In this document: in pieces, positions 1 through 64,000 of the stretch
Layout of the letters: each line of letters starts with the position of its first letter
How positions within the stretch are numbered: position 1 is the first letter of the stretch
From: Yuukianura sp. NJ FZ-2021
Taxonomy: Eukaryota
Assembly (NCBI GenBank): GCA_046563655.1
Contig: CM102285.1
Location: 10,478,001 to 10,542,000, forward strand
Length of the DNA stretch: 64,000 nucleotides
Direction: 5' to 3'
Notes under the pieces: generated by a model
Told to the model about the DNA's origin: nothing
The model's database searches: none
The model's input: only the letters and a program-made list of their open reading frames with translations
Program-made: the position numbers and the translations under genes

Positions 1-1319
1 ACAAAAATCATATGCATTATTCAAACACTTGTGAGTTGGGAAACTGTTAAGCTAGTTTTACACTTTAACTTGAAAAGGATTAGACAGAAATTGGTTCACA
101 ATTTTGTACAATTAGGCTAATGTTTATAAATGTTAATTTAAGGGTAATGATTAGTTTTATGATCCCTTAAGTTTGTTGAAATTTCCAGAATCAATCTGCC
201 GTGTTGTACAATACTTAAATTATTGATAATCAGATAGATTGTTCCCAGTGTAGCTTCAAATCTTATAGTCTTTAGTAGTTTACATGTTGTACTGTTTTAA
301 ATTGTAGACTTTTAGCTCAAACTTTGAAGACGCTTTTTAGAAAGGCATTTCAGAATGGTTTGAAAACCGATTGTTAGAGACTTTGTTCTGAAATTCTGAA
401 AATCGTGAATTCAGTCCTGCGAGAGTTGCGACTGTGCGTTTACGTTAATAGACGCGTAATATCTCTACGGAAAGACATCTTTAGATACATTTTAGAGGTT
501 GTGAAAAGGAGATCACGGATGGAATGCGGCAGTAGTTTAGAGTTAGGCGAGTTAATTTAACGAGAAGTAACGTTTTTAGTTAATTTTTTTTAATTAAAGT
601 TGCGGTTTATTATGTTCTTTATGTTCGTATAATGTCGTAATAAATTTTGTCGCGTTCTCTTGATAGGTTTTCTATTGCAAAATGTTTGGGGTTTAGTTAG
701 AAAATCAAAATGGTTTTTAGACACTGACGCTAAGAGCGTCGAGATTTTTTGCGTCTTAGCGTAGACGATTTATCACAATGTTTTGATCTGACCTCTTCCG
801 TTTTAAATTATTGACAGTACAAGTTAATCAATATGATGACCCGAGCTAATAGTAAGATTTAAAGTAGCGGAAGACTTAATTTAAGTTTCTAGGATACTTT
901 GTAATAAAAAGAACGGGACGCTGTGAACCCATGAAATGAAATCCAATGTCTTCTGAACTCTAGTTAAGTTAAAACGCTGCTATTACGCGATAAGACCTTA
1001 GGTTATGTTAAGACATCGGAATTATTCAGCGTCTTTTGTTTGCAAAATGTGTAGGTTATATCACCCTTGAGACATGACCTTGGTTGAGGTAAAGCTTTAT
1101 TAGCCTCACAAGAATTTAGTAGTTGAAATGGAATAATAATTACAACTTTTAAGTTCTTACTGTGAATAACAAGTTTGAAAGTAATAATAAAGGGACTGAT
1201 TAACATCACCGAACACTACGTTTTGATTTCAGTTGACGAGATTTTAGAGCCACGCATGCGCTTGCGACTACTACGAACTCAATAAAAAGTTAAATTAACA
1301 ACAATTCAATAGGATTCCA

Positions 1320-1775
1320 TTATAACTTCCATTTCGCAAAATATTCTGCCTTGACTTTCGCACGATCTTCTGGCCATGGAAGTTCAGGACTTATTCCATT
1401 CATCCGTCGATCTTTCTTTACTTTAGTCTAAAACATAAATCAATTTGACATTTTGAAATTGAAACAGGTTTGTGTAATAAAATATTTTACCCAAAACTTT
1501 TGGCAGACTATGTAATTGGCAAATACAGGTTCGCAAATAGTTTTGTTGTAGTCATTGTCCGATAGACATTTATACGCCTGGTCTTGTTCCTGTATGAATC
1601 AAAGATTTGATCGGTGAACGTGAACGAGAATTATGAAAGTCCAAATTGAATTTTAAATTACCTTAATACAAGGATTATTGTATTCACTTTTCAGTTTTGA
1701 CCCCATTTGTATCCTTTGTTCCCTTTCTTCTGGCGTCTTTGCTTTCGGCAGGTCAGCAGCATTGCTCCGAAACAT
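1320..1775 (-). CDS. CHCHD7: CHCHD7/COX23-like twin CX9C mitochondrial intermembrane-space protein, 3 exons (1775-1662, 1589-1491, 1427-1320), 106 aa
   Basis: Manual splicing at GT-AG sites gives MFRSNAADLP...NNPCIKEQDQAYKCLSDNDYNKTICEPVFANYIVCQKFWTKVKKDRRMNGISPELPWPEDR..., with two CX9C motifs and the NPC...C..FW...RR.NG..P..P pattern of CHCHD7. Exons are too short for the ORF track. Confidence 0.88.
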
Positions 1776-2468
1776 CGTGAATCACACAAATGCTAAATCA
1801 AAAAATCAAATCAATCGGTCGACGAACAATTTTTCAGTAAATCAAAATCATAAATGCAAAAAAAAATGTTTTGCAGAGTTTAGCGCTATTGAATTTCAAA
1901 AACGGAAACGAATCGGGTCTTCCTAAAAGACGGATCGCGGATTCGACGTATTGCTGCGCACTATACAATGGAAGGAAAGAGAGGCGCGCACTATACAAAG
2001 AGAATGCTAATGTTGCGTGAATATGACCCTTTTCCTAAGTTACCAGTTGTCGATGCCGAAGATTAGGTTTGTTAATAGTTACTTTAGTTGGTTAGGATCT
2101 TACTACCACACTTAACGTTAAGTGTAACGGAGCATCAGACAGGGTCTGCTTCTGCCTAAAATTGCATTTTGTTTGTATAGTACGCGCCGGTCCACCTTTT
2201 GCTTGTATAGAGCTCAGCAATCCGCCTCATCCGCGATCTGCCTTTTAGGGAGACCAAAGTGAAATTCAGAAATCACATGTTTGTGTTTTTGATTTTCTTT
2301 TTGATTCTTTCTGAAAAAGAAAAACACGTGCTAAAACTCTTAAAAAAGTGAAGCAGTGACGGTGATGATTAATTCGGTCGTCAATTCACTTGAACGTCCA
2401 ATTTCAATCAAGTTTGTAATTAACATACCTATTTGTAATTGAATTCATAACAACATCAAGGATTTAAA
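1776..2468. promoter_or_regulatory. Probable bidirectional promoter region between CHCHD7(-) and HEATR1(+)
   Basis: Head-to-head start codons ~690 bp apart; individual elements not identified. Confidence 0.5.
1916..2255. mobile_element. Degenerate MITE/foldback-like element with ~95-bp imperfect terminal inverted repeats
   Basis: GGTCTTCCTAAAAGACGGATCGCGGATTCGACGTATTGCTGCGCACTATACAA... matches the reverse complement of the right end, GGTCTCCCTAAAAGGCAGATCGCGGATGAGGCGGATTGCTGAGCTCTATACAA...; internal GCGCACTATACAA x2; no TSD recognised. Confidence 0.65.
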
Positions 2469-5400
2469 ATGGCGACAAGCCTTCAAAGACAATTGGCCGG
2501 ATTGGCGGCACCATCATCGGCGTTACTCACAGCTGACAGAAAAACAATTTCTGTGTTGTTTTCCACGAAAGAAGCGGCTGGACACCGTCGGGATACGTTT
2601 TATTCTATTGGTAATTGGAATGCTGGAAATAATGATAGGATAGACATCTCCACGAGGTGACTGGTCCACTCACTCTGATTGATGAATGTTTTGTTTTATT
2701 ATTTGTTTCTCAGGACTTGACGGACTCGAAGAACTCATTGGTATCAATCCGCATTTGTTTCAGCAGTACACAACGTCAAGGCTCTTCAGCAAGGAATCTC
2801 TTGAATTTGAACGAGTGGTGTCAAACGTCGAGGAGAACAATGAACTGGATACGGAAATCGGAGAGTTCCTCATTGCTTTGTCGCCGTACTTCATGTTGCC
2901 ATCAGCGATCAAGTGTATTGAATGGCTCGTGAATAGGTGAGCGATCACATAGTAATGCTAGGGGAAAATGTACATCAACTTCTTTCTGTTGGGGGAAGCA
3001 AAGCGGCAACATGCTATTTTTTGCTTTTTATTTAGGTTTCATATTCAGAAATTCAACATATCGTCGATTCTGGAATGCATTCTACCATATTATGATACCA
3101 AAAATTTTGCCATTGTCATCCGGGTTTTGGAAATTGAGCAATTTAAAACAACGGACAATAAAATATGGAGCTGGCTGACCTCAACAGTGAAATCAGCACT
3201 GCCATTGAGCAAAACTATCCTGTTTGCTAACACAAATCCGAATTTCATCAATTGGTTGTTCACTACTCTCAAGAAGTTCATTGACGTAAGATTGCTCAGT
3301 ACCAGTAGTATGTACGATTCATTTCAGGGTGGATTATCCGAACTTTTTTACTTGTTGCAATTCAGGTCCATCGAAATTACCCGTCGAACCTACAAAGCTT
3401 CATTTGTTTCATAACATCCACGATCAGTGGGATTTTAAATTCAATTCTCAACGAAATTCCGACCCTGAATGATAAAAACCAGCGACGTTTGTATAGAAGT
3501 AAAGGGGTGATCCACTCCCTTTGGAGTCAAATGGAGTTGCTTACTGGCAGCGGGACCGGAGCTGAGGATTCAAGCGAATTGCAAATTTTACGGAATAACG
3601 GAGAAATACAATACATGATCTACATTATTTGCTCCTTCTTGGGATTGATCGGAAACCAGAGGCCAGCGTTGAATGAAGGACAGGAGAAACTTGTGGGCAA
3701 AACCATGAGTAACATTCTGAAGGTAAAGTTATATCTTATAGCGATCAAAAAATATTCGCGAATTTTGTTAGACTTTGATTGATTGATGAATGTTTTTCGT
3801 TTTTATTTGCACAGAATCATCCGAAAGGCTTGGAAACTCAAGCGTTCCTGCTTTTGACGTTGTTGTCTCCACTCGGGACTAAAGTTTTGAAGTTACGCAA
3901 GAAGCAGCTAATGCCTGTTTTGGATACAATTACTTCCATTGGACAAAATTGGGATATGTACAACCTGGTATCTCGTATTCTTCTGGATAATGTCGGTTTC
4001 CGAAAAAGCGGTCTGACACCGTCAAAACTTTGGTCAACTCTTGAACTTTGTGTAATGAATCCCACTCAACGAAGTGAGCTGTTCCGGTGAGTGGGTTGTA
4101 GATCTGCCTCAGCATATTCCATGGGTTAATCGTCATTTCTTTGTTTTGTAGGAATCTATACGAAAAGTTAATCGTTTCCTCAACTAGTACAAAGAAGTGG
4201 GTTAGAGGATTCCTGAACAAACTGGAGCGGCAGTATCCCATCGAGTTTGATCTAATGTGTCGTGCAGATCCACAATTTGCAGCGAATTTAGTCAAGTACA
4301 AATCAGGAGAGAATTTACTCGCCATGGTTCAACATTCAGATCCAGCTGTTCGTAAAAGTGGAGTCGTAAAACTAATCAAACGATTCAAGAAGAAGGTGGA
4401 AAATAAAAAAGACAGTGGAAAACTTGGGGACCGTCCTCGTTCACCATACGGAATCGGGAGAGCCGCTTTTCCAAAACTGAAGAACGTCAACCCCGACTCA
4501 AACACAACAGCTCAAGCACTTCTTCCACGGTTCCAAGATGACGATACAAACATTGTGAAGGTTCTCCTGAAGTTGAAGTTTTCCGTTTTATCTAAATTGT
4601 TTACTTCAGAGACTCTTGTTTCCGAACTTACCCAAATCATACGGAAACGATCAACGGTCAAGTGTATGAAGCTTGCTCTGAAGCTATTATGCACTGTAGC
4701 ATCCGAAGCCGGGCCGGACGAAAGGATTCTCACATCTCAGGTTAGCAAGTTCTTGTGCAGTACATCCTGAAATTAAATTAACTTTACCTTCTTGATTTTG
4801 CGATCACTTGCAGGTGCTTGCCGTTTTGATTCCGCTACTTTTTCCGATGAAAGATGGAGTACCAATGGATTATGCCCTCGTAATTTTGAAATCAAAATTT
4901 GCGCAGACCAACACCTTCCTGAAGTCTTATTCAAATCGTAAGATGAATTCTTTAAAATTAGTGATTATTCACTATGAAAAATCCTGTTGTTGCTTAATCG
5001 ATTTCGCTTTGTCTGGTTAAGTTTTGCAAAAGGAGAAGCTATCGAATACTGATGTCTGTGAATTCTCCTTCAATGAGCTAAAATCCTCCAGGCTACTGAT
5101 TGATTCGGATGACAGTCTCATCTCTAAAATGTTTTCACTACTTCCATTGATTGCTCCAGGTGATATCGACAGAATCATCAGAGTCGCTGATTCGGTAAGA
5201 CTTAAGGCGAACAAGTTTACTGAGCAGTTCTGGTCTACTTTTCACATTTACAAGAAATTACATCATCTTCATATTACAATAGGTTGAATGTAAGCCAATT
5301 GGAATCTATCCCGTAACGTCGTCCAATTTCTCACAATGTCTCAAGTTAGCGGAAAAGAAAGGACTGCTGAGTCTGGATTTCATTTTCACAACAATATTGA

Positions 5401-8400
5401 ACTTGAAGTTCAAAGTCAACTCGCCTTTACTAGCCAAAGTTTTCAAGTTTGTCTGGACTGTGGCAGAAACTCCTGGAAAAAGAAACCTTTGTGTTCAGTT
5501 TTTGTCTGACTTTGTGACGGTAAAAGTTCGACTTACAAAATCATAGTAATGACAATTTCATTGTTAATCTTCTGTTTGAACTGTTTCAGAAATCCTTCTC
5601 CAGTGCGGCAGAGCAAATCAACTTTTGGTGTTTACTGACTCGAACTCTATTTCAAGACAACAAAACTTTGGAAGAATTTTACTTGCTAAGAGCACTGCAG
5701 TCCTTGTCTATTTGCCTTGAAGAGAATCCAAAATCACTACAAGAATATATGATCAATTCGGGCATTTCTAAAGCAAAGAGTGGCAGAATTTCAACGAGAA
5801 GTCACTCACAGGCTCAGACGGAAAGTCTTCCCGCGCAAGCCAGTGAACTTGAGTCGAAAGCCCAGGAACAGTTGTTTGAAATTCTTCTGGCCAGGACTCT
5901 CAACCATGATTCGCACCGTATTCGTACGTGGGGTTTGACTTGTCTGTCGATTGTTTCTAGTGCTTGTGAAGATGAGAGCGTAACCAGTACATTCATCAAG
6001 ATTGTTCTTGCTGGTCGAAACGAGATAATAGCCGACAAAGAGTGAGTATAACTGTTTTCCCTGCAAGTTTGATGTACGTTGTTCTGTTTTAGTTCATGGA
6101 CTTATCAATTTCAGACATGCCGTTGTAGTCGTCAGCAAGGCGCTTGAAAAGAGTTCACTATCCTCTTTGCGGGATCGGTTTGTAGAAATGATCGTGATGG
6201 AGTCTACCGAAAAGCCTGTGGCAATTGGACTGCTAAAACTGTGCCAAGCGAGCAGTGTTAAGGTGAATAAACTGTGGCTACCGCATGTATTTGCAGCTAG
6301 GATGTTATCTAGATTCTAGATACTAATAATATTGCATGATTTACATAGATTTTCTCGCGATTCCTACCAGCCGCAAAAAATCTCATCTGTAAAAATCCGG
6401 ATTCCAAGATGTTGCAAGCGGTACTGGATTGCTACGATCCTTCTGTTGATCGTTCACTGGAAATTATCCCGGATGCTCTTCGTCTTAAGCAGACGCATGC
6501 TAAGATTCTGTGCAAGTTGACAAGGGAGGCCGTATCTAGCGGCGATACGAAATGGCGGAAGACTTTGTTCAACATAATGGTCGGGGTTGTTCTGGAAAGC
6601 GAGGATCCGCTGGTAAGAACCACATAATTGTGTGTTCGATTTTTAAAATGCTGAGCTTAATTGTTAGTTAGGCTGCTGTTAACTATTCTGTTATTGATCT
6701 TGCAGATCAAGATAGCAATTCAGCGTTGCGTTCGAAAATGGATTATTGAGGCTTCGATTATTTCTGATGAGCTTGACAAATGTATTGCGATGGAAAAAGC
6801 GGAACGCAGCGCCTCGAGTTCTAGCTCTCGTAGGATGAAATCACAGCAGCGCTTAACTAATGGTAATGTTCGAGACTTGCTGGAACAAAGCAACTGGAGT
6901 AGCAGAACGGAAATTGTGTTGGAGTTGATTCAATCCAAAAAAAGATTGATACGGAAGACGAAACTCATTCGGCCACTTTTCAAATTGCTGAAGATGTGAG
7001 TTATCAATTTTTATTCTGTCTCGCAGTATGATTTTCTTGAATTTAACTTTGCAGTTGTATCGGTTTGGAGGAACAATCGCCGGTTGAATACTTGAAGCAA
7101 CTGATTTTGACTTCATTGACACTTTGCTGCTCAGATGACAAAACACAGGAATCAAATGAGGGTAACTTGATGTTTTTTCTAAATTGAATTAAACATGTTA
7201 TTGACATATGTTCTAAGTTTTTGTATTATTTGAATTAGATTGGATTGACTTCAATGTGGAAACTGTAATCGACTGTCTGCGATGTTCCAGAAACCCTCAA
7301 ACACATCATCATGCCTTAATTTTGCTAAATTATGCAGCGCAATTATACCCGGTGAGAGAAATCGTTGAATATTGATTTTTAGTGAAACTCTTGCGACGAT
7401 GTACATTATACAAAAACTGTTGCTGAATCTTTTAGGAGCAAGTATTGCATGGTGTAATGAGTCTGTTCACGTTTATGGGGAATTCAATTTTGAGACAAGA
7501 TGACAGCTACAGTACTCAGCTAATTCAGCAAACTGTTACTACAGTTATTCCAACCTTCGTCAGCACAAACGTCCTCCAAAAGTACTCCATTACGCGTGTG
7601 TCGGCCGGAATCTACTTCGCCTTTACCTCGGCACTTCAGGATATACCAGTGCATAGGAGAGTTCCTGTCTTCACTTCATTGGTCGAAACATTGGATCCTG
7701 CGGAGTCACTCTGGCAGTTATGTGTGATCATCATTGACAAAGCGTTGACACGAGACAAAAAGAGGTAGTGAAGAGTCGAACACTTTTAGCGCTTTGTTTT
7801 AGCACATTGAATTTTAATTCTCATCTTTCTCAATCATCTTCTTCGCATTTGCAGGAGCAATTTGACAAATGACATGGAGCTCGCGATTGAGATTGTTGGA
7901 AAGTTTCAACCAGAAGTAGCTGTGTCAACCTTGGAAAAAATCTACACATATTTCGCCCAGCTCCCAATTTATGACTGTAAGTACGATTGTCTTAACAATG
8001 ATTTTGCTTTCTAATGTTGTGATTGCTTTCAGGTTCCAGCGAAGAGTTTCATATGAAGAGACTAAGCCAGAATGCAAATTCCAAAGCAGTAGTAGATCTG
8101 GCAAGGAAGGAATCATTGAGAGATGTGGAGATTTTGGTTTACTTCACTTTGGAATTAGTTCTGAAGATTAGTGCATCGGTAAGTTTGACTTTCTTTTGTG
8201 ATATTGCGTCTAATGAATCACTAATTGATATTCTGCTCTGCTATGTAGTTTGCAGATTTAGAAGATAGCAAAAAATTGAGCTACGACGGTTTGCTGGAGA
8301 AATGCCTCTCTTACTCCAGACTTGTGAGCAATATCCATGAAGATAAATTATTTCGGCTCATCACACAGAGGAACCTCGATATCGTGGAGAAATTGAATGC

Positions 8401-10350
8401 AGCGTTGGAGCCAAGTGATTTAGTACGCACTGTTGTGTCTATTCTGGGACGGGAAGATTTAGGCGTCAAGCGGAAAGTACTCGAAATGCTCAATTACAGA
8501 ATCGCTCACAAGGTAAAAATCCTAAGGAAATATGCTTTTCTTACGCCAATAATGTTTATATGCAAAATTTTTGTATATTAGATTGAATGGTTCGGCAATC
8601 CAGAAATATTCCTGGATTTGATCGACCCGCTATTGGATTTTTGTGAAAAAACACCGACATCTGATGAAGCAATTGCTGTGATTCAAACTGCCTTCATTTC
8701 ACTGAAATTAATTTCAAAACACATTGCATCGGCACACCCGGATGAATTCGTTTCAGTTTTTAACCTCACTTTCAAACAAACAACTCACGAGAACAGGCTC
8801 CTTCGAGCATCAGCATTCGCTTGTCTTGGTGAACTATTTCCTCTCAAGTCTCTGATTCTCCCGAATTTGAATGCTGTTTGTGACGCAATCCTGAAGGCCT
8901 TCAAGGCGGCAGCCAAGATGAACGCTTTTGCTGAACAAAATGGAGGATTGGAAGTAATCCAGAACGGAACTCAAGAGGAGAATGCTGTAAAACACGAAAC
9001 AGAGATGTCCATCAGCGTCGCCAATTTACTATGTATTAGTACGTTGACATGCTTGACAAAACTTTGTGATCAGCTTGGATCATTCCTTGGGGCAAAGTTT
9101 CTTCAAAAGTCACTCGTTGCCATTTTGAAAATGGATGGAATCTTTGGACAAGGAGAGAAGGCGACGAATCGAAAGAAAATATTTGATCAACGAGTCAAAG
9201 CTGTTCTGAAATCCATCGCAGCCAAAATCCCTCTCAGGAATTCATTGCCATCAATTCGGAAGGTGTTCCAGGATGTCATTGCCTTTGACGACTTTCACCA
9301 CACAAATTCAATTGTGCTTCTAATTGACCTTTTGAAAGAAACGCTGGCCAATACACCAAAACCAGATTTTACGACGCTGTTTCCAATGGTCTGCGACTCA
9401 TTTCTCACGGATTTTCTATCCTACCGTCAACGAGTATGTAAATTGGAGCAGGGCGATGAAATGAAGATTTCCAAAGAAGATTTACTCCTGGTTGAAAACA
9501 CTATTTTGGAATGTCTTACAAATGGAATCGTTCTCAAAGTATCGGAAGGAGTCTTTCGCTCGTTTTACCATAAGATGTTTGATTGGACTGGTGAAAACTT
9601 GGACCGACTTATAACGTTCTACCGGTAAGTCTAAAAACATATCCTTACATCACATAATATGCAATTTGATATTTCTAGAATTAACGGTTTTAACTTACTG
9701 TTCCAGATTCAGCGCCAACGCTGCCGAAAAACTAAAGAGTTTGTTCGTAACGTTTTCTGGCTACGTGCTTAGCCATGGAGCAGAAAATTTGAATGTGGAT
9801 TTGGAGTTGACACGATCAATTTTGAAGTACTTTTACCATATCTTCTCAAACGATCGTGAAGGATTCATCACTGTTGACCGTTTCAACAGTTTGGTGAAAC
9901 CATTGGTGGATTTGGTAAGTACATTTCTCAATGGAATGTTTAGGTTCATACCTGTATGTGTCAATTCAATATGTGTTTTCTGCTCTGAATTCTTAGCTTG
10001 AATCCGAGCACACGATCAGTGGCGACATTGACATCAAAGACGTCAGGGACAATTTGATCCAACTGGCCGTCGCGACGAATGACTTGAACCGCTGGCAACA
10101 TCTTGTAGAATTGATTTCGACAAAGTGTCAGCATCCTAACAGAAACGTTCGACTCTACGTTATTTCAACTATTGCTGCTGCTGCAAGTGAGCTTGGGAAA
10201 GACTTCCTTCCTCTTCTTCCTCCAGCAGTTCCATTCTTGGCAGAGTTACTCAACGATGAAGATGAAGAGGTCGAGAAAGAAACAAAGAGAATGCTGCTCA
10301 AACTGGAAGAAATTGTTGGAGAACCATTACAACCCTATTTTGTTATGTAA
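2469..10350 (+). CDS. HEATR1: HEAT repeat-containing protein 1 / UTP10 (SSU processome), multi-exon, full-length copy
   Basis: N-terminus MATSLQRQLAGLAAP...; LSPYFMLPSAIKCIEWLVNRFHI; FTFMGNSILRQDDSYS; C-terminal FLPLLPPAVPFLAELLNDEDEEVE; many exons separated by short GT-AG introns. Confidence 0.95.
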
Positions 10351-10441
10351 AAAATAGACAACTTTTAATTGCTGAGGAATTAGCTAACCAGAGTTTAACT
10401 TTTAGAAAAACATAAAGTTAATAAGAGTAATACTATAACAA

Positions 10442-11405
10442 TCAAGGATTAAGTTGTGAATAAATCAGCTGCCTTTTATATGCATCGACTCCTACAAAGT
10501 CAACGAAAGATTTCATCTTCTTGCAAACACGTTCTGCTGGCCGAGTTCGAAACATGTTTCCAACAATTTGCATTGTTCCAGCTGGCTTCTCCAACTTAAC
10601 TTCCAGTATTGTGTCTTTCTTGGGAATTACTGCAACGGAAAAATACGTTTGTGGAGTTTTTCTGTTTTCAAAACTAACATTAAAAAAAATAAGAAAATAC
10701 TGGTACTCACGCCTGGACTTATTGTCAACTGTTACAATTTGAAACGTTTCCTTCGTTTCCTTCAACACGATGCCTTCCAAGACATGGTTGGCGTTGTGTT
10801 CTGAATTTTTGAGAACTTTGACATGAGCTCCGTGTAAATCCATTTTGTTCAATTTTGCTTGAATTTCATTCGGGTCAGTATCGGATCTAAAGTAAGGAAT
10901 TGTTTCTTTACAAAGTTAAAATCAGCCAATAACTAATTCTGCACACGAGTAGGTTTTCATGTAAGTTTCCAAACAAAGTACTTACCCGCACAATTCAGCG
11001 ACATAACTGTTCCACATAGAGTTGATTTCGACGAAATCTGCATAAGGGAGACGTGGTGGAACTTTCTCATTTTTGATTACTCCAATGGATTTGACAAACT
11101 TCACCTTGCTTTGGTGTTTTCTGAGTGGTGATGGAGTTTCTGCTGGCTTTGACTTCCGCTTCAATTTCGGTTTCTTCGGAGGGCTAGAAGTATCCAATGA
11201 CCGTTGCATCTTCTGATTTTTTCTTCCAAGTACAAACGTCTAAAACCAAAACGTATCCAACGTTTTTAGCATCAAGGACAGCACTGTTAAAATCTGTAAA
11301 CTTAAATAAATATTTGTATTTACCCTTCTTAGAGTCAGCTCAAGGTCCCTTTGAACTTGTGTCGAGTCAGGAAACGCTGCTTTGATGAACCGTTTCGTAA
11401 ATTCA
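10442..11405 (-). pseudogene. POP4: 5'-truncated POP4/RPP29 copy (start codon deleted)
   Basis: Near-identical to 23072-24030 but lacks the 167 bp equivalent to 24031-24197, which contains the ATG. Confidence 0.85.
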
Positions 11406-11486
11406 AAGTCGATACTGTGTACGAGCTGAGTGCTTGGTACTTAAGTTCTAATATTGTTCTGGATGTCTTTAGCTAATATGTAGTAG

Positions 11487-12067
11487 TCAATATAGTATCG
11501 TTTCCGAAATTTGTTATAGAAAAGTAGCCAAGGAAGAAGGCCGTAGCGTCTCATCAGAGACGGATCATACGGGCTGAATCCACATTTCTGCAACCTATCA
11601 AGGTACAACTTGGAAGGAAGAGCTGCCATGAACACTATTTCGGGACTAGCACTAGCACCAGCACCTGTATAACCTATTCGCTTGATCTCATCTGCAATAG
11701 ACTCCTTCAGTGTTTTAGCCTGTCACCAAAAGCAACTGGATTAGAATTTGCGATTTCGAATTATGGAAAACAATGACGAGTAGAACGTTACATGTTCATA
11801 ATGAGCAACTGCTTGGGAAGCCATTTCAAACACTAGATTCTGTATCTTCTCAGTCTCATCCACGCGAATAAAGTTCTCCTGTGACAGAGTATGTTTTAGA
11901 AGAAGATCTTGTGGTACTAAAATTCGGCGTGTCCTTCGAGAATGCGGAAGTGATCTAATGAAATTTGTGATTCCAATTGTCTTTCCAAAATGACTAGCCG
12001 CATGATCCAAGTGTTTTGATTTTAGCCCTTCAGAAATAAGAAATAGAACGTAAACGAGCCCGAATCG
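11487..12067 (-). pseudogene. NDUFAF6: NDUFAF6 3' fragment (last two exons) with a 12-bp in-frame insertion and a 2-bp insertion before the stop
   Basis: Matches 24279-24845; breakpoint lies in an intron; IGYTGAGASASPE vs IGYTGASPE; RKRYYIDYY... reads past the original TGA. Confidence 0.88.
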
Positions 12068-12076
12068 AACGTAAAT

Positions 12077-12181
12077 AAGCCAGCGAGAAGCGGAAGCTTC
12101 TGAAACAAGTACTTGATTTCTCAATTTCGGAGAAAGTTCGAAAGCAGGATACCGTCTTTGTTCTTATTTCGGTTGGAATGA
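12077..12181 (+). pseudogene. NPEPPS: 105-bp templated fragment of an NPEPPS exon
   Basis: AAGCCAGCGAGAAG...GTTGGAATGA equals 30306-30410 with 2 mismatches. Confidence 0.95.
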
Positions 12182-12778
12182 CGTTTCATAACGTTTCGAC
12201 CACAAATACTCTTTCTTCAGTATTAAGTCTAACCATAATTAACAGTAATTAACTTTAAAACAATCAAAACTAATCCCAATTAAAACTGAAATCCAAGTAA
12301 ATACCAAGAATGAATGACTTGTCAAGTCCAACCGACCGCCAAAATTTTCCCTCCATGACTTCCTCTCCCGCTCAAATTCCATCCGAAGCGTCTCCACTCT
12401 TATCCACACGAAATGAGAGTGGCGTCGTAGTTAATTTTGGAACACACGATAGTACTTTGAATTATTTTTTTCATTGGTTCTGTTTTTGGCAAACTCGAGT
12501 TTATTTGAGCAGTAAATTTAGACTATTCGAGAGGAAGCGCCATGGATCAAGTTAAACGATAAATAGTTAAAGCAAGTTAACTCTAATGCACAACCCAATA
12601 CATTAAATTACTTAAAATTAATTAATTAAATTCAAAAAGTTGAAACTACCACGCAGTAAAGACACACTCACAAAAATAAAAGATTTAAAAATTGCCACAT
12701 TTTTTAAAAACAGAATTTGGAAGGCGCATTTAATTTCGAAATCGAAAAAAACTAAAAACGGGTGAAGGAGGTTTTATA

Positions 12779-15700
12779 TTATCTCAAATCGGCGTCTCTC
12801 GCGTGCCGCGTTGCTACCACGCTATCGATTGGTCCTCTATTAATTGTAGAAGCGTTTCTTGATGTAAGTTGACTCGACCCTCGACCTTGACTTGACCCCT
12901 GACCTTGACTCGTCCCTTGACCCCTCCGTTGTGTTGACAAGAAAATTGGAGATGCGGTTCTAGCTTCATAATATTGAAGTTCTTGTTCAATGTCATCAGA
13001 TCCGTCAGCGCTTGTGTATATGACGGGTAGATGGCTACGATCTGTATAACCCAAGCGCTGGCTACTTTGCTGTACGTCCAAATCTGAATCCGAGTCTGAC
13101 TCGTCCGTGGTATCATCAAGGTGGCGATTAGCAACTGCTGCTGGTCGATTTCGCCTTTCATTTCTGTTGTTGCCATCATTGTTTCTGTTGTTGTCCACTG
13201 GGGGGACAAGGTCGTCCCCCTCATGATGCTCCACCCCTTCTTCCGCATACAGAATCTCATGACACAGAGGACAAGTATTCTGGATGTAAAGCCACTTCCG
13301 TAGACAAGCTGCATGGAACAGATGACCACACAGTGTCACTTTAGCAGAATCCATTTCCTCCTGAATTGAAATCACACAAAAATTAATGTAAAACTGTAAA
13401 CTAATTCATTAATTTTATAAATGAATTAATGAATTCGTACATAGCAAATTGCACAGACGTCATCCCGCCTTCTCTCCAATTGTTCAGCAGTAGCGTCACT
13501 CAGCGAGTCAATTTTCCTGGACGCTGATCGTCGCTGAACATAAACTCTCCAGCCTTTCTTCCCTTCCAGCCAAATGTTAAAGTAAGCGTGAATGGCCATA
13601 CCCAGAGCTGTGAAATATGAAAATAAACAAAAAAATTCAAAATTCAAAAATTTAAATCTCGCGCCAGTACATTTGGAATCCAGAAAAGTTTATTTTACCG
13701 CGAATAGCTGAAGCCGACTCAAACAGAAATATCCACACGGCATTCCCCAGGAGGAAGATTCCCGTGACAAATTCGGCACTTTGGGAGAACGCTTTGAGGT
13801 AGAAGATGATGTTGTCGTTGTCCAACTGGTCGCCAAAAGTTGTCACAAAATGGGCAAGAGCGTCTGGCACTAAGGCACGAAGCGACATACGGATTCGATG
13901 CACTACTATTGGAGTGTCCACCCGTTGAGCAAAGTACACAAAGAGTGAAACGAGAAGGGACACGATAATTTTTATCTTAAATTCCAACGCTAACGCTGCA
14001 AAAACAGAACAAAAACGGTTAAAATCTTCTTTTCCCGCAAGTTTTTAAATCATTGACAGTTTTTAGTACCTAGTACTGCCATGGACCATGTTGATATTTC
14101 GGATGAGTAAAGAAGAACAATGCAACACCAGAAAGAACCCACGAGGAACACCACTGATAGCACCGCTGCACGAATTTGTAGTGCCCGGAAGGATCGAAAG
14201 GCATGAAGAAGTGGAGCCACCTACAATATTTAAAGAAAAATGCAAATTGGTAAATCAGTTTACGTTTCACAAACGTTGATCGAGAGTTACCATTTGGTGC
14301 ACGGCGTGTAGCAACGCCGTTGACAACAACACCATGTTTTTCATCAGTCTGTCTAACCGTTTATCTGGCATTAGCGACGTGAGGGAAGTCTGGAGACACA
14401 AAATGAAAAAAAGTATGGTCGTGATTGATCCAAAGCGATTTACGTCGGCTTCAGAATTTGTCCCTCGGTATAATATCCACATGAGAAAGGCACCAATCTG
14501 TACACAAAACGTTAAAATGTCATTTTCAAATGGAAAATTTCAATGTAAAAGTTTGCAGCTAATGTTAGCAAGTTTAACTACTAAATTAGCTTGTTAGTGA
14601 ATGCTGACCTGGTGAGCGAGTCCTGAAACTGTCAGGGTAAGTCCAATGATGCCGAGAAGTGTTTCAGTTCCATTTGTAGTGACTAATCGAAGTGTATTTG
14701 AAAGAGAATGATTGGGAAGATTGACAAACAGGTCAAAAAGTGCTCGTGATAGCCAAAAAAGGCGAAAAACGACGTTGATCCGAAGCCTGCCTGTTTCACG
14801 CTGAATGAGATGACTGATTCCATAATCGTTTCGTACCCGCTTTGTGTCTTCCCAGGAAGCACAAAGAAAGTGATAAAGTTTCGGAACTCCTACCCAGAGT
14901 GATCCCTGAGAAACATACAAGTTTTAAAATTATTGTGAATCAAGTTTTGAATCAAAACTAACGATAAGTTGTATGTCAAAACCAGCTTACCTGAAGGAGA
15001 ATGACGATCGAGAAGAACATGAATTCCGGAATTGCAACAACTCCCGACACAAAGAATAGCGAAAACATCAACGCATCCATGACGTTTAAAATTGCAGCGG
15101 ATATGGCAGAATGTGGGCAGTAAGGGTATCCGCCTGGCCACATTCTGCTGACGAAGTATGTCGCTGCAAGGAACCCTCGAACGGCAATGTTCAGCAACAA
15201 ACGACGAGTCGTCGCCCAGCATAGTGTCGTCACCATCAGAGGTTTGACATACCAGCTTAAGTAAACTGACGAGAAAGCCAGCAGGTACGAATAGAGTTTC
15301 ACTAGATTCTTTGTAGACAGAACAAAGCACACGAGGGCAGCTGCGCATACTGCAAAAATCAAAACGCGAAGTATTTAGTTAATTGCAATGTCAAACTTAA
15401 TTGTTGTTGTAATTCGTAAATGTACTTACCTTGAAGCAGAAAAAGAACTTTGAGAACTTTAAAAATGTCGCCGAGTACAGTCTGGGCAGCATCGAATCCT
15501 TCTATCTCTAGACGCATGTAGTGAACAGGATCTTCTAACGGGGCACTACCAGAGGAATCATCAATTGATGCCGAATTGAGCAGAGACCCGAAGATACCGG
15601 ATATGGAAGTCACGCCTTGGATCAACGACGACACAAATGGTGGCACATATAGTGGAAGTGGTACTTCTTCAATGACAGTTTCTGTCGAATCTTCACTCCA

Positions 15701-15841
15701 AATTATCCCAGAGTCACTGTAACTCATACCCCATTTGTCGCCAAGTCCAAAGTTGTGTCGGAATATCTCATCGATGACGAGCAACGGAGGGACCCGCAGG
15801 AGAGATTCGCAGGCCTGGAAGATCTTGTTGCGGAGGACCAT
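12779..15841 (-). CDS. TRC8: TRC8/RNF139(RNF145)-family multi-pass membrane RING-H2 E3 ubiquitin ligase, copy 1
   Basis: N-terminal LRVPPLLVIDEIF, hydrophobic segments, HAYFNIWL and RING-H2 DDVCAICY/EEMDSAKVTLCGHLFHAACLRKWLYIQNTCPLCH; multi-exon, no disablement seen. Confidence 0.92.
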
Positions 15842-16104
15842 TGTAACGAATTTCGGGAAGACTTTTAGACTAAATGACGTTTGAACTTATGAGTTACGAC
15901 ATTGCAGTACAATTTCGGCCTTCCTTATGCACAACCAGAGTGTCAGTCTGTGAATGTCTTCCTCTTCAGAATAATGCTTCAGGGATTTGTTGTTGTTTCA
16001 CCTAACTTCCTCGTTAAACTGGCGTCAATGGATAATGGAATCCGGTCCCCTTGGAAACAGTTTTCCTTCCCAATCGGTATACCTTAAGAAAACGAAAACG
16101 ATAA

Positions 16105-16213
16105 CCTGGATAAACTGGATAACCTGGTGTAGATTTTGTCAATTTGTTTTTACCTACAACCTACCTACCTACCTACCTACCTACAACCTCTATTACATTT
16201 CTACCACATTGTC
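16105..16213. repeat. 109-bp palindrome spacer containing a (CCTA)n microsatellite and short CTGGATAA repeats
   Basis: CCTGGATAAACTGGATAACCTGG...TACCTACAACCTACCTACCTACCTACCTACCTACAACCTC between the arm ends. Confidence 0.9.
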
Positions 16214-16476
16214 TTATCGTTTTCGTTTTCTTAAGGTATACCGATTGGGAAGGAAAACTGTTTCCAAGGGGACCGGATTCCATTATCCATTGACGCCAGT
16301 TTAACGAGGAAGTTAGGTGAAACAACAACAAATCCCTGAAGCATTATTCTGAAGAGGAAGACATTCACAGACTGACACTCTGGTTGTGCATAAGGAAGGC
16401 CGAAATTGTACTGCAATGTCGTAACTCATAAGTTCAAACGTCATTTAGTCTAAAAGTCTTCCCGAAATTCGTTACA

Positions 16477-19400
16477 ATGGTCCTCCGCAACAAGATCTTC
16501 CAGGCCTGCGAATCTCTCCTGCGGGTCCCTCCGTTGCTCGTCATCGATGAGATATTCCGACACAACTTTGGACTTGGCGACAAATGGGGTATGAGTTACA
16601 GTGACTCTGGGATAATTTGGAGTGAAGATTCGACAGAAACTGTCATTGAAGAAGTACCACTTCCACTATATGTGCCACCATTTGTGTCGTCGTTGATCCA
16701 AGGCGTGACTTCCATATCCGGTATCTTCGGGTCTCTGCTCAATTCGGCATCAATTGATGATTCCTCTGGTAGTGCCCCGTTAGAAGATCCTGTTCACTAC
16801 ATGCGTCTAGAGATAGAAGGATTCGATGCTGCCCAGACTGTACTCGGCGACATTTTTAAAGTTCTCAAAGTTCTTTTTCTGCTTCAAGGTAAGTACATTT
16901 ACGAATTACAACAACAATTAAGTTTGACATTGCAATTAACTAAATACTTCGCGTTTTGATTTTTGCAGTATGCGCAGCTGCCCTCGTGTGCTTTGTTCTG
17001 TCTACAAAGAATCTAGTGAAACTCTATTCGTACCTGCTGGCTTTCTCGTCAGTTTACTTAAGCTGGTATGTCAAACCTCTGATGGTGACGACACTATGCT
17101 GGGCGACGACTCGTCGTTTGTTGCTGAACATTGCCGTTCGAGGGTTCCTTGCAGCGACATACTTCGTCAGCAGAATGTGGCCAGGCGGATACCCTTACTG
17201 CCCACATTCTGCCATATCCGCTGCAATTTTAAACGTCATGGATGCGTTGATGTTTTCGCTATTCTTTGTGTCGGGAGTTGTTGCAATTCCGGAATTCATG
17301 TTCTTCTCGATCGTCATTCTCCTTCAGGTAAGCTGGTTTTGACATACAACTTATCGTTAGTTTTGATTCAAAACTTGATTCACAATAATTTTAAAACTTG
17401 TATGTTTCTCAGGGATCACTCTGGGTAGGAGTTCCGAAACTTTATCACTTTCTTTGTGCTTCCTGGGAAGACACAAAGCGGGTACGAAACGATTATGGAA
17501 TCAGTCATCTCATTCAGCGTGAAACAGGCAGGCTTCGGATCAACGTCGTTTTTCGCCTTTTTTGGCTATCACGAGCACTTTTTGACCTGTTTGTCAATCT
17601 TCCCAATCATTCTCTTTCAAATACACTTCGATTAGTCACTACAAATGGAACTGAAACACTTCTCGGCATCATTGGACTTACCCTGACAGTTTCAGGACTC
17701 GCTCACCAGGTCAGCATTCACTAACAAGCTAATTTAGTAGTTAAACTTGCTAACATTAGCTGCAAACTTTTACATTGAAATTTTCCATTTGAAAATGACA
17801 TTTTAACGTTTTGTGTACAGATTGGTGCCTTTCTCATGTGGATATTATACCGAGGGACAAATTCTGAAGCCGACGTAAATCGCTTTGGATCAATCACGAC
17901 CATACTTTTTTTCATTTTGTGTCTCCAGACTTCCCTCACGTCGCTAATGCCAGATAAACGGTTAGACAGACTGATGAAAAACATGGTGTTGTTGTCAACG
18001 GCGTTGCTACACGCCGTGCACCAAATGGTAACTCTCGATCAACGTTTGTGAAACGTAAACTGATTTACCAATTTGCATTTTTCTTTAAATATTGTAGGTG
18101 GCTCCACTTCTTCATGCCTTTCGATCCTTCCGGGCACTACAAATTCGTGCAGCGGTGCTATCAGTGGTGTTCCTCGTGGGTTCTTTCTGGTGTTGCATTG
18201 TTCTTCTTTACTCATCCGAAATATCAACATGGTCCATGGCAGTACTAGGTACTAAAAACTGTCAATGATTTAAAAACTGGCGGGAAAAGAAGATTTTAAC
18301 CGTTTTTGTTCTGTTTTTGCAGCGTTAGCGTTGGAATTTAAGATAAAAATTATCGTGTCCCTTCTCGTTTCACTCTTTGTGTACTTTGCTCAACGGGTGG
18401 ACACTCCAATAGTAGTGCATCGAATCCGTATGTCGCTTCGTGCCTTAGTGCCAGACGCTCTTGCCCATTTTGTGACAACTTTTGGCGACCAGTTGGACAA
18501 CGACAACATCATCTTCTACCTCAAAGCGTTCTCCCAAAGTGCCGAATTTGTCACGGGAATCTTCCTCCTGGGGAATGCCGTGTGGATATTTCTGTTTGAG
18601 TCGGCTTCAGCTATTCGCGGTAAAATAAACTTTTCTGGATTCCAAATGTACTGGCGCGAGATTTAAATTTTTGAATTTTGAATTTTTTTGTTTATTTTCA
18701 TATTTCACAGCTCTGGGTATGGCCATTCACGCTTACTTTAACATTTGGCTGGAAGGGAAGAAAGGCTGGAGAGTTTATGTTCAGCGACGATCAGCGTCCA
18801 GGAAAATTGACTCGCTGAGTGACGCTACTGCTGAACAATTGGAGAGAAGGCGGGATGACGTCTGTGCAATTTGCTATGTACGAATTCATTAATTCATTTA
18901 TAAAATTAATGAATTAGTTTACAGTTTTACATTAATTTTTGTGTGATTTCAATTCAGGAGGAAATGGATTCTGCTAAAGTGACACTGTGTGGTCATCTGT
19001 TCCATGCAGCTTGTCTACGGAAGTGGCTTTACATCCAGAATACTTGTCCTCTGTGTCATGAGATTCTGTATGCGGAAGAAGGGGTGGAGCATCATGAGGG
19101 GGACGACCTTGTCCCCCCAGTGGACAACAACAGAAACAATGATGGCAACAACAGAAATGAAAGGCGAAATCGACCAGCAGCAGTTGCTAATCGCCACCTT
19201 GATGATACCACGGACGAGTCAGACTCGGATTCAGATTTGGACGTACAGCAAAGTAGCCAGCGCTTGGGTTATACAGATCGTAGCCATCTACCCGTCATAT
19301 ACACAAGCGCTGACGGATCTGATGACATTGAACAAGAACTTCAATATTATGAAGCTAGAACCGCATCTCCAATTTTCTTGTCAACACAACGGAGGGGTCA

Positions 19401-19539
19401 AGGGACGAGTCAAGGTCAGGGGTCAAGTCAAGGTCGAGGGTCGAGTCAACTTACATCAAGAAACGCTTCTACAATTAATAGAGGACCAATCGATAGCGTG
19501 GTAGCAACGCGGCACGCGAGAGACGCCGATTTGAGATAA
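16477..19539 (+). CDS. TRC8: TRC8/RNF139-family RING-H2 E3 ligase, copy 2 (same protein as copy 1)
   Basis: Mirror of 12779-15841; all ORF translations are identical; first introns at 16889-16968 and from 17328. Confidence 0.92.
19396..19449 (+). repeat. 3 x 18-bp coding tandem repeat (GQGTSQ GQGSSQ GRGSSQ) in the TRC8 tail; mirrored in the left arm
   Basis: GGTCAAGGGACGAGTCAA GGTCAGGGGTCAAGTCAA GGTCGAGGGTCGAGTCAA. Confidence 0.85.
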
Positions 19540-20136
19540 TATAAAACCTCCTTCACCCGTTTTTAGTTTTTTTTCGATTTCGAAATTAAATGCGCCTTCC
19601 AAATTCTGTTTTTAAAAAATGTGGCAATTTTTAAATCTTTTATTTTTGTGAGTGTGTCTTTACTGCGTGGTAGTTTCAACTTTTTGAATTTAATTAATTA
19701 ATTTTAAGTAATTTAATGTATTGGGTTGTGCATTAGAGTTAACTTGCTTTAACTATTTATCGTTTAACTTGATCCATGGCGCTTCCTCTCGAATAGTCTA
19801 AATTTACTGCTCAAATAAACTCGAGTTTGCCAAAAACAGAACCAATGAAAAAAATAATTCAAAGTACTATCGTGTGTTCCAAAATTAACTACGACGCCAC
19901 TCTCATTTCGTGTGGATAAGAGTGGAGACGCTTCGGATGGAATTTGAGCGGGAGAGGAAGTCATGGAGGGAAAATTTTGGCGGTCGGTTGGACTTGACAA
20001 GTCATTCATTCTTGGTATTTACTTGGATTTCAGTTTTAATTGGGATTAGTTTTGATTGTTTTAAAGTTAATTACTGTTAATTATGGTTAGACTTAATACT
20101 GAAGAAAGAGTATTTGTGGTCGAAACGTTATAAACG

Positions 20137-20241
20137 TCATTCCAACCGAAATAAGAACAAAGACGGTATCCTGCTTTCGAACTTTCTCCGAAATTGAGAA
20201 ATCAAGTACTTGTTTCAGAAGCTTCCGCTTCTCGCTGGCTT
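20137..20241 (-). pseudogene. NPEPPS: Inverted copy of the 105-bp NPEPPS exon fragment
   Basis: Reverse complement of 12077-12181. Confidence 0.93.
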
Positions 20242-20250
20242 ATTTACGTT

Positions 20251-20831
20251 CGATTCGGGCTCGTTTACGTTCTATTTCTTATTTCTGAAGGGCTAAAATC
20301 AAAACACTTGGATCATGCGGCTAGTCATTTTGGAAAGACAATTGGAATCACAAATTTCATTAGATCACTTCCGCATTCTCGAAGGACACGCCGAATTTTA
20401 GTACCACAAGATCTTCTTCTAAAACATACTCTGTCACAGGAGAACTTTATTCGCGTGGATGAGACTGAGAAGATACAGAATCTAGTGTTTGAAATGGCTT
20501 CCCAAGCAGTTGCTCATTATGAACATGTAACGTTCTACTCGTCATTGTTTTCCATAATTCGAAATCGCAAATTCTAATCCAGTTGCTTTTGGTGACAGGC
20601 TAAAACACTGAAGGAGTCTATTGCAGATGAGATCAAGCGAATAGGTTATACAGGTGCTGGTGCTAGTGCTAGTCCCGAAATAGTGTTCATGGCAGCTCTT
20701 CCTTCCAAGTTGTACCTTGATAGGTTGCAGAAATGTGGATTCAGCCCGTATGATCCGTCTCTGATGAGACGCTACGGCCTTCTTCCTTGGCTACTTTTCT
20801 ATAACAAATTTCGGAAACGATACTATATTGA
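20251..20831 (+). pseudogene. NDUFAF6: Inverted NDUFAF6 3' fragment
   Basis: Mirror of 11487-12067, sharing the 12-bp and 2-bp insertions. Confidence 0.88.
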
Positions 20832-20912
20832 CTACTACATATTAGCTAAAGACATCCAGAACAATATTAGAACTTAAGTACCAAGCACTCAGCTCGTACA
20901 CAGTATCGACTT

Positions 20913-21687
20913 TGAATTTACGAAACGGTTCATCAAAGCAGCGTTTCCTGACTCGACACAAGTTCAAAGGGACCTTGAGCTGATTCTAAGAAGGGTAAAT
21001 ACAAATATTTATTTAAGTTTACAGATTTTAACAGTGCTGTCCTTGATGCTAAAAACGTTGGATACGTTTTGGTTTTAGACGTTTGTACTTGGAAGAAAAA
21101 ATCAGAAGATGCAACGGTCATTGGCTACTTCTAGCCCTCCGAAGAAACCGAAATTGAAGCGGAAGTCAAAGCCAGTAGAAACTCCATCACCACTCAGAAA
21201 ACACCAAAGCAAGGTCAAGTTTGTCAAATCCATTGGAGTAATCAAAAATGAGAAAGTTCCACCACGTCTTCCTTATGCAGATTTTGTCGAAATCAACGCT
21301 ATGTGGAACAGTTATGTCGCTGAATTGTGCGGGTAAGTACTTGGTTCTGAAACTAGCATAAAGACTTGCTCTATTAAATAGTGCAGAATGCTTTTGGCTG
21401 ATTTTAACTTTGTAAAGAATCAATTCCTTACTTTAGATCCGATACTGACCCGAGTGAAATTCAAGCAAAATTGAACAAAATGGATTTACACGGAGCTCAT
21501 GTCAAAGTTCTCAAACATTCAGAACACAACACCAAACACGTCGTGGAAGGCATCGTGTTGAAGGAGACGAAGGAAACGTTTCAAATTGTAACAGTTGACA
21601 ATAAGTCCAGGCGTGAGTGCCAGTATTTTCTTATTTTAATCTAGTTTTGAAAACCGAAAAAAACTTCACAAACGTATTTTTCTGTTG
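20913..21687 (+). pseudogene. POP4: Inverted internal POP4 fragment (no start codon, no last exon)
   Basis: Shares the 167-bp deletion; ends just before the last intron acceptor; more diverged (LKHSEHNTKHVVEG vs LKNSEHNANHVLEG). Confidence 0.87.
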
Positions 21688-21700
21688 TATATATGTTTAC

Positions 21701-22980
21701 CAGCTTGGATCATTCCTTGGAGCAAAGTTTCTTCAGAAGTCACTCGTTGCCATTTTGAAAATGGATGGGATCTTTGGACAAGGAGAGAAGGCGACGAATC
21801 GAAAGAAAATATTTGATCAGCGAGTCAAAGCTGTTCTAAAATCCATTGCAGCTAAAATCCCTCTAAGGAATTCGCTGCCATCAATTCGGAAGGTCTTCCA
21901 GGATGTCATTGCCTTTGATGATTTTCACCACACAAATTCAATTGTGCTTCTAATTGATCTTTTAAAAGAAACGCTGGCCAATACACCAAAACCAGATTTT
22001 ACGACGCTGTTTCCAATGGTCTGCGACTCATTTCTCACGGATTTTCTATCCTACCGTCAACGAGTATGTAAAATGGAGCAGGGCGATGAGATGAAGATTT
22101 CGAAAGAAGATTTATTCTTGGTTGAAAACACTATTTTGGAATGTCTTACAAATGGAATCGTTCTCAAAGTATCGGAAGGAGTTTTTCGATATTTTTATCA
22201 CAAGATGTTTGATTGGACTGGTGAAAACTTAGACCGGCTTATAACATTCTACCGGTAAGTCTAAAAACATATCCTTACATCACATAGTATGCACTTTGAT
22301 ATTTCTAGAATTAACGGTTTTAACTTACCGTTCCAGATTCAGCGCCAACGCTGCCGAAAAACTAAAGAGTTTGTTCGTAACGTTTTCTGGTTACGTGCTT
22401 AGCCATGGAGCAGAAAATTTGAATGTGGATTTGGAGTTGACACGATCAATTTTGAAGTACTTTTACCATATCTTCTCAAACGATCGTGAAGGATTCATCA
22501 CTGTTGACCGTTTCAACAGTTTGGTGAAACCATTGGTGGATTTGGTAAGTACATTTCTCAATGGAATGTTTAGGTTCATACCTGTATGTGTCAATTCAAT
22601 ATGTGTTTTCTGCTCTGAATTCTTAGCTTGAATCCGAGCACACGATCAATGGCGACATTGACATCAAAGACGTCAGGGACAATTTGATCCAACTGGCCGT
22701 CGCGACGAATGACTTGAACCGCTGGCAACATCTTGTAGAATTGATTTCGACAAAGTGTCAGCATCCTAACAGAAACGTTCGACTCTACGTTATTTCAACT
22801 ATTGCTGCTGCTGCAAGTGAGCTTGGGAAAGACTTCCTTCCTCTTCTTCCTCCAGCAGTTCCATTCTTGGCAGAGTTACTCAACGATGAAGATGAAGAGG
22901 TCGAGAAAGAAACAAAGAGAATGCTGCTCAAACTGGAAGAAATTGTTGGAGAACCATTACAACCCTATTTTGTTATGTAA
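21701..22980 (+). pseudogene. HEATR1: 5'-truncated HEATR1 copy (last exons only)
   Basis: Begins mid-exon at QLGSFLGAKF (=9071) after a 13-bp filler and runs to the same stop; frame intact but no start or 5' exons. Confidence 0.85.
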
Positions 22981-23071
22981 AAAATAGACAACTTTTAATT
23001 GCTGAGGAATTAGCTAACCAGAGTTTAACTTTTAGAAAAACATAAAGTTAATAAGAGTAATACTATAACAA

Positions 23072-24143
23072 TCAAGGATTAAGTTGTGAATAAATCAGCT
23101 GCCTTTTATATGCATCGACTCCTACAAAGTCAACGAAAGATTTCATCTTCTTGCAAACACGTTCTGCTGGCCGAGTTCGAAACATGTTTCCAACAATTTG
23201 CATTGTTCCAGCTGGCTTCTCCAACTTAACTTCCAGTATTGTGTCTTTCTTGGGAATTACTGCAACGGAAAAATACGTTTGTGGAGTTTTTCTGTTTTCA
23301 AAACTAACATTAAAAAAAATAAGAAAATACTGGTACTCACGCCTGGACTTATTGTCAACTGTTACAATTTGAAACGTTTCCTTCGTTTCCTTCAACACGA
23401 TGCCTTCCAAGACATGGTTGGCGTTGTGTTCTGAATTTTTGAGAACTTTGACATGTACTCCGTGTAAATCCATTTTGTTCAATTTTGCTTGAATTTCATT
23501 CGGGTCAGTATCGGATCTAAAGTAAGGAATTGTTTCTTTACAAAGTTAAAATCAGCCAATAACGAATTCTGCACACGGTTTTCATGTAAGTTTCCAAACA
23601 AAGTACTTACCCGCACAATTCAGCGACATAACTGTTCCACATAGAGTTGATTTCGACGAAATCTGCATAAGGGAGACGTGGTGGAACTTTCTCATTTTTG
23701 ATTACTCCAATGGATTTGAGAAACTTGACCTTGCTTTGGTGTTTTCTGAGTGGTGATGGAGTTTCTGCTGGCTTTGACTTCCGCTTCAATTTCGGTTTCT
23801 TCGAAGGGCTAGAAGTAGCCAATGACCGTTGCATCTTCTGATTTTTTCTTCCAAGTACAAACGTCTAAAACCAAAACGTATCCAACGTTTTTAGCATCAA
23901 GGACAGCACTGTTAAAATCTGTAAACTTAAATAAATATTTGTATTTACCCTTCTTAGAGTCAGCTCAAGGTCCCGTTGAACCTGTGTCGAGTCAGGAAAC
24001 GCTGCTTTGATGAAGCGTTTCGTAAATTCATAGTCTTCGTCTTGCAAACGGCTCGAATCGACAGATCCATCTGCGTTAATCTTGGAATACTTCGCTTCAT
24101 TCAGTTTCTTTGATGAAACTTCGAGTGTGTCTTCATTGTCCAT
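23072..24143 (-). CDS. POP4: Ribonuclease P/MRP protein subunit p29 (POP4/RPP29), intact multi-exon copy
   Basis: MDNEDTLEV... start; INSMWNSYV; KMDLHG.HVKVLK...EGIVLKETKETFQIVT..N....IPKKDTIL...GNMFRTRPAER, characteristic of Rpp29. Confidence 0.9.
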
Positions 24144-24278
24144 GATGACTTTAAAATTTAAAAAACAAATAAGCATTCAATTCAAATTAGTTTATTCAAG
24201 TCGATACTGTGTACGAGCTGAGTGCTAGGTACTTAAGTTCTAATATTGTTCTGGATGTCTTTAGCTAATATGTAGTAG

Positions 24279-25791
24279 TCAATAGTATCGTTTCCGAAAT
24301 TTGTTATAGAAAAGTAGCCAAGGAAGAAGGCCGTAGCGTCTCATCAGAGACGGATCATACGGGCTGAATCCACATTTCTGCAACCTATCAAGGTACAACT
24401 TGGAAGGAAGAGCTGCCATGAACACTATTTCGGGACTAGCACCGGTGTAACCTATTCGCTTGATCTCATCTGCAATAGATTCCTTCAATGTTTTAGCCTG
24501 TCACCAAAAGCAACTGGATTAGAATTTGCGATTTCGAATTATGGAAAACAATGACGAGTAGAACGTTACATGTTCATAATGAGCAACTGCTTGGGAAGCC
24601 ATTTCAAACACTAGATTCTGTATCTTCTCAGTCTCATCCACGCGAATAAAGTTCTCCTGTGACAAAGTGTGTTTTAGAAGAAGATCTTGTGGTACTAAAA
24701 TTCGGCGTGTCCTTCGAGAATGCGGAAGTGATCTAATGAAATTTGTGATTCCAATTGTCTTTCCAAAATGACTAGCCGCATGATCCAAGTGTTTTGATTT
24801 TAGCCCTTCAGAAACAAGAAATAGAACGTAAACGAGCCCGAATCGTTTGAAAGGATACAATATTTCTCACGAACCTAAGTAATCAAAGATGATGTAGAAA
24901 ATAGGCGAAACGGATTTCTCAGAATATGCTTCAAGATCAGCCAAAGAGTTAAAAGGAGAGTCTGTCATGGTATCCTGTCGAGATTCCACTAGATTCGTAA
25001 ACCATCGCTTCGAAAGTGCGCCTTCACCAATGACTTCCTGCCCAGACAAACACTATTGGTTAAATTCAAGAGGAAGTTTCAAATTCATTCCAATCTATAA
25101 ATCAAAGTGGAATAGTGGAAATTGTCCTTGAAGAAGAACCAAAGTACCCACCGATAACTCTTGAATAACAGGGTGTCTTGGGACGGGTTTGTTGGGATAC
25201 TTTCCAAATAGATGATCTACTGCATCTCGCCAGAAAGCGAGTCGCCCAAGACCAGTCTCTCTGAAAGTTACATTCTCTCGAACCGTTGCTACTTCGACAT
25301 TGAAAGCCCTAATAGCGAAAAATGCTCGTCGTGTCTTGGCAGGCAGTAAAAGCGTTGTAAGGTATCCCTCATAGTCATGTTTCCTAACAACAAAAAAGCA
25401 AACATGGTCTCAATTTTCAACCCAACCTGACTACTGTAAACATGCCCTTAAAGGTATCAGATATTTCATATTTCCTTCTGTCTAGTGTAGGTAACAACAC
25501 TTGTTCATCTCGATGAATTGTAACTGGAACTAGAAGTTCCAGTTCCAGTTAACAAGTGACAGATAAACCAGTTCTAAGTAGTAGTAGTAGTTTTCAAGTT
25601 TAGAAAGTTTACTTGACAATTCCAATGCAGTATTGAAAAGCCGAGTGGCTTCCCTGTTTAGGTGAACTGACCCTGACCCCGTCCTTGGCCAATTGTGTAG
25701 TCGTTCCCGAACAAAAGGCTCGACTTGCTTCAAAATGTATCCGTAGATGATTTTGAGTCCTCTTGATCGTACAAGTAACGGTCTTTAACAT
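24279..25791 (-). CDS. NDUFAF6: NADH dehydrogenase complex I assembly factor 6 (squalene/phytoene synthase fold), intact copy
   Basis: Basic presequence MLKTVTCTIKR..., spliced AFQYCIGIVK/KHDYEGYLTTLLLPAKTRRAFFAIRAFNVEVA...RLAFWRDAVD, DHAASHFGK, YLDRLQKCGFSPYDPSL. Confidence 0.93.
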
Positions 25792-26190
25792 CACCAAAAG
25801 AACTGAAAGTCAAAAAGCAAACGGTTAACAATGGCACGGTTAATACCCATCATACCTTAACAGCACTACTACCACAGCATTTTCCCAGCATGTGTATTAA
25901 TTTAATACATGTATCGATGTATCGAAATTCCACCGTTACCTATTAACTTCTGTCCGGAGATATGCGTGTACTGTATTGTTCGAAAAATGCGATGATGTCG
26001 CTTGCAAAGCCGAAGTTGGTTGACGAAACCGATTAATGTGAGTACCCCGACCTCTCTCAGATCCGAAAAAAGTGATGCATATTTGCAAAAATGAATGAAA
26101 TACCAACAAAATTCTACGGTAAACAGTGTATCAATTTCCCGCGTTGCGATGTACCGTTATTTTCCACACGTGAGAAATGCGTTGGAGTTA

Positions 26191-26447
26191 GGTTTATGGA
26201 CCTTCATTGTACAGTGTAGCCGCTTTTAGTGCTACACTGCGGCAACTTGTCTCTTTTCATAAAAATTAAAGTGTATTCTTCTAGCTCTTGGACGCGGTTG
26301 AATTAATAAAAATTAACGTGTGTTCTAACTTTTGGACATGGTTGAATTTATAAAAATTTGGGCCGTACGCCGCCATATCCATACGCCACGTTTCGGTTGA
26401 AATAAAATGCGGCTAACTTGTGGCGCTACAATGACGGTCCTTAACCC
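26191..26447. mobile_element. PIF/Harbinger (Tourist)-like MITE
   Basis: 21-bp TIRs GGTTTATGGACCTTCATTGTA / reverse complement GGGTTAAGGACCGTCATTGTA (18/21) flanked by TTA on both sides (26188-26190, 26448-26450); internal imperfect direct repeat TTCTA.CT.TTGGAC..GGTTGAATT.ATAAAAATT. Confidence 0.65.
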
Positions 26448-26925
26448 TTACGACAACCGTAGATAGCGGCAGAGTTGGGCAACAAATTTTTTTTCGGTAG
26501 TTTAGTAAACACTAAAAACTTCAAGCACTGGCAAATACAAGGAACCGATAACAGTAATTGGTTGGCACTGGACCTAATATGTTAGCAGTATGTAACCTCA
26601 AGAATTAATTAGGTGGTAGAAAATGATTTAATTCCGGCTTTAGCACCGATTTTCTCTTCTGACAATTTCTCCGTTACGTAACTTTTACCGTTACCGTTAC
26701 CGGTTTGCCATTACACCGCTCGCTGTTGCTTCGTAGACCTGCATAATGCCCAAAGTTGTTACACTAGCGATTTGCATCATCATTTCCATTCTTGTCTCAG
26801 TCGTTCTTTTTATTTTGCAGAAACAGTTCAAGCAGTTCTTGGGGAACGAGGTCAAAAGGTCAGTCAACTTGTTTGTACTCTGTTATTACTGACACTTCCG
26901 TTGATTACCTTTGTATTCCATTCTA

Positions 26926-29900
26926 ATGCTTTCGGTGTTGTGTCGTCAGATTTGTGCCAGTCGTTCCCGCAGCGGCAGTGTCATCAACTGCCGATCCGTC
27001 TTCACCCGATCCGCTTGGAACTTTTGTTTCTCAGCTGCTTTTACTCGTTTCGTCCCTAAAGATTATTTAGTACGTGCCTGTGTACCGAATTCGGAATATA
27101 CTTGCCAACATTATTCACCAACGCTCACGTATCTCGCCAACAGGACGCCATTATCAACTTTACATTCACCTTTGACATCACAAGTTCATCCAAAGTTCCA
27201 GCAAGGGAGCGAGAATATGGCTGACAAGGACGTATCGAAAATGGAGCAGTTCAGTCGTCTCCCGAAGACTGTGGTTCCTAGTCATTACAAGCTGAAATTG
27301 AAGCCAAATCTAACGACTTTTGTTTTTGAAGGGAGCCAAGAAGTTACGATCAAGGTATTAGTACAACTACGTATGTATAAATACTACTTAAAACATGCAA
27401 GCGTTAGCGTTGTGTAAATGGTTTATCATCGATGTATTACAGATTGAGGCTGAGTCGTCGGAGATTTGTATGAATGCAGCAGATCTAAAGGTATCCGACA
27501 TCGAATGGATTGATGCCAACGGAAAGTCCCAACTGCCTAAGGTCTTTGCGTTGAATGAGACGGAGGAAGTTCTTAAGATCGAGTTCAGCCCTGCATTGGC
27601 TGTAGGAACCGGAACTTTGAAGATGTCATTTGTCGGGGAGCTGAATGACAGTCTGAAGGGCTTTTATCGGTCAAAGTACAAGGGACCAAATGGAGAAGAC
27701 AGATTCAATGCTGTGACTCAATTCGAAGCAACAGACGCCCGCCGCTGTTTTCCATGCTGGGACGAGCCCGCGATTAAGGCAACATTTGATGTGACTCTGG
27801 TGACACCGAAAGATCGAGTAGCTCTGTCCAACATGGTAATGTTGCTTTCTGATGCTTCCCATGATAAGGATGAATTGTATTAGAACTCTAATTTTCTAAT
27901 TCTGTTTAGCCGGTAAAATCAACCAAAGCTTATGAAGGCGACGAGAATCTGCAAGTTCTTGAATACGAAACTACGCCAATTATGTCCACGTATCTTCTCG
28001 CATTTATCGTTGGAGAATTTGATCACGTAGAGAAGTTGTCTGAGGATGGAGTTCTTTGTCGTGTGTACACTCCAGTAGGAAAGAAAGACCAAGGCCAATT
28101 CGCGCTGGATGTGGCTGCTCGGGTACTGCCTTACTACAAAGACTACTTTGGAATCGCTTACCCACTTCCAAAGATGGACTTGGTGGCAATTGCGGATTTT
28201 TCGTCAGGTTAGTTCGTACTTTTGTACTAGCTTAAATCTAGGAGATCTAATTTTCATATTATTTGTTTGATGTGCTCCATTAGGTGCAATGGAGAATTGG
28301 GGATTAGGTATGTGAATCATAACGTTTGTCTCAAAGCAGTTAATTTAAAGATATTTAAATATGGTTTACGTGGATAGTCACCTATCGAGAGTCGGCCTTG
28401 CTTGTTGACAAAAATGAATCATCTGCAAGCAGCCGGCAGTGGATTGCAATTGTCGTTGGACACGAATTGGCCCACCAGGTGAATGCGATAAATGATTTTG
28501 CTTCAACTTCGTCCTGTATTCATGAAATTAACAAACGTTTTGATTATTTTTCAGTGGTTTGGGAACTTAGTGGTAAGTTTAACAGGACAGTCGAAACCCA
28601 CGAAAATTGTATAATTTTTAACTTCTTTCGAATGCTTAATTTCAGACTATGGAATGGTGGACACATTTATGGCTGAATGAAGGCTACGCTTCGTTCGTCG
28701 AGTAAGAATATTTGATGTTATATTTTTTAGTGCTTTGATTCTATTTGAGTTAATGATTTTACAAATTAGATACATGTGCGTGGAACGTCTGTTTCCTGAA
28801 TACGATATTTGGACCCAGTTCGTCATCAGCGCTCATAATCCGGCACTGGAGCTAGACTGTCTCTCGAACAGTCATCCGATTGAAGTTCCTGTAAATCATC
28901 CTCGAGAAATCGATGAGATCTTTGATGACATTTCGTACAACAAGGGAGCGTCTGTGATACGTATGCTTCATGACTTCATTGGAGATGAAAACTTTAAGAA
29001 AGGAATGAATATTTACTTAACTCGGCATCAGTACAGCAATACGTTTACCGAGGATCTCTGGAAAGGTGTGACAAGCTTTCTATTTTGTTCGCTTCGAATT
29101 GTTTTCAAGTATAATTCTTTAGCATAAAATTTTTTTGATATAGCTCTTGGTGAAGCGTGTTCGAAACCCGTGGGAGACATCATGACAACTTGGACTAAAC
29201 AAATGGGCTTCCCGCTCATCACCGTCGAAGAAGAGAAACAAGATGGAAACAGCAGAATCGTGACACTTTCGCAGCGAAAATTTTGGGCCGATCCGAAATT
29301 GAAGTCTAAGTACGAAGAATACAATTGGATGGTGCCATTGTCCTTTAGCACAAGCGCTGCTCCGAAGGAAGTGGCTCATAAAGTATTACTTGACAAAGAG
29401 CGGATTTCCATCAAGATTGACAATGTCAGCCCTGGTGACTGGATCAAGGTATGTTAAACGCTTAACTAACTTAATAAAAATCATTCAAAAACAAGACTAA
29501 CTTGACATGATCACTATTTCTTAGGTTAACCCGGGAACAGTTGGATTTTATAGAGTACATTACCCCAGTTTGACTCAATTTGTCAAATCCATCCAAACTA
29601 AAGCAATGCCTCCGTTGGATCGCTTGGGACTAGTCGATGACACATTTGCTTTGGTGCAAGCTGGTGAAGCCAAAACGCTCAGCGTGAGTAGTGCTAGACA
29701 CTTTTTGTATCGCGGTGAATGAGTAATTGATTTGTCATTATGTTTTCAGGTTTTGAAGCTTGCTGAAGCTTTCGTGGACGAAGACAATTACACAGTATGG
29801 GCAAGCATTGGCAGTATTTTCGGAAAGCTGAACCTTTTGATGCCGTACACAGACTATCACAAGGAGTTCAAGGCCCATGGAAGAAAAATTTTCAGCAAAA

Positions 29901-30788
29901 TTGAGGAACGCTTGACTTGGGAACCGAAAAAAGATGAGGGCCATCTTCAAGCAATGTTGAGGTCATTGGTCCTAAATCGCATGATCTCATTTGATAACGA
30001 GGCAACCAGAATCGAAGCTCAGAAGCGATTTGAACTTCATACTGCTGAAAAAGAAAAGGATCGAGTGCCAATCATCCCGGATCTCCGAAGTGCAGTCTAC
30101 AAGGCTGTTCTGTCTACTGCAGATCAGGCCATGCTAGATAAAATCCTGGACGTATGTTGAGCATTTATTAGAGTTTAATTAATACATAGTTAAATGCTAT
30201 ATATTTCTGTTTAGATGTACTGTAACACCGACTTACAAGAGGAGCAGGACCGCATTTCGCGAGCTTTAGGAGCCATTGGAAGCATCTCCCCAGCAAACCC
30301 GGAGGAAGCCAGCGAGAAGCGGAAGCTTCTGAAACAAGTACTTGATTTCTCCATTTCGGAGAAAGTTCGAAAGCAGGATACGGTCTTTGTTCTTATTTCG
30401 GTTGGAATGAGCAAGGAAGGCAGAGAGTTGGCGTGGGAATTCTTCAAAGACAATTGGCAATATTTCAAAGACAACTACCCCGTAAGTATATGCGATTCTT
30501 CAAACATTTCTAAAAATTTTCTTCTCAACTGACGGGGAATGATTATTATTCCAGTGTCAACACATTGCCCGAGTTGTGAAGTACGTCATTGACAGTTTCG
30601 TCACTGAAGAGAAAGCTGTGGACGCTGAGACATTCTTCCGCGACCATCCATTCCCTGGAACTGAACGCACCGTTCAGCAATCCGTGGAGCAAATTCGGTT
30701 GAACGCTGCTTGGATCGAGAGAGACTTTGCCGAAGTTGGAGAGTTTCTGAAACAATCGTATGCTCATATTCAACGCACAGAGTTATAA
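26926..30788 (+). CDS. NPEPPS: Puromycin-sensitive aminopeptidase (M1 family); alternative start at 27217
   Basis: [71 protein letters not shown] (HEXXH-X18-E), [36 protein letters not shown]. Confidence 0.96.
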
Positions 30789-33315
30789 TTTGTCTCTGGT
30801 ATACTTTTTCAGTTCTTTTCTAACTGATTTCACTGGGCTGATGGGTATTAAAGTTGATTTGAACTTTTGCTTACCAACTGTAAGCTCTGCACAATGTTCA
30901 TTTCGATGTTGGTTGCTCCTCGAACCTCAAGAAGACACCCTGGGAACTTTCATTTGTCACAAATCATTTCAAATGACGAGTGATTGACGGTAAGGGGCAG
31001 TAGGAAATACATCTTCTGGTGCTTTAGACAATTTACGATTAGAAAATTTTCGTTAGCTCGTCAAACTTCTGTTCCCAAGTCCTTTTTCTTTTCGTTTTTG
31101 ATCGATCATACTAGCATTTTACAAGAGATTTATGAAGTTATGATTTGTAGAAGCCCAGGGACGCCATATTCACTCCCTCCAACGCTGTATTTTGCATTCT
31201 GATCATCTATTTTGAGATTTAATTTAACCATATCATTTCATCTGAGGAGTCGATTGGGGATGAAATGTAATTCCAATAAGGCTCTCATCCTCCTAGAATA
31301 CTAAACAGAGGAGAAAATTTCTTTGCCTTCATCTTCCTTGTGAAAGATGATTTGTAACTTATTAAAGCTTCACCTTAGAGATCTTCCCCTATTGAATTTA
31401 GATTTGGAACAATGGATTAATGATTTGTAATTTCCTGGTTATTATTGGTTCGAAATGGTGACAACTGACATGCCCACTTTTTTTCATTTACTATGTAGTT
31501 ACAAGTTATTGCTCTCTGAAGAAATCGTTTTCGTCTTGCAAACGGACGCTATAACTCTTTTCAATCAGTTGACATACAAAGTTTCATGTTAGCACAAAAA
31601 TAATCTGAAGCGAAGTATTTTTTATGATGCTGGTGCTTTATGTTCTGTAGATCTTAAGGGCTTGGCGGTAGCTTTTTGGGAAGATACAGATCCTTGAGGC
31701 AGTGATTTGAAAACAATGGAAGCTACCTGTCCTCCTCATCTTTGATCGACGGCAGAGATGAGGATGATCCTTGAAATTGGTAGCACCATTTCTAGTAAAA
31801 GTCGGAACTTGTAATTACAAAAGGTACAGAATAGCATCTTGCTGAAAAGGACGCGTGGAGAACTGGAAACAATGTTGGAGAATGCGTCCAAGGTATATTT
31901 GAACATTGTAATTAACGAATTAGAACAAATTATTAGGCTGCACAACTTAAAAATTTTAACAAAAGGTTTTTGTTAACAGGGGATCTTGGCGTTACCTCCT
32001 CCTTGAACAGATTCAACTGCCCGGGTATCAGACAAGATGATTCCAATGGACACTTAAACAAGGCGGAAGATCCATGAAATGGATCTTTATCCCTTGACAC
32101 GCGCTAGTCATCTTCCCCTTCTTTGGAAACTCCTTCCATTGGATCTTATTGTAATTAATACGTCGCAGGAAGAGGGATAATCACACCTTTAATTAAGGAG
32201 TGTGCTGTACTGAATTACTTTTCCCATTGTTACCCAACTGACAACATGCTCTTACCATTTATTATTATATGTTTCTTATAATAATTTTTGTGCTGCTTTC
32301 AGGAAGATGCTTGTCGAAGAAAATGATTTGGAGATTCGGCAGCGGCGTGCACTTGGAAGTTTCAAGTCGGAACTCATCAATTTTTATAGATGTGAAAAGT
32401 CAGCTTTCTTTTGATAAAGAGAAATCCAGCATTTTTTGGAAGCGTTGATTGATTTTTTGCATTCGAGAAGTGTGAATTTTTGAACAAATTGAGAAAAACA
32501 GTATCTTTGTGGGCGTATGAACTATGAAGTCTTGAAAAAACGCATCTTAGCATTTTTATGCAATGGAATTTATGGGGTTGAAATATTTCGGAGATGAGGC
32601 TGATGATGTTGGTGATGAGGTACGTTTTTGTAGTCACCACAGATGAAGATGAGCTAATTCTAAAGATGTCTTCATTTTTTGCTCTTCAAAGTACCAGTCT
32701 TGCCTCATCTTCCTTGTTTGTTGTTTCAACGGTGGAGATGATTTGTTTAGAAATTAAGATCGTGTTCCCATTGTTCAAGATGCATTAGGAGCCCTTGCTT
32801 GGTCCACATCAGACGAAAGTGAAAGGATTCTTATCCTAATGCTGTGTATTTGTACTGTCGGCATTCTGCCTTCATCCACTTTAAGTTCATTAGAAGTCAA
32901 TAATGAACTCATTATTTATCTTAAGGTGCTTCAGAGCCATGCGTCGTGAACTCATTTGTTTTAAGTGTCTTCAGATTACTTGCAACACTCTGCGCATAAA
33001 GTCTAGCTCTTGGTTGATTAAGAGATCAAGTCCCAGCCTCCCATCACAAGAAACATGAGAATCTTGAATTATATGCGCACAGAGAACTTCCATTGTTTTC
33101 AGTTTCAGCTTGGGGAAGATTCTCATCCTAATCAAGATCCGGGATTCTCTTTCTACTTTGAACTTGAGATGTTTCGATTTAAAATTCTGAAATTTTGAGT
33201 CACTATTTGTCTTTGTCTGCAAACAAGGATCAAATTTCTGAACAACTCAACTTAAAAGAGAAAGTTAAAACATCATAAGAAAGAAGGCATTTTCAATTTA
33301 AAGCTTTCCACAAAT

Positions 33316-33479
33316 CTTTCTCCAACGGTGAAAGTTAGAAGTTTCTGAAAATTGGAAACTTTTTTTCAAGATTGCTTTAAACTTCTGAGAATTTGTAATT
33401 TTTGTTTTCAATTTTTGGAATTTTCTGTCCAATGCTTTCTCCGCAACGGTGAAATTTGCAAGTTCTCGCAAATTGGAAA
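33316..33479. repeat. Imperfect ~45-bp direct repeat (2 copies)
   Basis: CTTTCTCCAACGGTGAAAGTTAGAAGTTTCTGAAAATTGGAAA at 33316 vs CTTTCTCCGCAACGGTGAAATTTGCAAGTTCTCGCAAATTGGAAA at 33435. Confidence 0.6.
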
Positions 33480-36400
33480 GTGTTGAGAAATTGAATTGTT
33501 GATTCTATGTTTAGATAGATAATGATGAACATCCATTTTATGAAAAATATTAGGAAGAATATTTTACAATTTCAAAACACCTAAAATTTAACAAGAACAA
33601 GAAAAAATTGGCCAAAAAAACCCTAGGACTTATAGTCTATGATTTTTTTTCAAAATTTGGTTAAAACTTAAGGGTTTCTTTTTAAACTTTCTAAAAATGC
33701 TACGTGCTTTTATGAGTTCAGACACGCAGAGGTTACCTTTCTAACGCTTTCCATTCCAAAGTTATGAATTTTTAAAGTTTTTGATTTTTTAAATTTTGTG
33801 AAAGAGATTTAACACGGCGAGGTTGGGAAGCCTGTTTCAAAAGTGATCGAAGGGGCAAGGGGATCGTACGGCCGAGAAAGGCTCCCTGCCCACCTCAACT
33901 TTTCCCGCAACTTGCTTTATTTGGCCGCGAAGCAGAAGAGGGGTGTCTCTCTTCGTGCTGTACAAGACCCTATCTCAATTCTACCAAATTCCCACTCGCA
34001 CTTTCCAATTCCAATGATCACACAACTTTTAAAATTGCAACTTTTTGGCGAGTTCTTTGCCTTCATCGCTCTTGGTCAAATTCGCGGATCAACAGTTTAT
34101 GTAATTTGGTGCAAAAAATAAATAATAAAATGCAACTTTAATGCAATTTCTTTAATGCATCATAAGTTTTATGGATTTTGCAAAGAAAAAAATTACGCAC
34201 GTCTTTTCTACGCTTGTCAACGTTTTATTTTTGTATAAATTCTCTAGCGTAATTCGAATTTACGAAATGATATGAAAAAGTGAGCAAACTTTTATGTTTT
34301 TAGTTGAATTTTTCGTGGGTAACCACGAATACTATTTTATTTGATTCTCTTGCTATTTCCTCACGTCGTACAATAAAACTTTTTCGATTTTCCTTGTTAG
34401 AAGTTCTGCTTAAAACCAAGTAGGAAAAGAATTAATTTTCACACGGCGGTTAGTTTTAGCAATTAAAAATTCTCATTCTCAGCCATTTTATGTACAATTT
34501 AAAAAAAAGCGAGAATTTGTTTTAAAAAATTCTAAAAATTTCAAATTTTCTGTGGTTGCTGGGACTCAATTGGTCGGTTCACGTTGCGAAACATTTTCTC
34601 GTCGGGGTTGGTAATGGATAGAATTTAACCTCTTCCAAATTTCCCATCAAATACTTTCTTCATGGGGAAAGTAGACATCCTTTGGCAAATTGGAAACTTG
34701 TTGCAAAATTGGTATAAAATTCTTAGAGTTTTTGATTTTATGTTATAAATTCTTGAAATTTCTTTGTCTTTCTCGGATCTTTGGATCTGTAAACATTCTT
34801 TAAGGAATGCAGGGGAGTGGATCAGATGAAAGTAGAAGAAAAATGCGCGAAGATTCAAGGAAAGCGTGAAAATGAATGAGATTCTTCAGTAATTATTTCG
34901 TTTTGTAAATTTTAAATGTAGTTTAGCGGAGTGGTGTCGTTAAAATATTCGTCTTTGGTTTAGGAACCAATGAGCCAGGGAGGTTGAATGGACTGAGCAA
35001 AGGGTTGGAGCAATTTAAAATGTAAAAGTACGGAGATTCGAATAATCTTAATTAGGAATCTGTAAATTCAGTTTAAGTTGCCATTGTTTCCTTCAACAAT
35101 TTTTCCTCTCTTACATATTCCATCAATCTCTAAAGGCTCCAATCCCTTAAAACTTTCGTTGTTCTTGCTCTGGATGTCACTTGCGGATTAACCTGTTGAA
35201 AGGTTGAACTAGGGAGTTAAGATATGAATCAATCCAAGATTTATTACTGGCGACACTTCTTCAACTTGAAGAGAGAACAAGAACTAGAGCGTGAGGTGTC
35301 AAGTTGTCCGCTTCATCTGCAGATCATAATGAATTGCATGCGGAGGAACTTGTTCTTCTTTAAATTTAATTGAATCTCAACGATGTTTCCCCTCCTGCCT
35401 TAAGAAGATGTTTTCAGAGATCTAACGTCCTCTTTATGGCTGATTTGGCTGATACCAAACCTGGATTTTAGGAAGAAATCGTCTTTTACAATCAGGATTT
35501 TGGTACTCAGGAGCAATCAAGGTGCAGTTTGCACTCGGGGAGCAAAACATTTCTGCAATTTCAGTGGCAAAATCCTGAAAATTACACCAGAGTTTTGTAC
35601 AAGAATTGACTTGATCAGTTATCAAGAAGAGAATCAACAACCTTTGATTTGGAAAATGTGTACGCAAATGATGAATTTTTTTTTAACTTAACGGCTTTCT
35701 TGTGGTCTAATGTCAGTCATGGGAGTGTTTTGAACGTTTGAATTGGGGTGGTCTTCATATTTCATTGTTTGACTGAGGAGCGTGCAAGTAATGTTCCGAT
35801 TTTGAACATGAAACTTATTTAGCATACTTAATTAGTTTTTGTAAGTACTCCGTTGATTGCCATTCTCTTATGGTTTCATCAGTGCACTCTGTTTCATGTA
35901 AAACGCAGTACATCTGCTTCAGATCTTTGTTATATTAGTAACATCATCTTCCGCCTTAAGGAGATGAAACAGAGAGATCCCAACAATAGGTTTTTCGTCT
36001 TCAGATCTATTCTGCTGTCCACCATCCTCTGCGGCATCCCAAGACTAAGAAAAATGAGTTCACCTTTAATTAGAATTGAAAAGAGGCTTCTTCATTAATC
36101 TGATATTATCCAATTGTAAAGCACAAGAGGAAGTTACCAAGATCTGCAGGGGATAAGTCGTCTTCCTGCTTCGTTTTAAGCCGACAATTGACTCATCATC
36201 GGAAATCAAAAACAATTGGAGTGAATTAACGATTGGAAATTGGAGTTGAAATGGCAGGGGATGAACCAAAATCCTTTGAATTAAAATCAAACAGCATTGT
36301 GTTTTCCAAATTTGCAGTTGCAGATCAATGACTTTCCTTAATTACTTAATTACGTCAGTGCAATTAAATTAATATTCTATTCATTTGAAAATTGCACCAA

Positions 36401-39400
36401 ATATTAAGGAATTAGTTTCTGCATCTTGAGCCGAGCTCTAGTTGAGTCAAAGAAAATTTATGTAAAGTTGAATTTCTTTTTGAATTTTTTGACTTTCTTT
36501 GCTTTCTCCGATGAAAATTTGAAATTCCACATTTATGTTCCTTTCGACTTAAAACTTAAGCAGTTTTTTTAATTGACGGAATACAGGATTTAGAACAACT
36601 GGATTTTGATTCGATTTGCTGATTTGAGTCGAATGCTTTCTAGAACTTGATTTCCATTGTGTTTTTGGTCAACGTTGAAAATTTGAGAGAAACCAAAATG
36701 TTCGTTTTCTATTGTTTTCAAACCATGCAAATTCCATCAGTCTGTCCAATCCGAAAACTTGTCACGCTTTCTCAAGAGAACAATTAACACTTACTGTCGC
36801 TCCAATGTCAGTTATACTCCTCCTTTGTAAAAATCGAAACATAGTCAGGACTACATGCCAAGTATTTGGAATGTGCTTTGTTTTTAAACACCCTCTGACT
36901 GATCTTGACTTTGCCAAAACAATGGATCCGTCAAAAGCTCTTCTCTCGAGTCCTATGAACTTTTGAAACCTCCAAAGACAATACAAATCAGCCTGGGAAA
37001 AGTGCGGGCTTTTCTCTGGGGTTGAAAATTTCGAAAGTTTGAAGATGACCAAAAGCATATTAGCCAAACCAAGCACGTCCTCAATTCCAAACTGTTGGAG
37101 ATCAATTTCCATATGGACCAAAATCCAAAGGAGGCATGGGGATGAGGGACTGTGTTGAAGTTAATAACTATGATGGAAAGGGGAGGAGAGATCAAATAAG
37201 GCTGAAATGTCGGCAGGCTTGATTACAGTCCAATCCCACTCTTAAGAGCGTTTACCTCAAAATTACTATAATTTCAATTGTTTCGCAAAATTTCAGCGTA
37301 GAAATTGAAACTAAAGTCATAAACAACAACTGCGTAAGTTTTAACTAACTTTTCAAACCAAAATTAAGTTTCATTTTTGTTACAACACACAACGAATTCA
37401 CAAAGAATAAGTTGCTTTGAACTGAAAATACAAAAATTGAATTTCATATTCAAAAAATTCAGTTTCATAAATTATTCCACTTTCCAATTGTTGAAATGGA
37501 CTTGAAAATTAAATTAAGGACATCCACTTATGATTCATTACTGCCTAAAAGTCGGCGGTGCTTTGAAACGTTTTAAGAAATGAGAAAGTACATCTCTGGA
37601 GGGGAGAGGTGAATCAGCATCTTGATGGAATCTTACTTTAGTACTGTTTGATCTGCTCAAATAACAAGTAGAGTACAACAATGGAACTTTGGACTGGAAC
37701 TGGGAACAAGTCTTCTTCAATTGTGATTTAAGATTCAAAACCTTCAGTAATTAATGCTGATGTAACCCAATGTAAATACAACTTAATTAAAAAAAGATCC
37801 AAGTAAAAGACATGCCTTGTTACTCTCAACGACATTCGAAAGGTAGCATTTTAAGAGCTTGATTTTTTTTTACTTTTCTAACGAAGGGCCTATTGTGTCC
37901 CCTTTTTTAAAAAAGTGGGACTTGGACCAGTTGCCTTAGTCTACTTAAATAATTCCTATAATTAAGTCTCCACATAAACATTTGAGAGAGGCAGATGAAT
38001 CAGATTTGGGCTTGTTATTAATTGACTTCTCTCTCAGACGAATGAAGTTCGTTCCCTCTTCTGTCCATGACTTGGCGGAAAACGTTGTTTCACCTTTCAA
38101 AAATTTAAAACAAGCTCCTCGTTCAACTCATTCGGCAGCAGCAGCTTTGTAGCTTTGTTTCTAATTTCAGTAGAGTCATTCCTGCTAAGTATTCAATTCG
38201 GTTAAGACCATCTTCTGAATCCCATGAGAACATTACGCTCAGAGATCCTGATTCCATTGCGGGAATGTTTTAGCAAAAAAGGCTTAGAAAACAATGCCCG
38301 GCTTCGTCTGACATTTGGCAGGCGTCAGAATTTTTTGTATTGCAATTTACTCTGCCATGCTTGCTTTAAGGTGATCTTCGAAGATCACTGAGAGAAATGT
38401 TCCTGGGGAAGATTGGAAGTATTTAAGTTGAATCTGAACCAAAAGGTGCGCCGTGCAGAGAGAGGAAAGATGCTTAATTCTAATTAACTTGAACTGTTGT
38501 AAGATTCCTGTGGGAATAATGAATCCTCTTCTGCACGATCTTCGTCATGGAGAGGCAGAGGGAGTTATGACAGGCGTCTATTAGGGAATCACACTCGCAA
38601 ATCATGTCGTGACTTGAACTTATTTCCCCATATTTCACCCCCTCCAAATCATTCATCTTCCGATTACCTTCGGAAGGAGAAAAAATGTTAGTAACTTACC
38701 CCCAAAAACCATAATTTTCAAGAATAATAGAATAGTAATTTAGTCCAATAGGATGAACCCAAATGTACAAAAAATAATTTAGAATCTCAGTCAAACTTCA
38801 TTTCAGTTGTTCTCGAGTACGAAAATGCAATGCAGAAAATTATGATTTTGCATTGGCAGACCACTTTCCAGTTTTGAAGTTGCTTTAATAATATGGTTTA
38901 GTTTTAAGAAGTGTTTTAAACTGGTCCTTTTAATTACTTTTTGTTTTTCAATTTTTACACGTCCACACAGAAATGATTAGTGGTAGTTTAGGGGAAGATT
39001 TAGATTGGAAAATTGTTTTTGAATTCTCCTTACCTAAGAAAATCATTTCTGTTTGAAGAAGATTCTGGACGAGATGATTATTACTTGATTTTATGGGATG
39101 TTGACTGACCTTGTAGCAAGATTTGAACGGTGAGAAACGGAGAACGCCTTCTCTCGTTCCATACATCACGGGAACGGATTTAATTGTTCCTTGGACTCTG
39201 AATTAATAACATAGCTGACCTCCCTATTTACGATCAAATGGGGTCCATGACCCCTGTAAGCAATCCGCACCTTCCTTCCAACACATGCAGCCATACTTTT
39301 GCATTGCAGATCAAATTCACAAAGATTCTTCTTGTACGAATCCTCAGCCCATTTTTGAAAGTCATTGTTCCAAAGTTGTCAAATTGAAAACGAATTTTCA

Positions 39401-42400
39401 AATTTTCGAAATCAAACAGCTTCATTTAAAAGTCATGTAAAAAATTATGATTTATGTGCATGGTGTGTAAAATTTTAAAGACTAGTTTGAGTCTTTACTC
39501 AGCATGAGAAAAAAGCATCCTGCGTAAAAGGAGGCCGGTGCTGTTTTCTCTGGTACTCATAAAGGCACTCGTTTGGAGAAAGTTTGGAGAAAGTAACGAC
39601 CTCCGTGAAATCCAAAAAAAAATCATTTCACATTAAGATTGTTACATAATGACAACTATTTCTTTCCTGTTTGATTCACTATTAATGTTCATAATGTCAT
39701 GTTAGTGTTACTCCTAAAAACACTCCAGTTTCTAGTGATTGGGTTTTGCTTTTTGTATGCTCAAGTGTACCTAAATGCAGTTGAAGTGCAAGAACAAAAT
39801 AGGAAACGCAAAGCACAAGGAAGAGTACCTTCGTACACTTGTTTGGAATGACCTTACGTGTCACAATTAGCAGTGATTGATATTCTCACCTTCCCTTTTG
39901 TACTCAGTTGTACTTCCAGTTTATGTCCCACTAACATTCGCTCAAATTGCTCAAGTTATGAATTTAAACATTTGGGATGACAGGGAAGGTTGGAAGGATT
40001 ATGGGTTCGTCTGTCAGCTTGGCTTGGGCCAAAAGTCATCTTCACCAAGTCGTAATGCCTCCAATAAACATTCTGAGGGCCATAACTTGAGGAACCTAGG
40101 CTCTGTTAACTACAACTGCTCCCATAAGTGTCATCTTTAAACTTGAGTTACGAATTCATCCCGATTCAAAATATTTGGAAAGTAAGGCTCCCGCCGTTTG
40201 AGGACTCAAATGACCCTTAGCAGGTTTTAATGTGCTCAAAATCACATCTGAAACCCACAGGTTCATTCCAACATCGTCCGAGCCCAACCTGTTTCGATCT
40301 CTATCTCCTCAATTTATTTCTAATGTGACCCTCATCCGATACCGTAATGCTCCAAGAAGTTGGTAGAAAGTTTTTAAATACACAAGTTGGTCTGAAATAT
40401 CGGACCCTGAAACCTGTGGGATACTTGAAGTGTTTTCGGTTTTCAGAAAAATTATTTTCGCTATATGAAATGAAACTAATGAAAATACAGGCAAAGCGTT
40501 TTTAAAAATTTCAGAATTTAAACACTAATTCCCATTGTTGCCTCCCCTTTGTTTATTCTGAACTGAATCAACCTCCGTGTATTTAGTTGAGAGGTGAGTG
40601 ACCTTAGATGAGCAGAAGCCTGTGAGGCGTGTTTGCTCAGAGATTGCACAAGAATTGGAGGTGGGTCTTACAGATGCTGGTAAATACTTTGCCATTCCTT
40701 TATTTGCAAGGGAAGCCTATGGTTGAGGAACCTGCAATTGGAGCATTGGCACAAGCCGAGCCCACCCCCATAAATCCCCTTCGAACCCCTCGTTATGAAT
40801 TGGAAGTGGAGCAGATGAACAAAGCCTGGCCTACTTTATAGCCCGTCTATCACAAATTGGCCCTCTGCGTTTCCCCCTCTGCTTCAATTCATGTGCAATG
40901 CAATAACTAAAGTAAATCTGCACTGTAATGGTAAGATCTTCACAAATCTCTAAGGAATTGAAACGGATTTCCCACGCTTCAAAAGATACGAAATGAAGAA
41001 AAAACGCCAAGGAATCCTGTAATTTTGGAGTTCAACTTTACACCTAAATTGTTGGGGAAAAGTTTGAGATCACATGGTGACTTGGGTAATGTTTTGCAAC
41101 ATGTTCTCATGAGATAGATTTTGGGAAACAATGGACCAATATTTCTAAAAGTCCCACCGCCTGTCACTCCTTAGAAAATAAATGGGGTTGGAGAGTAACA
41201 AGTGTGAAATGAAATTAGTAGAGTAAATCACGGCATCCAACAACATGTTTGCAGGAAATTGTTCAATTTGTTCTCTTGAACTAAAAATTTGAGAAATCAT
41301 TTTTAACCCAAATTTTTATAGTTGTTGCTTTTACTCCCAATTTTTTCTAAACTTTCACTTCTCAGAACCAAACTAACGAGACACAAAGTATTTTTAAAAA
41401 TTTGAAACCACGAACATGACATGAACTTTTCTTTAACTCGAATTGAATTTCCACGAAGTAAATTCATTTGCGCATTGTGAGCTCAATCCAACTAATAATC
41501 AGAGATCAAAACTTTATTTTCCCATACACATATAATATTTCAACCGGCATCGTTTCACTTTCTCTCATTGTGAAGGTAACACTCACTGTGCGAGGCCAAG
41601 TGCGAGGCCATTGACATTTGGACAAAATTGGCTAATTTTTTTGAAATTTAGCTTTGGTCCGGAAGGAAACGTCTGGAATCCTTCAAACTTCCTTCGGATC
41701 TTAAGGCGTTGGCACTATTTGAAAGTACTACAGGAAATTTAATACCGTTTCCTTTCAAGATTTCAAAAAAGGAATTCATAGCATCAGAGGTCAACGTGCT
41801 CTCAGAAATATTTCTGGTCGTTCAACAATTGAAAGCATTTCACATGTTAATTGCAAAGGAAGCTGAGAACCTTCCGTTCTGCTAATTAAAAGAAACCAAA
41901 ATACTATTTCGTAGTGTTAATGAAACGGATATGGAGAGGCAGAAATCCAAAAATAACTACACTTGAACAACATTAAGATTTTGAATCATAATTGGAAACG
42001 AACAAACACCCGTCTCGTCTACCATTTTTTAGTTACTGTTGCACAACAGTTTGGCTTTTAGTACTTTTTTAACGGCCTGTCGGATCTTATTTGGCAGCAG
42101 TAGGTAGTGATCACGCCGAGTTATGATTATTGCATTTTCCAAAGAAGAAGGCCAAGTTGCCACAATGTTATTTTTTGACAATGGGATTCGACAGAACACA
42201 TCATTTCGTGCATGGCTACCCACAGATACACGCAATTTGATTTTTCACGGAGATAGAGACAAAGGAATTGTTTTGTCAAATTAGTTTGTTCTTTAAACGT
42301 ATGGAAGCGTCTTGAAAGAAAAACACGGTTTTTAGCGAACGTTTTCATTGAAATCAGCGTGTGTCGTGAGATGAACATGGCACATAAGCTGTCGTCTTCA

Positions 42401-42684
42401 AATAATTCATTTTTCATATTCTAAAAAATACATAGCATGGTACAGATACAGATCAGACGAAACTGTCATGACCTGTCCTTCTGTATTTCAAAAAATGACG
42501 AATGAAGATGTTCGAAGAGGTCGCTTTCTCTTTCAAAGCAAACAAAAAATGTCAAATGCATTTTCGAATTCTTTTACAAGCTGTTGAATTTCTTTTTCTG
42601 CAAAGAAACACGATTTGGTTGCAAAATTTATAAAAAATTTAAGCATTCATATTGAGTCTGTCGCATTTGATTGAGATGTGGTTA

Positions 42685-42757
42685 TGCAATGGTGATTTTT
42701 AGACAGAGCAATTGCTTGTACAAACTGCAATGATGATTTTTAGACTGACTAATTGCT
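42685..42757. repeat. Tandem duplication, period 41 bp
   Basis: TGCAATGGTGATTTTTAGACAGAGCAATTGCT / TGCAATGATGATTTTTAGACTGACTAATTGCT. Confidence 0.75.
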
Positions 42758-44002
42758 AACAACTAGATTTTGAAATGTGTCAGATGAATAGAACAAGAAA
42801 TGAATAAGTTGAAAAGGAGTCCTGTGTTGATAATTGCTGAAATTCATAACTGAAAAGTCATCTTCATCTTGTTCATCTTCTTGGAAGGCATATGGTACAG
42901 TGAGTTACATTTGTTGAAAAAAATGTTACAAAAAACATTATTTGTTAATCTACATGATTTCCTCGTCTAAATTCAAGTCATTCTCTATTCTGGTTTTGAT
43001 TGACTCAAGTTCTGTTTTAAATTTCGCTTTCACAACCCAACTGCGCCGTGATATATTAATTTCTCGTCAAATCCGATTTCTCAAAAACGTCATATCACCT
43101 AACGCTTAAAATCAAATTTGGATTGTATCAAGAAAGCTCTGAATTGAATCCGTCACAGAAGCCGCAAAATTACGTCGGCTTCTAATTCTTAAGCGTTGGT
43201 TAGCTTGGATATTACGTTGAGGACAGATGCTTCATCAGCATCAGTCACGTTTGAAAATAGACCACAGTAGTCCTGCATCATGGCCTCCGATTCTTCCTTG
43301 AAAGTGGACTCAAGGGATATCGTTTCCTTTCTCAGGGAGATGAGGTAAGAATGGTTTGAAATGATCCCATTGTTATATTTCCATTTACCTTCAATTCATA
43401 AGAAATTATGACAATGGGGAACTCTCCTTCGTGTGGCTTGTTTGTACTATTCTGTATTTTGTATTATTGTTCTGTTACTATTTGTATGTATAACAAAGTA
43501 TTTGTCCCTTTGCATGGGAAAGGATTTGCTATTTATACTGTCATTACACTTGCTTTTCTTAAGACGCAAAGGGTAAGGACCGGAAGTCTTGTTACTCTTC
43601 TTTTGTCACCATTCATCACGCCTTAACTTCCCAGTGTCAACTGCAACACCTTTCCGTTTTCAATTCATTCAAGGTTTGTTCAATTCACAAAATTTTACTT
43701 AAGCCGTGCATAGAAATCGTAATTTACAATTTTTCCGACATGTTTTTAGAAAATTAGAGCTAAAGAATTTAAAAAAGGATTGAGTTAAAGTCTAACGACA
43801 AGGTCAAAAAGAAAGTTTATTTACAAGCATAAGTGAAAATTTTTGGAATTCGACTTTTAGTTCAGTTTAGTTTAAGATAGAAAAATAGATTCAAATTGTC
43901 TTTTGAATTTTGAAAATGGAAATCTGACATTGCAAATTTTGGTGAAATGTGTTTCGGCTCGAATTCTTGTGAATTTTGTAAAGAATCTCCATGAAGAGGT
44001 TT

Positions 44003-44678
44003 TCAGGAAAAGTCCTCAACTGCATCGAGGACTTCCTCAATACTTTCCCCAGCATCCAGTTGACTCATCATGTCGTTGTATCGCTGGACGTTTCGACAGT
44101 ACTCTTGATAGTACTTGTTCCGGTCACGACAGCTGAGGCCTTTCCAACAAGTTCCAACCGTACGGCCAATTCGACGAAACGGGATATTTTTGTGTGTCTA
44201 AAGTCCAAAACAAAAATTTCTTGTAGTTTCAGGAGACAAAATTTATAGAAAAACTGTTCTGTTCATACCCGACAATATTCTTTCATAAACAGGAGGTATG
44301 CGTTTGCTGGTTTTGTGAGTAGTGCCTTCCTTGATTTCCAACGACACAAGCTGCACTGGTAATTCGGAATAGTTGACGCTGCTGCGACGATGTAACACTG
44401 CTTTGTCCGATCGTCAAGCCTGTTCCAACTACACGCAGCTTCTCGCATGACTTTTTTGCAGTGATTCTAAAATATTTGTAGAAAATTAGTCTCAAAATAT
44501 AACGGGAAAGTCAAGATTTGGTAAAATACGGATTTACAAAGCGATTGCGCGGGTCGCGTGGAAGATCCGACTCACAGAATCGGCGACGGAAGTACAAATT
44601 GAATCCCGTGACGGGACGCTTTGGCTTCGTCTTCCGGAGATACTTCATAATTTGACATTGCCGCCCGGTTTTGGTCAT
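44003..44678 (-). CDS. Small basic, Cys-rich protein with two HMG boxes; 3 exons (44678-44538, 44466-44269, 44197-44003), 177 aa
   Basis: Phase-0 GT-AG splicing gives KPKRPVTGFNLYFRRRF...KKVMREAACSWNRLDDRTKQCY and KPANAYLLFMKEYCRTHKNIPFRRIGRTVGTCWKGLSCRDRNKYYQEY, both fitting the HMG-box P....Y/F..F ... W..L....K..Y pattern. Confidence 0.82.
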
Positions 44679-45109
44679 TCTGCGGGTGAAGATTGTTATT
44701 ACAAAAATGAATTAAAGATTATAAAAATTGTAAAGTAATCGATTGACGGTGACGATTTAAACTGTTGAAGCTAAACTTATTCTAACTTTTATTGAAAACC
44801 GACTAAAGCTACTGCTGGGATTGAAAGTTTGTTTCAAAATTAAACCAGTTAAAGTGGAAGCGGTGCTCATGACGATACTTTCGCTAAACGCATTACATTT
44901 TAACAACTTACAATTTTCTGTAGATTTCGTTCAAAACATTGCATTAGAGTGAAAATGATGCCTACACGGCAAGAGAAAGTTTTTGTTATGCATTTAGTTA
45001 AGTTTATTTTGTCTGTTTTTCAGAAAAGTTCAATTTAGAACGACTAGTGAAGATTGGTTAAATCAAAATTTAAAAAATTTAGGCTCAGAAATTTTGGGAA
45101 TTGAAATTT

Positions 45110-45499
45110 TCAGAGAATTGGTCGTCCATCTCCATCCACTCCTTTGACTTTAACTGGTGCACCAGCAAAATGAGCCATAGCTGCCTTCTTGAGGAAAGGT
45201 TGCGTATCTGCCCAGACTTTGAAAAGAAACAACTTGGCTTTATCGAATTCCTTGATGTAGGTTGGCTTGACCTTTGTGCAGTTCTTGTCAATGTACTCCA
45301 TCCCAAGAGCAGTCGCCCAAGCCTTCTGGTCGAAGCGTTGGTCCTCCATTTCCTTCTTGAGAACCGAGTAGGAGAGGCCAACTGCCTTGCAAAATCCATC
45401 AGTCAATTCAAAAGATCCATTCGTATTTTGAAATTTCAGGAGAGCCTTCATTTTATCCGTTTCATCCTTCACTTGCGCAGCGGATTTGGACGACGTCAT
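45110..45499 (-). CDS. 129-aa protein resembling the C-terminal helical domain of VWA5A/PARP4-type proteins
   Basis: LLKFQNTNGSFEL...WATALGMEYI...KAKLFL recalls the Q..NGSW.L...WAT.L....L...KA..W signature; 5'-UTR intron with GTAAGT donor (~45621) and TTTCACAG acceptor (~45535) supports a real gene. Confidence 0.6.
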   Translation of the reverse strand: MTSSKSAAQVKDETDKMKALLKFQNTNGSFELTDGFCKAVGLSYSVLKKEMEDQRFDQKAWATALGMEYIDKNCTKVKPTYIKEFDKAKLFLFKVWADTQPFLKKAAMAHFAGAPVKVKGVDGDGRPIL

Positions 45500-48202
45500 G
45501 GCTCGGGCTAATTTGGATATCTGGACAGTACAGCCTGTGAAAATTTGCTCACATTGAGATTTTCGTCAATAATTTGTCAATTAGCGTTACTTTTTGAACT
45601 TTCTCTTGCAAAATTACTTACCGTTCCGCTTTCTCTGTCCTTTCAGCAGCAGCAGCAGCCCGCTCGCTCGAACACTTCTAATTTTATTTTGATATTATGA
45701 TTTTATTTCTGCAATCTAATTTGCAATTGTAAACAAGAGTTTAGACTGTTGTCATGAGAACCGAAATTTACAAAAATTCAGACACTCCAAGCTAAAGCTT
45801 CACAATAATGATTTCATTCCATGAGCACGTTTTGTTCCTTGAGGTAAACTACGGAAAATAAGTGAAAGCAGATTAGATCATGTCACCTAAAACAGAATTT
45901 ATGGAAAGCGTTAGGCCCCGTAAGTCCTAGGATGATGGACTACAAGCTCTTTTAAAGTAGACTATCAAAGTACTTTGGAAGCGTTTAAGCGATTTAAAAT
46001 TACGATTTTCAGCGATTACGTCCTGACTTAGGAGTAATGATGCTGACTGATACGGAGGATGACATTTGTATTGTAATTTTGTCGCACGCGTGTTTGACCC
46101 CCTTCGGACGCTTCGTAAACTCTTGAACATTCTGACTGGTTCACATGTCCCAAGCCCTTGAAATTGAAGTGCCTTTGCTAAAGTCCCGTTTAGAAGGTTT
46201 ACAGCCACAGGTTCTAGTTTTATGAAGGGTGTTCATGCATCGTGTTCCTTGATTCTTTGCAGACAAGGACTTCGGACTGTCGGACTCCCGCCGTTTTTAC
46301 TGAGGATTGAGATCCATTTGACATTTTTGTCTCCTTGGAGGAACCACTCTGAGCATACACAATTACTTCAACCATAAGATTCCCCACTACGGTTACGATT
46401 ATGAGGCTATTTTCATTGTCAAAAAACATTGAACAAAGTGAACGTTTTAAGAATTGAATGACCACAGAATCACTGAACCTTACTTTTTCTTCACGGCCTG
46501 AACTCCTCTCCTGGGAAATGTAATTCAGAACATCAAGAAAACCAAGAGGACATTGCCTTGTGCAACGCTCCGAAACCATTTTCAAATTCAAATTTGCAAA
46601 ATGCGAAACATTTTGTCTTGATGTCAAGAAAAGAATTTTCACTTCTGTTCGAAAATTTCATCTCCAACAAAATTTTCCTCAGAAATTGCAAATTTTCATG
46701 TAAATTCGGGAATTTCATCCGTAAATTCTTAAAGGAGCTTGAATTTTTGTCATATAATAACTGCGCTTTTCAAATATCTGAATCAGTTGCGTCATTGTCG
46801 AGTTCCAGTGTAATCTTCAGCAAATGTAGGAAATCCAAGTCGAAATGTTAGTTTTTCCTTCGTTAGGGTCTTGTGAGTGTGTTAATTTTTTGAAAAATTA
46901 GTAGAGACCACACAGTGCATACAAATGGTAAGTTGTTTGGAAAACAAACATTAAGTAGCATGCCAATAGCGTTGGTATAAATCAAGGCAGTGACAGATGA
47001 CTTAAGGATGCCCAACCTACTTCTTCAAGTTCTTTCCAATTCTGAACTGAATGTTGAACTACCTAATTAGAACCATGAGAAATGGACTCACCTTCAATCC
47101 ATTGACTAATTGGAGGTTCGTACAAGGACTCAAGGATTGCCAAGCCCAGTAGCCTCCCCCAAACTGTAACGAGAGCATCTCACGCAAAAGTCACATCAGT
47201 AGCTTTCTGCCCTTATTTGAAATTTAAAACAAAAGTTTCAAAAAAAATCTTCGAGAAATTCTGGCAACGACGCCTTGTTTCAAATCGAATTTCGAAATCC
47301 AGTTTCTGAAAGCAGAAGGAGGGAGAAGGCGTTTAACAAAAAATTGTTTTAAAAAATCATGTTTTTTTCATAAAACTTGTAAAAAATGGCTTAATACGCA
47401 AACGTAAGGTCAAAAGGTCACCGGCTGGTCTAAGCGGGGGGCAAGACAAAAAGCAGAGCACTTCATCAACTTATCCTGTCAGCAAAAGTAATGAGTCGCT
47501 TGAATCTCTGAACACAAATCAAGCAACATCTACATTTCAATTTGAAATTATTAAAAAACAGTTCAACTTTTTTCCAGATTAATTGTACATTCGTTGGAAT
47601 TAATATTTTTCTGGAAGGTCAACGAACGTGTAAGGCCGTAAGTCCTTAATGAACTTCAATTGAGTGTTTCTTTTCCAAAAACCAGCAGAAAAGAAGCTCT
47701 AGGAGGTACGAGACCAGGATGAGCAGAGAATTGCGCTGTTTATTTCATAGCAAGGCCATAACTTACAATAGGAAAAAACGAAGTGACATGATATTCCAGT
47801 TTTCTTACTCATTTGTTCACTTCTTGATTTATTTAAGGTCTTTAACTCTCTCCCTCCAACAAAGTGGACGAGTCCGGTTCGTTTTTTTCTTCAGCTTTTT
47901 CTGAAATTTCATTTTTATTGTAAACCTTCAACACTTTAAAAACGTAGAGGCGTAGAGGGGAACAAAAGCAATTTCAAAAGTTGTGGGGGTCTGTTGAATT
48001 AGAGTCTAAATGAAGTCAGCGTGGATGTACATTCCACTGGCGATGGTGTTAATTAATTCTTAATTTTAATCAAGAGCTTTACTGGGTAACGAAAGGTACT
48101 GTTATAAATCCAGGAATGGTGAAATCATAGATGTCGTTCTTATTTTTTCAAAAATCTCATTGCAAAATTTTTGTTAGAATATCTAGGTAAGGTACTCGTT
48201 GA

Positions 48203-48365
48203 AGGTAACTTCGTCGGAAGTGAATTGGTCGGAAACGCAGAGGTCGGCAGGCGTATATGGGATTTAGGTTAGGTTTGGTTAATCTTTCTAATGCTAGGGG
48301 TAGGTTAGGTTTGCCGACCTCTGCGTTTTCGACCAATCCAATTTCCAATTCCAACCAAATTACCT
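48203..48365. mobile_element. Short foldback/MITE-like element with an internal TTAGG-like tract
   Basis: 26-bp inverted repeat ATTGGTCGGAAACGCAGAGGTCGGCA (48224-48249) vs 48312-48337 (25/26), extending imperfectly to AGGTAA...TTACCT; core contains TTAGGTTAGGTTTGG and TAGGTTAGGTTT. Confidence 0.7.
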
Positions 48366-51300
48366 GGAACCTTCTTTCGAACTGCGTTTTTGAAATTGAA
48401 ATTTTGAGGCAATGTGAAAGTTCAAAACGGAATGTAGGCGATGTGAAAAGCTTTGTACGATTTTTTATTTGTAGTTGAATTTTGTTCAAATTCCAACGAG
48501 ATGATTTAAGATTCAACATCCCTCCTCACCTTAATTCTTCACACTATTTCATATGTTGCTAATAAAATGTATTAAAACATGTTGGCCTGGTTCCAGCTCT
48601 CTTCTGGCACAACCTTACGAAGATCATTATGCCCTCATGAATATTATCCCATTCCACATTCAACTGAATTTCAACAAATACCATTTCCACTATACTTCAA
48701 AAACCATTTTCTGTACTTTTGAAGAAGAGTTCAACGCTTGAACAGAAACACTCCCAATAATTCCGTCTTTCTGACAAACAGAACCACTTTTGACTTTTGA
48801 GTAGAGTCAATTAAACTGGATTTATTTCATTTCCAAGTGTCAAGAACCTCATGTATTTATTACAATTACCAAGGGAAATCTTTTATGATTATTGGAAAAT
48901 GTAAAGAGGTGAAAAATTTCGAGAAGATGATCCTACAAGATGATTTCGCTCAAGAATGATGAGGCGATGACTTTTAAGTTCAGAAGATCATCTGAAATTA
49001 AGTTTGCTCTTGTGGCCTGCTTACACTTTAGAGTTTTAAAACGTGTCCGAGATGATCCTAAAGTTATAATTACTTAATTTGCAGTGCACGACTTCATCTT
49101 TTTGAATCATGTAATTGGAGTAATTGGGCCATAAGGGCCGAACATTCAGGACTGCTACACTTTAATTCTTCAAATTACACGTTTTGAAGTCACGAAAAAC
49201 GAAATCGCTTAATGTAATTGAATCAGAACAAGGGAAGATACTCAGAAGATCAAAAAAGAAAATTGAAGCAAAAATATCGTGCGCAAATCATGATTTCTTT
49301 GAAGTTTGCTTTTGTAGGCGAAAATCTGTAAAGCTGCTGCTAATCAATTGGCAAGTGCTCGACCAAAAGTGATGACAGGAGTAAATTGCTTGAATTTTGA
49401 AAGTTTCGGAATTTTTGGGGAACGCTGTCCTGTCACCCAGATTTTATCGAAATAAATTTTGAAGTGAAATTTTCTGCACGATCTCTCAAGGAGGACTAAA
49501 CAGCTTAACAAACTTCATTTTTCACGTTTTCCTTCTTTTTCAAGCCAAACACGAATGAAATTTGGGGAATGAATAATGTTCATTTTCACTTAAAATCATG
49601 GAAGAGAAATTTCTGAAATCATTTTCAGTTTCTGGTACGTTGGAAATTGTTCTTCTTCATAACGTTATAAATCATTTTTATTAGAGGCACAAGATGCGGT
49701 AGGTAATCATCAACTTCTTTTGCCTGACAAAGAGAATCAATAAGTATAAAAAACAATTGAGAAACTTTTTAACTTTTCCAACACTAGTTTTTTACCAGTT
49801 TTCAAAAAAAGTTGTTTTTCACATTCCGAAAGGCGTAGAAAAACACGAAAAAATGAAATAGATGATGAAGCAGGAAATTTTGTAGTTCACAAAACTTTTC
49901 TGTCTTCTCCTAATGTTCTGCTGTAGTTTATGATCCATTGCAAATTTGTTAGATAAAAAGTTCGAATCTGACTTGAATTAATAATGTCCACCATCACAAG
50001 CTATTGAAAAAATGCTATTATAATGCAAATTGTGCAAATATGAAGAAAAGTTCAGAACTTTATCGTCATCGTTAATGGGTTGGGTAGTTTCAAACGGAGC
50101 ATAGGGTTCGGAGTTTGAGTTTTGCCAAAACGTGCAGCAACAGTACTTGCATTACTGAGATATTTATTGTATTTTAAATGTCTTGCTCATAATTCATCCC
50201 TGGAGTGCAAAAACAATTATTTATGAGGCTTAAGGTAGCTCAGAGGAAATTGTAAAAATCGTTTTTCTGTGTCCAATTGAAATTGCAAATTATGCTAAAA
50301 TCAAAAGGGCACGCTCTCAATTTCAAGAAATTCAAGAAGTCTGGTTCGCTGGGGCTGCTGTCTCTCTGTTGTAACATAATATTAATATGCTGACAATTGA
50401 ATTTATTGTTGAACATGGTTCCTGAGATTCGTGTTGTAAAAAACTTCTTACCGTGAGAGGGTGATGGACACATTGTTGGAATCCGTCTGTCTTCAGAGAG
50501 ATTCGTTCTTGTTCAGTTTTGAAAGTCGCGTGATTCGAATACAATTTGCAGGGAGTCACAGCTGGAGCTAACCACGACCTTTGACCTTTTCGAACCAAAA
50601 AATCATGATTTTCAATCTTCAATTTAGTTTTTGAATTTCGAATCTCTTCAAGCGTCATAGCAGCGACAGGTCCAAGGAAACTAAACTCGTAATCTAAGAA
50701 CGTTTCAGGGCAACTAGAAATAAGTTTTAAGTAAGCGGATGAAAGCGCAGCACAAAAATTTTCAAGATTTGGTCAAAATTTCAGTTTCCGAATTTCAGTT
50801 TGTTTTTTCATTGAAGGGAAAGCTATTGAATTCTTAAAATAGAACAGCCTTTGAGTACCTTACCGCAGTCGAAGATGTGTTTCTCTGATCACTAGGGTGT
50901 TGAGGGAGAATCGAATTAATTATTTTCTATTGTTGAGCTGTCGGAAAAGTGTCGGCACGCGTTAATTTCGTTTTAATTTCTTGTTCTCTGATCCATCCGA
51001 TACTTATTTGAGACTACAAAGGAAGTTCTGGAAGGCTCATTACTCTACAAATGCCGCCTTTTTTCCTTCAGTTGCTAATAATAGGATGCTCTTCTGATTT
51101 GATAATTTACACCTAGAGATCCATTTAAAAAGAGATTTGGAACAGGTGAAGATGATTTGATTTTTGTTATTCGAAATATGACTTGTGACTTATTAAAAAG
51201 AGGCAGCAGACCGACAAAAGTAATTTGAGCCTCTCAGATCTATCGGAGCATCTAAAATAATTGACTGCGCTGAATTCTACGTTGCAAAATCTCATTCAAC

Positions 51301-54300
51301 CAAAACATAATCTAAAAACACGAATACAGCTTTGGTGATGAAGTTCAATTTATGCTTTCTACTAATTTTGAGAGTACTGTATGAGCTACACACTGACAAT
51401 CATTTTTTCAGCAATTCCAATCATAAATCAATTTAAATGTTAAGAAAAAACTGCGAACTGGTTCATGTTTCCCTTTGGCTGGGGGAAAAATGCGAGAATT
51501 TATTAGTTCATAATTTAGAAAATGCACATAACGCACCCTAGATTGATTAAGATCTTGAAATGTTTCGAAAAAGTGAATTGTAGCAGAGAAATTGATGAAG
51601 TGGAGACAGGACTTTGATTTATCCTTTGAAGATGACTTGGAGAAGATAGTATTGTGTTGAACCAGTGTTTGAAAGGAAGTAGAGCAGGGATGGACTTGTA
51701 AGATGTTGAAATGATCTCAAATGGGAGGAGACAGATCATGCTTCCTTTCCATATCTACAGGGAAGATGCCTTTGGGAAGATGCGATTTAAGTGTAACAAC
51801 AAATGCTGTGGCTCTGTAAGTGTCCAACTTACACTTCTACACTGGGATTGAGGTTCCTCTTGTCGATAGTGGTGCTCATAAGGAACAATTGGGAGGCGGA
51901 GTCGTGTCGTTCATCATCTTCATCTTCTTGATCTTTCTGCCAGGAAGTGGAGGGTAGGAACGGCCTTTCGGCAACTTGCAATTTCACAATGATTCAATGA
52001 CATCAGATTAACCACTTACGCGTGCTCGTATTGCGCTTGGGACTCAGAATTCAGCTAAATGTGAATCAAAAGCTCCTTTTTGTTGCATATATAGAACTGA
52101 TATAATAGGTCATCTTAGGAGAGTGAAAAACTAAATTCAGGAATTTTATGTTATGTAATGAACTTAAGGTGAAAGTTCAACCAATGGTGAAAGTCCGCCA
52201 TCTGCAATGTATGCAGTGTATATGTTACTCGAGAATTTCTTTTTGAATTTTAGTTCACGGAAATGAAACGGAGAATTAACGTTAAAAATCATAAATCCTT
52301 CAAGAAAACAGGAACAAAGGACAAATTATTTGGTTGTAGGAGCATGTTTTTTCCTTCCTTTGACACAAGTCTCTGCTGTGTCTCTGTAAAAACAGCAGGG
52401 GGATAATTCCTGATTCCAAATCCTATTTAATTAAATGAATTAATCAAATCCACCTCTTCTTCTCAAAAATTAAATGAAATCTCTAACCCTTCATTAGCAC
52501 TTATTTGCAATTGCAACATTTCAACTCAAAATTTCAAATTTCCATTGGGGTCAGTTCAAGAATTATTATTATGTAACAGATCATCTGTAGCTTCATTTAC
52601 CTCTGTTACTCACTAGGCTAAAGTATTTACTTCAATTTGATATTTTCCTGCTGCAATTAAGTTTTGAATTTGATTTAAAAAAAGCTGCATCCAAACTGGC
52701 AAAATTAAAGTTTAATTTCAAACTTTGAAATGAAACCCAAAAAATCACAATCACCAGAACTACATTTTTTCGAACGTCTTTTATCTTCAAAATTTGGAAA
52801 TTTTGGTTTTCAAAATGCACTCTTTGTAGAGCAATCATTAGAGCCGAAAGTCAAAAGAATTGTAAGCTATAGGCAAACAACTTCTCTTTGCTGCTTTTTT
52901 TTTGTAGTTTGTAAAACAAAAGGTTTTTGCGGGAAATGCCTCACAAAACGTCGATTTTTGCACCAATGCCATAGATCATGAAATGGGATTGTTTTACTTT
53001 AACATTTTTTCTTTGCCAAAATCGAATGATGTTATGAATCAAGTTCTCATTGGAGAGAGAGAAGGCGGTAACAATGAGATAAATTTTAATTTGTTAACTT
53101 AAACAGACAAGGATCATTCCTGGGAACTGATCTTCTGCAGAAGGGAGCCAGTCACGACTCCTGCTTCATTTTCAGTGTTGTGTTGATGGGGCAGCGAAGG
53201 AAACGCCAAACAGAGTCACTTCGTTCAGGAAGATGAAGATGAAGAATTTGAAGATGATGTGTGGAGGCGTTCTCAAATGACAACTTAAGTAAAATATTGG
53301 CAAGCAGTTTCTGACTTTTGAGAAGACGCTGTAGAGTCCAAACATTCTTAAAACTTTTGGGTTCACAGAATGAACTTTTGATTGAAAAAATGTAGGTTAC
53401 CTCCGAGGAAGTAAGTTTCCTCAGAGGAATCAATTTGAACACAAAATGAGGCACAGAATTTAAATAATTGAGGTAAAAGGGGTAGAGCTACACACGGAGA
53501 TGAACTTCAATATATTTCTTTAGTAAGGTAAAAAAGAACAAAAGCCTCTCAGGCCCATCCCACCTGTCTCACAAAATTCATAACGTTCAGTTTCTAAAGT
53601 GTAATTTAAAACACAGAAAAACAACCAAATTTCTTATTCTTTTCATCTTTACAACTTCGCTCGAGATTCCATTTTCCCACGGTTGTAAAAATTGAATGAA
53701 ACCTAAAAAAATGGACTTTGGTTTTGCTCAAAAGTGTTTTAAAACAAAGAGAAAACAAAAACAGTTAATCTGCACCTCGTAGTACTGTTCAAATTGGTGA
53801 TTGAATTTGGAGCCTATGTTGATTAGTTTTTGGTTACGTGGAGGGAGTAACTATGAAAATAAAATATGCGTTTATGAACGAAGTTAATTAGTTCTTGCGC
53901 CAGAACCGAACCTACTGCTGTGCACTTTATTTGTTTTAAATTTTGTTGGTCAAAAGAGAAAAAAATCAGGAGCATTTTCCAAAATCAAACTCATAAATCC
54001 TTTCTGTAACAATTTAAAAAGACTCATCACAGCAGCAGATTTGAAAGCCCTGGGAGAGATGAATGAGCTCCTGTCCCAAGTACATTCATCTTCTTGATGA
54101 GAGGGAGTAACTATTAAATGGATGAATAAAACTTGGCTCCTACGTAGTGAAAATTCTAATACGGAAGATGTACTTTTGAAACCAACGCTTCTGTCCACTG
54201 CAGAGACAATCTTACTCGTGTCTTCGGGTATTCACTTCTCGAAAATACTTGTCTGAAATGAACAAATTCTGGACTTTTTTTTGAGCAAATGACCACTGAC

Positions 54301-55102
54301 CTGGAAACTGCATTATAATTCTGCCACTTTAATTTTTAGATGATTCTAAATTGCAAAAAATGTTTAAAGGATTTTCAGTTCATCGTTGTCCACTTTGTGG
54401 TAGAAGCCCAGAAGAAAAAGTCTCACTCTTTTCCATGCTATAGGATGAAGAAGAATGAGACTTTTTTGGGATTTCTACTAAATAGTGGCGGTCCTTCATT
54501 TTCATTTGTTCATTGTGTTAAGTTATGAAATTATATTGTAGTATGTAAAAAATTGATTCCAAAATGTTGAATCGACAAATGTGGAAATTTTTTAAAATTA
54601 AATAGTGTGTGGGAGACTGGGATCGTAACGGGATATTAAAATAAGCTAATTTTAGTTTGGAACGCTCTGGCTCCAGCCCATACTCATAAAACACTGTTTA
54701 TGTTTACAAAGGTTCGGAGACAGACGACTTTCAGTCTTTCAAGAATCCTTCGCTTAAGCGTAAACATCCAGCGCTCCAAACTGGATCCTCGTGTTCACAA
54801 ACATCCGCAGCAGTTTCATCCTAGCAGACTTTGGAGTAGTCTCAACACACAGTTTCGTGCATGATCCTACATCGACAGTTTTTTAAAGCCCAATAAATTC
54901 AAACCGCCAAGTCTGTCGCTGTACATCCTCATTTTTTTCCGAATCCACCCCCGCGCTAAAGTTTGGCCAATTTCCAAGTTTGGGTGATCCAAAAATAAGA
55001 AATTTTTTAGTTTGAAGTTTGGAAAAAAAATGAAGATTTTTTGGAGATTTTTGAAGATTTGGGTTCAAAAGTGTTAAGTGGTAACCCAGTTTGCTGGTTA
55101 GA

Positions 55103-57103
55103 ATGGAGAGGAACGGTTGTGTAGTTTGTAGTTTACCGTCTGAGCAACGCTGTTCCGCTTGTGGAAAAGCGACATATTGTTCTCCAGAGCATCAGAAACA
55201 GGACTGGAAGAAACATAAGCCAAATTGCGTCCCTTACAAAATTAGTGTTGATGACAAAGTGGGAAGACACTTGATCGCTACTCGAAACATTCCCGAGGGC
55301 ACAATCATTCTTGTAGAAAAACCAATTGTTCTTGGTCCAAAACTTTACAGTGCTCCAACATGCCTTGGATGTTACAAGAAAGTAGATGGATCCTACTTTT
55401 GTGGCCAATGTGGATTTCCTATGTGTTCCGAACAATGTGCAGAGGTAAGTCCTTAGGGTGCGTTGACCTTGACATGTCGATACTGTGACCTCTGACACTA
55501 GGCAACGGAAATGTAGTGACGTTTTACATAGCTAGCTAAGATTTTGTGACCTCTGACTCACGCACTAGAGGGAAACTGTAGCTTTCTATACACGACTACG
55601 CGCAATATCCAACGTTATCTTTAAACCTAAACTAACCCCAGTTGATAGAGCGGTTTAAATTTCAGATGGAAGTGCACCGAGACAATGAGTGCAAAATTTT
55701 TGCAAAGAAGGGATCCAGTCCCAAACGAATTGAAAATTACGACAGTCCACATCCTCTCTACCAGTCGATATTGCCACTTCGATGTCTGCTGTTAAGGGAA
55801 AAGCGCTTAGATAAATGGAAAGCTCTAAATTCAATGGAACATCACGTGGAAGCCAGAAAAAGTCGATCCGAAGTTTGGCAAGAATTCCAAGTGAATATTG
55901 TTAATTTTCTAAGAGATTGGCACGGATTGGGTGAATCCTACTCAGAAGACACTGTAAATCGTGTGATTGGATTTATTGAAGTGAATTCCTTCCAAATTAA
56001 AACTGTGAAGAAAATAGAGTTAGTATTTTTGTCTAGTCTTAGCTTGATTTTGAAGTTTTGAAGCAACTGAACTTTGCTTTCTCCCATACTAACTTTCTCC
56101 TAGAATCATTTTTTGAAAAAATTTCATTCTCTTTGCTTTTTCCCCAAAACTTTCATTCACTAAACTTTTGTTTTTAGATTTTGTGGATTGTTCAGATTGG
56201 GTGGACTGATGAGTCATGACTGTCAGCCCAACACTCACCATGCTTTCACCCCTGAAGGGAACTTGGTTTTAAGGGCTTCTGTGGACATAAAGAAAAATAC
56301 GGACATTACTATGTCTTACGTAGATCCTTTAGCAGGAACTACCGAAAGGAGACAAATTCTGGAGCAGTCAAAGTATTTTGGATGTGACTGTGCAAGATGC
56401 CAAGATCCGACGGAACTTGGGACATTTATGTCCGGAGTTGTATGCAATTGTGACGTTGGATATCTGCTTCCGAAGAATCCGCTTTCAGAAAATTCGGAAT
56501 GGATTTGTTATTCTAGCATTACAAAGAAACCAAGCTTAGATTGTCATAATACGCAAACTGCCGCTGAAATTTTTCAGAAAGTAGAGGATGCTAAGAACTT
56601 TCTCCAACAACTTTCTCCAACTTGCACCTCCGACGAAATTTTAAACGCAATTGCCCTTCACTGCAAAACTTTTCATCCAAACCACTTTCTACTGCTGCCG
56701 ATTTGGAAGCGTTTGCTGCAACTCAACTTTGAACAAATTTCCAGCACTTCTACGTTAGACCAAAAGCACTACGATGATGTTGGCAAAACTAAATTGGTTG
56801 CAGAGCGGTTGCTTAAAGTGTACAACATTGTTGATCCAGGACTTACTCGAGCACGAGGTATTATTGCATCGCGTACTTTGTCAAAATTAAAAAAAAATCC
56901 AAAATTTGACATTAAATTTTGAAATTGCTATAGGTCTGCTTTTGCGACAACTATGTCAAATGGAAAAGAGATTGCTTCAATGGGAGGACGTATCTCAACC
57001 TCAAAATGAAAGGAAAGATCAAAGAATATCCAAAATATGCGAACTCGAAGAAGAAATTCAAAAAATATTTGCACTTGACGACCTGATTCGCGAAAATCGT
57101 TAG
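55103..57103 (+). CDS. SET and MYND domain protein, arthropod SmydA/msta-like lysine methyltransferase, 4 exons
   Basis: MYND finger CVVC...CSAC....YCSPEHQKQDWKKHKPNC, VGRHLIATRNIPEG, SHDCQPNT, post-SET KYFGCDCARCQDPTELGT, FHPNHFL; exon phases consistent. Confidence 0.9.
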
Positions 57104-60100
57104 TGCGTAAGCATGTGTTCTTATCTTAGGCAATTCGCCACGTGTTAAGATTGTACTAATCAAGATTTCGCAAGCTTTGCCAACAAAAAACTGCGTAAAC
57201 ATTTCATTTCAAATATTTTAATTGTGAAATAATTCAGATTACGCGATTACACTAAGCTTTTTAATGGAGAATTTGCAATATTTGCAAAAGTTTAAAATAT
57301 TTACACATTTAAAAAGTGAAATGAAGCCTTTGTTTTAAACCTTCAATGTTAATTGAGTATTAAAATACCACAACAAATTAACAAAAGTTGTACTTAGAAC
57401 ACAGAAAAGCTTTCTAAAAAACAAAAGCGTTTCAAAATTCATCTTCAATAAATCCTCTTTTTATTTTTCACGCCCATAAAATTAAAAACTTTTATTTCCA
57501 ATTTCTCTTTCTCCTCACAGAGTCTAGAATGTGTCTATTTGTCTTGTCGTTAAACAAATCCTAATTTCGCCATGACCTAAAGCAGCAAACCATAAAATCT
57601 AGAGAATACTATCCCTAACATCAATAACTTTTTTGAATAGACGATTATGATCAAATCAGAATTTTAAATTGGTCATAAATACTGAATATTATTATTTTGC
57701 AATAAAGAACTTTGTATTTGGTCAAGTCGGAGAATGCTTTTGTAGGCTGAATGACTATCGTGTTTTTGTAATTCACCGTACATCAGAGGAAGATGCGAAA
57801 AGTGATAAAGTTGAAGGTAGCATATTGAATTGAAAGGAGACGCAAGGAGGAGGGCATTCAACTTGTTCTGGTGGAACAAGTGGAACAAATCAACAAATTA
57901 GTCTCTCCCATAAGGATCCCATTGGAATTGAAGACGACGATGGTGAGATCACAGAGACCACTTCAAATGGATTTCATCTTCAACAGGGCCATTAAAACCG
58001 TTCGCATTAATGCGTATGATGTACTGAAAAACAATATATGGGAAGACGGTGCAGGATGTGTTGCGTTGTAGCAAAATTTTTGTAGGTTTCTCAATTCTTG
58101 GAGGAAAAGTCCAAGGTTTGCATCTTTACGAGCTTCCTTATAGTTGATCTAAGGTAAATAATTGCATTTGATTGACAAAATTGATAAAGTAATGAGACCT
58201 ATTCAATTAGGATAAAGAAATTTGCAGTTCTTGAATTAATTTGAAGCTGAGTTACTGATGAATTTGTTAATTAATCTACGCAATTTGTGTGGAATTTCAA
58301 TGCTAGTTGGATTTGATGTTGTTTTTCCTTGCAAATTGTGATTTTTCTGGATTCCTTTCTTTTTGGAATGCTGATTTTTGTGAATTCCTTGCGAATTGTG
58401 AACAATGTTGTGAATTTATGCTTGCGCGTAAAACTTCAGTAAAATTCCTCACGATATTCACTGAGACGAAGGTTTTGAATACAGAAATTTGGAATTTGAA
58501 ATTTTGAGACCAAGATTTTATGAAATTGTACCGTCAGATGCTTAAAGACACAAATCACTGTTTAATGGCCCAGAGAACAGTTTCTCCAAGTTCAAAAATG
58601 GTTTCAAAACGGAATTCGGAAGCGTTGTGTAAGGTGAAACGACAGAATTTGAAGGATAATATTTTTGTTTCTTATTTTGAAAACCTCGTTTTGAAGATGA
58701 TTCTGAGCTGTCCTTGTTCTCAGCCTCGTTTCGAGGGAACTTAATGTCCATAAGTTTCCTATTTTTTCATCTTCTGCTCCTGCATCTTCTTCCAAAAGAA
58801 GAGTCATTAGCTCCTTGATGATGAAAATTATTGTTGCGTTCATAAAAAATCTGGATTATGACAGGTGGGTTCATTTGTCCATGGGGAATTAGGAAGCCAG
58901 AAGGAGTGGTGGGTACAACTGTACAGGATTCTCGTAATTCAACCAAGCAAACTGTAATGGGCATTTCTGTTAATTCAATTCAAAATGCTCACTCTCCCCG
59001 TCATGTTCAAATTCTCACTCCTTTAATTTCTAAAAAAAAACTTCTTTTGAAAAAACTAGTACCTCAGAGTGTAATTCAAAAGCAGAACTTTTGAAATTTC
59101 AAGAGCAAATCAAGCCTTTTGTCATGTAAGAGCATCCAGCCTCCGCCTACTCTTCCTGTCCGTGAGGATTAATTAGATTCTGCTTGACTTCAAATCATCT
59201 TCAGCAGAGCAGATGTAATGCCAGCTTTGATTTTGTAAAAACCAGAACAAAGCAGTTTTTATATGATAAAATATAATTAATAATATAATATAAGTGTTGG
59301 AAGACGATAGAGCACTGCACGCTTACCAAAAGTGAGGAGATTCAAGCAAATTATTACTATCAGTTCATTTTTTTAGGACACGAAAATGGTGTTAAAAATG
59401 TATCTTTTTGGTTAGAAAAAAAATGTAGAGTGATGTGGGTGCTCGAGTCTTTTGATTTGCTCATGATCTTCTTGGAGGAGAAAAATAAATTATAAGGTGT
59501 TTTTATATAAAAAATAAGAGATGTGCCGAATAATTGGTGTATAATTTGGCACTAGCTTTCCTTGTGTGCCCGAATTGTGCTTCTCTGTACAGCAACCTCA
59601 TGTTCAGTTTTGATTCACAAAATAATAAAGTTCGGCAAAATCACGATCTGACTCTGGCGGATCACGAGTAAAGAGCCCTTTATTTTGTGGATAAGTGCAA
59701 AATAAGGGCTTTTAATACGATTTCCCTACTTTAGTCGTTGTTAGAGTGAAGGATGATGTTCAAGGAAGAGAAGGCGACGGGTGTAATCATACGGACCAAC
59801 GTGGTCCATTTTCAGTTTCCTTTGAAGTAATTTCACTTTCACAAAGTTTATGAGAGGTGCTTTTTGTTATAATAGAGGCGGAAAGTATTCAAGTACTATC
59901 TGTCGAAATTTCCTTTGAAATTGTTATTCTTGTTCTCAATTTCTTGAATTAAGCTTTAGAGTTCATCACTCCACTTATCCTGTTTCACCATGTAATCTTC
60001 TCGACACTTTAACAAAATCATCTCAGAAAGTCTTTCACCCTAACCCATTTTCACACCTTGAGTATATTTTTCTTCCAAAAAAAAACTAGAACGAAGAATT

Positions 60101-63100
60101 TGCGTACTTTGACGCTGCTTACAAACATAATGTTTTGTAGGAGCGTATTACTTAATGTGCCGTCAGTTCCTTCAGGTCCCTGAGGGTCAGAGAAATCAAG
60201 TTACTATATCTAAAAAAAAAACATTCTCACGCGTTTGATACAGGTTAAGCTAAATATTTTTTATACGCAGATTCCAAAATTTCAATTTTAGATCGCTTCC
60301 ATGTCTAAAGTCGGTCGTATCACGGTGGTTATTTGCTGATTGGTGAAGCATCATGCGTTTTAAGGTTTAGAACTGCTTCATGTTTTCAAATAATTCCAAT
60401 TCAGTGGATTCGAATGAACCATTAACTTGTGACAAGCAGCGCTTTTAGAGTTTAGGAGTTTCGGTTCTAAAAGATGCTATGAAGTGAAAGTTACTCCGAT
60501 TTGAAAGGGTTTAGGTTTTGTGTTTACGCGGTAGTCCGAATTATGGCAGCCGAAGGCCATTGGGACATTGGAAACGATTCTGGTCCGAAATATTTGGAAA
60601 TCGCCATTTTGAATCACTCTTTCAAAAATACTAAATCGAAATTGATTTTTTGGAGAGGAGATTTCAGTACAATTTCAACAATAGATTTGAATATGAGAGC
60701 AGCTAAAAGAATTGTTAGTGTGTGCAAACAGAGTGTTTAGAACAGGAAAACAGAAATCTAGAATGGAAATATGGATCAGTAGGATTAGATGTTATTGGTT
60801 ACAGCATGAATGAGCGTCTATTGCTGTAAATCTGAGCCCTTGACAATGGAGGTGTGAATGGGGGCCCTTTGATCCCTTCTAATCCTCCTGTGTAGTCCAT
60901 GTTGTTTTCGGATCAGTGCTTCACATTCTATAGTTTCAATGTCCCCCTTCCATTGTTCCCTTAGCCACTGATCCTGTTTCTAAAAACCAAATACCCGGTT
61001 GGAGCCGAAAGACCAGATTTTTGGTTTTGTTTTGTCAATGGCCTCATGTTTTTAGATCACTGAAAAGCTGATCCGATTTTGAACGTGTTCTAAGAGGAGC
61101 TTATCACGCGAAACCAGCACCTAACATAAAAGTAGGACCCTTCAAGGGTATTAGCATCAAAATATTTTGTAGCAATGGCCTATTTTTCTTGATTTTTGTC
61201 ATCAGTCGCCATTTTGCTTTGCTTTCGTTTTTGGTCCAAGTTTTTGTTTTCAATTTCAACCGACTGAAATTGAAGTTGACAAAAAGTTAGAAGCTGGAGA
61301 TGAATTGTTCTGATTTTAATAATTGGCTAACTAAGGGCTGCTCCATTTCTCTTCATGTTGTCGGTCAGTTTGAAGTGGACATGAGAAGAGGCTCTTAGAT
61401 TTTAATCAGGTTCTTAAATGCTCAAGTGACTCAAAAAGGCTTGCGGTATAAATCTCATAGAGTGCTACACCTCGGTGGTTTCCATCCTGGAGGTCTTGTG
61501 GTCTGATTATTTTATTATCATTTCCACAAGAGCCACTCCTTGTGATGAATATTAATCAAGTGGTTCAGAACGCGCATCAAACAGCTTTGAGCTGAAGTGG
61601 AGTCCAGGGTCATGCCTGCAGTTGGCAATAAATGTGATCTTCCCTTCATTTGTTTTGACAAAAGGTTTTTTATTCTAACTTGAAGAAATGGATCTTGTTC
61701 TTCTGAGACTGCCTCGGCTTGGAATGTGCCGCAATTCAGTTTAATACTCCAACAATCCCAAAAGTTGAATTTTATTTCTACAGAGAAACTTTAAATCAAA
61801 TTCATTTTTTCAAAGTTGAACCCAGAGAAACCTTAAATCCTAATTCATGACTTTAATTCTAATGTTAATGAATCCACTAGAAGAAGAAAAGACGAGCAAA
61901 AAAGTGGCTCAGTTCCAATTTAAATCAATCTCTGTCAAAATTGGAATTTAACGTTCAAAATATTCAAACAAAGTGTAATCTTTTTTTGATTTCGCAGAAA
62001 GTTTCGAGAAGAACTAGACATTCCATCCAGTCAGTCAAAAATGTTTAAAAAAAAAAACTGTGAACTTTTTTTTTCCATTTGCTGTAGTTGGGCGTAGTAG
62101 GGTTTGTTTTGGATTTCCGCTTTCTAGAAAGCCCTTTGTTGGTGAAAGTCTCGTTACAAACTTTCACTCAACGGTGATTTTGACTTATCTTTTTCATTAC
62201 ACAAATGTGGAAAATTAATGCTTTTCAGTTTTGTTTTTCCATTTTTTTTTTGAAATTATAATTCAAATTAAATCGAAACCTCACACGGAGCATACACTTT
62301 GGCAAAAGATTTTGAAAATGAAGATTTCTCTCGACTTTAGTCAAAGTTTAACCAAGTTTGAAGGGGAAGTAAGAAGGAAAAATTCCACCAGTCAAACTAA
62401 AATTTTGAGAGAGTAAATCAAGCCAATTCTTGTGAGTCACGGAAAGTTCAAGGAGTTTGAAAAGATGAAGAAGAGTCATAAGATTCATGATACAAGTTTG
62501 AGCAAACGTAAGGAAGAGATGCATATTAGTATGTGGACCATTGAACATATTTCATGGAAGGGAGTGAGTACTTTGGTTGAAGCATGAAACTGTAACTCAC
62601 CTGAAATTAAGAACAAAGTGGTTTTGTTAGTGACTCTGTTATTCTCCTATAAGGGAAAATTAATAATCCAAACTAGTTTTGAAGGAAGAAGAAAATTGAA
62701 AGCATTTATTAAATGAGCCTCCACAGGTCTCTTGCTTTTTCGTTCACTTCAATCAACAACAGGCACAGAATCAAAAACGCAACTCCAATTTTTTTTTCTG
62801 AAAATTAAAGTTGAACCTAACAAAAAATTGGAAAATTACTATGATTCGCAACAGAGTCCAATTTGGCACCAAAGCAAGGTTCTACTTGCCAAATGAAGCA
62901 ATTTTGCACTGTAACCTTGCTGTAACAATCAAAAAAAGTTTTGTGAACATACGAAAGCAATTTGGTCCAAAAACCTACGCTTAATCTTCCAACATCAAAG
63001 ACTTTTTTTTGCTTCATTTTTTAAATTTTACAAGGTTACGTTAGTAATTTTTACATCAAAACTTTGTACCTGGAAGTATTAGGTTAGTTTAAAGCTAGAT

Positions 63101-64000
63101 TTAAGTTTTATGGTTTAGCTTTTTAGTTGCGTTTAGGTTAGGCTAATCTTCTTTAAACGAAATCTTCAATTTGTCAAAATCCTGTTTTGCTTTGATTGTT
63201 TTAATGGAAATCCAAATTATAATGGAGTTGATGAGATTGGGCACTTAGGAGGTTTGAGTGATGTGTTTGCTTCGGCCCTCAGAAACAAGTAGGAATTGAA
63301 GATGAACCGAAAGAAGAACCTAAGATGATCTTCCCTACCTTTATGGACATTTCCTTAATTAATCTCCAGTCGGGATGAGGGGAAATCAGACTCAAAGTTT
63401 GGACATTTCAAAAGGAAACCTCCTGGATTTAATGCGTATTTATTTACTTTTACCAAATACGTCCACATCAAGGGAACGCAGAAGAGTGAGAGCCGTAAGT
63501 GCTCATCATTTCTTTGCCTATTCCGATCCCAGTAGAAATGGGATTATAAGTTTTCGTTTTGAAAAACGAAGCTGTTGATAAATTGTGTTCAATTTAAGCA
63601 AAGTTTCAACAGGAGACTTGAAGATGATGTGCTTTGCTGCAGGGTTCAAATTTCCAAAAGTGGATGAAGAGGCAGAACAATTTTGTTCTCATGATACACA
63701 AAAAAGTGAGAAGATGAAGAAAGTGCTTTTTAAATATTAGTTTGTCAAGTATCTTGCAATTACTTGCCGAATGATGCCTTTATTACAAGTGTCAAAAAAA
63801 TAAAGTGCGTAACTTTGCACCAAACTTTTTTTGCGTCAACACAAAAACTGTTGAAGATGACACAGTTTTCGGTTTCACTTTTACGCAATCTGTTTGCACA
63901 CTAATCACCTTCTTCACAAGTAAAAATAGTTTTGGTATTTACGAAAGATTGACAAAAAATGTGTGCAAAATTAAATTCCAAGAGTTAGTCATAATGCGGT

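What the first reader, a model, noticed from the sequence alone, without database searches (positions are those of the whole stretch)
9071..24845. Duplication / inverted-triplication / duplication architecture around the palindrome
Seen: segment B (HEATR1 3' end-POP4-NDUFAF6 3') occurs forward at 9071-12067, partly inverted at 20251-21687, and forward again at 21701-24845. Known: DUP-TRP/INV-DUP structures in human genomic disorders are attributed to replication template switching (FoSTeS/MMBIR). Inference: a replicative event that also captured a distant gene, with the 3-kb direct repeat acting like a giant target-site duplication that leaves HEATR1, POP4 and NDUFAF6 each with one intact copy.
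Basis: partly seen in the sequence, partly recalled or inferred. Interest (0 to 1): 0.8.

Follow-up and report, generated by a model that had tools for sequence, protein, structure and literature searches.

The report
Inverted triplication carrying a relocated gene
A real, inherited DNA rearrangement in a small arthropod holds two mirror-image intact copies of a ubiquitin-ligase gene taken from another large contig, probably another chromosome; its repeated pieces look like two different working versions of the same genes spliced together, so it is a natural relative of rearrangements known from human disease rather than a new kind of element.

Summary
The architecture is real: copies A (9071-12067), inverted I (20251-21687) and C (21701-24845) surround an 11-kb palindrome. 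HEATR1, POP4 and NDUFAF6 each keep one intact copy. The palindrome core is a 105-bp aminopeptidase exon piece, half a MITE and a whole TRC8-family RING ligase gene from contig C7. Both arm copies are intact (823 aa); the C7 copy has a 1-bp frameshift in the assembly. Short-read contigs from two studies hold arm-type sequence and junction 2 (one version 79 bp longer), so misassembly is unlikely.

A is a mosaic, and C's dead HEATR1 piece differs from A at 25.5 silent but 3.5 replacement sites, so it came from a different working haplotype. Best reading: templated-insertion joins and a fold-back built a block on a divergent haplotype, which entered this chromosome by homologous recombination inside the 3-kb repeat.

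Whether the parent gene is dying, locking the cassette in, is open (about 20%). The scan noted other gene-bearing palindromes in this genome, none like this sequence elsewhere. New variant of a known kind; interest 0.5.

The parts
8582..10350 (+). Last three coding exons of the intact HEATR1-like gene (exon ends 9624; 9707-9914; 9997-10350), continuous with upstream exons
   Evidence: BP28CT and HEAT Pfam hits; spliced frame open to the stop
9071..12067 (+). Copy A of segment B; mosaic: diverged from C in 9071-9761, equal to C in 9762-11050, patchy to 11334, equal to I from 11335
   Evidence: 33 differences in 691 bp vs 1 in 1064 bp, Fisher P=6e-13
9762..11050 (.). Tract where A equals C and (from 10633) both differ from I: inferred recombination/conversion tract
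   Evidence: three-way alignment
11401..11410 (.). Scar of a 167-bp deletion (5-bp microhomology) removing the POP4 start and first 38 codons, shared by A and I
12068..12076 (+). Junction 1: 9-nt insert, 8 nt of it a copy of 12047-12054
12077..12181 (+). X: 105-bp piece of an M1-aminopeptidase (ERAP1_C) exon copied from 30306-30410; 2 differences, both silent
12182..12189 (+). 8-nt insert between X and the MITE half; 6 nt recur at 12192
12190..12451 (-). 262-bp terminal part of a TA-flanked MITE with about 33-bp TIRs (full copies 658-901 bp); TIR tip faces the palindrome centre and still abuts C7-like flank; the assembled C7 site has no MITE
12779..15841 (-). Left-arm TRC8_N + RING ligase gene, 8 exons, 823 aa, intact
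   Evidence: coding sequence identical to the right arm; ends
16105..16214 (.). 110-bp palindrome spacer: 16178-16214 is C7 upstream sequence, 16105-16177 is filler with short local repeats
16477..19539 (+). Right-arm TRC8_N + RING ligase gene, 8 exons, 823 aa, intact; 299 bp of C7-derived upstream DNA
   Evidence: 7 of 7 predicted introns seen as GT..AG skips in run X5
19868..20129 (+). Mirror copy of the MITE half
20137..20241 (-). Mirror copy of X
20251..21687 (-). Copy I: inverted NDUFAF6 3' end and POP4 without start or last exon; its outer part differs from both A and C
21688..21700 (+). Junction 2: 13-nt insert; in run X2 the join enters HEATR1 at 8995, and the window form is that join minus 79 bp at a 4-bp microhomology
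   Evidence: (loose end at 21704; contig with 76 extra letters)
21701..24845 (+). Copy C: promoterless HEATR1 3' piece (divergent type in 21701-22391), the only complete POP4, and the 3' end of the intact NDUFAF6
23072..24143 (-). Intact POP4 (RNase P/MRP p29), 4 exons
   Evidence: spliced POP4 contigs with the first exon in X5
24279..25409 (-). NDUFAF6-like exons with SQS_PSY hits, continuous across the end of C (5' end not mapped)
30306..30410 (+). Source of X inside the M1 aminopeptidase gene

Best explanation
A real germline inverted triplication with an ectopic, twice-present insert. SHOWN: the layout; junction inserts copied from nearby DNA; two intact head-to-head TRC8-family ligase genes from C7; a central block (about 11100 in A to 22391 in C) whose local-gene copies differ from the flanking copies mostly at silent sites. 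INFERRED: (1) on a working haplotype deeply diverged from the flanking one, error-prone end joining or template switching (polymerase-theta/MMBIR type) joined NDUFAF6-3' to X, to a break inside a MITE lying just downstream of the C7 ligase gene, and folded back just upstream of that gene; a second turn made junction 2. (2) The block entered or was eroded into the present chromosome by homologous recombination inside segment B, either as an inverted-dimer circle with one crossover and a 1.3-kb conversion tract (9762-11050) or by two later crossovers; sequence cannot tell these apart. (3) Junction 2 has since been trimmed further. Functionally it is a 12.63-kb cassette that adds two ligase genes and leaves the three local genes single and intact; recombination between A and C could remove it cleanly.
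For: A-vs-C HEATR1 exon: 25.5 silent / 3.5 replacement differences, P=5e-8 against a dead copy drifting since duplication; pooled over the three dead fragments other than POP4, 33 of 39 silent. Junction-defining pieces look young: X differs at 2 of 105 sites where 12.9 are expected if the event were as old as pS 0.2 (P=2e-4); the MITE half has 2 private substitutions and one 4-bp insert against 5 other copies. Yet the attached ligase gene differs from C7 by pS 0.21-0.23 in exons 6-7 and 12.5% in the 3' flank, so the captured allele was not the assembled C7 allele. One contiguous swap explains the three-way pattern. Junction 2 is spanned in X1 (the same 199.2 depth remainder at 21619 and 21736) and present in longer form in X2, a second study. 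Brewer et al. 2024 (PMC10766186, passages) describe the dimeric circle recombining with the homologue and later erosion of junctions.
Against: POP4 in I (8 silent, 11 replacement vs C) fits a copy dead for its whole branch (P=0.35), and at sites matched by an outgroup I is derived 3 times and C once; only the intron-based test leans the other way (P=0.025). The 11095-11334 stretch is patchy (2 A-only, 2 I-only, 2 C-only sites), not one clean crossover. The two samples laid are nearly identical to the assembly (0 differences in 804 arm letters in X2), so no direct sign of deep allelic diversity in the living population was obtained. No circle, origin or polymerase was observed. No contig piece shown spans the whole structure.
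Confidence: 0.6

Rival explanations
1. Old event, late erosion: an ancient inverted triplication duplicated whole HEATR1 and POP4 genes, all copies worked for a long time (pS up to 0.2), and junction 2 and the 167-bp deletion truncated them only recently, while gene conversion (arm-arm, A-C, arm-C7) produced the mosaics.
For: Junction 2 has demonstrably been trimmed once (79 bp). The ligase arms vs C7 are themselves a mosaic (pS 0.02-0.04 in exons 2-4, 0.21-0.23 in exons 6-7). POP4-I fits a partly dead history. If dead parts are about 0.8% old per branch, 17.9 arm-arm differences are expected in 11335-12451 and at most 1 is seen (P=3e-7), which points to conversion or to a later fold-back.
Against: X and the MITE half, never functional here, carry few changes; the NDUFAF6 3' fragment, dead from the start, shows 6 silent and 2 replacement differences (P=0.036). 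A 105-bp piece flanked by foreign DNA is a poor conversion target (inference).
Confidence: 0.25
2. One reading: one FoSTeS/MMBIR pass on one haplotype, all differences arising afterwards by drift.
For: All junction types carry local templated inserts and the order of pieces can be drawn as four switches.
Against: Predicts I = A and neutral decay of dead pieces; instead I differs from A and C over 10633-11050 and 43 replacement changes are expected in C's HEATR1 piece against 3.5 seen.
Confidence: 0.07
3. Assembly artefact: two haplotypes stitched in tandem, or a fold-back chimera.
For: The copies look like different haplotypes; no piece shown spans the whole stretch and reads seem cut at 16105-16191; three of the four runs are one sample that may be the assembly's source.
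Against: Arm-type contigs in X1 have depth 607-756 against 284 for the single-copy aminopeptidase allele; junction 2 is spanned in X1 and found in a variant form in a second study; arm-type X and ligase letters occur in X2. Junction inserts and a 110-bp complex spacer are not what haplotig stitching gives (inference).
Confidence: 0.05
4. A Pack-TIR or foldback transposon that captured the gene and inserted here.
For: Each arm holds a MITE end with a TIR.
Against: TIR tips point inward and remain joined to C7-like flank; the outer boundaries are gene fragments, not TIRs; no short target duplication; no other copy of the cargo but C7.
Confidence: 0.03

Closest known systems
Human DUP-TRP/INV-DUP rearrangements (Grochowski et al. 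2024, PMC11293582, passages read)
   Same: Direct duplication around an inverted third copy; junction 2 with microhomology or insertion; inter-homologue cases exist.
   Different: No pre-existing inverted low-copy repeat pair at junction 1; the distal duplication is replaced by foreign DNA present twice; kilobase scale; inherited and shared by two samples rather than a patient event.
ODIRA inverted triplications (Brewer et al. 2024, PMC10766186, passages read)
   Same: Two turn-around junctions, one with a short spacer and one eroded to 1.57 kb; mixed haplotypes as expected if a dimeric circle recombines with the homologue; secondary trimming.
   Different: The centre is filler DNA, not a retained short inverted repeat; the unit includes DNA from another contig; no origin or circle shown.
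SD-MMEJ / polymerase-theta templated insertions (Yu and McVey 2010, PMC2943611, abstract and outline only)
   Same: Inserts at the joins repeat sequence lying within about 25 nt.
   Different: Enzyme not tested; the 13-nt insert of junction 2 had no clear nearby template (best 8-nt matches).
Gene-bearing palindromes of primate Y/X, Folsomia candida and Adineta vaga (PMC5490193, PMC7953838, passages read)
   Same: Intact genes in near-identical inverted arms (99.94% over 4770 bp).
   Different: Here the cargo is a relocated single-copy housekeeping-type gene with its source traceable; arm-to-arm conversion is not demonstrated; arms are only 5.5 kb.
Pack-TIRs of animals (Tan et al. 2021, PMC8277862, passages read)
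   Same: A break inside a TIR element joined to non-TE DNA by template switching.
   Different: The cargo lies outside the TIR tips' outer ends; the unit is not bounded by TIRs or a target duplication.

Membership tests
DUP-TRP/INV-DUP | Duplicated segment followed by a triplicated segment whose middle copy is inverted | tested here: met
   9071-10632 twice, 10633-12067 three times, middle inverted
DUP-TRP/INV-DUP | Second, distal duplication of the adjoining local sequence | tested here: not met
   After 12067 the arms hold X, a MITE half and C7 DNA; 24846-30305 is single
DUP-TRP/INV-DUP | Junction 1 inside a pair of pre-existing inverted low-copy repeats | tested here: not met
   Only inverted repeats of 14 nt or less in the 3 source regions scanned; centre is filler
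DUP-TRP/INV-DUP | Junction 2 with microhomology, small or templated insertion | tested here: met
   13-nt insert and 3-bp shared letters; 4-bp microhomology deletion relative to X2
DUP-TRP/INV-DUP | Both junctions in cis on single molecules | not testable with these tools
   Only short-read contigs were served
ODIRA triplication | Turn-around junction retains a short native inverted repeat | tested here: inconclusive
   21 short inverted pairs in 401 bp of C7, none matching both edges of the spacer; later remodelling could have erased one
ODIRA triplication | Replication origin inside the unit; extrachromosomal dimeric circle | not testable with these tools
   No origin map or circle data
ODIRA triplication | Mixed-homologue sequence pattern after integration into the homologue | tested here: met
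   Central block of one type, flanks of another, with one shared tract; two later crossovers give the same pattern
Conversion-maintained palindrome (Y type) | Arm identity above 99.9% | tested here: met
   3 differences in 4770 bp; polishing could have evened the arms
Conversion-maintained palindrome (Y type) | Arms more alike than the age of the palindrome allows | tested here: inconclusive
   True if dead parts date the fold-back, not if their changes predate it
Pack-TIR / foldback transposon | Cargo enclosed by outward-facing TIRs with a target-site duplication | tested here: not met
   TIR tips face the centre; no short duplication at the outer ends

The most novel reading that the evidence does not exclude
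The animal's only TRC8-family ligase gene is caught moving house. The parent on C7 is frameshifted in the assembly and its specific contigs have about a quarter (X1) or a fortieth (X3) of single-copy depth, while both palindrome copies are intact. If the parent is being lost, an intrinsically unstable, cleanly excisable 12.6-kb cassette, taken from a foreign haplotype, is now locked in by its cargo: an 'addictive' inverted triplication, and a ready-made gene-transposition incompatibility between lineages with and without it.
Probability: 0.2. Interest if true: 0.75.

Novelty: new variant of a known kind. Interest (0 to 1): 0.5.

Why it matters
Inverted triplications are known mostly from patients, tumours and selected microbes. 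Here one is inherited in a wild-type animal genome, at a size that PCR and long reads can cover, with two haplotypes preserved side by side. That makes the homologue-integration branch of the ODIRA/MMBIR debate testable in a natural case. If the C7 parent is decaying, it also shows how a fragile palindrome can become permanent: by carrying the last working copy of a gene, which bears on why some small arthropod genomes hold many gene-bearing palindromes.

Tried and rejected
Target-site-duplication reading: rejected, the repeats are two haplotype types. Pack-TIR reading: rejected on TIR orientation. In-frame POP4-HEATR1 fusion through the new AG at junction 2: out of frame, stops after 37 foreign residues. 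Polarising arm vs C7 replacements with one homologue (P0002): of 27 sites 1 matched the arm, 2 matched C7, 16 neither, 8 unaligned; uninformative. The two protein searches returned one unnamed hit each, so the taxon was not established here; 'springtail-like' comes only from other AI notes. No RNA holder was listed; X5 is treated as RNA only because of its GT..AG skips. Arm-type letters were not listed at 16224-16252 in X2, and I-type letters not at 21270-21454 in X1-X3; contigs drop variants, so neither blank is used. The frameshift site at 17933 was not among the 12 indel rows shown (21 hidden). The frame of the last two HEATR1 exons was mis-set and corrected; only the 9071-9624 figures from the earlier calls are used. 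The whole-gene POP4 ratios included misaligned deleted codons and were replaced. Scan look-ups by sequence and by words found nothing. Five paper searches (listings only) showed no title describing this combination; the library lacks most subscription papers and no supplements were read.
Full report
1. Observation. The window lies on contig C3 of a 98.7-Mb, 22-contig eukaryote assembly. Self-BLAST confirms copy A (9071-12067), inverted copy I (20251-21687), copy C (21701-24845) and a palindrome 10633-21687. A search of the genome with C found 5 matches, all in this window. C has 167 bp that A and I lack, including the POP4 start. HEATR1 is intact through A, POP4 only in C, NDUFAF6 through C. 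Gene names are inferred from Pfam domains.

2. The insert. Each arm reads: NDUFAF6 3' end, 9-nt insert, 105 bp of the aminopeptidase exon at 30306-30410, 8-nt insert, 262 bp of a MITE, then 3.65 kb matching C7:1495117-1498711 at 93%. The MITE family has about 33-bp TIRs and TA at both ends in the 5 copies examined; 7 other copies at 95-97% were listed, a lower bound. Its TIR tip faces the centre and still joins C7-like flank, and the assembled C7 site has no MITE. The C7-derived part is a complete TRC8_N + RING gene: 8 exons, 823 aa, identical coding sequence in both arms. The assembled C7 copy lacks 1 bp in exon 4 (frameshift) and 12 bp in frame in exon 8. TRC8_N matched only these three loci (8 matches among 15 candidates). 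Inserts at junction 1 and the X/MITE join repeat letters within about 25 nt, and the spacer is filler with local repeats; the 13-nt insert of junction 2 had no clear template.

3. The copies are mosaics. A and C differ at 33 of 691 sites in 9071-9761 but 1 of 1064 in 9762-10825. Over 10633-11050 I is the odd copy; 11095-11334 is patchy (2 sites private to each copy); from 11335 A equals I and C is odd. In the HEATR1 exon, A vs C gives 25.5 silent and 3.5 replacement differences (pS 0.206, pN 0.008), although C's piece has no promoter or start. A copy dead since duplication would give about 37% silent differences; 25 of 29 has P=5e-8. NDUFAF6 (6 silent, 2 replacement) and X (2, 0) lean the same way. 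POP4 in I does not: 8 silent, 11 replacement, P=0.35, with 3 derived states at outgroup-matched sites against 1 in C, of 11 sites. Arms vs C7: pS 0.094, pN 0.015 overall, from pS 0.02 in exons 2-3 to 0.21-0.23 in exons 6-7.

4. Age versus divergence. Pieces that were never functional here are barely changed: X at 2 of 105 sites (12.9 expected at pS 0.2), the MITE half at 2 private substitutions plus a 4-bp insert. So the joins look young while the alleles they join are deeply diverged. I infer that the block from about 11100 in A to 22391 in C comes from one working haplotype and the flanks from another. A fold-back copying its own nascent strand would make I equal A, which it is not, so homologous recombination inside B must have followed. 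One crossover of an inverted-dimer circle with conversion over 9762-11050, or two later crossovers, give the same result.

5. Reads. Six runs were listed, all short-read contigs, from 3 studies; I laid 4 on 16105-23262 (tables are cut: 40 of 189 letter rows, 15 of 18 joints, 24 of 74 loose ends, 32 of 385 pieces shown). X1, X3 and X5 are one sample, possibly the assembly's source; X2 is another study. The tool warns that contig depth is not copy number, so what follows is indicative. In X1, arm-type contigs with 0 differences have depth 607-756; the native aminopeptidase allele has 284; one contig of depth 199 covers both sides of junction 2 (inferred from equal remainders at 21619 and 21736). 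Per-copy depths range 199-390. X2 holds arm-type contigs (0 differences in 804 letters) and a junction 2 that enters HEATR1 at 8995; the window form equals that minus 79 bp at a 4-bp microhomology. The structure is thus shared and has been trimmed since it formed.

6. Expression and the parent. X5 shows 7 of 7 predicted introns as GT..AG skips, and its main contig keeps the full 359 letters of exons 4-5, so the intact frame is transcribed; it has 0 of 6 C7 differences in exons 2-3 and 2 where C7 has 18 in exon 6. Against over-reading: that contig is C7-like at its 5' end, and a partly C7-like 3' contig has depth 95, so C7-type RNA is plentiful, which is not what a decaying nonsense transcript would suggest; the frameshift may be an assembly error in a short C run. 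C7-specific DNA contigs (20 of 20 and 34 of 34 expected differences) have 0.25 of single-copy depth in X1 and 0.02 in X3; a three-point fit of arm depth on shared words gives slope 76, intercept 592 (a fourth contig, depth 756, was left out as an outlier). In X2 the C7 type is at about half the arm depth, as expected for three copies. Whether most C7 chromosomes in sample S1 are empty, carry an arm-like allele, or C7 is a sex chromosome is unresolved; in the second case arm-type RNA need not come from the palindrome.

7. Mechanism, shown and inferred. Shown: layout, sources, junction inserts, mosaic pattern, silent-site excess, junction polymorphism. Inferred: polymerase-theta or MMBIR-type joins, a break inside the MITE, fold-back upstream of the ligase gene, origin on a divergent haplotype, and entry by homologous recombination (0.6). 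The main rival is an old triplication of whole genes, eroded late and homogenised by conversion (0.25). Recombination between A and C left of the 167-bp deletion would restore a perfect empty allele and drop 12.63 kb (inference from coordinates).

8. Comparison. It works like DUP-TRP/INV-DUP (PMC11293582, passages) but fails two defining features: the distal local duplication and junction 1 in inverted low-copy repeats. ODIRA (PMC10766186, passages) foresees integration into the homologue and junction erosion; origin and circle are untested. Gene-bearing palindromes are reported in Folsomia and Adineta (PMC5490193, PMC7953838, passages), and other AI notes list many in this genome (unchecked). 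It is not a Pack-TIR (PMC8277862, passages). Five searches, listings only, showed no paper on this combination; that is weak evidence. The taxon was not determined here.

9. Verdict. Real, and richer than first read, but built from known processes: new variant of a known kind, interest 0.5. The bold reading, a last working gene copy locking in an excisable cassette, has probability about 0.2 and would merit 0.75.

Noticed in passing
window 21516-23262 in run X2: Contig depth 144-290 against 7-31 elsewhere in the stretch, centred on the HEATR1 3' exons. Target enrichment or whole-genome amplification seems likelier than a real 25-fold amplicon, but this was not resolved.
   Followed up: partly
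window 21688-21703: Junction 2 supplies a new AG behind the last POP4 intron of copy I; a spliced product would end out of frame. X5 has C-type HEATR1 letters at depth 16.5.
   Followed up: partly
window 23456-23457: The only complete POP4 has Val where A, I and the homologue P0001 have Ala in the conserved motif at codon 170.
   Followed up: partly
window 11490-11491 and 11655-11666: A and I share a 2-bp insertion that extends the NDUFAF6 fragment by 16 codons and a 12-bp in-frame insertion.
   Followed up: partly
L004-L008, 1497-2397 and equivalents: A MITE family of 658-901 bp with about 33-bp TIRs and TA ends; superfamily and autonomous partner not sought.
   Followed up: partly
L015-L016 (C7:1504719-1519998): Tandem array of long single-exon reading frames (up to 728 aa, 72-91% alike at DNA level) beside the parent gene; not identified.
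   Followed up: no
L013 2539-3050 (C7:1482539-1483050): A 512-bp near-perfect palindrome (96%) about 12 kb from the parent gene.
   Followed up: no
L003, intron 6 of the C7 gene: Acceptor is AAG where the arms have CAG.
   Followed up: no
window 19898, 19991, 20015-20018: Contigs of all or most runs differ from the assembly inside the MITE half; may reflect merging with other family copies or polishing.
   Followed up: no
window 54390-54488: Weak 99-bp inverted repeat (75%); a SET-domain exon lies at 56164-56922.
   Followed up: no

Follow-up and report, generated by a model that had tools for sequence, protein, structure and literature searches.

Genes and repeats at the locus

The window, a 64,000-nucleotide stretch of DNA from Yuukianura sp. 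NJ FZ-2021 with zero N's, contains a single inverted pair, in which positions 10633-16104 match positions 21687-16214. The arms are ~5.47 kb each, giving a palindrome of ~11 kb, and their blastn alignment extends over 5482 columns at 99.07% identity, with 33 mismatches and 9 gap openings. A 5.5-kb inverted match of this kind cannot be due to chance. The spacer between the arms (16105-16213, 109 nt) has no self-palindromy and includes both a (TACC/CCTA)n microsatellite and three copies of a 9-nt repeat. Three GATAA units stand where the left arm meets the spacer. The ~5.47-kb arms and 109-bp spacer of a preliminary description of this DNA were reproduced by both the repeat search and the blastn comparison of the window with itself.

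Each arm carries a TRC8-family gene. The right copy (16477-19539, plus strand) has an open ATG-to-stop frame and Pfam matches to TRC8_N and zf-RING_2/zf-rbx1, and is mirrored by the left copy (12779-15841, minus strand; ATG at 15841, TAA at 12779). The right copy was modeled as 8 predicted exons with GT-AG introns of 47-111 nt, encoding ~870 aa; this model was picked by maximizing length and is approximate. Six exon ORFs match PF13705 (TRC8_N) collinearly across profile positions 3-494, three of them each exceeding the 27-bit cut-off (43.8, 60.5, and 33.2 bits), and the last exon matches zf-RING_2 (37.9 bits) and zf-rbx1 (37.5 bits). The two genes are head-to-head, with an ATG-to-ATG distance of ~635 nt, and their ORFs are identical between arms because all three differences in the inner arms fall outside the predicted CDS. 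The open frames and Pfam matches confirm an uninterrupted predicted TRC8_N plus RING-H2 gene in each arm and, with the ORF comparison, bear out the earlier proposal of two intact genes with identical translations. A multi-pass TRC8_N region followed by RING-H2 is also the arrangement of the TRC8/RNF139 and RNF145 ER-membrane RING-H2 ligases. Human and fly TRC8 proteins act in ER-associated degradation and in the control of sterols. From its family membership, the window gene is a putative E3 ligase at the ER, and TRC8 is a housekeeping-type gene. The sequence is very divergent, and a word-based search with TRC8 exon 4 returned zero relatives.

The same blastn comparison also revealed direct repeats linking 9071-11410 with 21701-24035 (97.9%) and 11401-12067 with 24194-24845 (96.7%). 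These overlap the arms, and part of each arm is therefore a three-copy segment. This segment, V, comprises part of POP4 and the 3' part of NDUFAF6 and occurs in the order direct-inverted-direct (V1, Vr', V3), whereas the HEATR1 3' end (U1, U2) and TRC8 are each present in two copies. The resulting layout is T-U1-V1-y-TRC8(-)-spacer-TRC8(+)-y'-Vr'-U2-V3-X. Thus the palindrome and its gene pair stand as described earlier, but that picture was incomplete: the triplication runs direct-inverted-direct, the palindrome marks its left junction, and the HEATR1 3' end is doubled.

On the left, T and U1 form the 3' part (7436-10350, plus strand) of an intact HEATR1 gene that starts further left in the window and has Pfam matches to HEAT_HEATR1 (7436-7765), BP28CT (8582-9628), and HEAT (9997-10350). 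U1, the first direct-repeat copy as delimited by blastn, contains HEATR1 3' exons (9071-10632, plus strand). It is followed by V1 (10633-12067, minus strand), the outer part of the left arm, with a POP4 that has no start and a 3' fragment of NDUFAF6 (Pfam RNase_P-MRP_p29 and SQS_PSY). A 9-nt filler (12068-12076) repeats the end of V, within a 21-nt unit present 1.9 times at 12042-12081, and leads into y (12077-12181, plus strand), a 105-nt copy of an NPEPPS exon piece in the same orientation as its source (blastn, 98.1%; 2/105 letters differ). The source (30306-30410, plus strand) lies in the ERAP1_C exon (30215-30529) of the NPEPPS gene (~26.7-30.6 kb). A dispersed repeat (12189-12454, mirrored at 19865-20130) separates y from TRC8. 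In the right arm, sequence comparison placed the inverted copy of the NPEPPS piece at 20137-20241 (minus strand) and alignment placed Vr', with the NDUFAF6 3' fragment and POP4 middle exons, at 20251-21687 (plus strand). Beyond a 13-nt filler (21688-21700), U2 (21701-23262, plus strand; blastn) repeats the HEATR1 3' end in truncated form, beginning mid-exon. V3 (23263-24845, minus strand), identified by ORFs, Pfam, and alignment, is of ancestral type and holds an intact POP4 and the 3' exons of an intact NDUFAF6, which goes on at 25095-25409. The POP4 start in V3 lies in a 158-nt stretch (24036-24193) absent from V1 and Vr.

An ORF and Pfam survey upheld the earlier observation that the POP4-NDUFAF6-NPEPPS run (23-31 kb) contains no TRC8. 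Its secondary arrival at the locus likewise gains support from the V/TRC8 join, which lies inside an NDUFAF6 intron with the 9-nt filler and the 105-nt NPEPPS exon piece; a donor TRC8 locus was not found within the window. The notion of a clean cassette has to be given up, as the arms also hold a 5'-truncated POP4, an NDUFAF6 3' fragment, an NPEPPS fragment, and the dispersed repeat.

Divergence between copies

Base-by-base alignment of the arms revealed a sharp contrast between their inner and outer parts. The inner arm (11335-16104, 4770 nt) contains one substitution (14039/18279) and two one-base indels (12187 and 12744), which are exactly the three differences noted earlier; one of the three is an A7/A8 homopolymer length difference. 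The substitution lies in a predicted TRC8 intron and would affect a Leu codon silently were that stretch exonic. The outer arm (10633-11334, 702 nt) contains 35 substitutions and 4 indel events. Hence 35 of 36 substitutions fall within the outer 13% of the arm, at a rate of 5.0% compared to 0.02% in the inner arm, and their number per 200 nt drops toward the center from 13 to 16, 5, 1, and 0.

In a three-way alignment, V1 is a mosaic: it resembles V3 over 10633 to ~11050, and from 11335 it has the same sequence as the right arm. Every one of the 46 columns in which V1 agrees with V3 but not with Vr lies at or before 11334, and from 11350 onward all variable columns have V1 equal to Vr but not to V3. 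V1 and V3 differ by ~1.6-2% over 10826-12067. The 5% divergence of the outer 702 nt of Vr' has a pseudogene-like pattern: POP4 exon substitutions are distributed over codon positions as 4,1,3 and 1,2,3, with 9 amino acid changes in 156 codons. Between U1 and U2 there are 33 differences in 9091-9761, one at 10019, and zero across 10020-10825; 24 of 29 substitutions are at third codon positions, with 3 amino acid changes in 186 codons. The U1/U2 pattern is that of two functional alleles, not what a gene paired with a dead fragment would show; allelic sequence has thus entered the locus, whose history is more tangled than one event.

These patterns lend good support to homogenization of the inner arms after their origin by arm-to-arm gene conversion, which is read indirectly, from the step in divergence between inner and outer arm. 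The earlier proposal that conversion keeps the inner arms alike agrees with the two substitution rates and with the graded fall between them. As expected for concerted evolution, the arms appear more alike than their age allows. Judged from contig sequences, they are not two alleles, since they differ by 0.06%, whereas a second TRC8 haplotype found in two sequencing runs (X2 and X3, see below) is ~1.2% away (11/898 and 6/553 letters).

Evidence from contigs of four runs

The assembly was assessed using contigs from four runs, X1-X4, with depths given as contig depths. X1, X3, and X4 are from one sample (S1), which is possibly the source of the assembly itself, whereas X2 is an independent run from another study under another organism label. 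The depth of X2 is very uneven, with 7-22 across TRC8 compared to 150-280 across U.

The 13-nt filler at the right outer junction is bridged in both X1 and X2. An X1 contig with a depth of 199.2 has the window letters at 21619-21657 and at 21736, and thus joins Vr' to U2. An X2 contig with a depth of 146.1 proceeds from Vr' letters through the filler into window 8996-9024, so that the X2 junction has ~75 more HEATR1 letters than the window; judged from a 29-letter loose end, the difference would fit a 79-nt deletion between two CAGC motifs. The Vr-specific letters at 21619-21657 are present in contigs of both runs. Both also have contigs that extend from 9041-9070 into U as loose ends, in line with T/U1 continuity, and show the V3/X junction as loose ends. 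The presence of the right outer junction in S1 and X2 contigs indicates that the rearrangement is natural and predates the split of the two organism labels.

In X1, U1-specific contigs have depths of 246-250 and U2-specific contigs 199-227, compared to 572 for the U tract identical in both copies, 570 for the inner part of arm-type V, and 607-634 for TRC8 contigs. TRC8 is therefore at the depth of a two-copy segment in X1, a ratio that means only that TRC8 equals U1 plus U2. Relative to the U1-only and U2-only contigs, this depth implies two TRC8 copies, one per flank, with their 5' ends facing. The right copy of the dispersed repeat (19865-20130) stands out by a summed X1 contig depth of 3077 compared to ~630 alongside, with many loose ends at 19865-20137.

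Our reading of the center rests on bin depth and on the unaligned 90-letter head of one contig. This X2 contig (record 9) runs from 16915 leftward through the right arm and then 90 letters past 16192. The X2 bin at 15900-16145 has a depth of 15.3, with zero contigs that fit two places, and the X2 variants 16224, 16248, and 16252 are listed on the right side only. Among the listed contigs of the four runs, none aligned over the entire spacer with at least 31 letters in both arms. X1 also has odd joints at low depth, from 17399 to 16116 (54.7) and from 18685 to 19567 (54.6). The check for a fold-back artifact, made with contigs, thus covers the right outer junction directly, which X1 and X2 contigs bridge, and the center only indirectly. 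Because no shown contig spans the center and the TRC8 copy number lacks a single-copy baseline, we regard the palindrome itself as highly probable rather than certain.

Alternative explanations

The center could be an artifact, either a fold-back chimera from amplification or a long-read library or a mis-join by the assembler at the (CCTA)n microsatellite, with TRC8 segments that are in fact non-adjacent or a single TRC8. Artificial palindromic long reads are a known product of amplification (PMC6218980), and such an origin would suit inner arms that are nearly letter-perfect (one of their few differences being a homopolymer length), a spacer bridged as a whole by none of the shown contigs, and the two low-depth X1 joints. 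A fold-back chimera, however, would have arms identical throughout and ends without independent support, whereas here the outer arms are 5% diverged and run into different flanks that are independently confirmed in X1 and X2. Moreover, both arms lose identity at the same base, the inner part of arm-type V and TRC8 both reach a two-copy depth when measured against contigs with U1 or U2 alone, and in X2 one contig passes from the right arm into the spacer while the left inner arm is also covered. We therefore consider an artifact unlikely. We give about the same low weight to a real palindrome whose inner identity stems from one recent re-duplication, a fold-back or replacement of ~4.8 kb. One copying event would likewise yield near-zero inner divergence, and the V1-V3 difference of ~1.6-2% and the 1.9% between y and its source point to a layer of intermediate age, separate from the 5% one; yet the stepwise fall in substitutions fits many tracts better than one sharp edge, and the separate identity tract at 9762-10825 between the direct copies shows conversion active at the locus.

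Less probable still is a false duplication, in which two divergent haplotypes of a heterozygote were stitched together head-to-head and in tandem. The pairs U1/U2 and V1/V3 would then be allelic, and each haplotype would have a single TRC8. The differences between U1 and U2 do look allelic in their concentration at third codon positions, the U1-type and U2-type X1 contigs have near-equal depths, and over 21701-22012, a stretch with 15 sites of U1/U2 difference, a T-linked X2 contig departs from the window's U2 at only 2 letters. Against this, the U2-type letter at 21736 in X1 is on the contig with the Vr' junction and the U1-type letter is on a contig leading into T, so that the supposed alleles would have non-collinear flanks. 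A U2-only haplotype would also be without most of HEATR1, the Vr'/U2 junction recurs in the independent sample, and the distance between the arms is far below that of the second haplotype.

Comparison with known inverted duplications

Studies of sex-chromosome palindromes (human Y P1-P8, primate and mouse X palindromes, and a willow sex chromosome) describe arms more than 99% alike, short unique spacers, and intact coding genes, and ascribe the identity to arm-to-arm gene conversion (10.1101/800185, PMC8600007, PMC8327919, PMC7023750). The window locus resembles them in its 99.07% identical arms, 109-nt spacer, and one intact gene per arm. In contrast to the '>10 kb' given in the abstracts, its arms are 5.47 kb, too short to count as large; the genes there are testis families, whereas here the gene is a housekeeping-type ER ligase, the outer arm escaped homogenization, and the palindrome belongs to a triplication, as one of its junctions. 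The locus thus works like the gene-bearing palindromes, yet it falls outside the class of large sex-chromosome palindromes.

A smaller counterpart is the C. elegans hsp16-1/hsp16-48 locus, a 3.8-kb inverted repeat of two 1.9-kb modules 416 bp apart, whose complete identity is attributed to gene conversion and not to recent origin (PMC3966223). This locus and other adjacent inverted paralogs under conversion are, like ours, small invertebrate inverted duplications of autosomal type with whole genes in the arms. The window palindrome is three times larger, with one multi-exon gene plus pseudogene fragments per arm, and adds an outer zone of documented divergence as well as a third copy, in direct orientation.

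The layout as a whole is closest to inverted triplications, whose palindromic junctions are described as lying at short interrupted repeats and as losing one arm of a palindrome at a later stage (PMC10766186), with DUP-TRP/INV-DUP and ODIRA cases including yeast SUL1 amplicons and human MECP2 and PLP1 rearrangements (PMC10766186, PMC11293582, PMC4352052). Here, V1 and V3 are direct, Vr' is inverted between them, and the flanks are duplicated; the junctions carry a 9-nt filler, the 105-nt NPEPPS piece, and a 13-nt filler. When one arm of a palindrome is lost secondarily, the spacer at the other junction becomes wider (PMC10766186), and Vr'-U2-V3 resembles such a resolved junction. The ODIRA model has an origin in the amplified segment and a fold-back at a short interrupted inverted repeat, and our match to it is in copy layout and junctions; the junction loop is 109 nt compared to the 40-80 nt described for yeast. 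Since V3 runs on into X and not into TRC8, extra switches or deletions (V|y and y|TRC8) would be needed. The known cases are new mutations in patients or laboratory evolution, whereas this one is fixed, at most 5% diverged, and common to two organism labels.

Proposed origin and implications

We favor, with a probability of about two in three, the interpretation that the inverted duplication is genuine and inherited, and that the palindrome is what survives as a palindromic junction of a larger rearrangement, direct-inverted-direct in layout, that arose by template switching and was later subject to conversion. The palindrome then forms one layer of a wider copy-and-flip event of a recognized type and is not a special device. 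The junctions look natural and old, because y differs from its source at 2/105 letters, the 9-nt filler reproduces the adjacent V end with slippage, and outer Vr' is 5.0% diverged, its substitutions being distributed over all codon positions. Serial template switching during replication, of the MMBIR/FoSTeS or ODIRA type, most likely created four new joints: V|y, y|TRC8 flank, a fold-back across the 109-nt loop, and Vr'|HEATR1 mid-exon. This would have placed a TRC8/RNF139-family ER-membrane RING ligase gene beside HEATR1-POP4-NDUFAF6, leaving two head-to-head TRC8 copies with ~635 nt of common upstream DNA and separating the intact HEATR1 on the left from the intact POP4/NDUFAF6 on the right by 12.6 kb. 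Repeated arm-to-arm conversion since then has probably kept the inner 4.77 kb, including the whole TRC8 gene, essentially identical, while pseudogene decay went on in the right arm's outer 0.7 kb; the tract at 9762-10825, the second one attributed to conversion, links the two direct copies. Both identical TRC8 genes are probably expressed from the common center, and the dosage doubling, self-correction, and divergent transcription suggested earlier for the pair are putative.

A more specific proposal, which we advance tentatively, is that an ODIRA-type inverted triplication became fixed in a wild animal and is naturally inherited as the fossil seen at this locus. Of its palindromic junctions, one would be intact and kept letter-perfect by conversion because the TRC8 genes of the lineage sit there, and the other would have been resolved via loss of one arm; the 79-nt deletion, the conversion tracts, and the capture of a divergent HEATR1 allele would then be visible between two populations.

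The palindrome raises no new question on TRC8 or ER-associated degradation. If the favored interpretation is true, a single replication accident can move and double a gene, scatter pseudogene fragments of four neighbors, and then be partly frozen by conversion. The locus would be a compact and fully readable example, with an internal clock in the unconverted outer arm beside the converted inner arm, suited to teaching and to testing models of template switching and conversion tract length. Should the fossil ODIRA proposal hold, it would represent a germline case on an evolutionary timescale of a mechanism so far documented in yeast selection, patients, and tumors, and would indicate that an essential-pathway gene can be relocated and doubled without cost.

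Geometry of the palindrome and divergence of its arms

We compared the window with itself by repeat search and blastn, which returned one pair in inverted orientation, 10633-16104 against 21687-16214 (5482 columns, 99.07% identity), around a centre of 109 nt at 16105-16213. The window contains no N's, and the observation of a palindromic repeat in this sequence holds. The spacer sequence is ordinary and unique, and includes a (CCTA)n microsatellite as well as a repeat of three 9-nt units, which begins within the final five letters of the left arm; on inspection it was neither adapter-like nor a self-complementary filler. The search of Rfam yielded no match across 8-32 kb, and an exact 24-nt word from the spacer had no match among metagenome contigs.

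A base-by-base alignment of the arms reproduced exactly the three inner differences reported in the preliminary description, namely a SNP (14039/18279) and two indels of one base each (12187 and 12744). The near-identity claimed there for the inner arms was confirmed, but the claim did not take in the outermost 702 nt (10633-11334), where the arms are separated by 35 substitutions and four indel events. The outer 13% of the arm thus holds 35 of the 36 substitutions, whose number per 200 nt falls toward the centre as 13, 16, 5, 1, and 0.

Organization of the larger rearrangement

The self-comparison by blastn also revealed direct repeats, with 9071-11410 matching 21701-24035 (97.9%) and 11401-12067 matching 24194-24845 (96.7%). 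We divided the region into segments T (5' part of HEATR1), U (3' exons of HEATR1), V (POP4 and the 3' part of NDUFAF6), y (a piece of NPEPPS), W (TRC8), and X (5' exons of NDUFAF6, followed by NPEPPS). Their order in the window is T U1 V1 y W (spacer) W' y' Vr' U2 V3 X, with V present three times (direct, inverted, direct) and U and W twice each. Only T+U1 (HEATR1) and V3+X (POP4 and NDUFAF6) form intact genes among these segments, and U2 begins mid-exon. The V|y joint carries a filler of 9 nt, which copies the V end with slippage (a 21-nt unit repeated 1.9 times at 12042-12081 according to TRF), and the Vr'|U2 joint carries a 13-nt filler. Between V and W, y keeps the order and orientation that V3 and NPEPPS have on the chromosome.

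Replication with template switching would account for the fillers, for the templated piece taken from 5.5 kb off, and for a fold-back over a loop of about 100 nt; the direct-inverted-direct layout would be that of an inverted triplication (DUP-TRP/INV-DUP, ODIRA). For inverted triplications, PMC10766186 describes loops of 40-80 nt where the junctions form at short, interrupted inverted repeats, and a later loss of one palindrome arm that widens the spacer at that junction. By analogy, Vr'-U2-V3, with Vr' and V3 as arms and U2 as a 1.56-kb "spacer", looks like a junction that has been resolved, whereas the palindrome with TRC8 would be an unresolved one. Because the third V copy is followed by X rather than by TRC8, simple triplication of a single ancestral segment is insufficient, and extra switches, or else later deletions (V...y and y...W), would be needed in addition. 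Gene capture by a Helitron-like or other mobile element, which could string together fragments of four genes, was rejected as no break separates V1 from U1 and the intact HEATR1 gene.

TRC8 genes and other contents of the arms

Searches of exon-sized ORFs against Pfam placed TRC8_N matches collinearly over profile positions 3-494 in the right arm, followed by a RING-H2 finger, and the left-arm ORFs are letter-identical to these. An approximate, length-maximizing splice model of the right copy runs from an ATG at 16477 to a stop at 19539 in eight exons (about 870 aa), with predicted GT-AG introns of 47-111 nt; mirrored onto the left arm, it runs from an ATG at 15841 to a TAA at 12779. The copies are head-to-head with start codons about 635 nt apart, and all three inner arm differences fall outside the predicted coding sequence. 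With the same ORFs in both arms and a frame running from ATG to stop, the prediction of two intact TRC8 genes in this arrangement is upheld.

The description of the arms as a TRC8 cassette was not borne out, because the remainder of each arm is debris from POP4, NDUFAF6 and NPEPPS together with a dispersed repeat. The POP4 copy in each arm lacks the 158 nt that carry the start codon; this segment, with the POP4 start (MDNEDTLEV...), is present only in the third copy, V3, at 24036-24193, and the deletion shared by both arms leaves a single intact POP4. Each arm also contains the 3' exons of NDUFAF6 (SQS_PSY in Pfam). Between the NDUFAF6 fragment and TRC8 both arms hold y, a 105-nt piece of an NPEPPS exon from the ERAP1_C region (12077-12181 and 20137-20241), which is 98% alike to its source at 30306-30410. 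On the 3' side of TRC8 lies the dispersed repeat (12189-12454 and 19865-20130), recognized by contig depth: its summed depth was 3077 in run X1, against about 630 alongside (about five times its surroundings, with many loose ends), and about ten times its surroundings in run X2. Neither terminal inverted repeats nor a Pfam match were found in this repeat.

Since the V/X join is the natural structure of the NDUFAF6 gene, it is the V/y/W joins that are derived, and TRC8 arrived secondarily, in agreement with the earlier proposal that it was imported. A tblastn search with the predicted protein detected no third copy or remnant of TRC8 in the 64-kb window outside the arms better than E = 0.25, and a sensitive blastn search of the TRC8 3' flank and the centre against the window gave the 105-nt NPEPPS piece as its sole match. 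None of 435 pattern matches to a TRC8 exon in metagenome contigs was confirmed.

The sequence also bears on the lineage of the organism. A protein search with TRC8 exon 4 matched no relative; in the protein collection a HEATR1 exon had a single match (26% identity), and an NPEPPS exon matched 2676 proteins at no more than about 61% identity, none of them close. The window has a G+C content of 38% and introns of about 47-110 nt. The organism is an animal of a poorly sampled lineage to which nothing in the protein collection is closely related. At 55085-56919 on the forward strand, Pfam matches to a MYND zinc finger and then to a SET domain mark a SMYD-type methyltransferase gene, and long ORFs without Pfam matches occupy 31-54 kb.

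Evidence from contigs of the sequencing runs

Six sequencing runs carry the stretch. X1, X3, X4, and X5 derive from one sample, S1, which is possibly the assembly's own, and X2 comes from another study under another organism label (B; that of S1 is A). All were used as contigs, without true depth, and the mapped stretch, 15900-23250, has no single-copy baseline; this right half was chosen so that the two long arms would not fall within one stretch, and hence the left junctions are visible as loose ends only. Loose ends that match 9041-9070 (T/U1) and 24846-24875 (V3/X) were each found in X1 and X2.

For the Vr'|U2 junction, an X1 contig of depth 199.2 has the window letters at four positions of Vr', 21619, 21633, 21641, and 21657 (771.3 minus 572.1), and at one position of U2, 21736 (445.5 minus 246.3). 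The occurrence of depth-199.2 letters on both sides means that this contig bridges the junction, with more than 31 letters on each side. These Vr' letters recur in X2 on a contig of depth 146.1, which runs on beyond the filler into 29 letters equal to 8996-9024. The junction of Vr' with HEATR1 is therefore also present in an independent sample, with about 75 nt more of HEATR1, further upstream than in the window. Judging from this one 29-letter loose end, the junction in the window (21688-21704, 8996-9074) would fit a later 79-nt deletion between two CAGC motifs.

Contig depths in X1 were 246-250 for U1-only contigs, 199-227 for U2-only contigs, 572 for the identical U tract, 570 for the inner V of the arm type, and 607-634 for TRC8. 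The depth of TRC8 is like that of the identical U tract, as for a two-copy segment, with each copy tied via V to a different flank. In X2, depth was very uneven, at 7-22 over TRC8 and 150-280 over U.

The alternative that the arms are two alleles joined by mis-assembly was rejected. A TRC8 haplotype shared by X3 and X2 lies about 1.2% off the window (11 other letters in 898 and 6 in 553), compared with 0.06% between the arms. Palindromic reads made by amplification are a known class of artefact (PMC6218980). Among the contig alignments listed over 15900-23250, none ran across the whole spacer into both arms. Record 9 of X2 (814 letters) aligns to 16192-16915 and extends 90 letters further leftward, with the microsatellite skipped in the alignment; the bin 15900-16145 is covered at 15.3 in X2, no X2 contig fits two places, and the X2 variants at 16224, 16248, and 16252 are listed for the right side only. 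These observations suggest that X2 has two distinguishable inner arms around the spacer. Over 20984-21454, no contig of X1-X4 carried the Vr-specific letters of the window, and the sole contig there agrees at every site with the letter that predominates among the three copies; we take this as a minority branch lost in contig building and as evidence neither way. Taken together, we put the probability that the palindrome is real at about 80-85%, and the outer rearrangement is close to certain to be real.

Other features of the S1 runs were also recorded. Two odd joints in X1, at depth about 54.6-54.7, lead from 17399 back to 16116 with eight extra letters and from 18685 to 19567, skipping 881 nt, with one side only 21 letters long. 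Such joints may come from chimeras in the library, or from rearranged copies that are rare. X3, from the same sample, contains a haplotype 1-1.2% off the window at 16489-17939, 19500, and 22425-23250, with variants at 17556, 17559, and 19500 in common with X2. Sample S1 is either heterozygous or pooled.

Copying layers and probable gene conversion

A three-way alignment of the V copies showed that V1 is a mosaic. From 10633 to about 11050 it is like V3 and Vr deviates; none of the 46 columns in which V1 equals V3 but not Vr lies beyond 11334. V1 then matches Vr from 11350 onward, and V3 is the copy that deviates, by 12 substitutions, the 158-nt POP4-start segment, and two smaller indels (2 and 12 nt). 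The U copies show 33 differences in 9091-9761 and are identical over 10020-10632, and the identity of V1 and V3 extends to 10825. The alignments point to an old layer of about 5% divergence (outer Vr'), a middle layer, at about 1.6-2% for V1 compared with V3 and 1.9% for y compared with its source, and two near-zero tracts, one linking the palindrome arms (11335-16104) and one linking the direct copies (9762-10825). The graded fall toward the centre would be better explained by repeated conversion tracts with differing ends than by a single copying event. No sign of GC bias in this conversion was seen: 10 of the 12 substitutions at which both arms differ from V3 are of the strong/weak type, and the arms have A/T at 7 and G/C at 3 of them.

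In outer Vr', substitutions in POP4 exons are distributed over codon positions as 4,1,3 and 1,2,3, with 9 amino acid changes in 156 codons, which has the pattern expected of a dead copy. The HEATR1 copies behave differently. Between U1 and U2 (9091-9761 against 21721-22391) there are 29 differences in 558 coding letters, 24 of them at third codon positions (P = 5e-5 for at least 24, with p = 0.46), and 3 changes in 186 residues, which is the pattern of two working HEATR1 alleles and not of a gene and its truncated relic. Over 21701-22012, a stretch with 15 sites of difference between U1 and U2, an X2 contig that is continuous with T departs from the window's U2 by only 2 letters, indicating that in organism B the working allele is of the U2 type. 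The 9091-9761 tract of the working gene in the window would then be a divergent allele that entered via recombination or conversion, and for this reason the divergence of U1 and U2 is no clock for the event. The evidence for its age is the outer zone of Vr' and the junction common to organisms A and B.

Comparison with known systems and possible consequences for TRC8

The locus behaves as gene-bearing palindromes on mammalian sex chromosomes do; its arms, at 5.5 kb, are below their size class. The nearest parallel on a small scale is the hsp16 inverted repeat of C. elegans, whose identity is credited to conversion in PMC3966223. In its proposed origin the locus matches inverted triplications (PMC10766186, PMC11293582, and PMC4352052). 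It is of modest interest for the field of structural-variant mechanisms and merits a line of annotation.

TRC8/RNF139 has roles in ER-associated degradation and in sterol-linked control. The entire bodies of both TRC8 genes, which are identical, sit within the homogenized zone. We found no sign of selection for two TRC8 copies in the data of this analysis, and they fit just as well with a doubling that arose neutrally as a side effect of the rearrangement. Both copies would be transcribed outward from the shared centre of about 635 nt and the TRC8 gene dose would be doubled; through conversion, a mutation in one copy would be open to overwriting by its partner, and could equally be spread between them.
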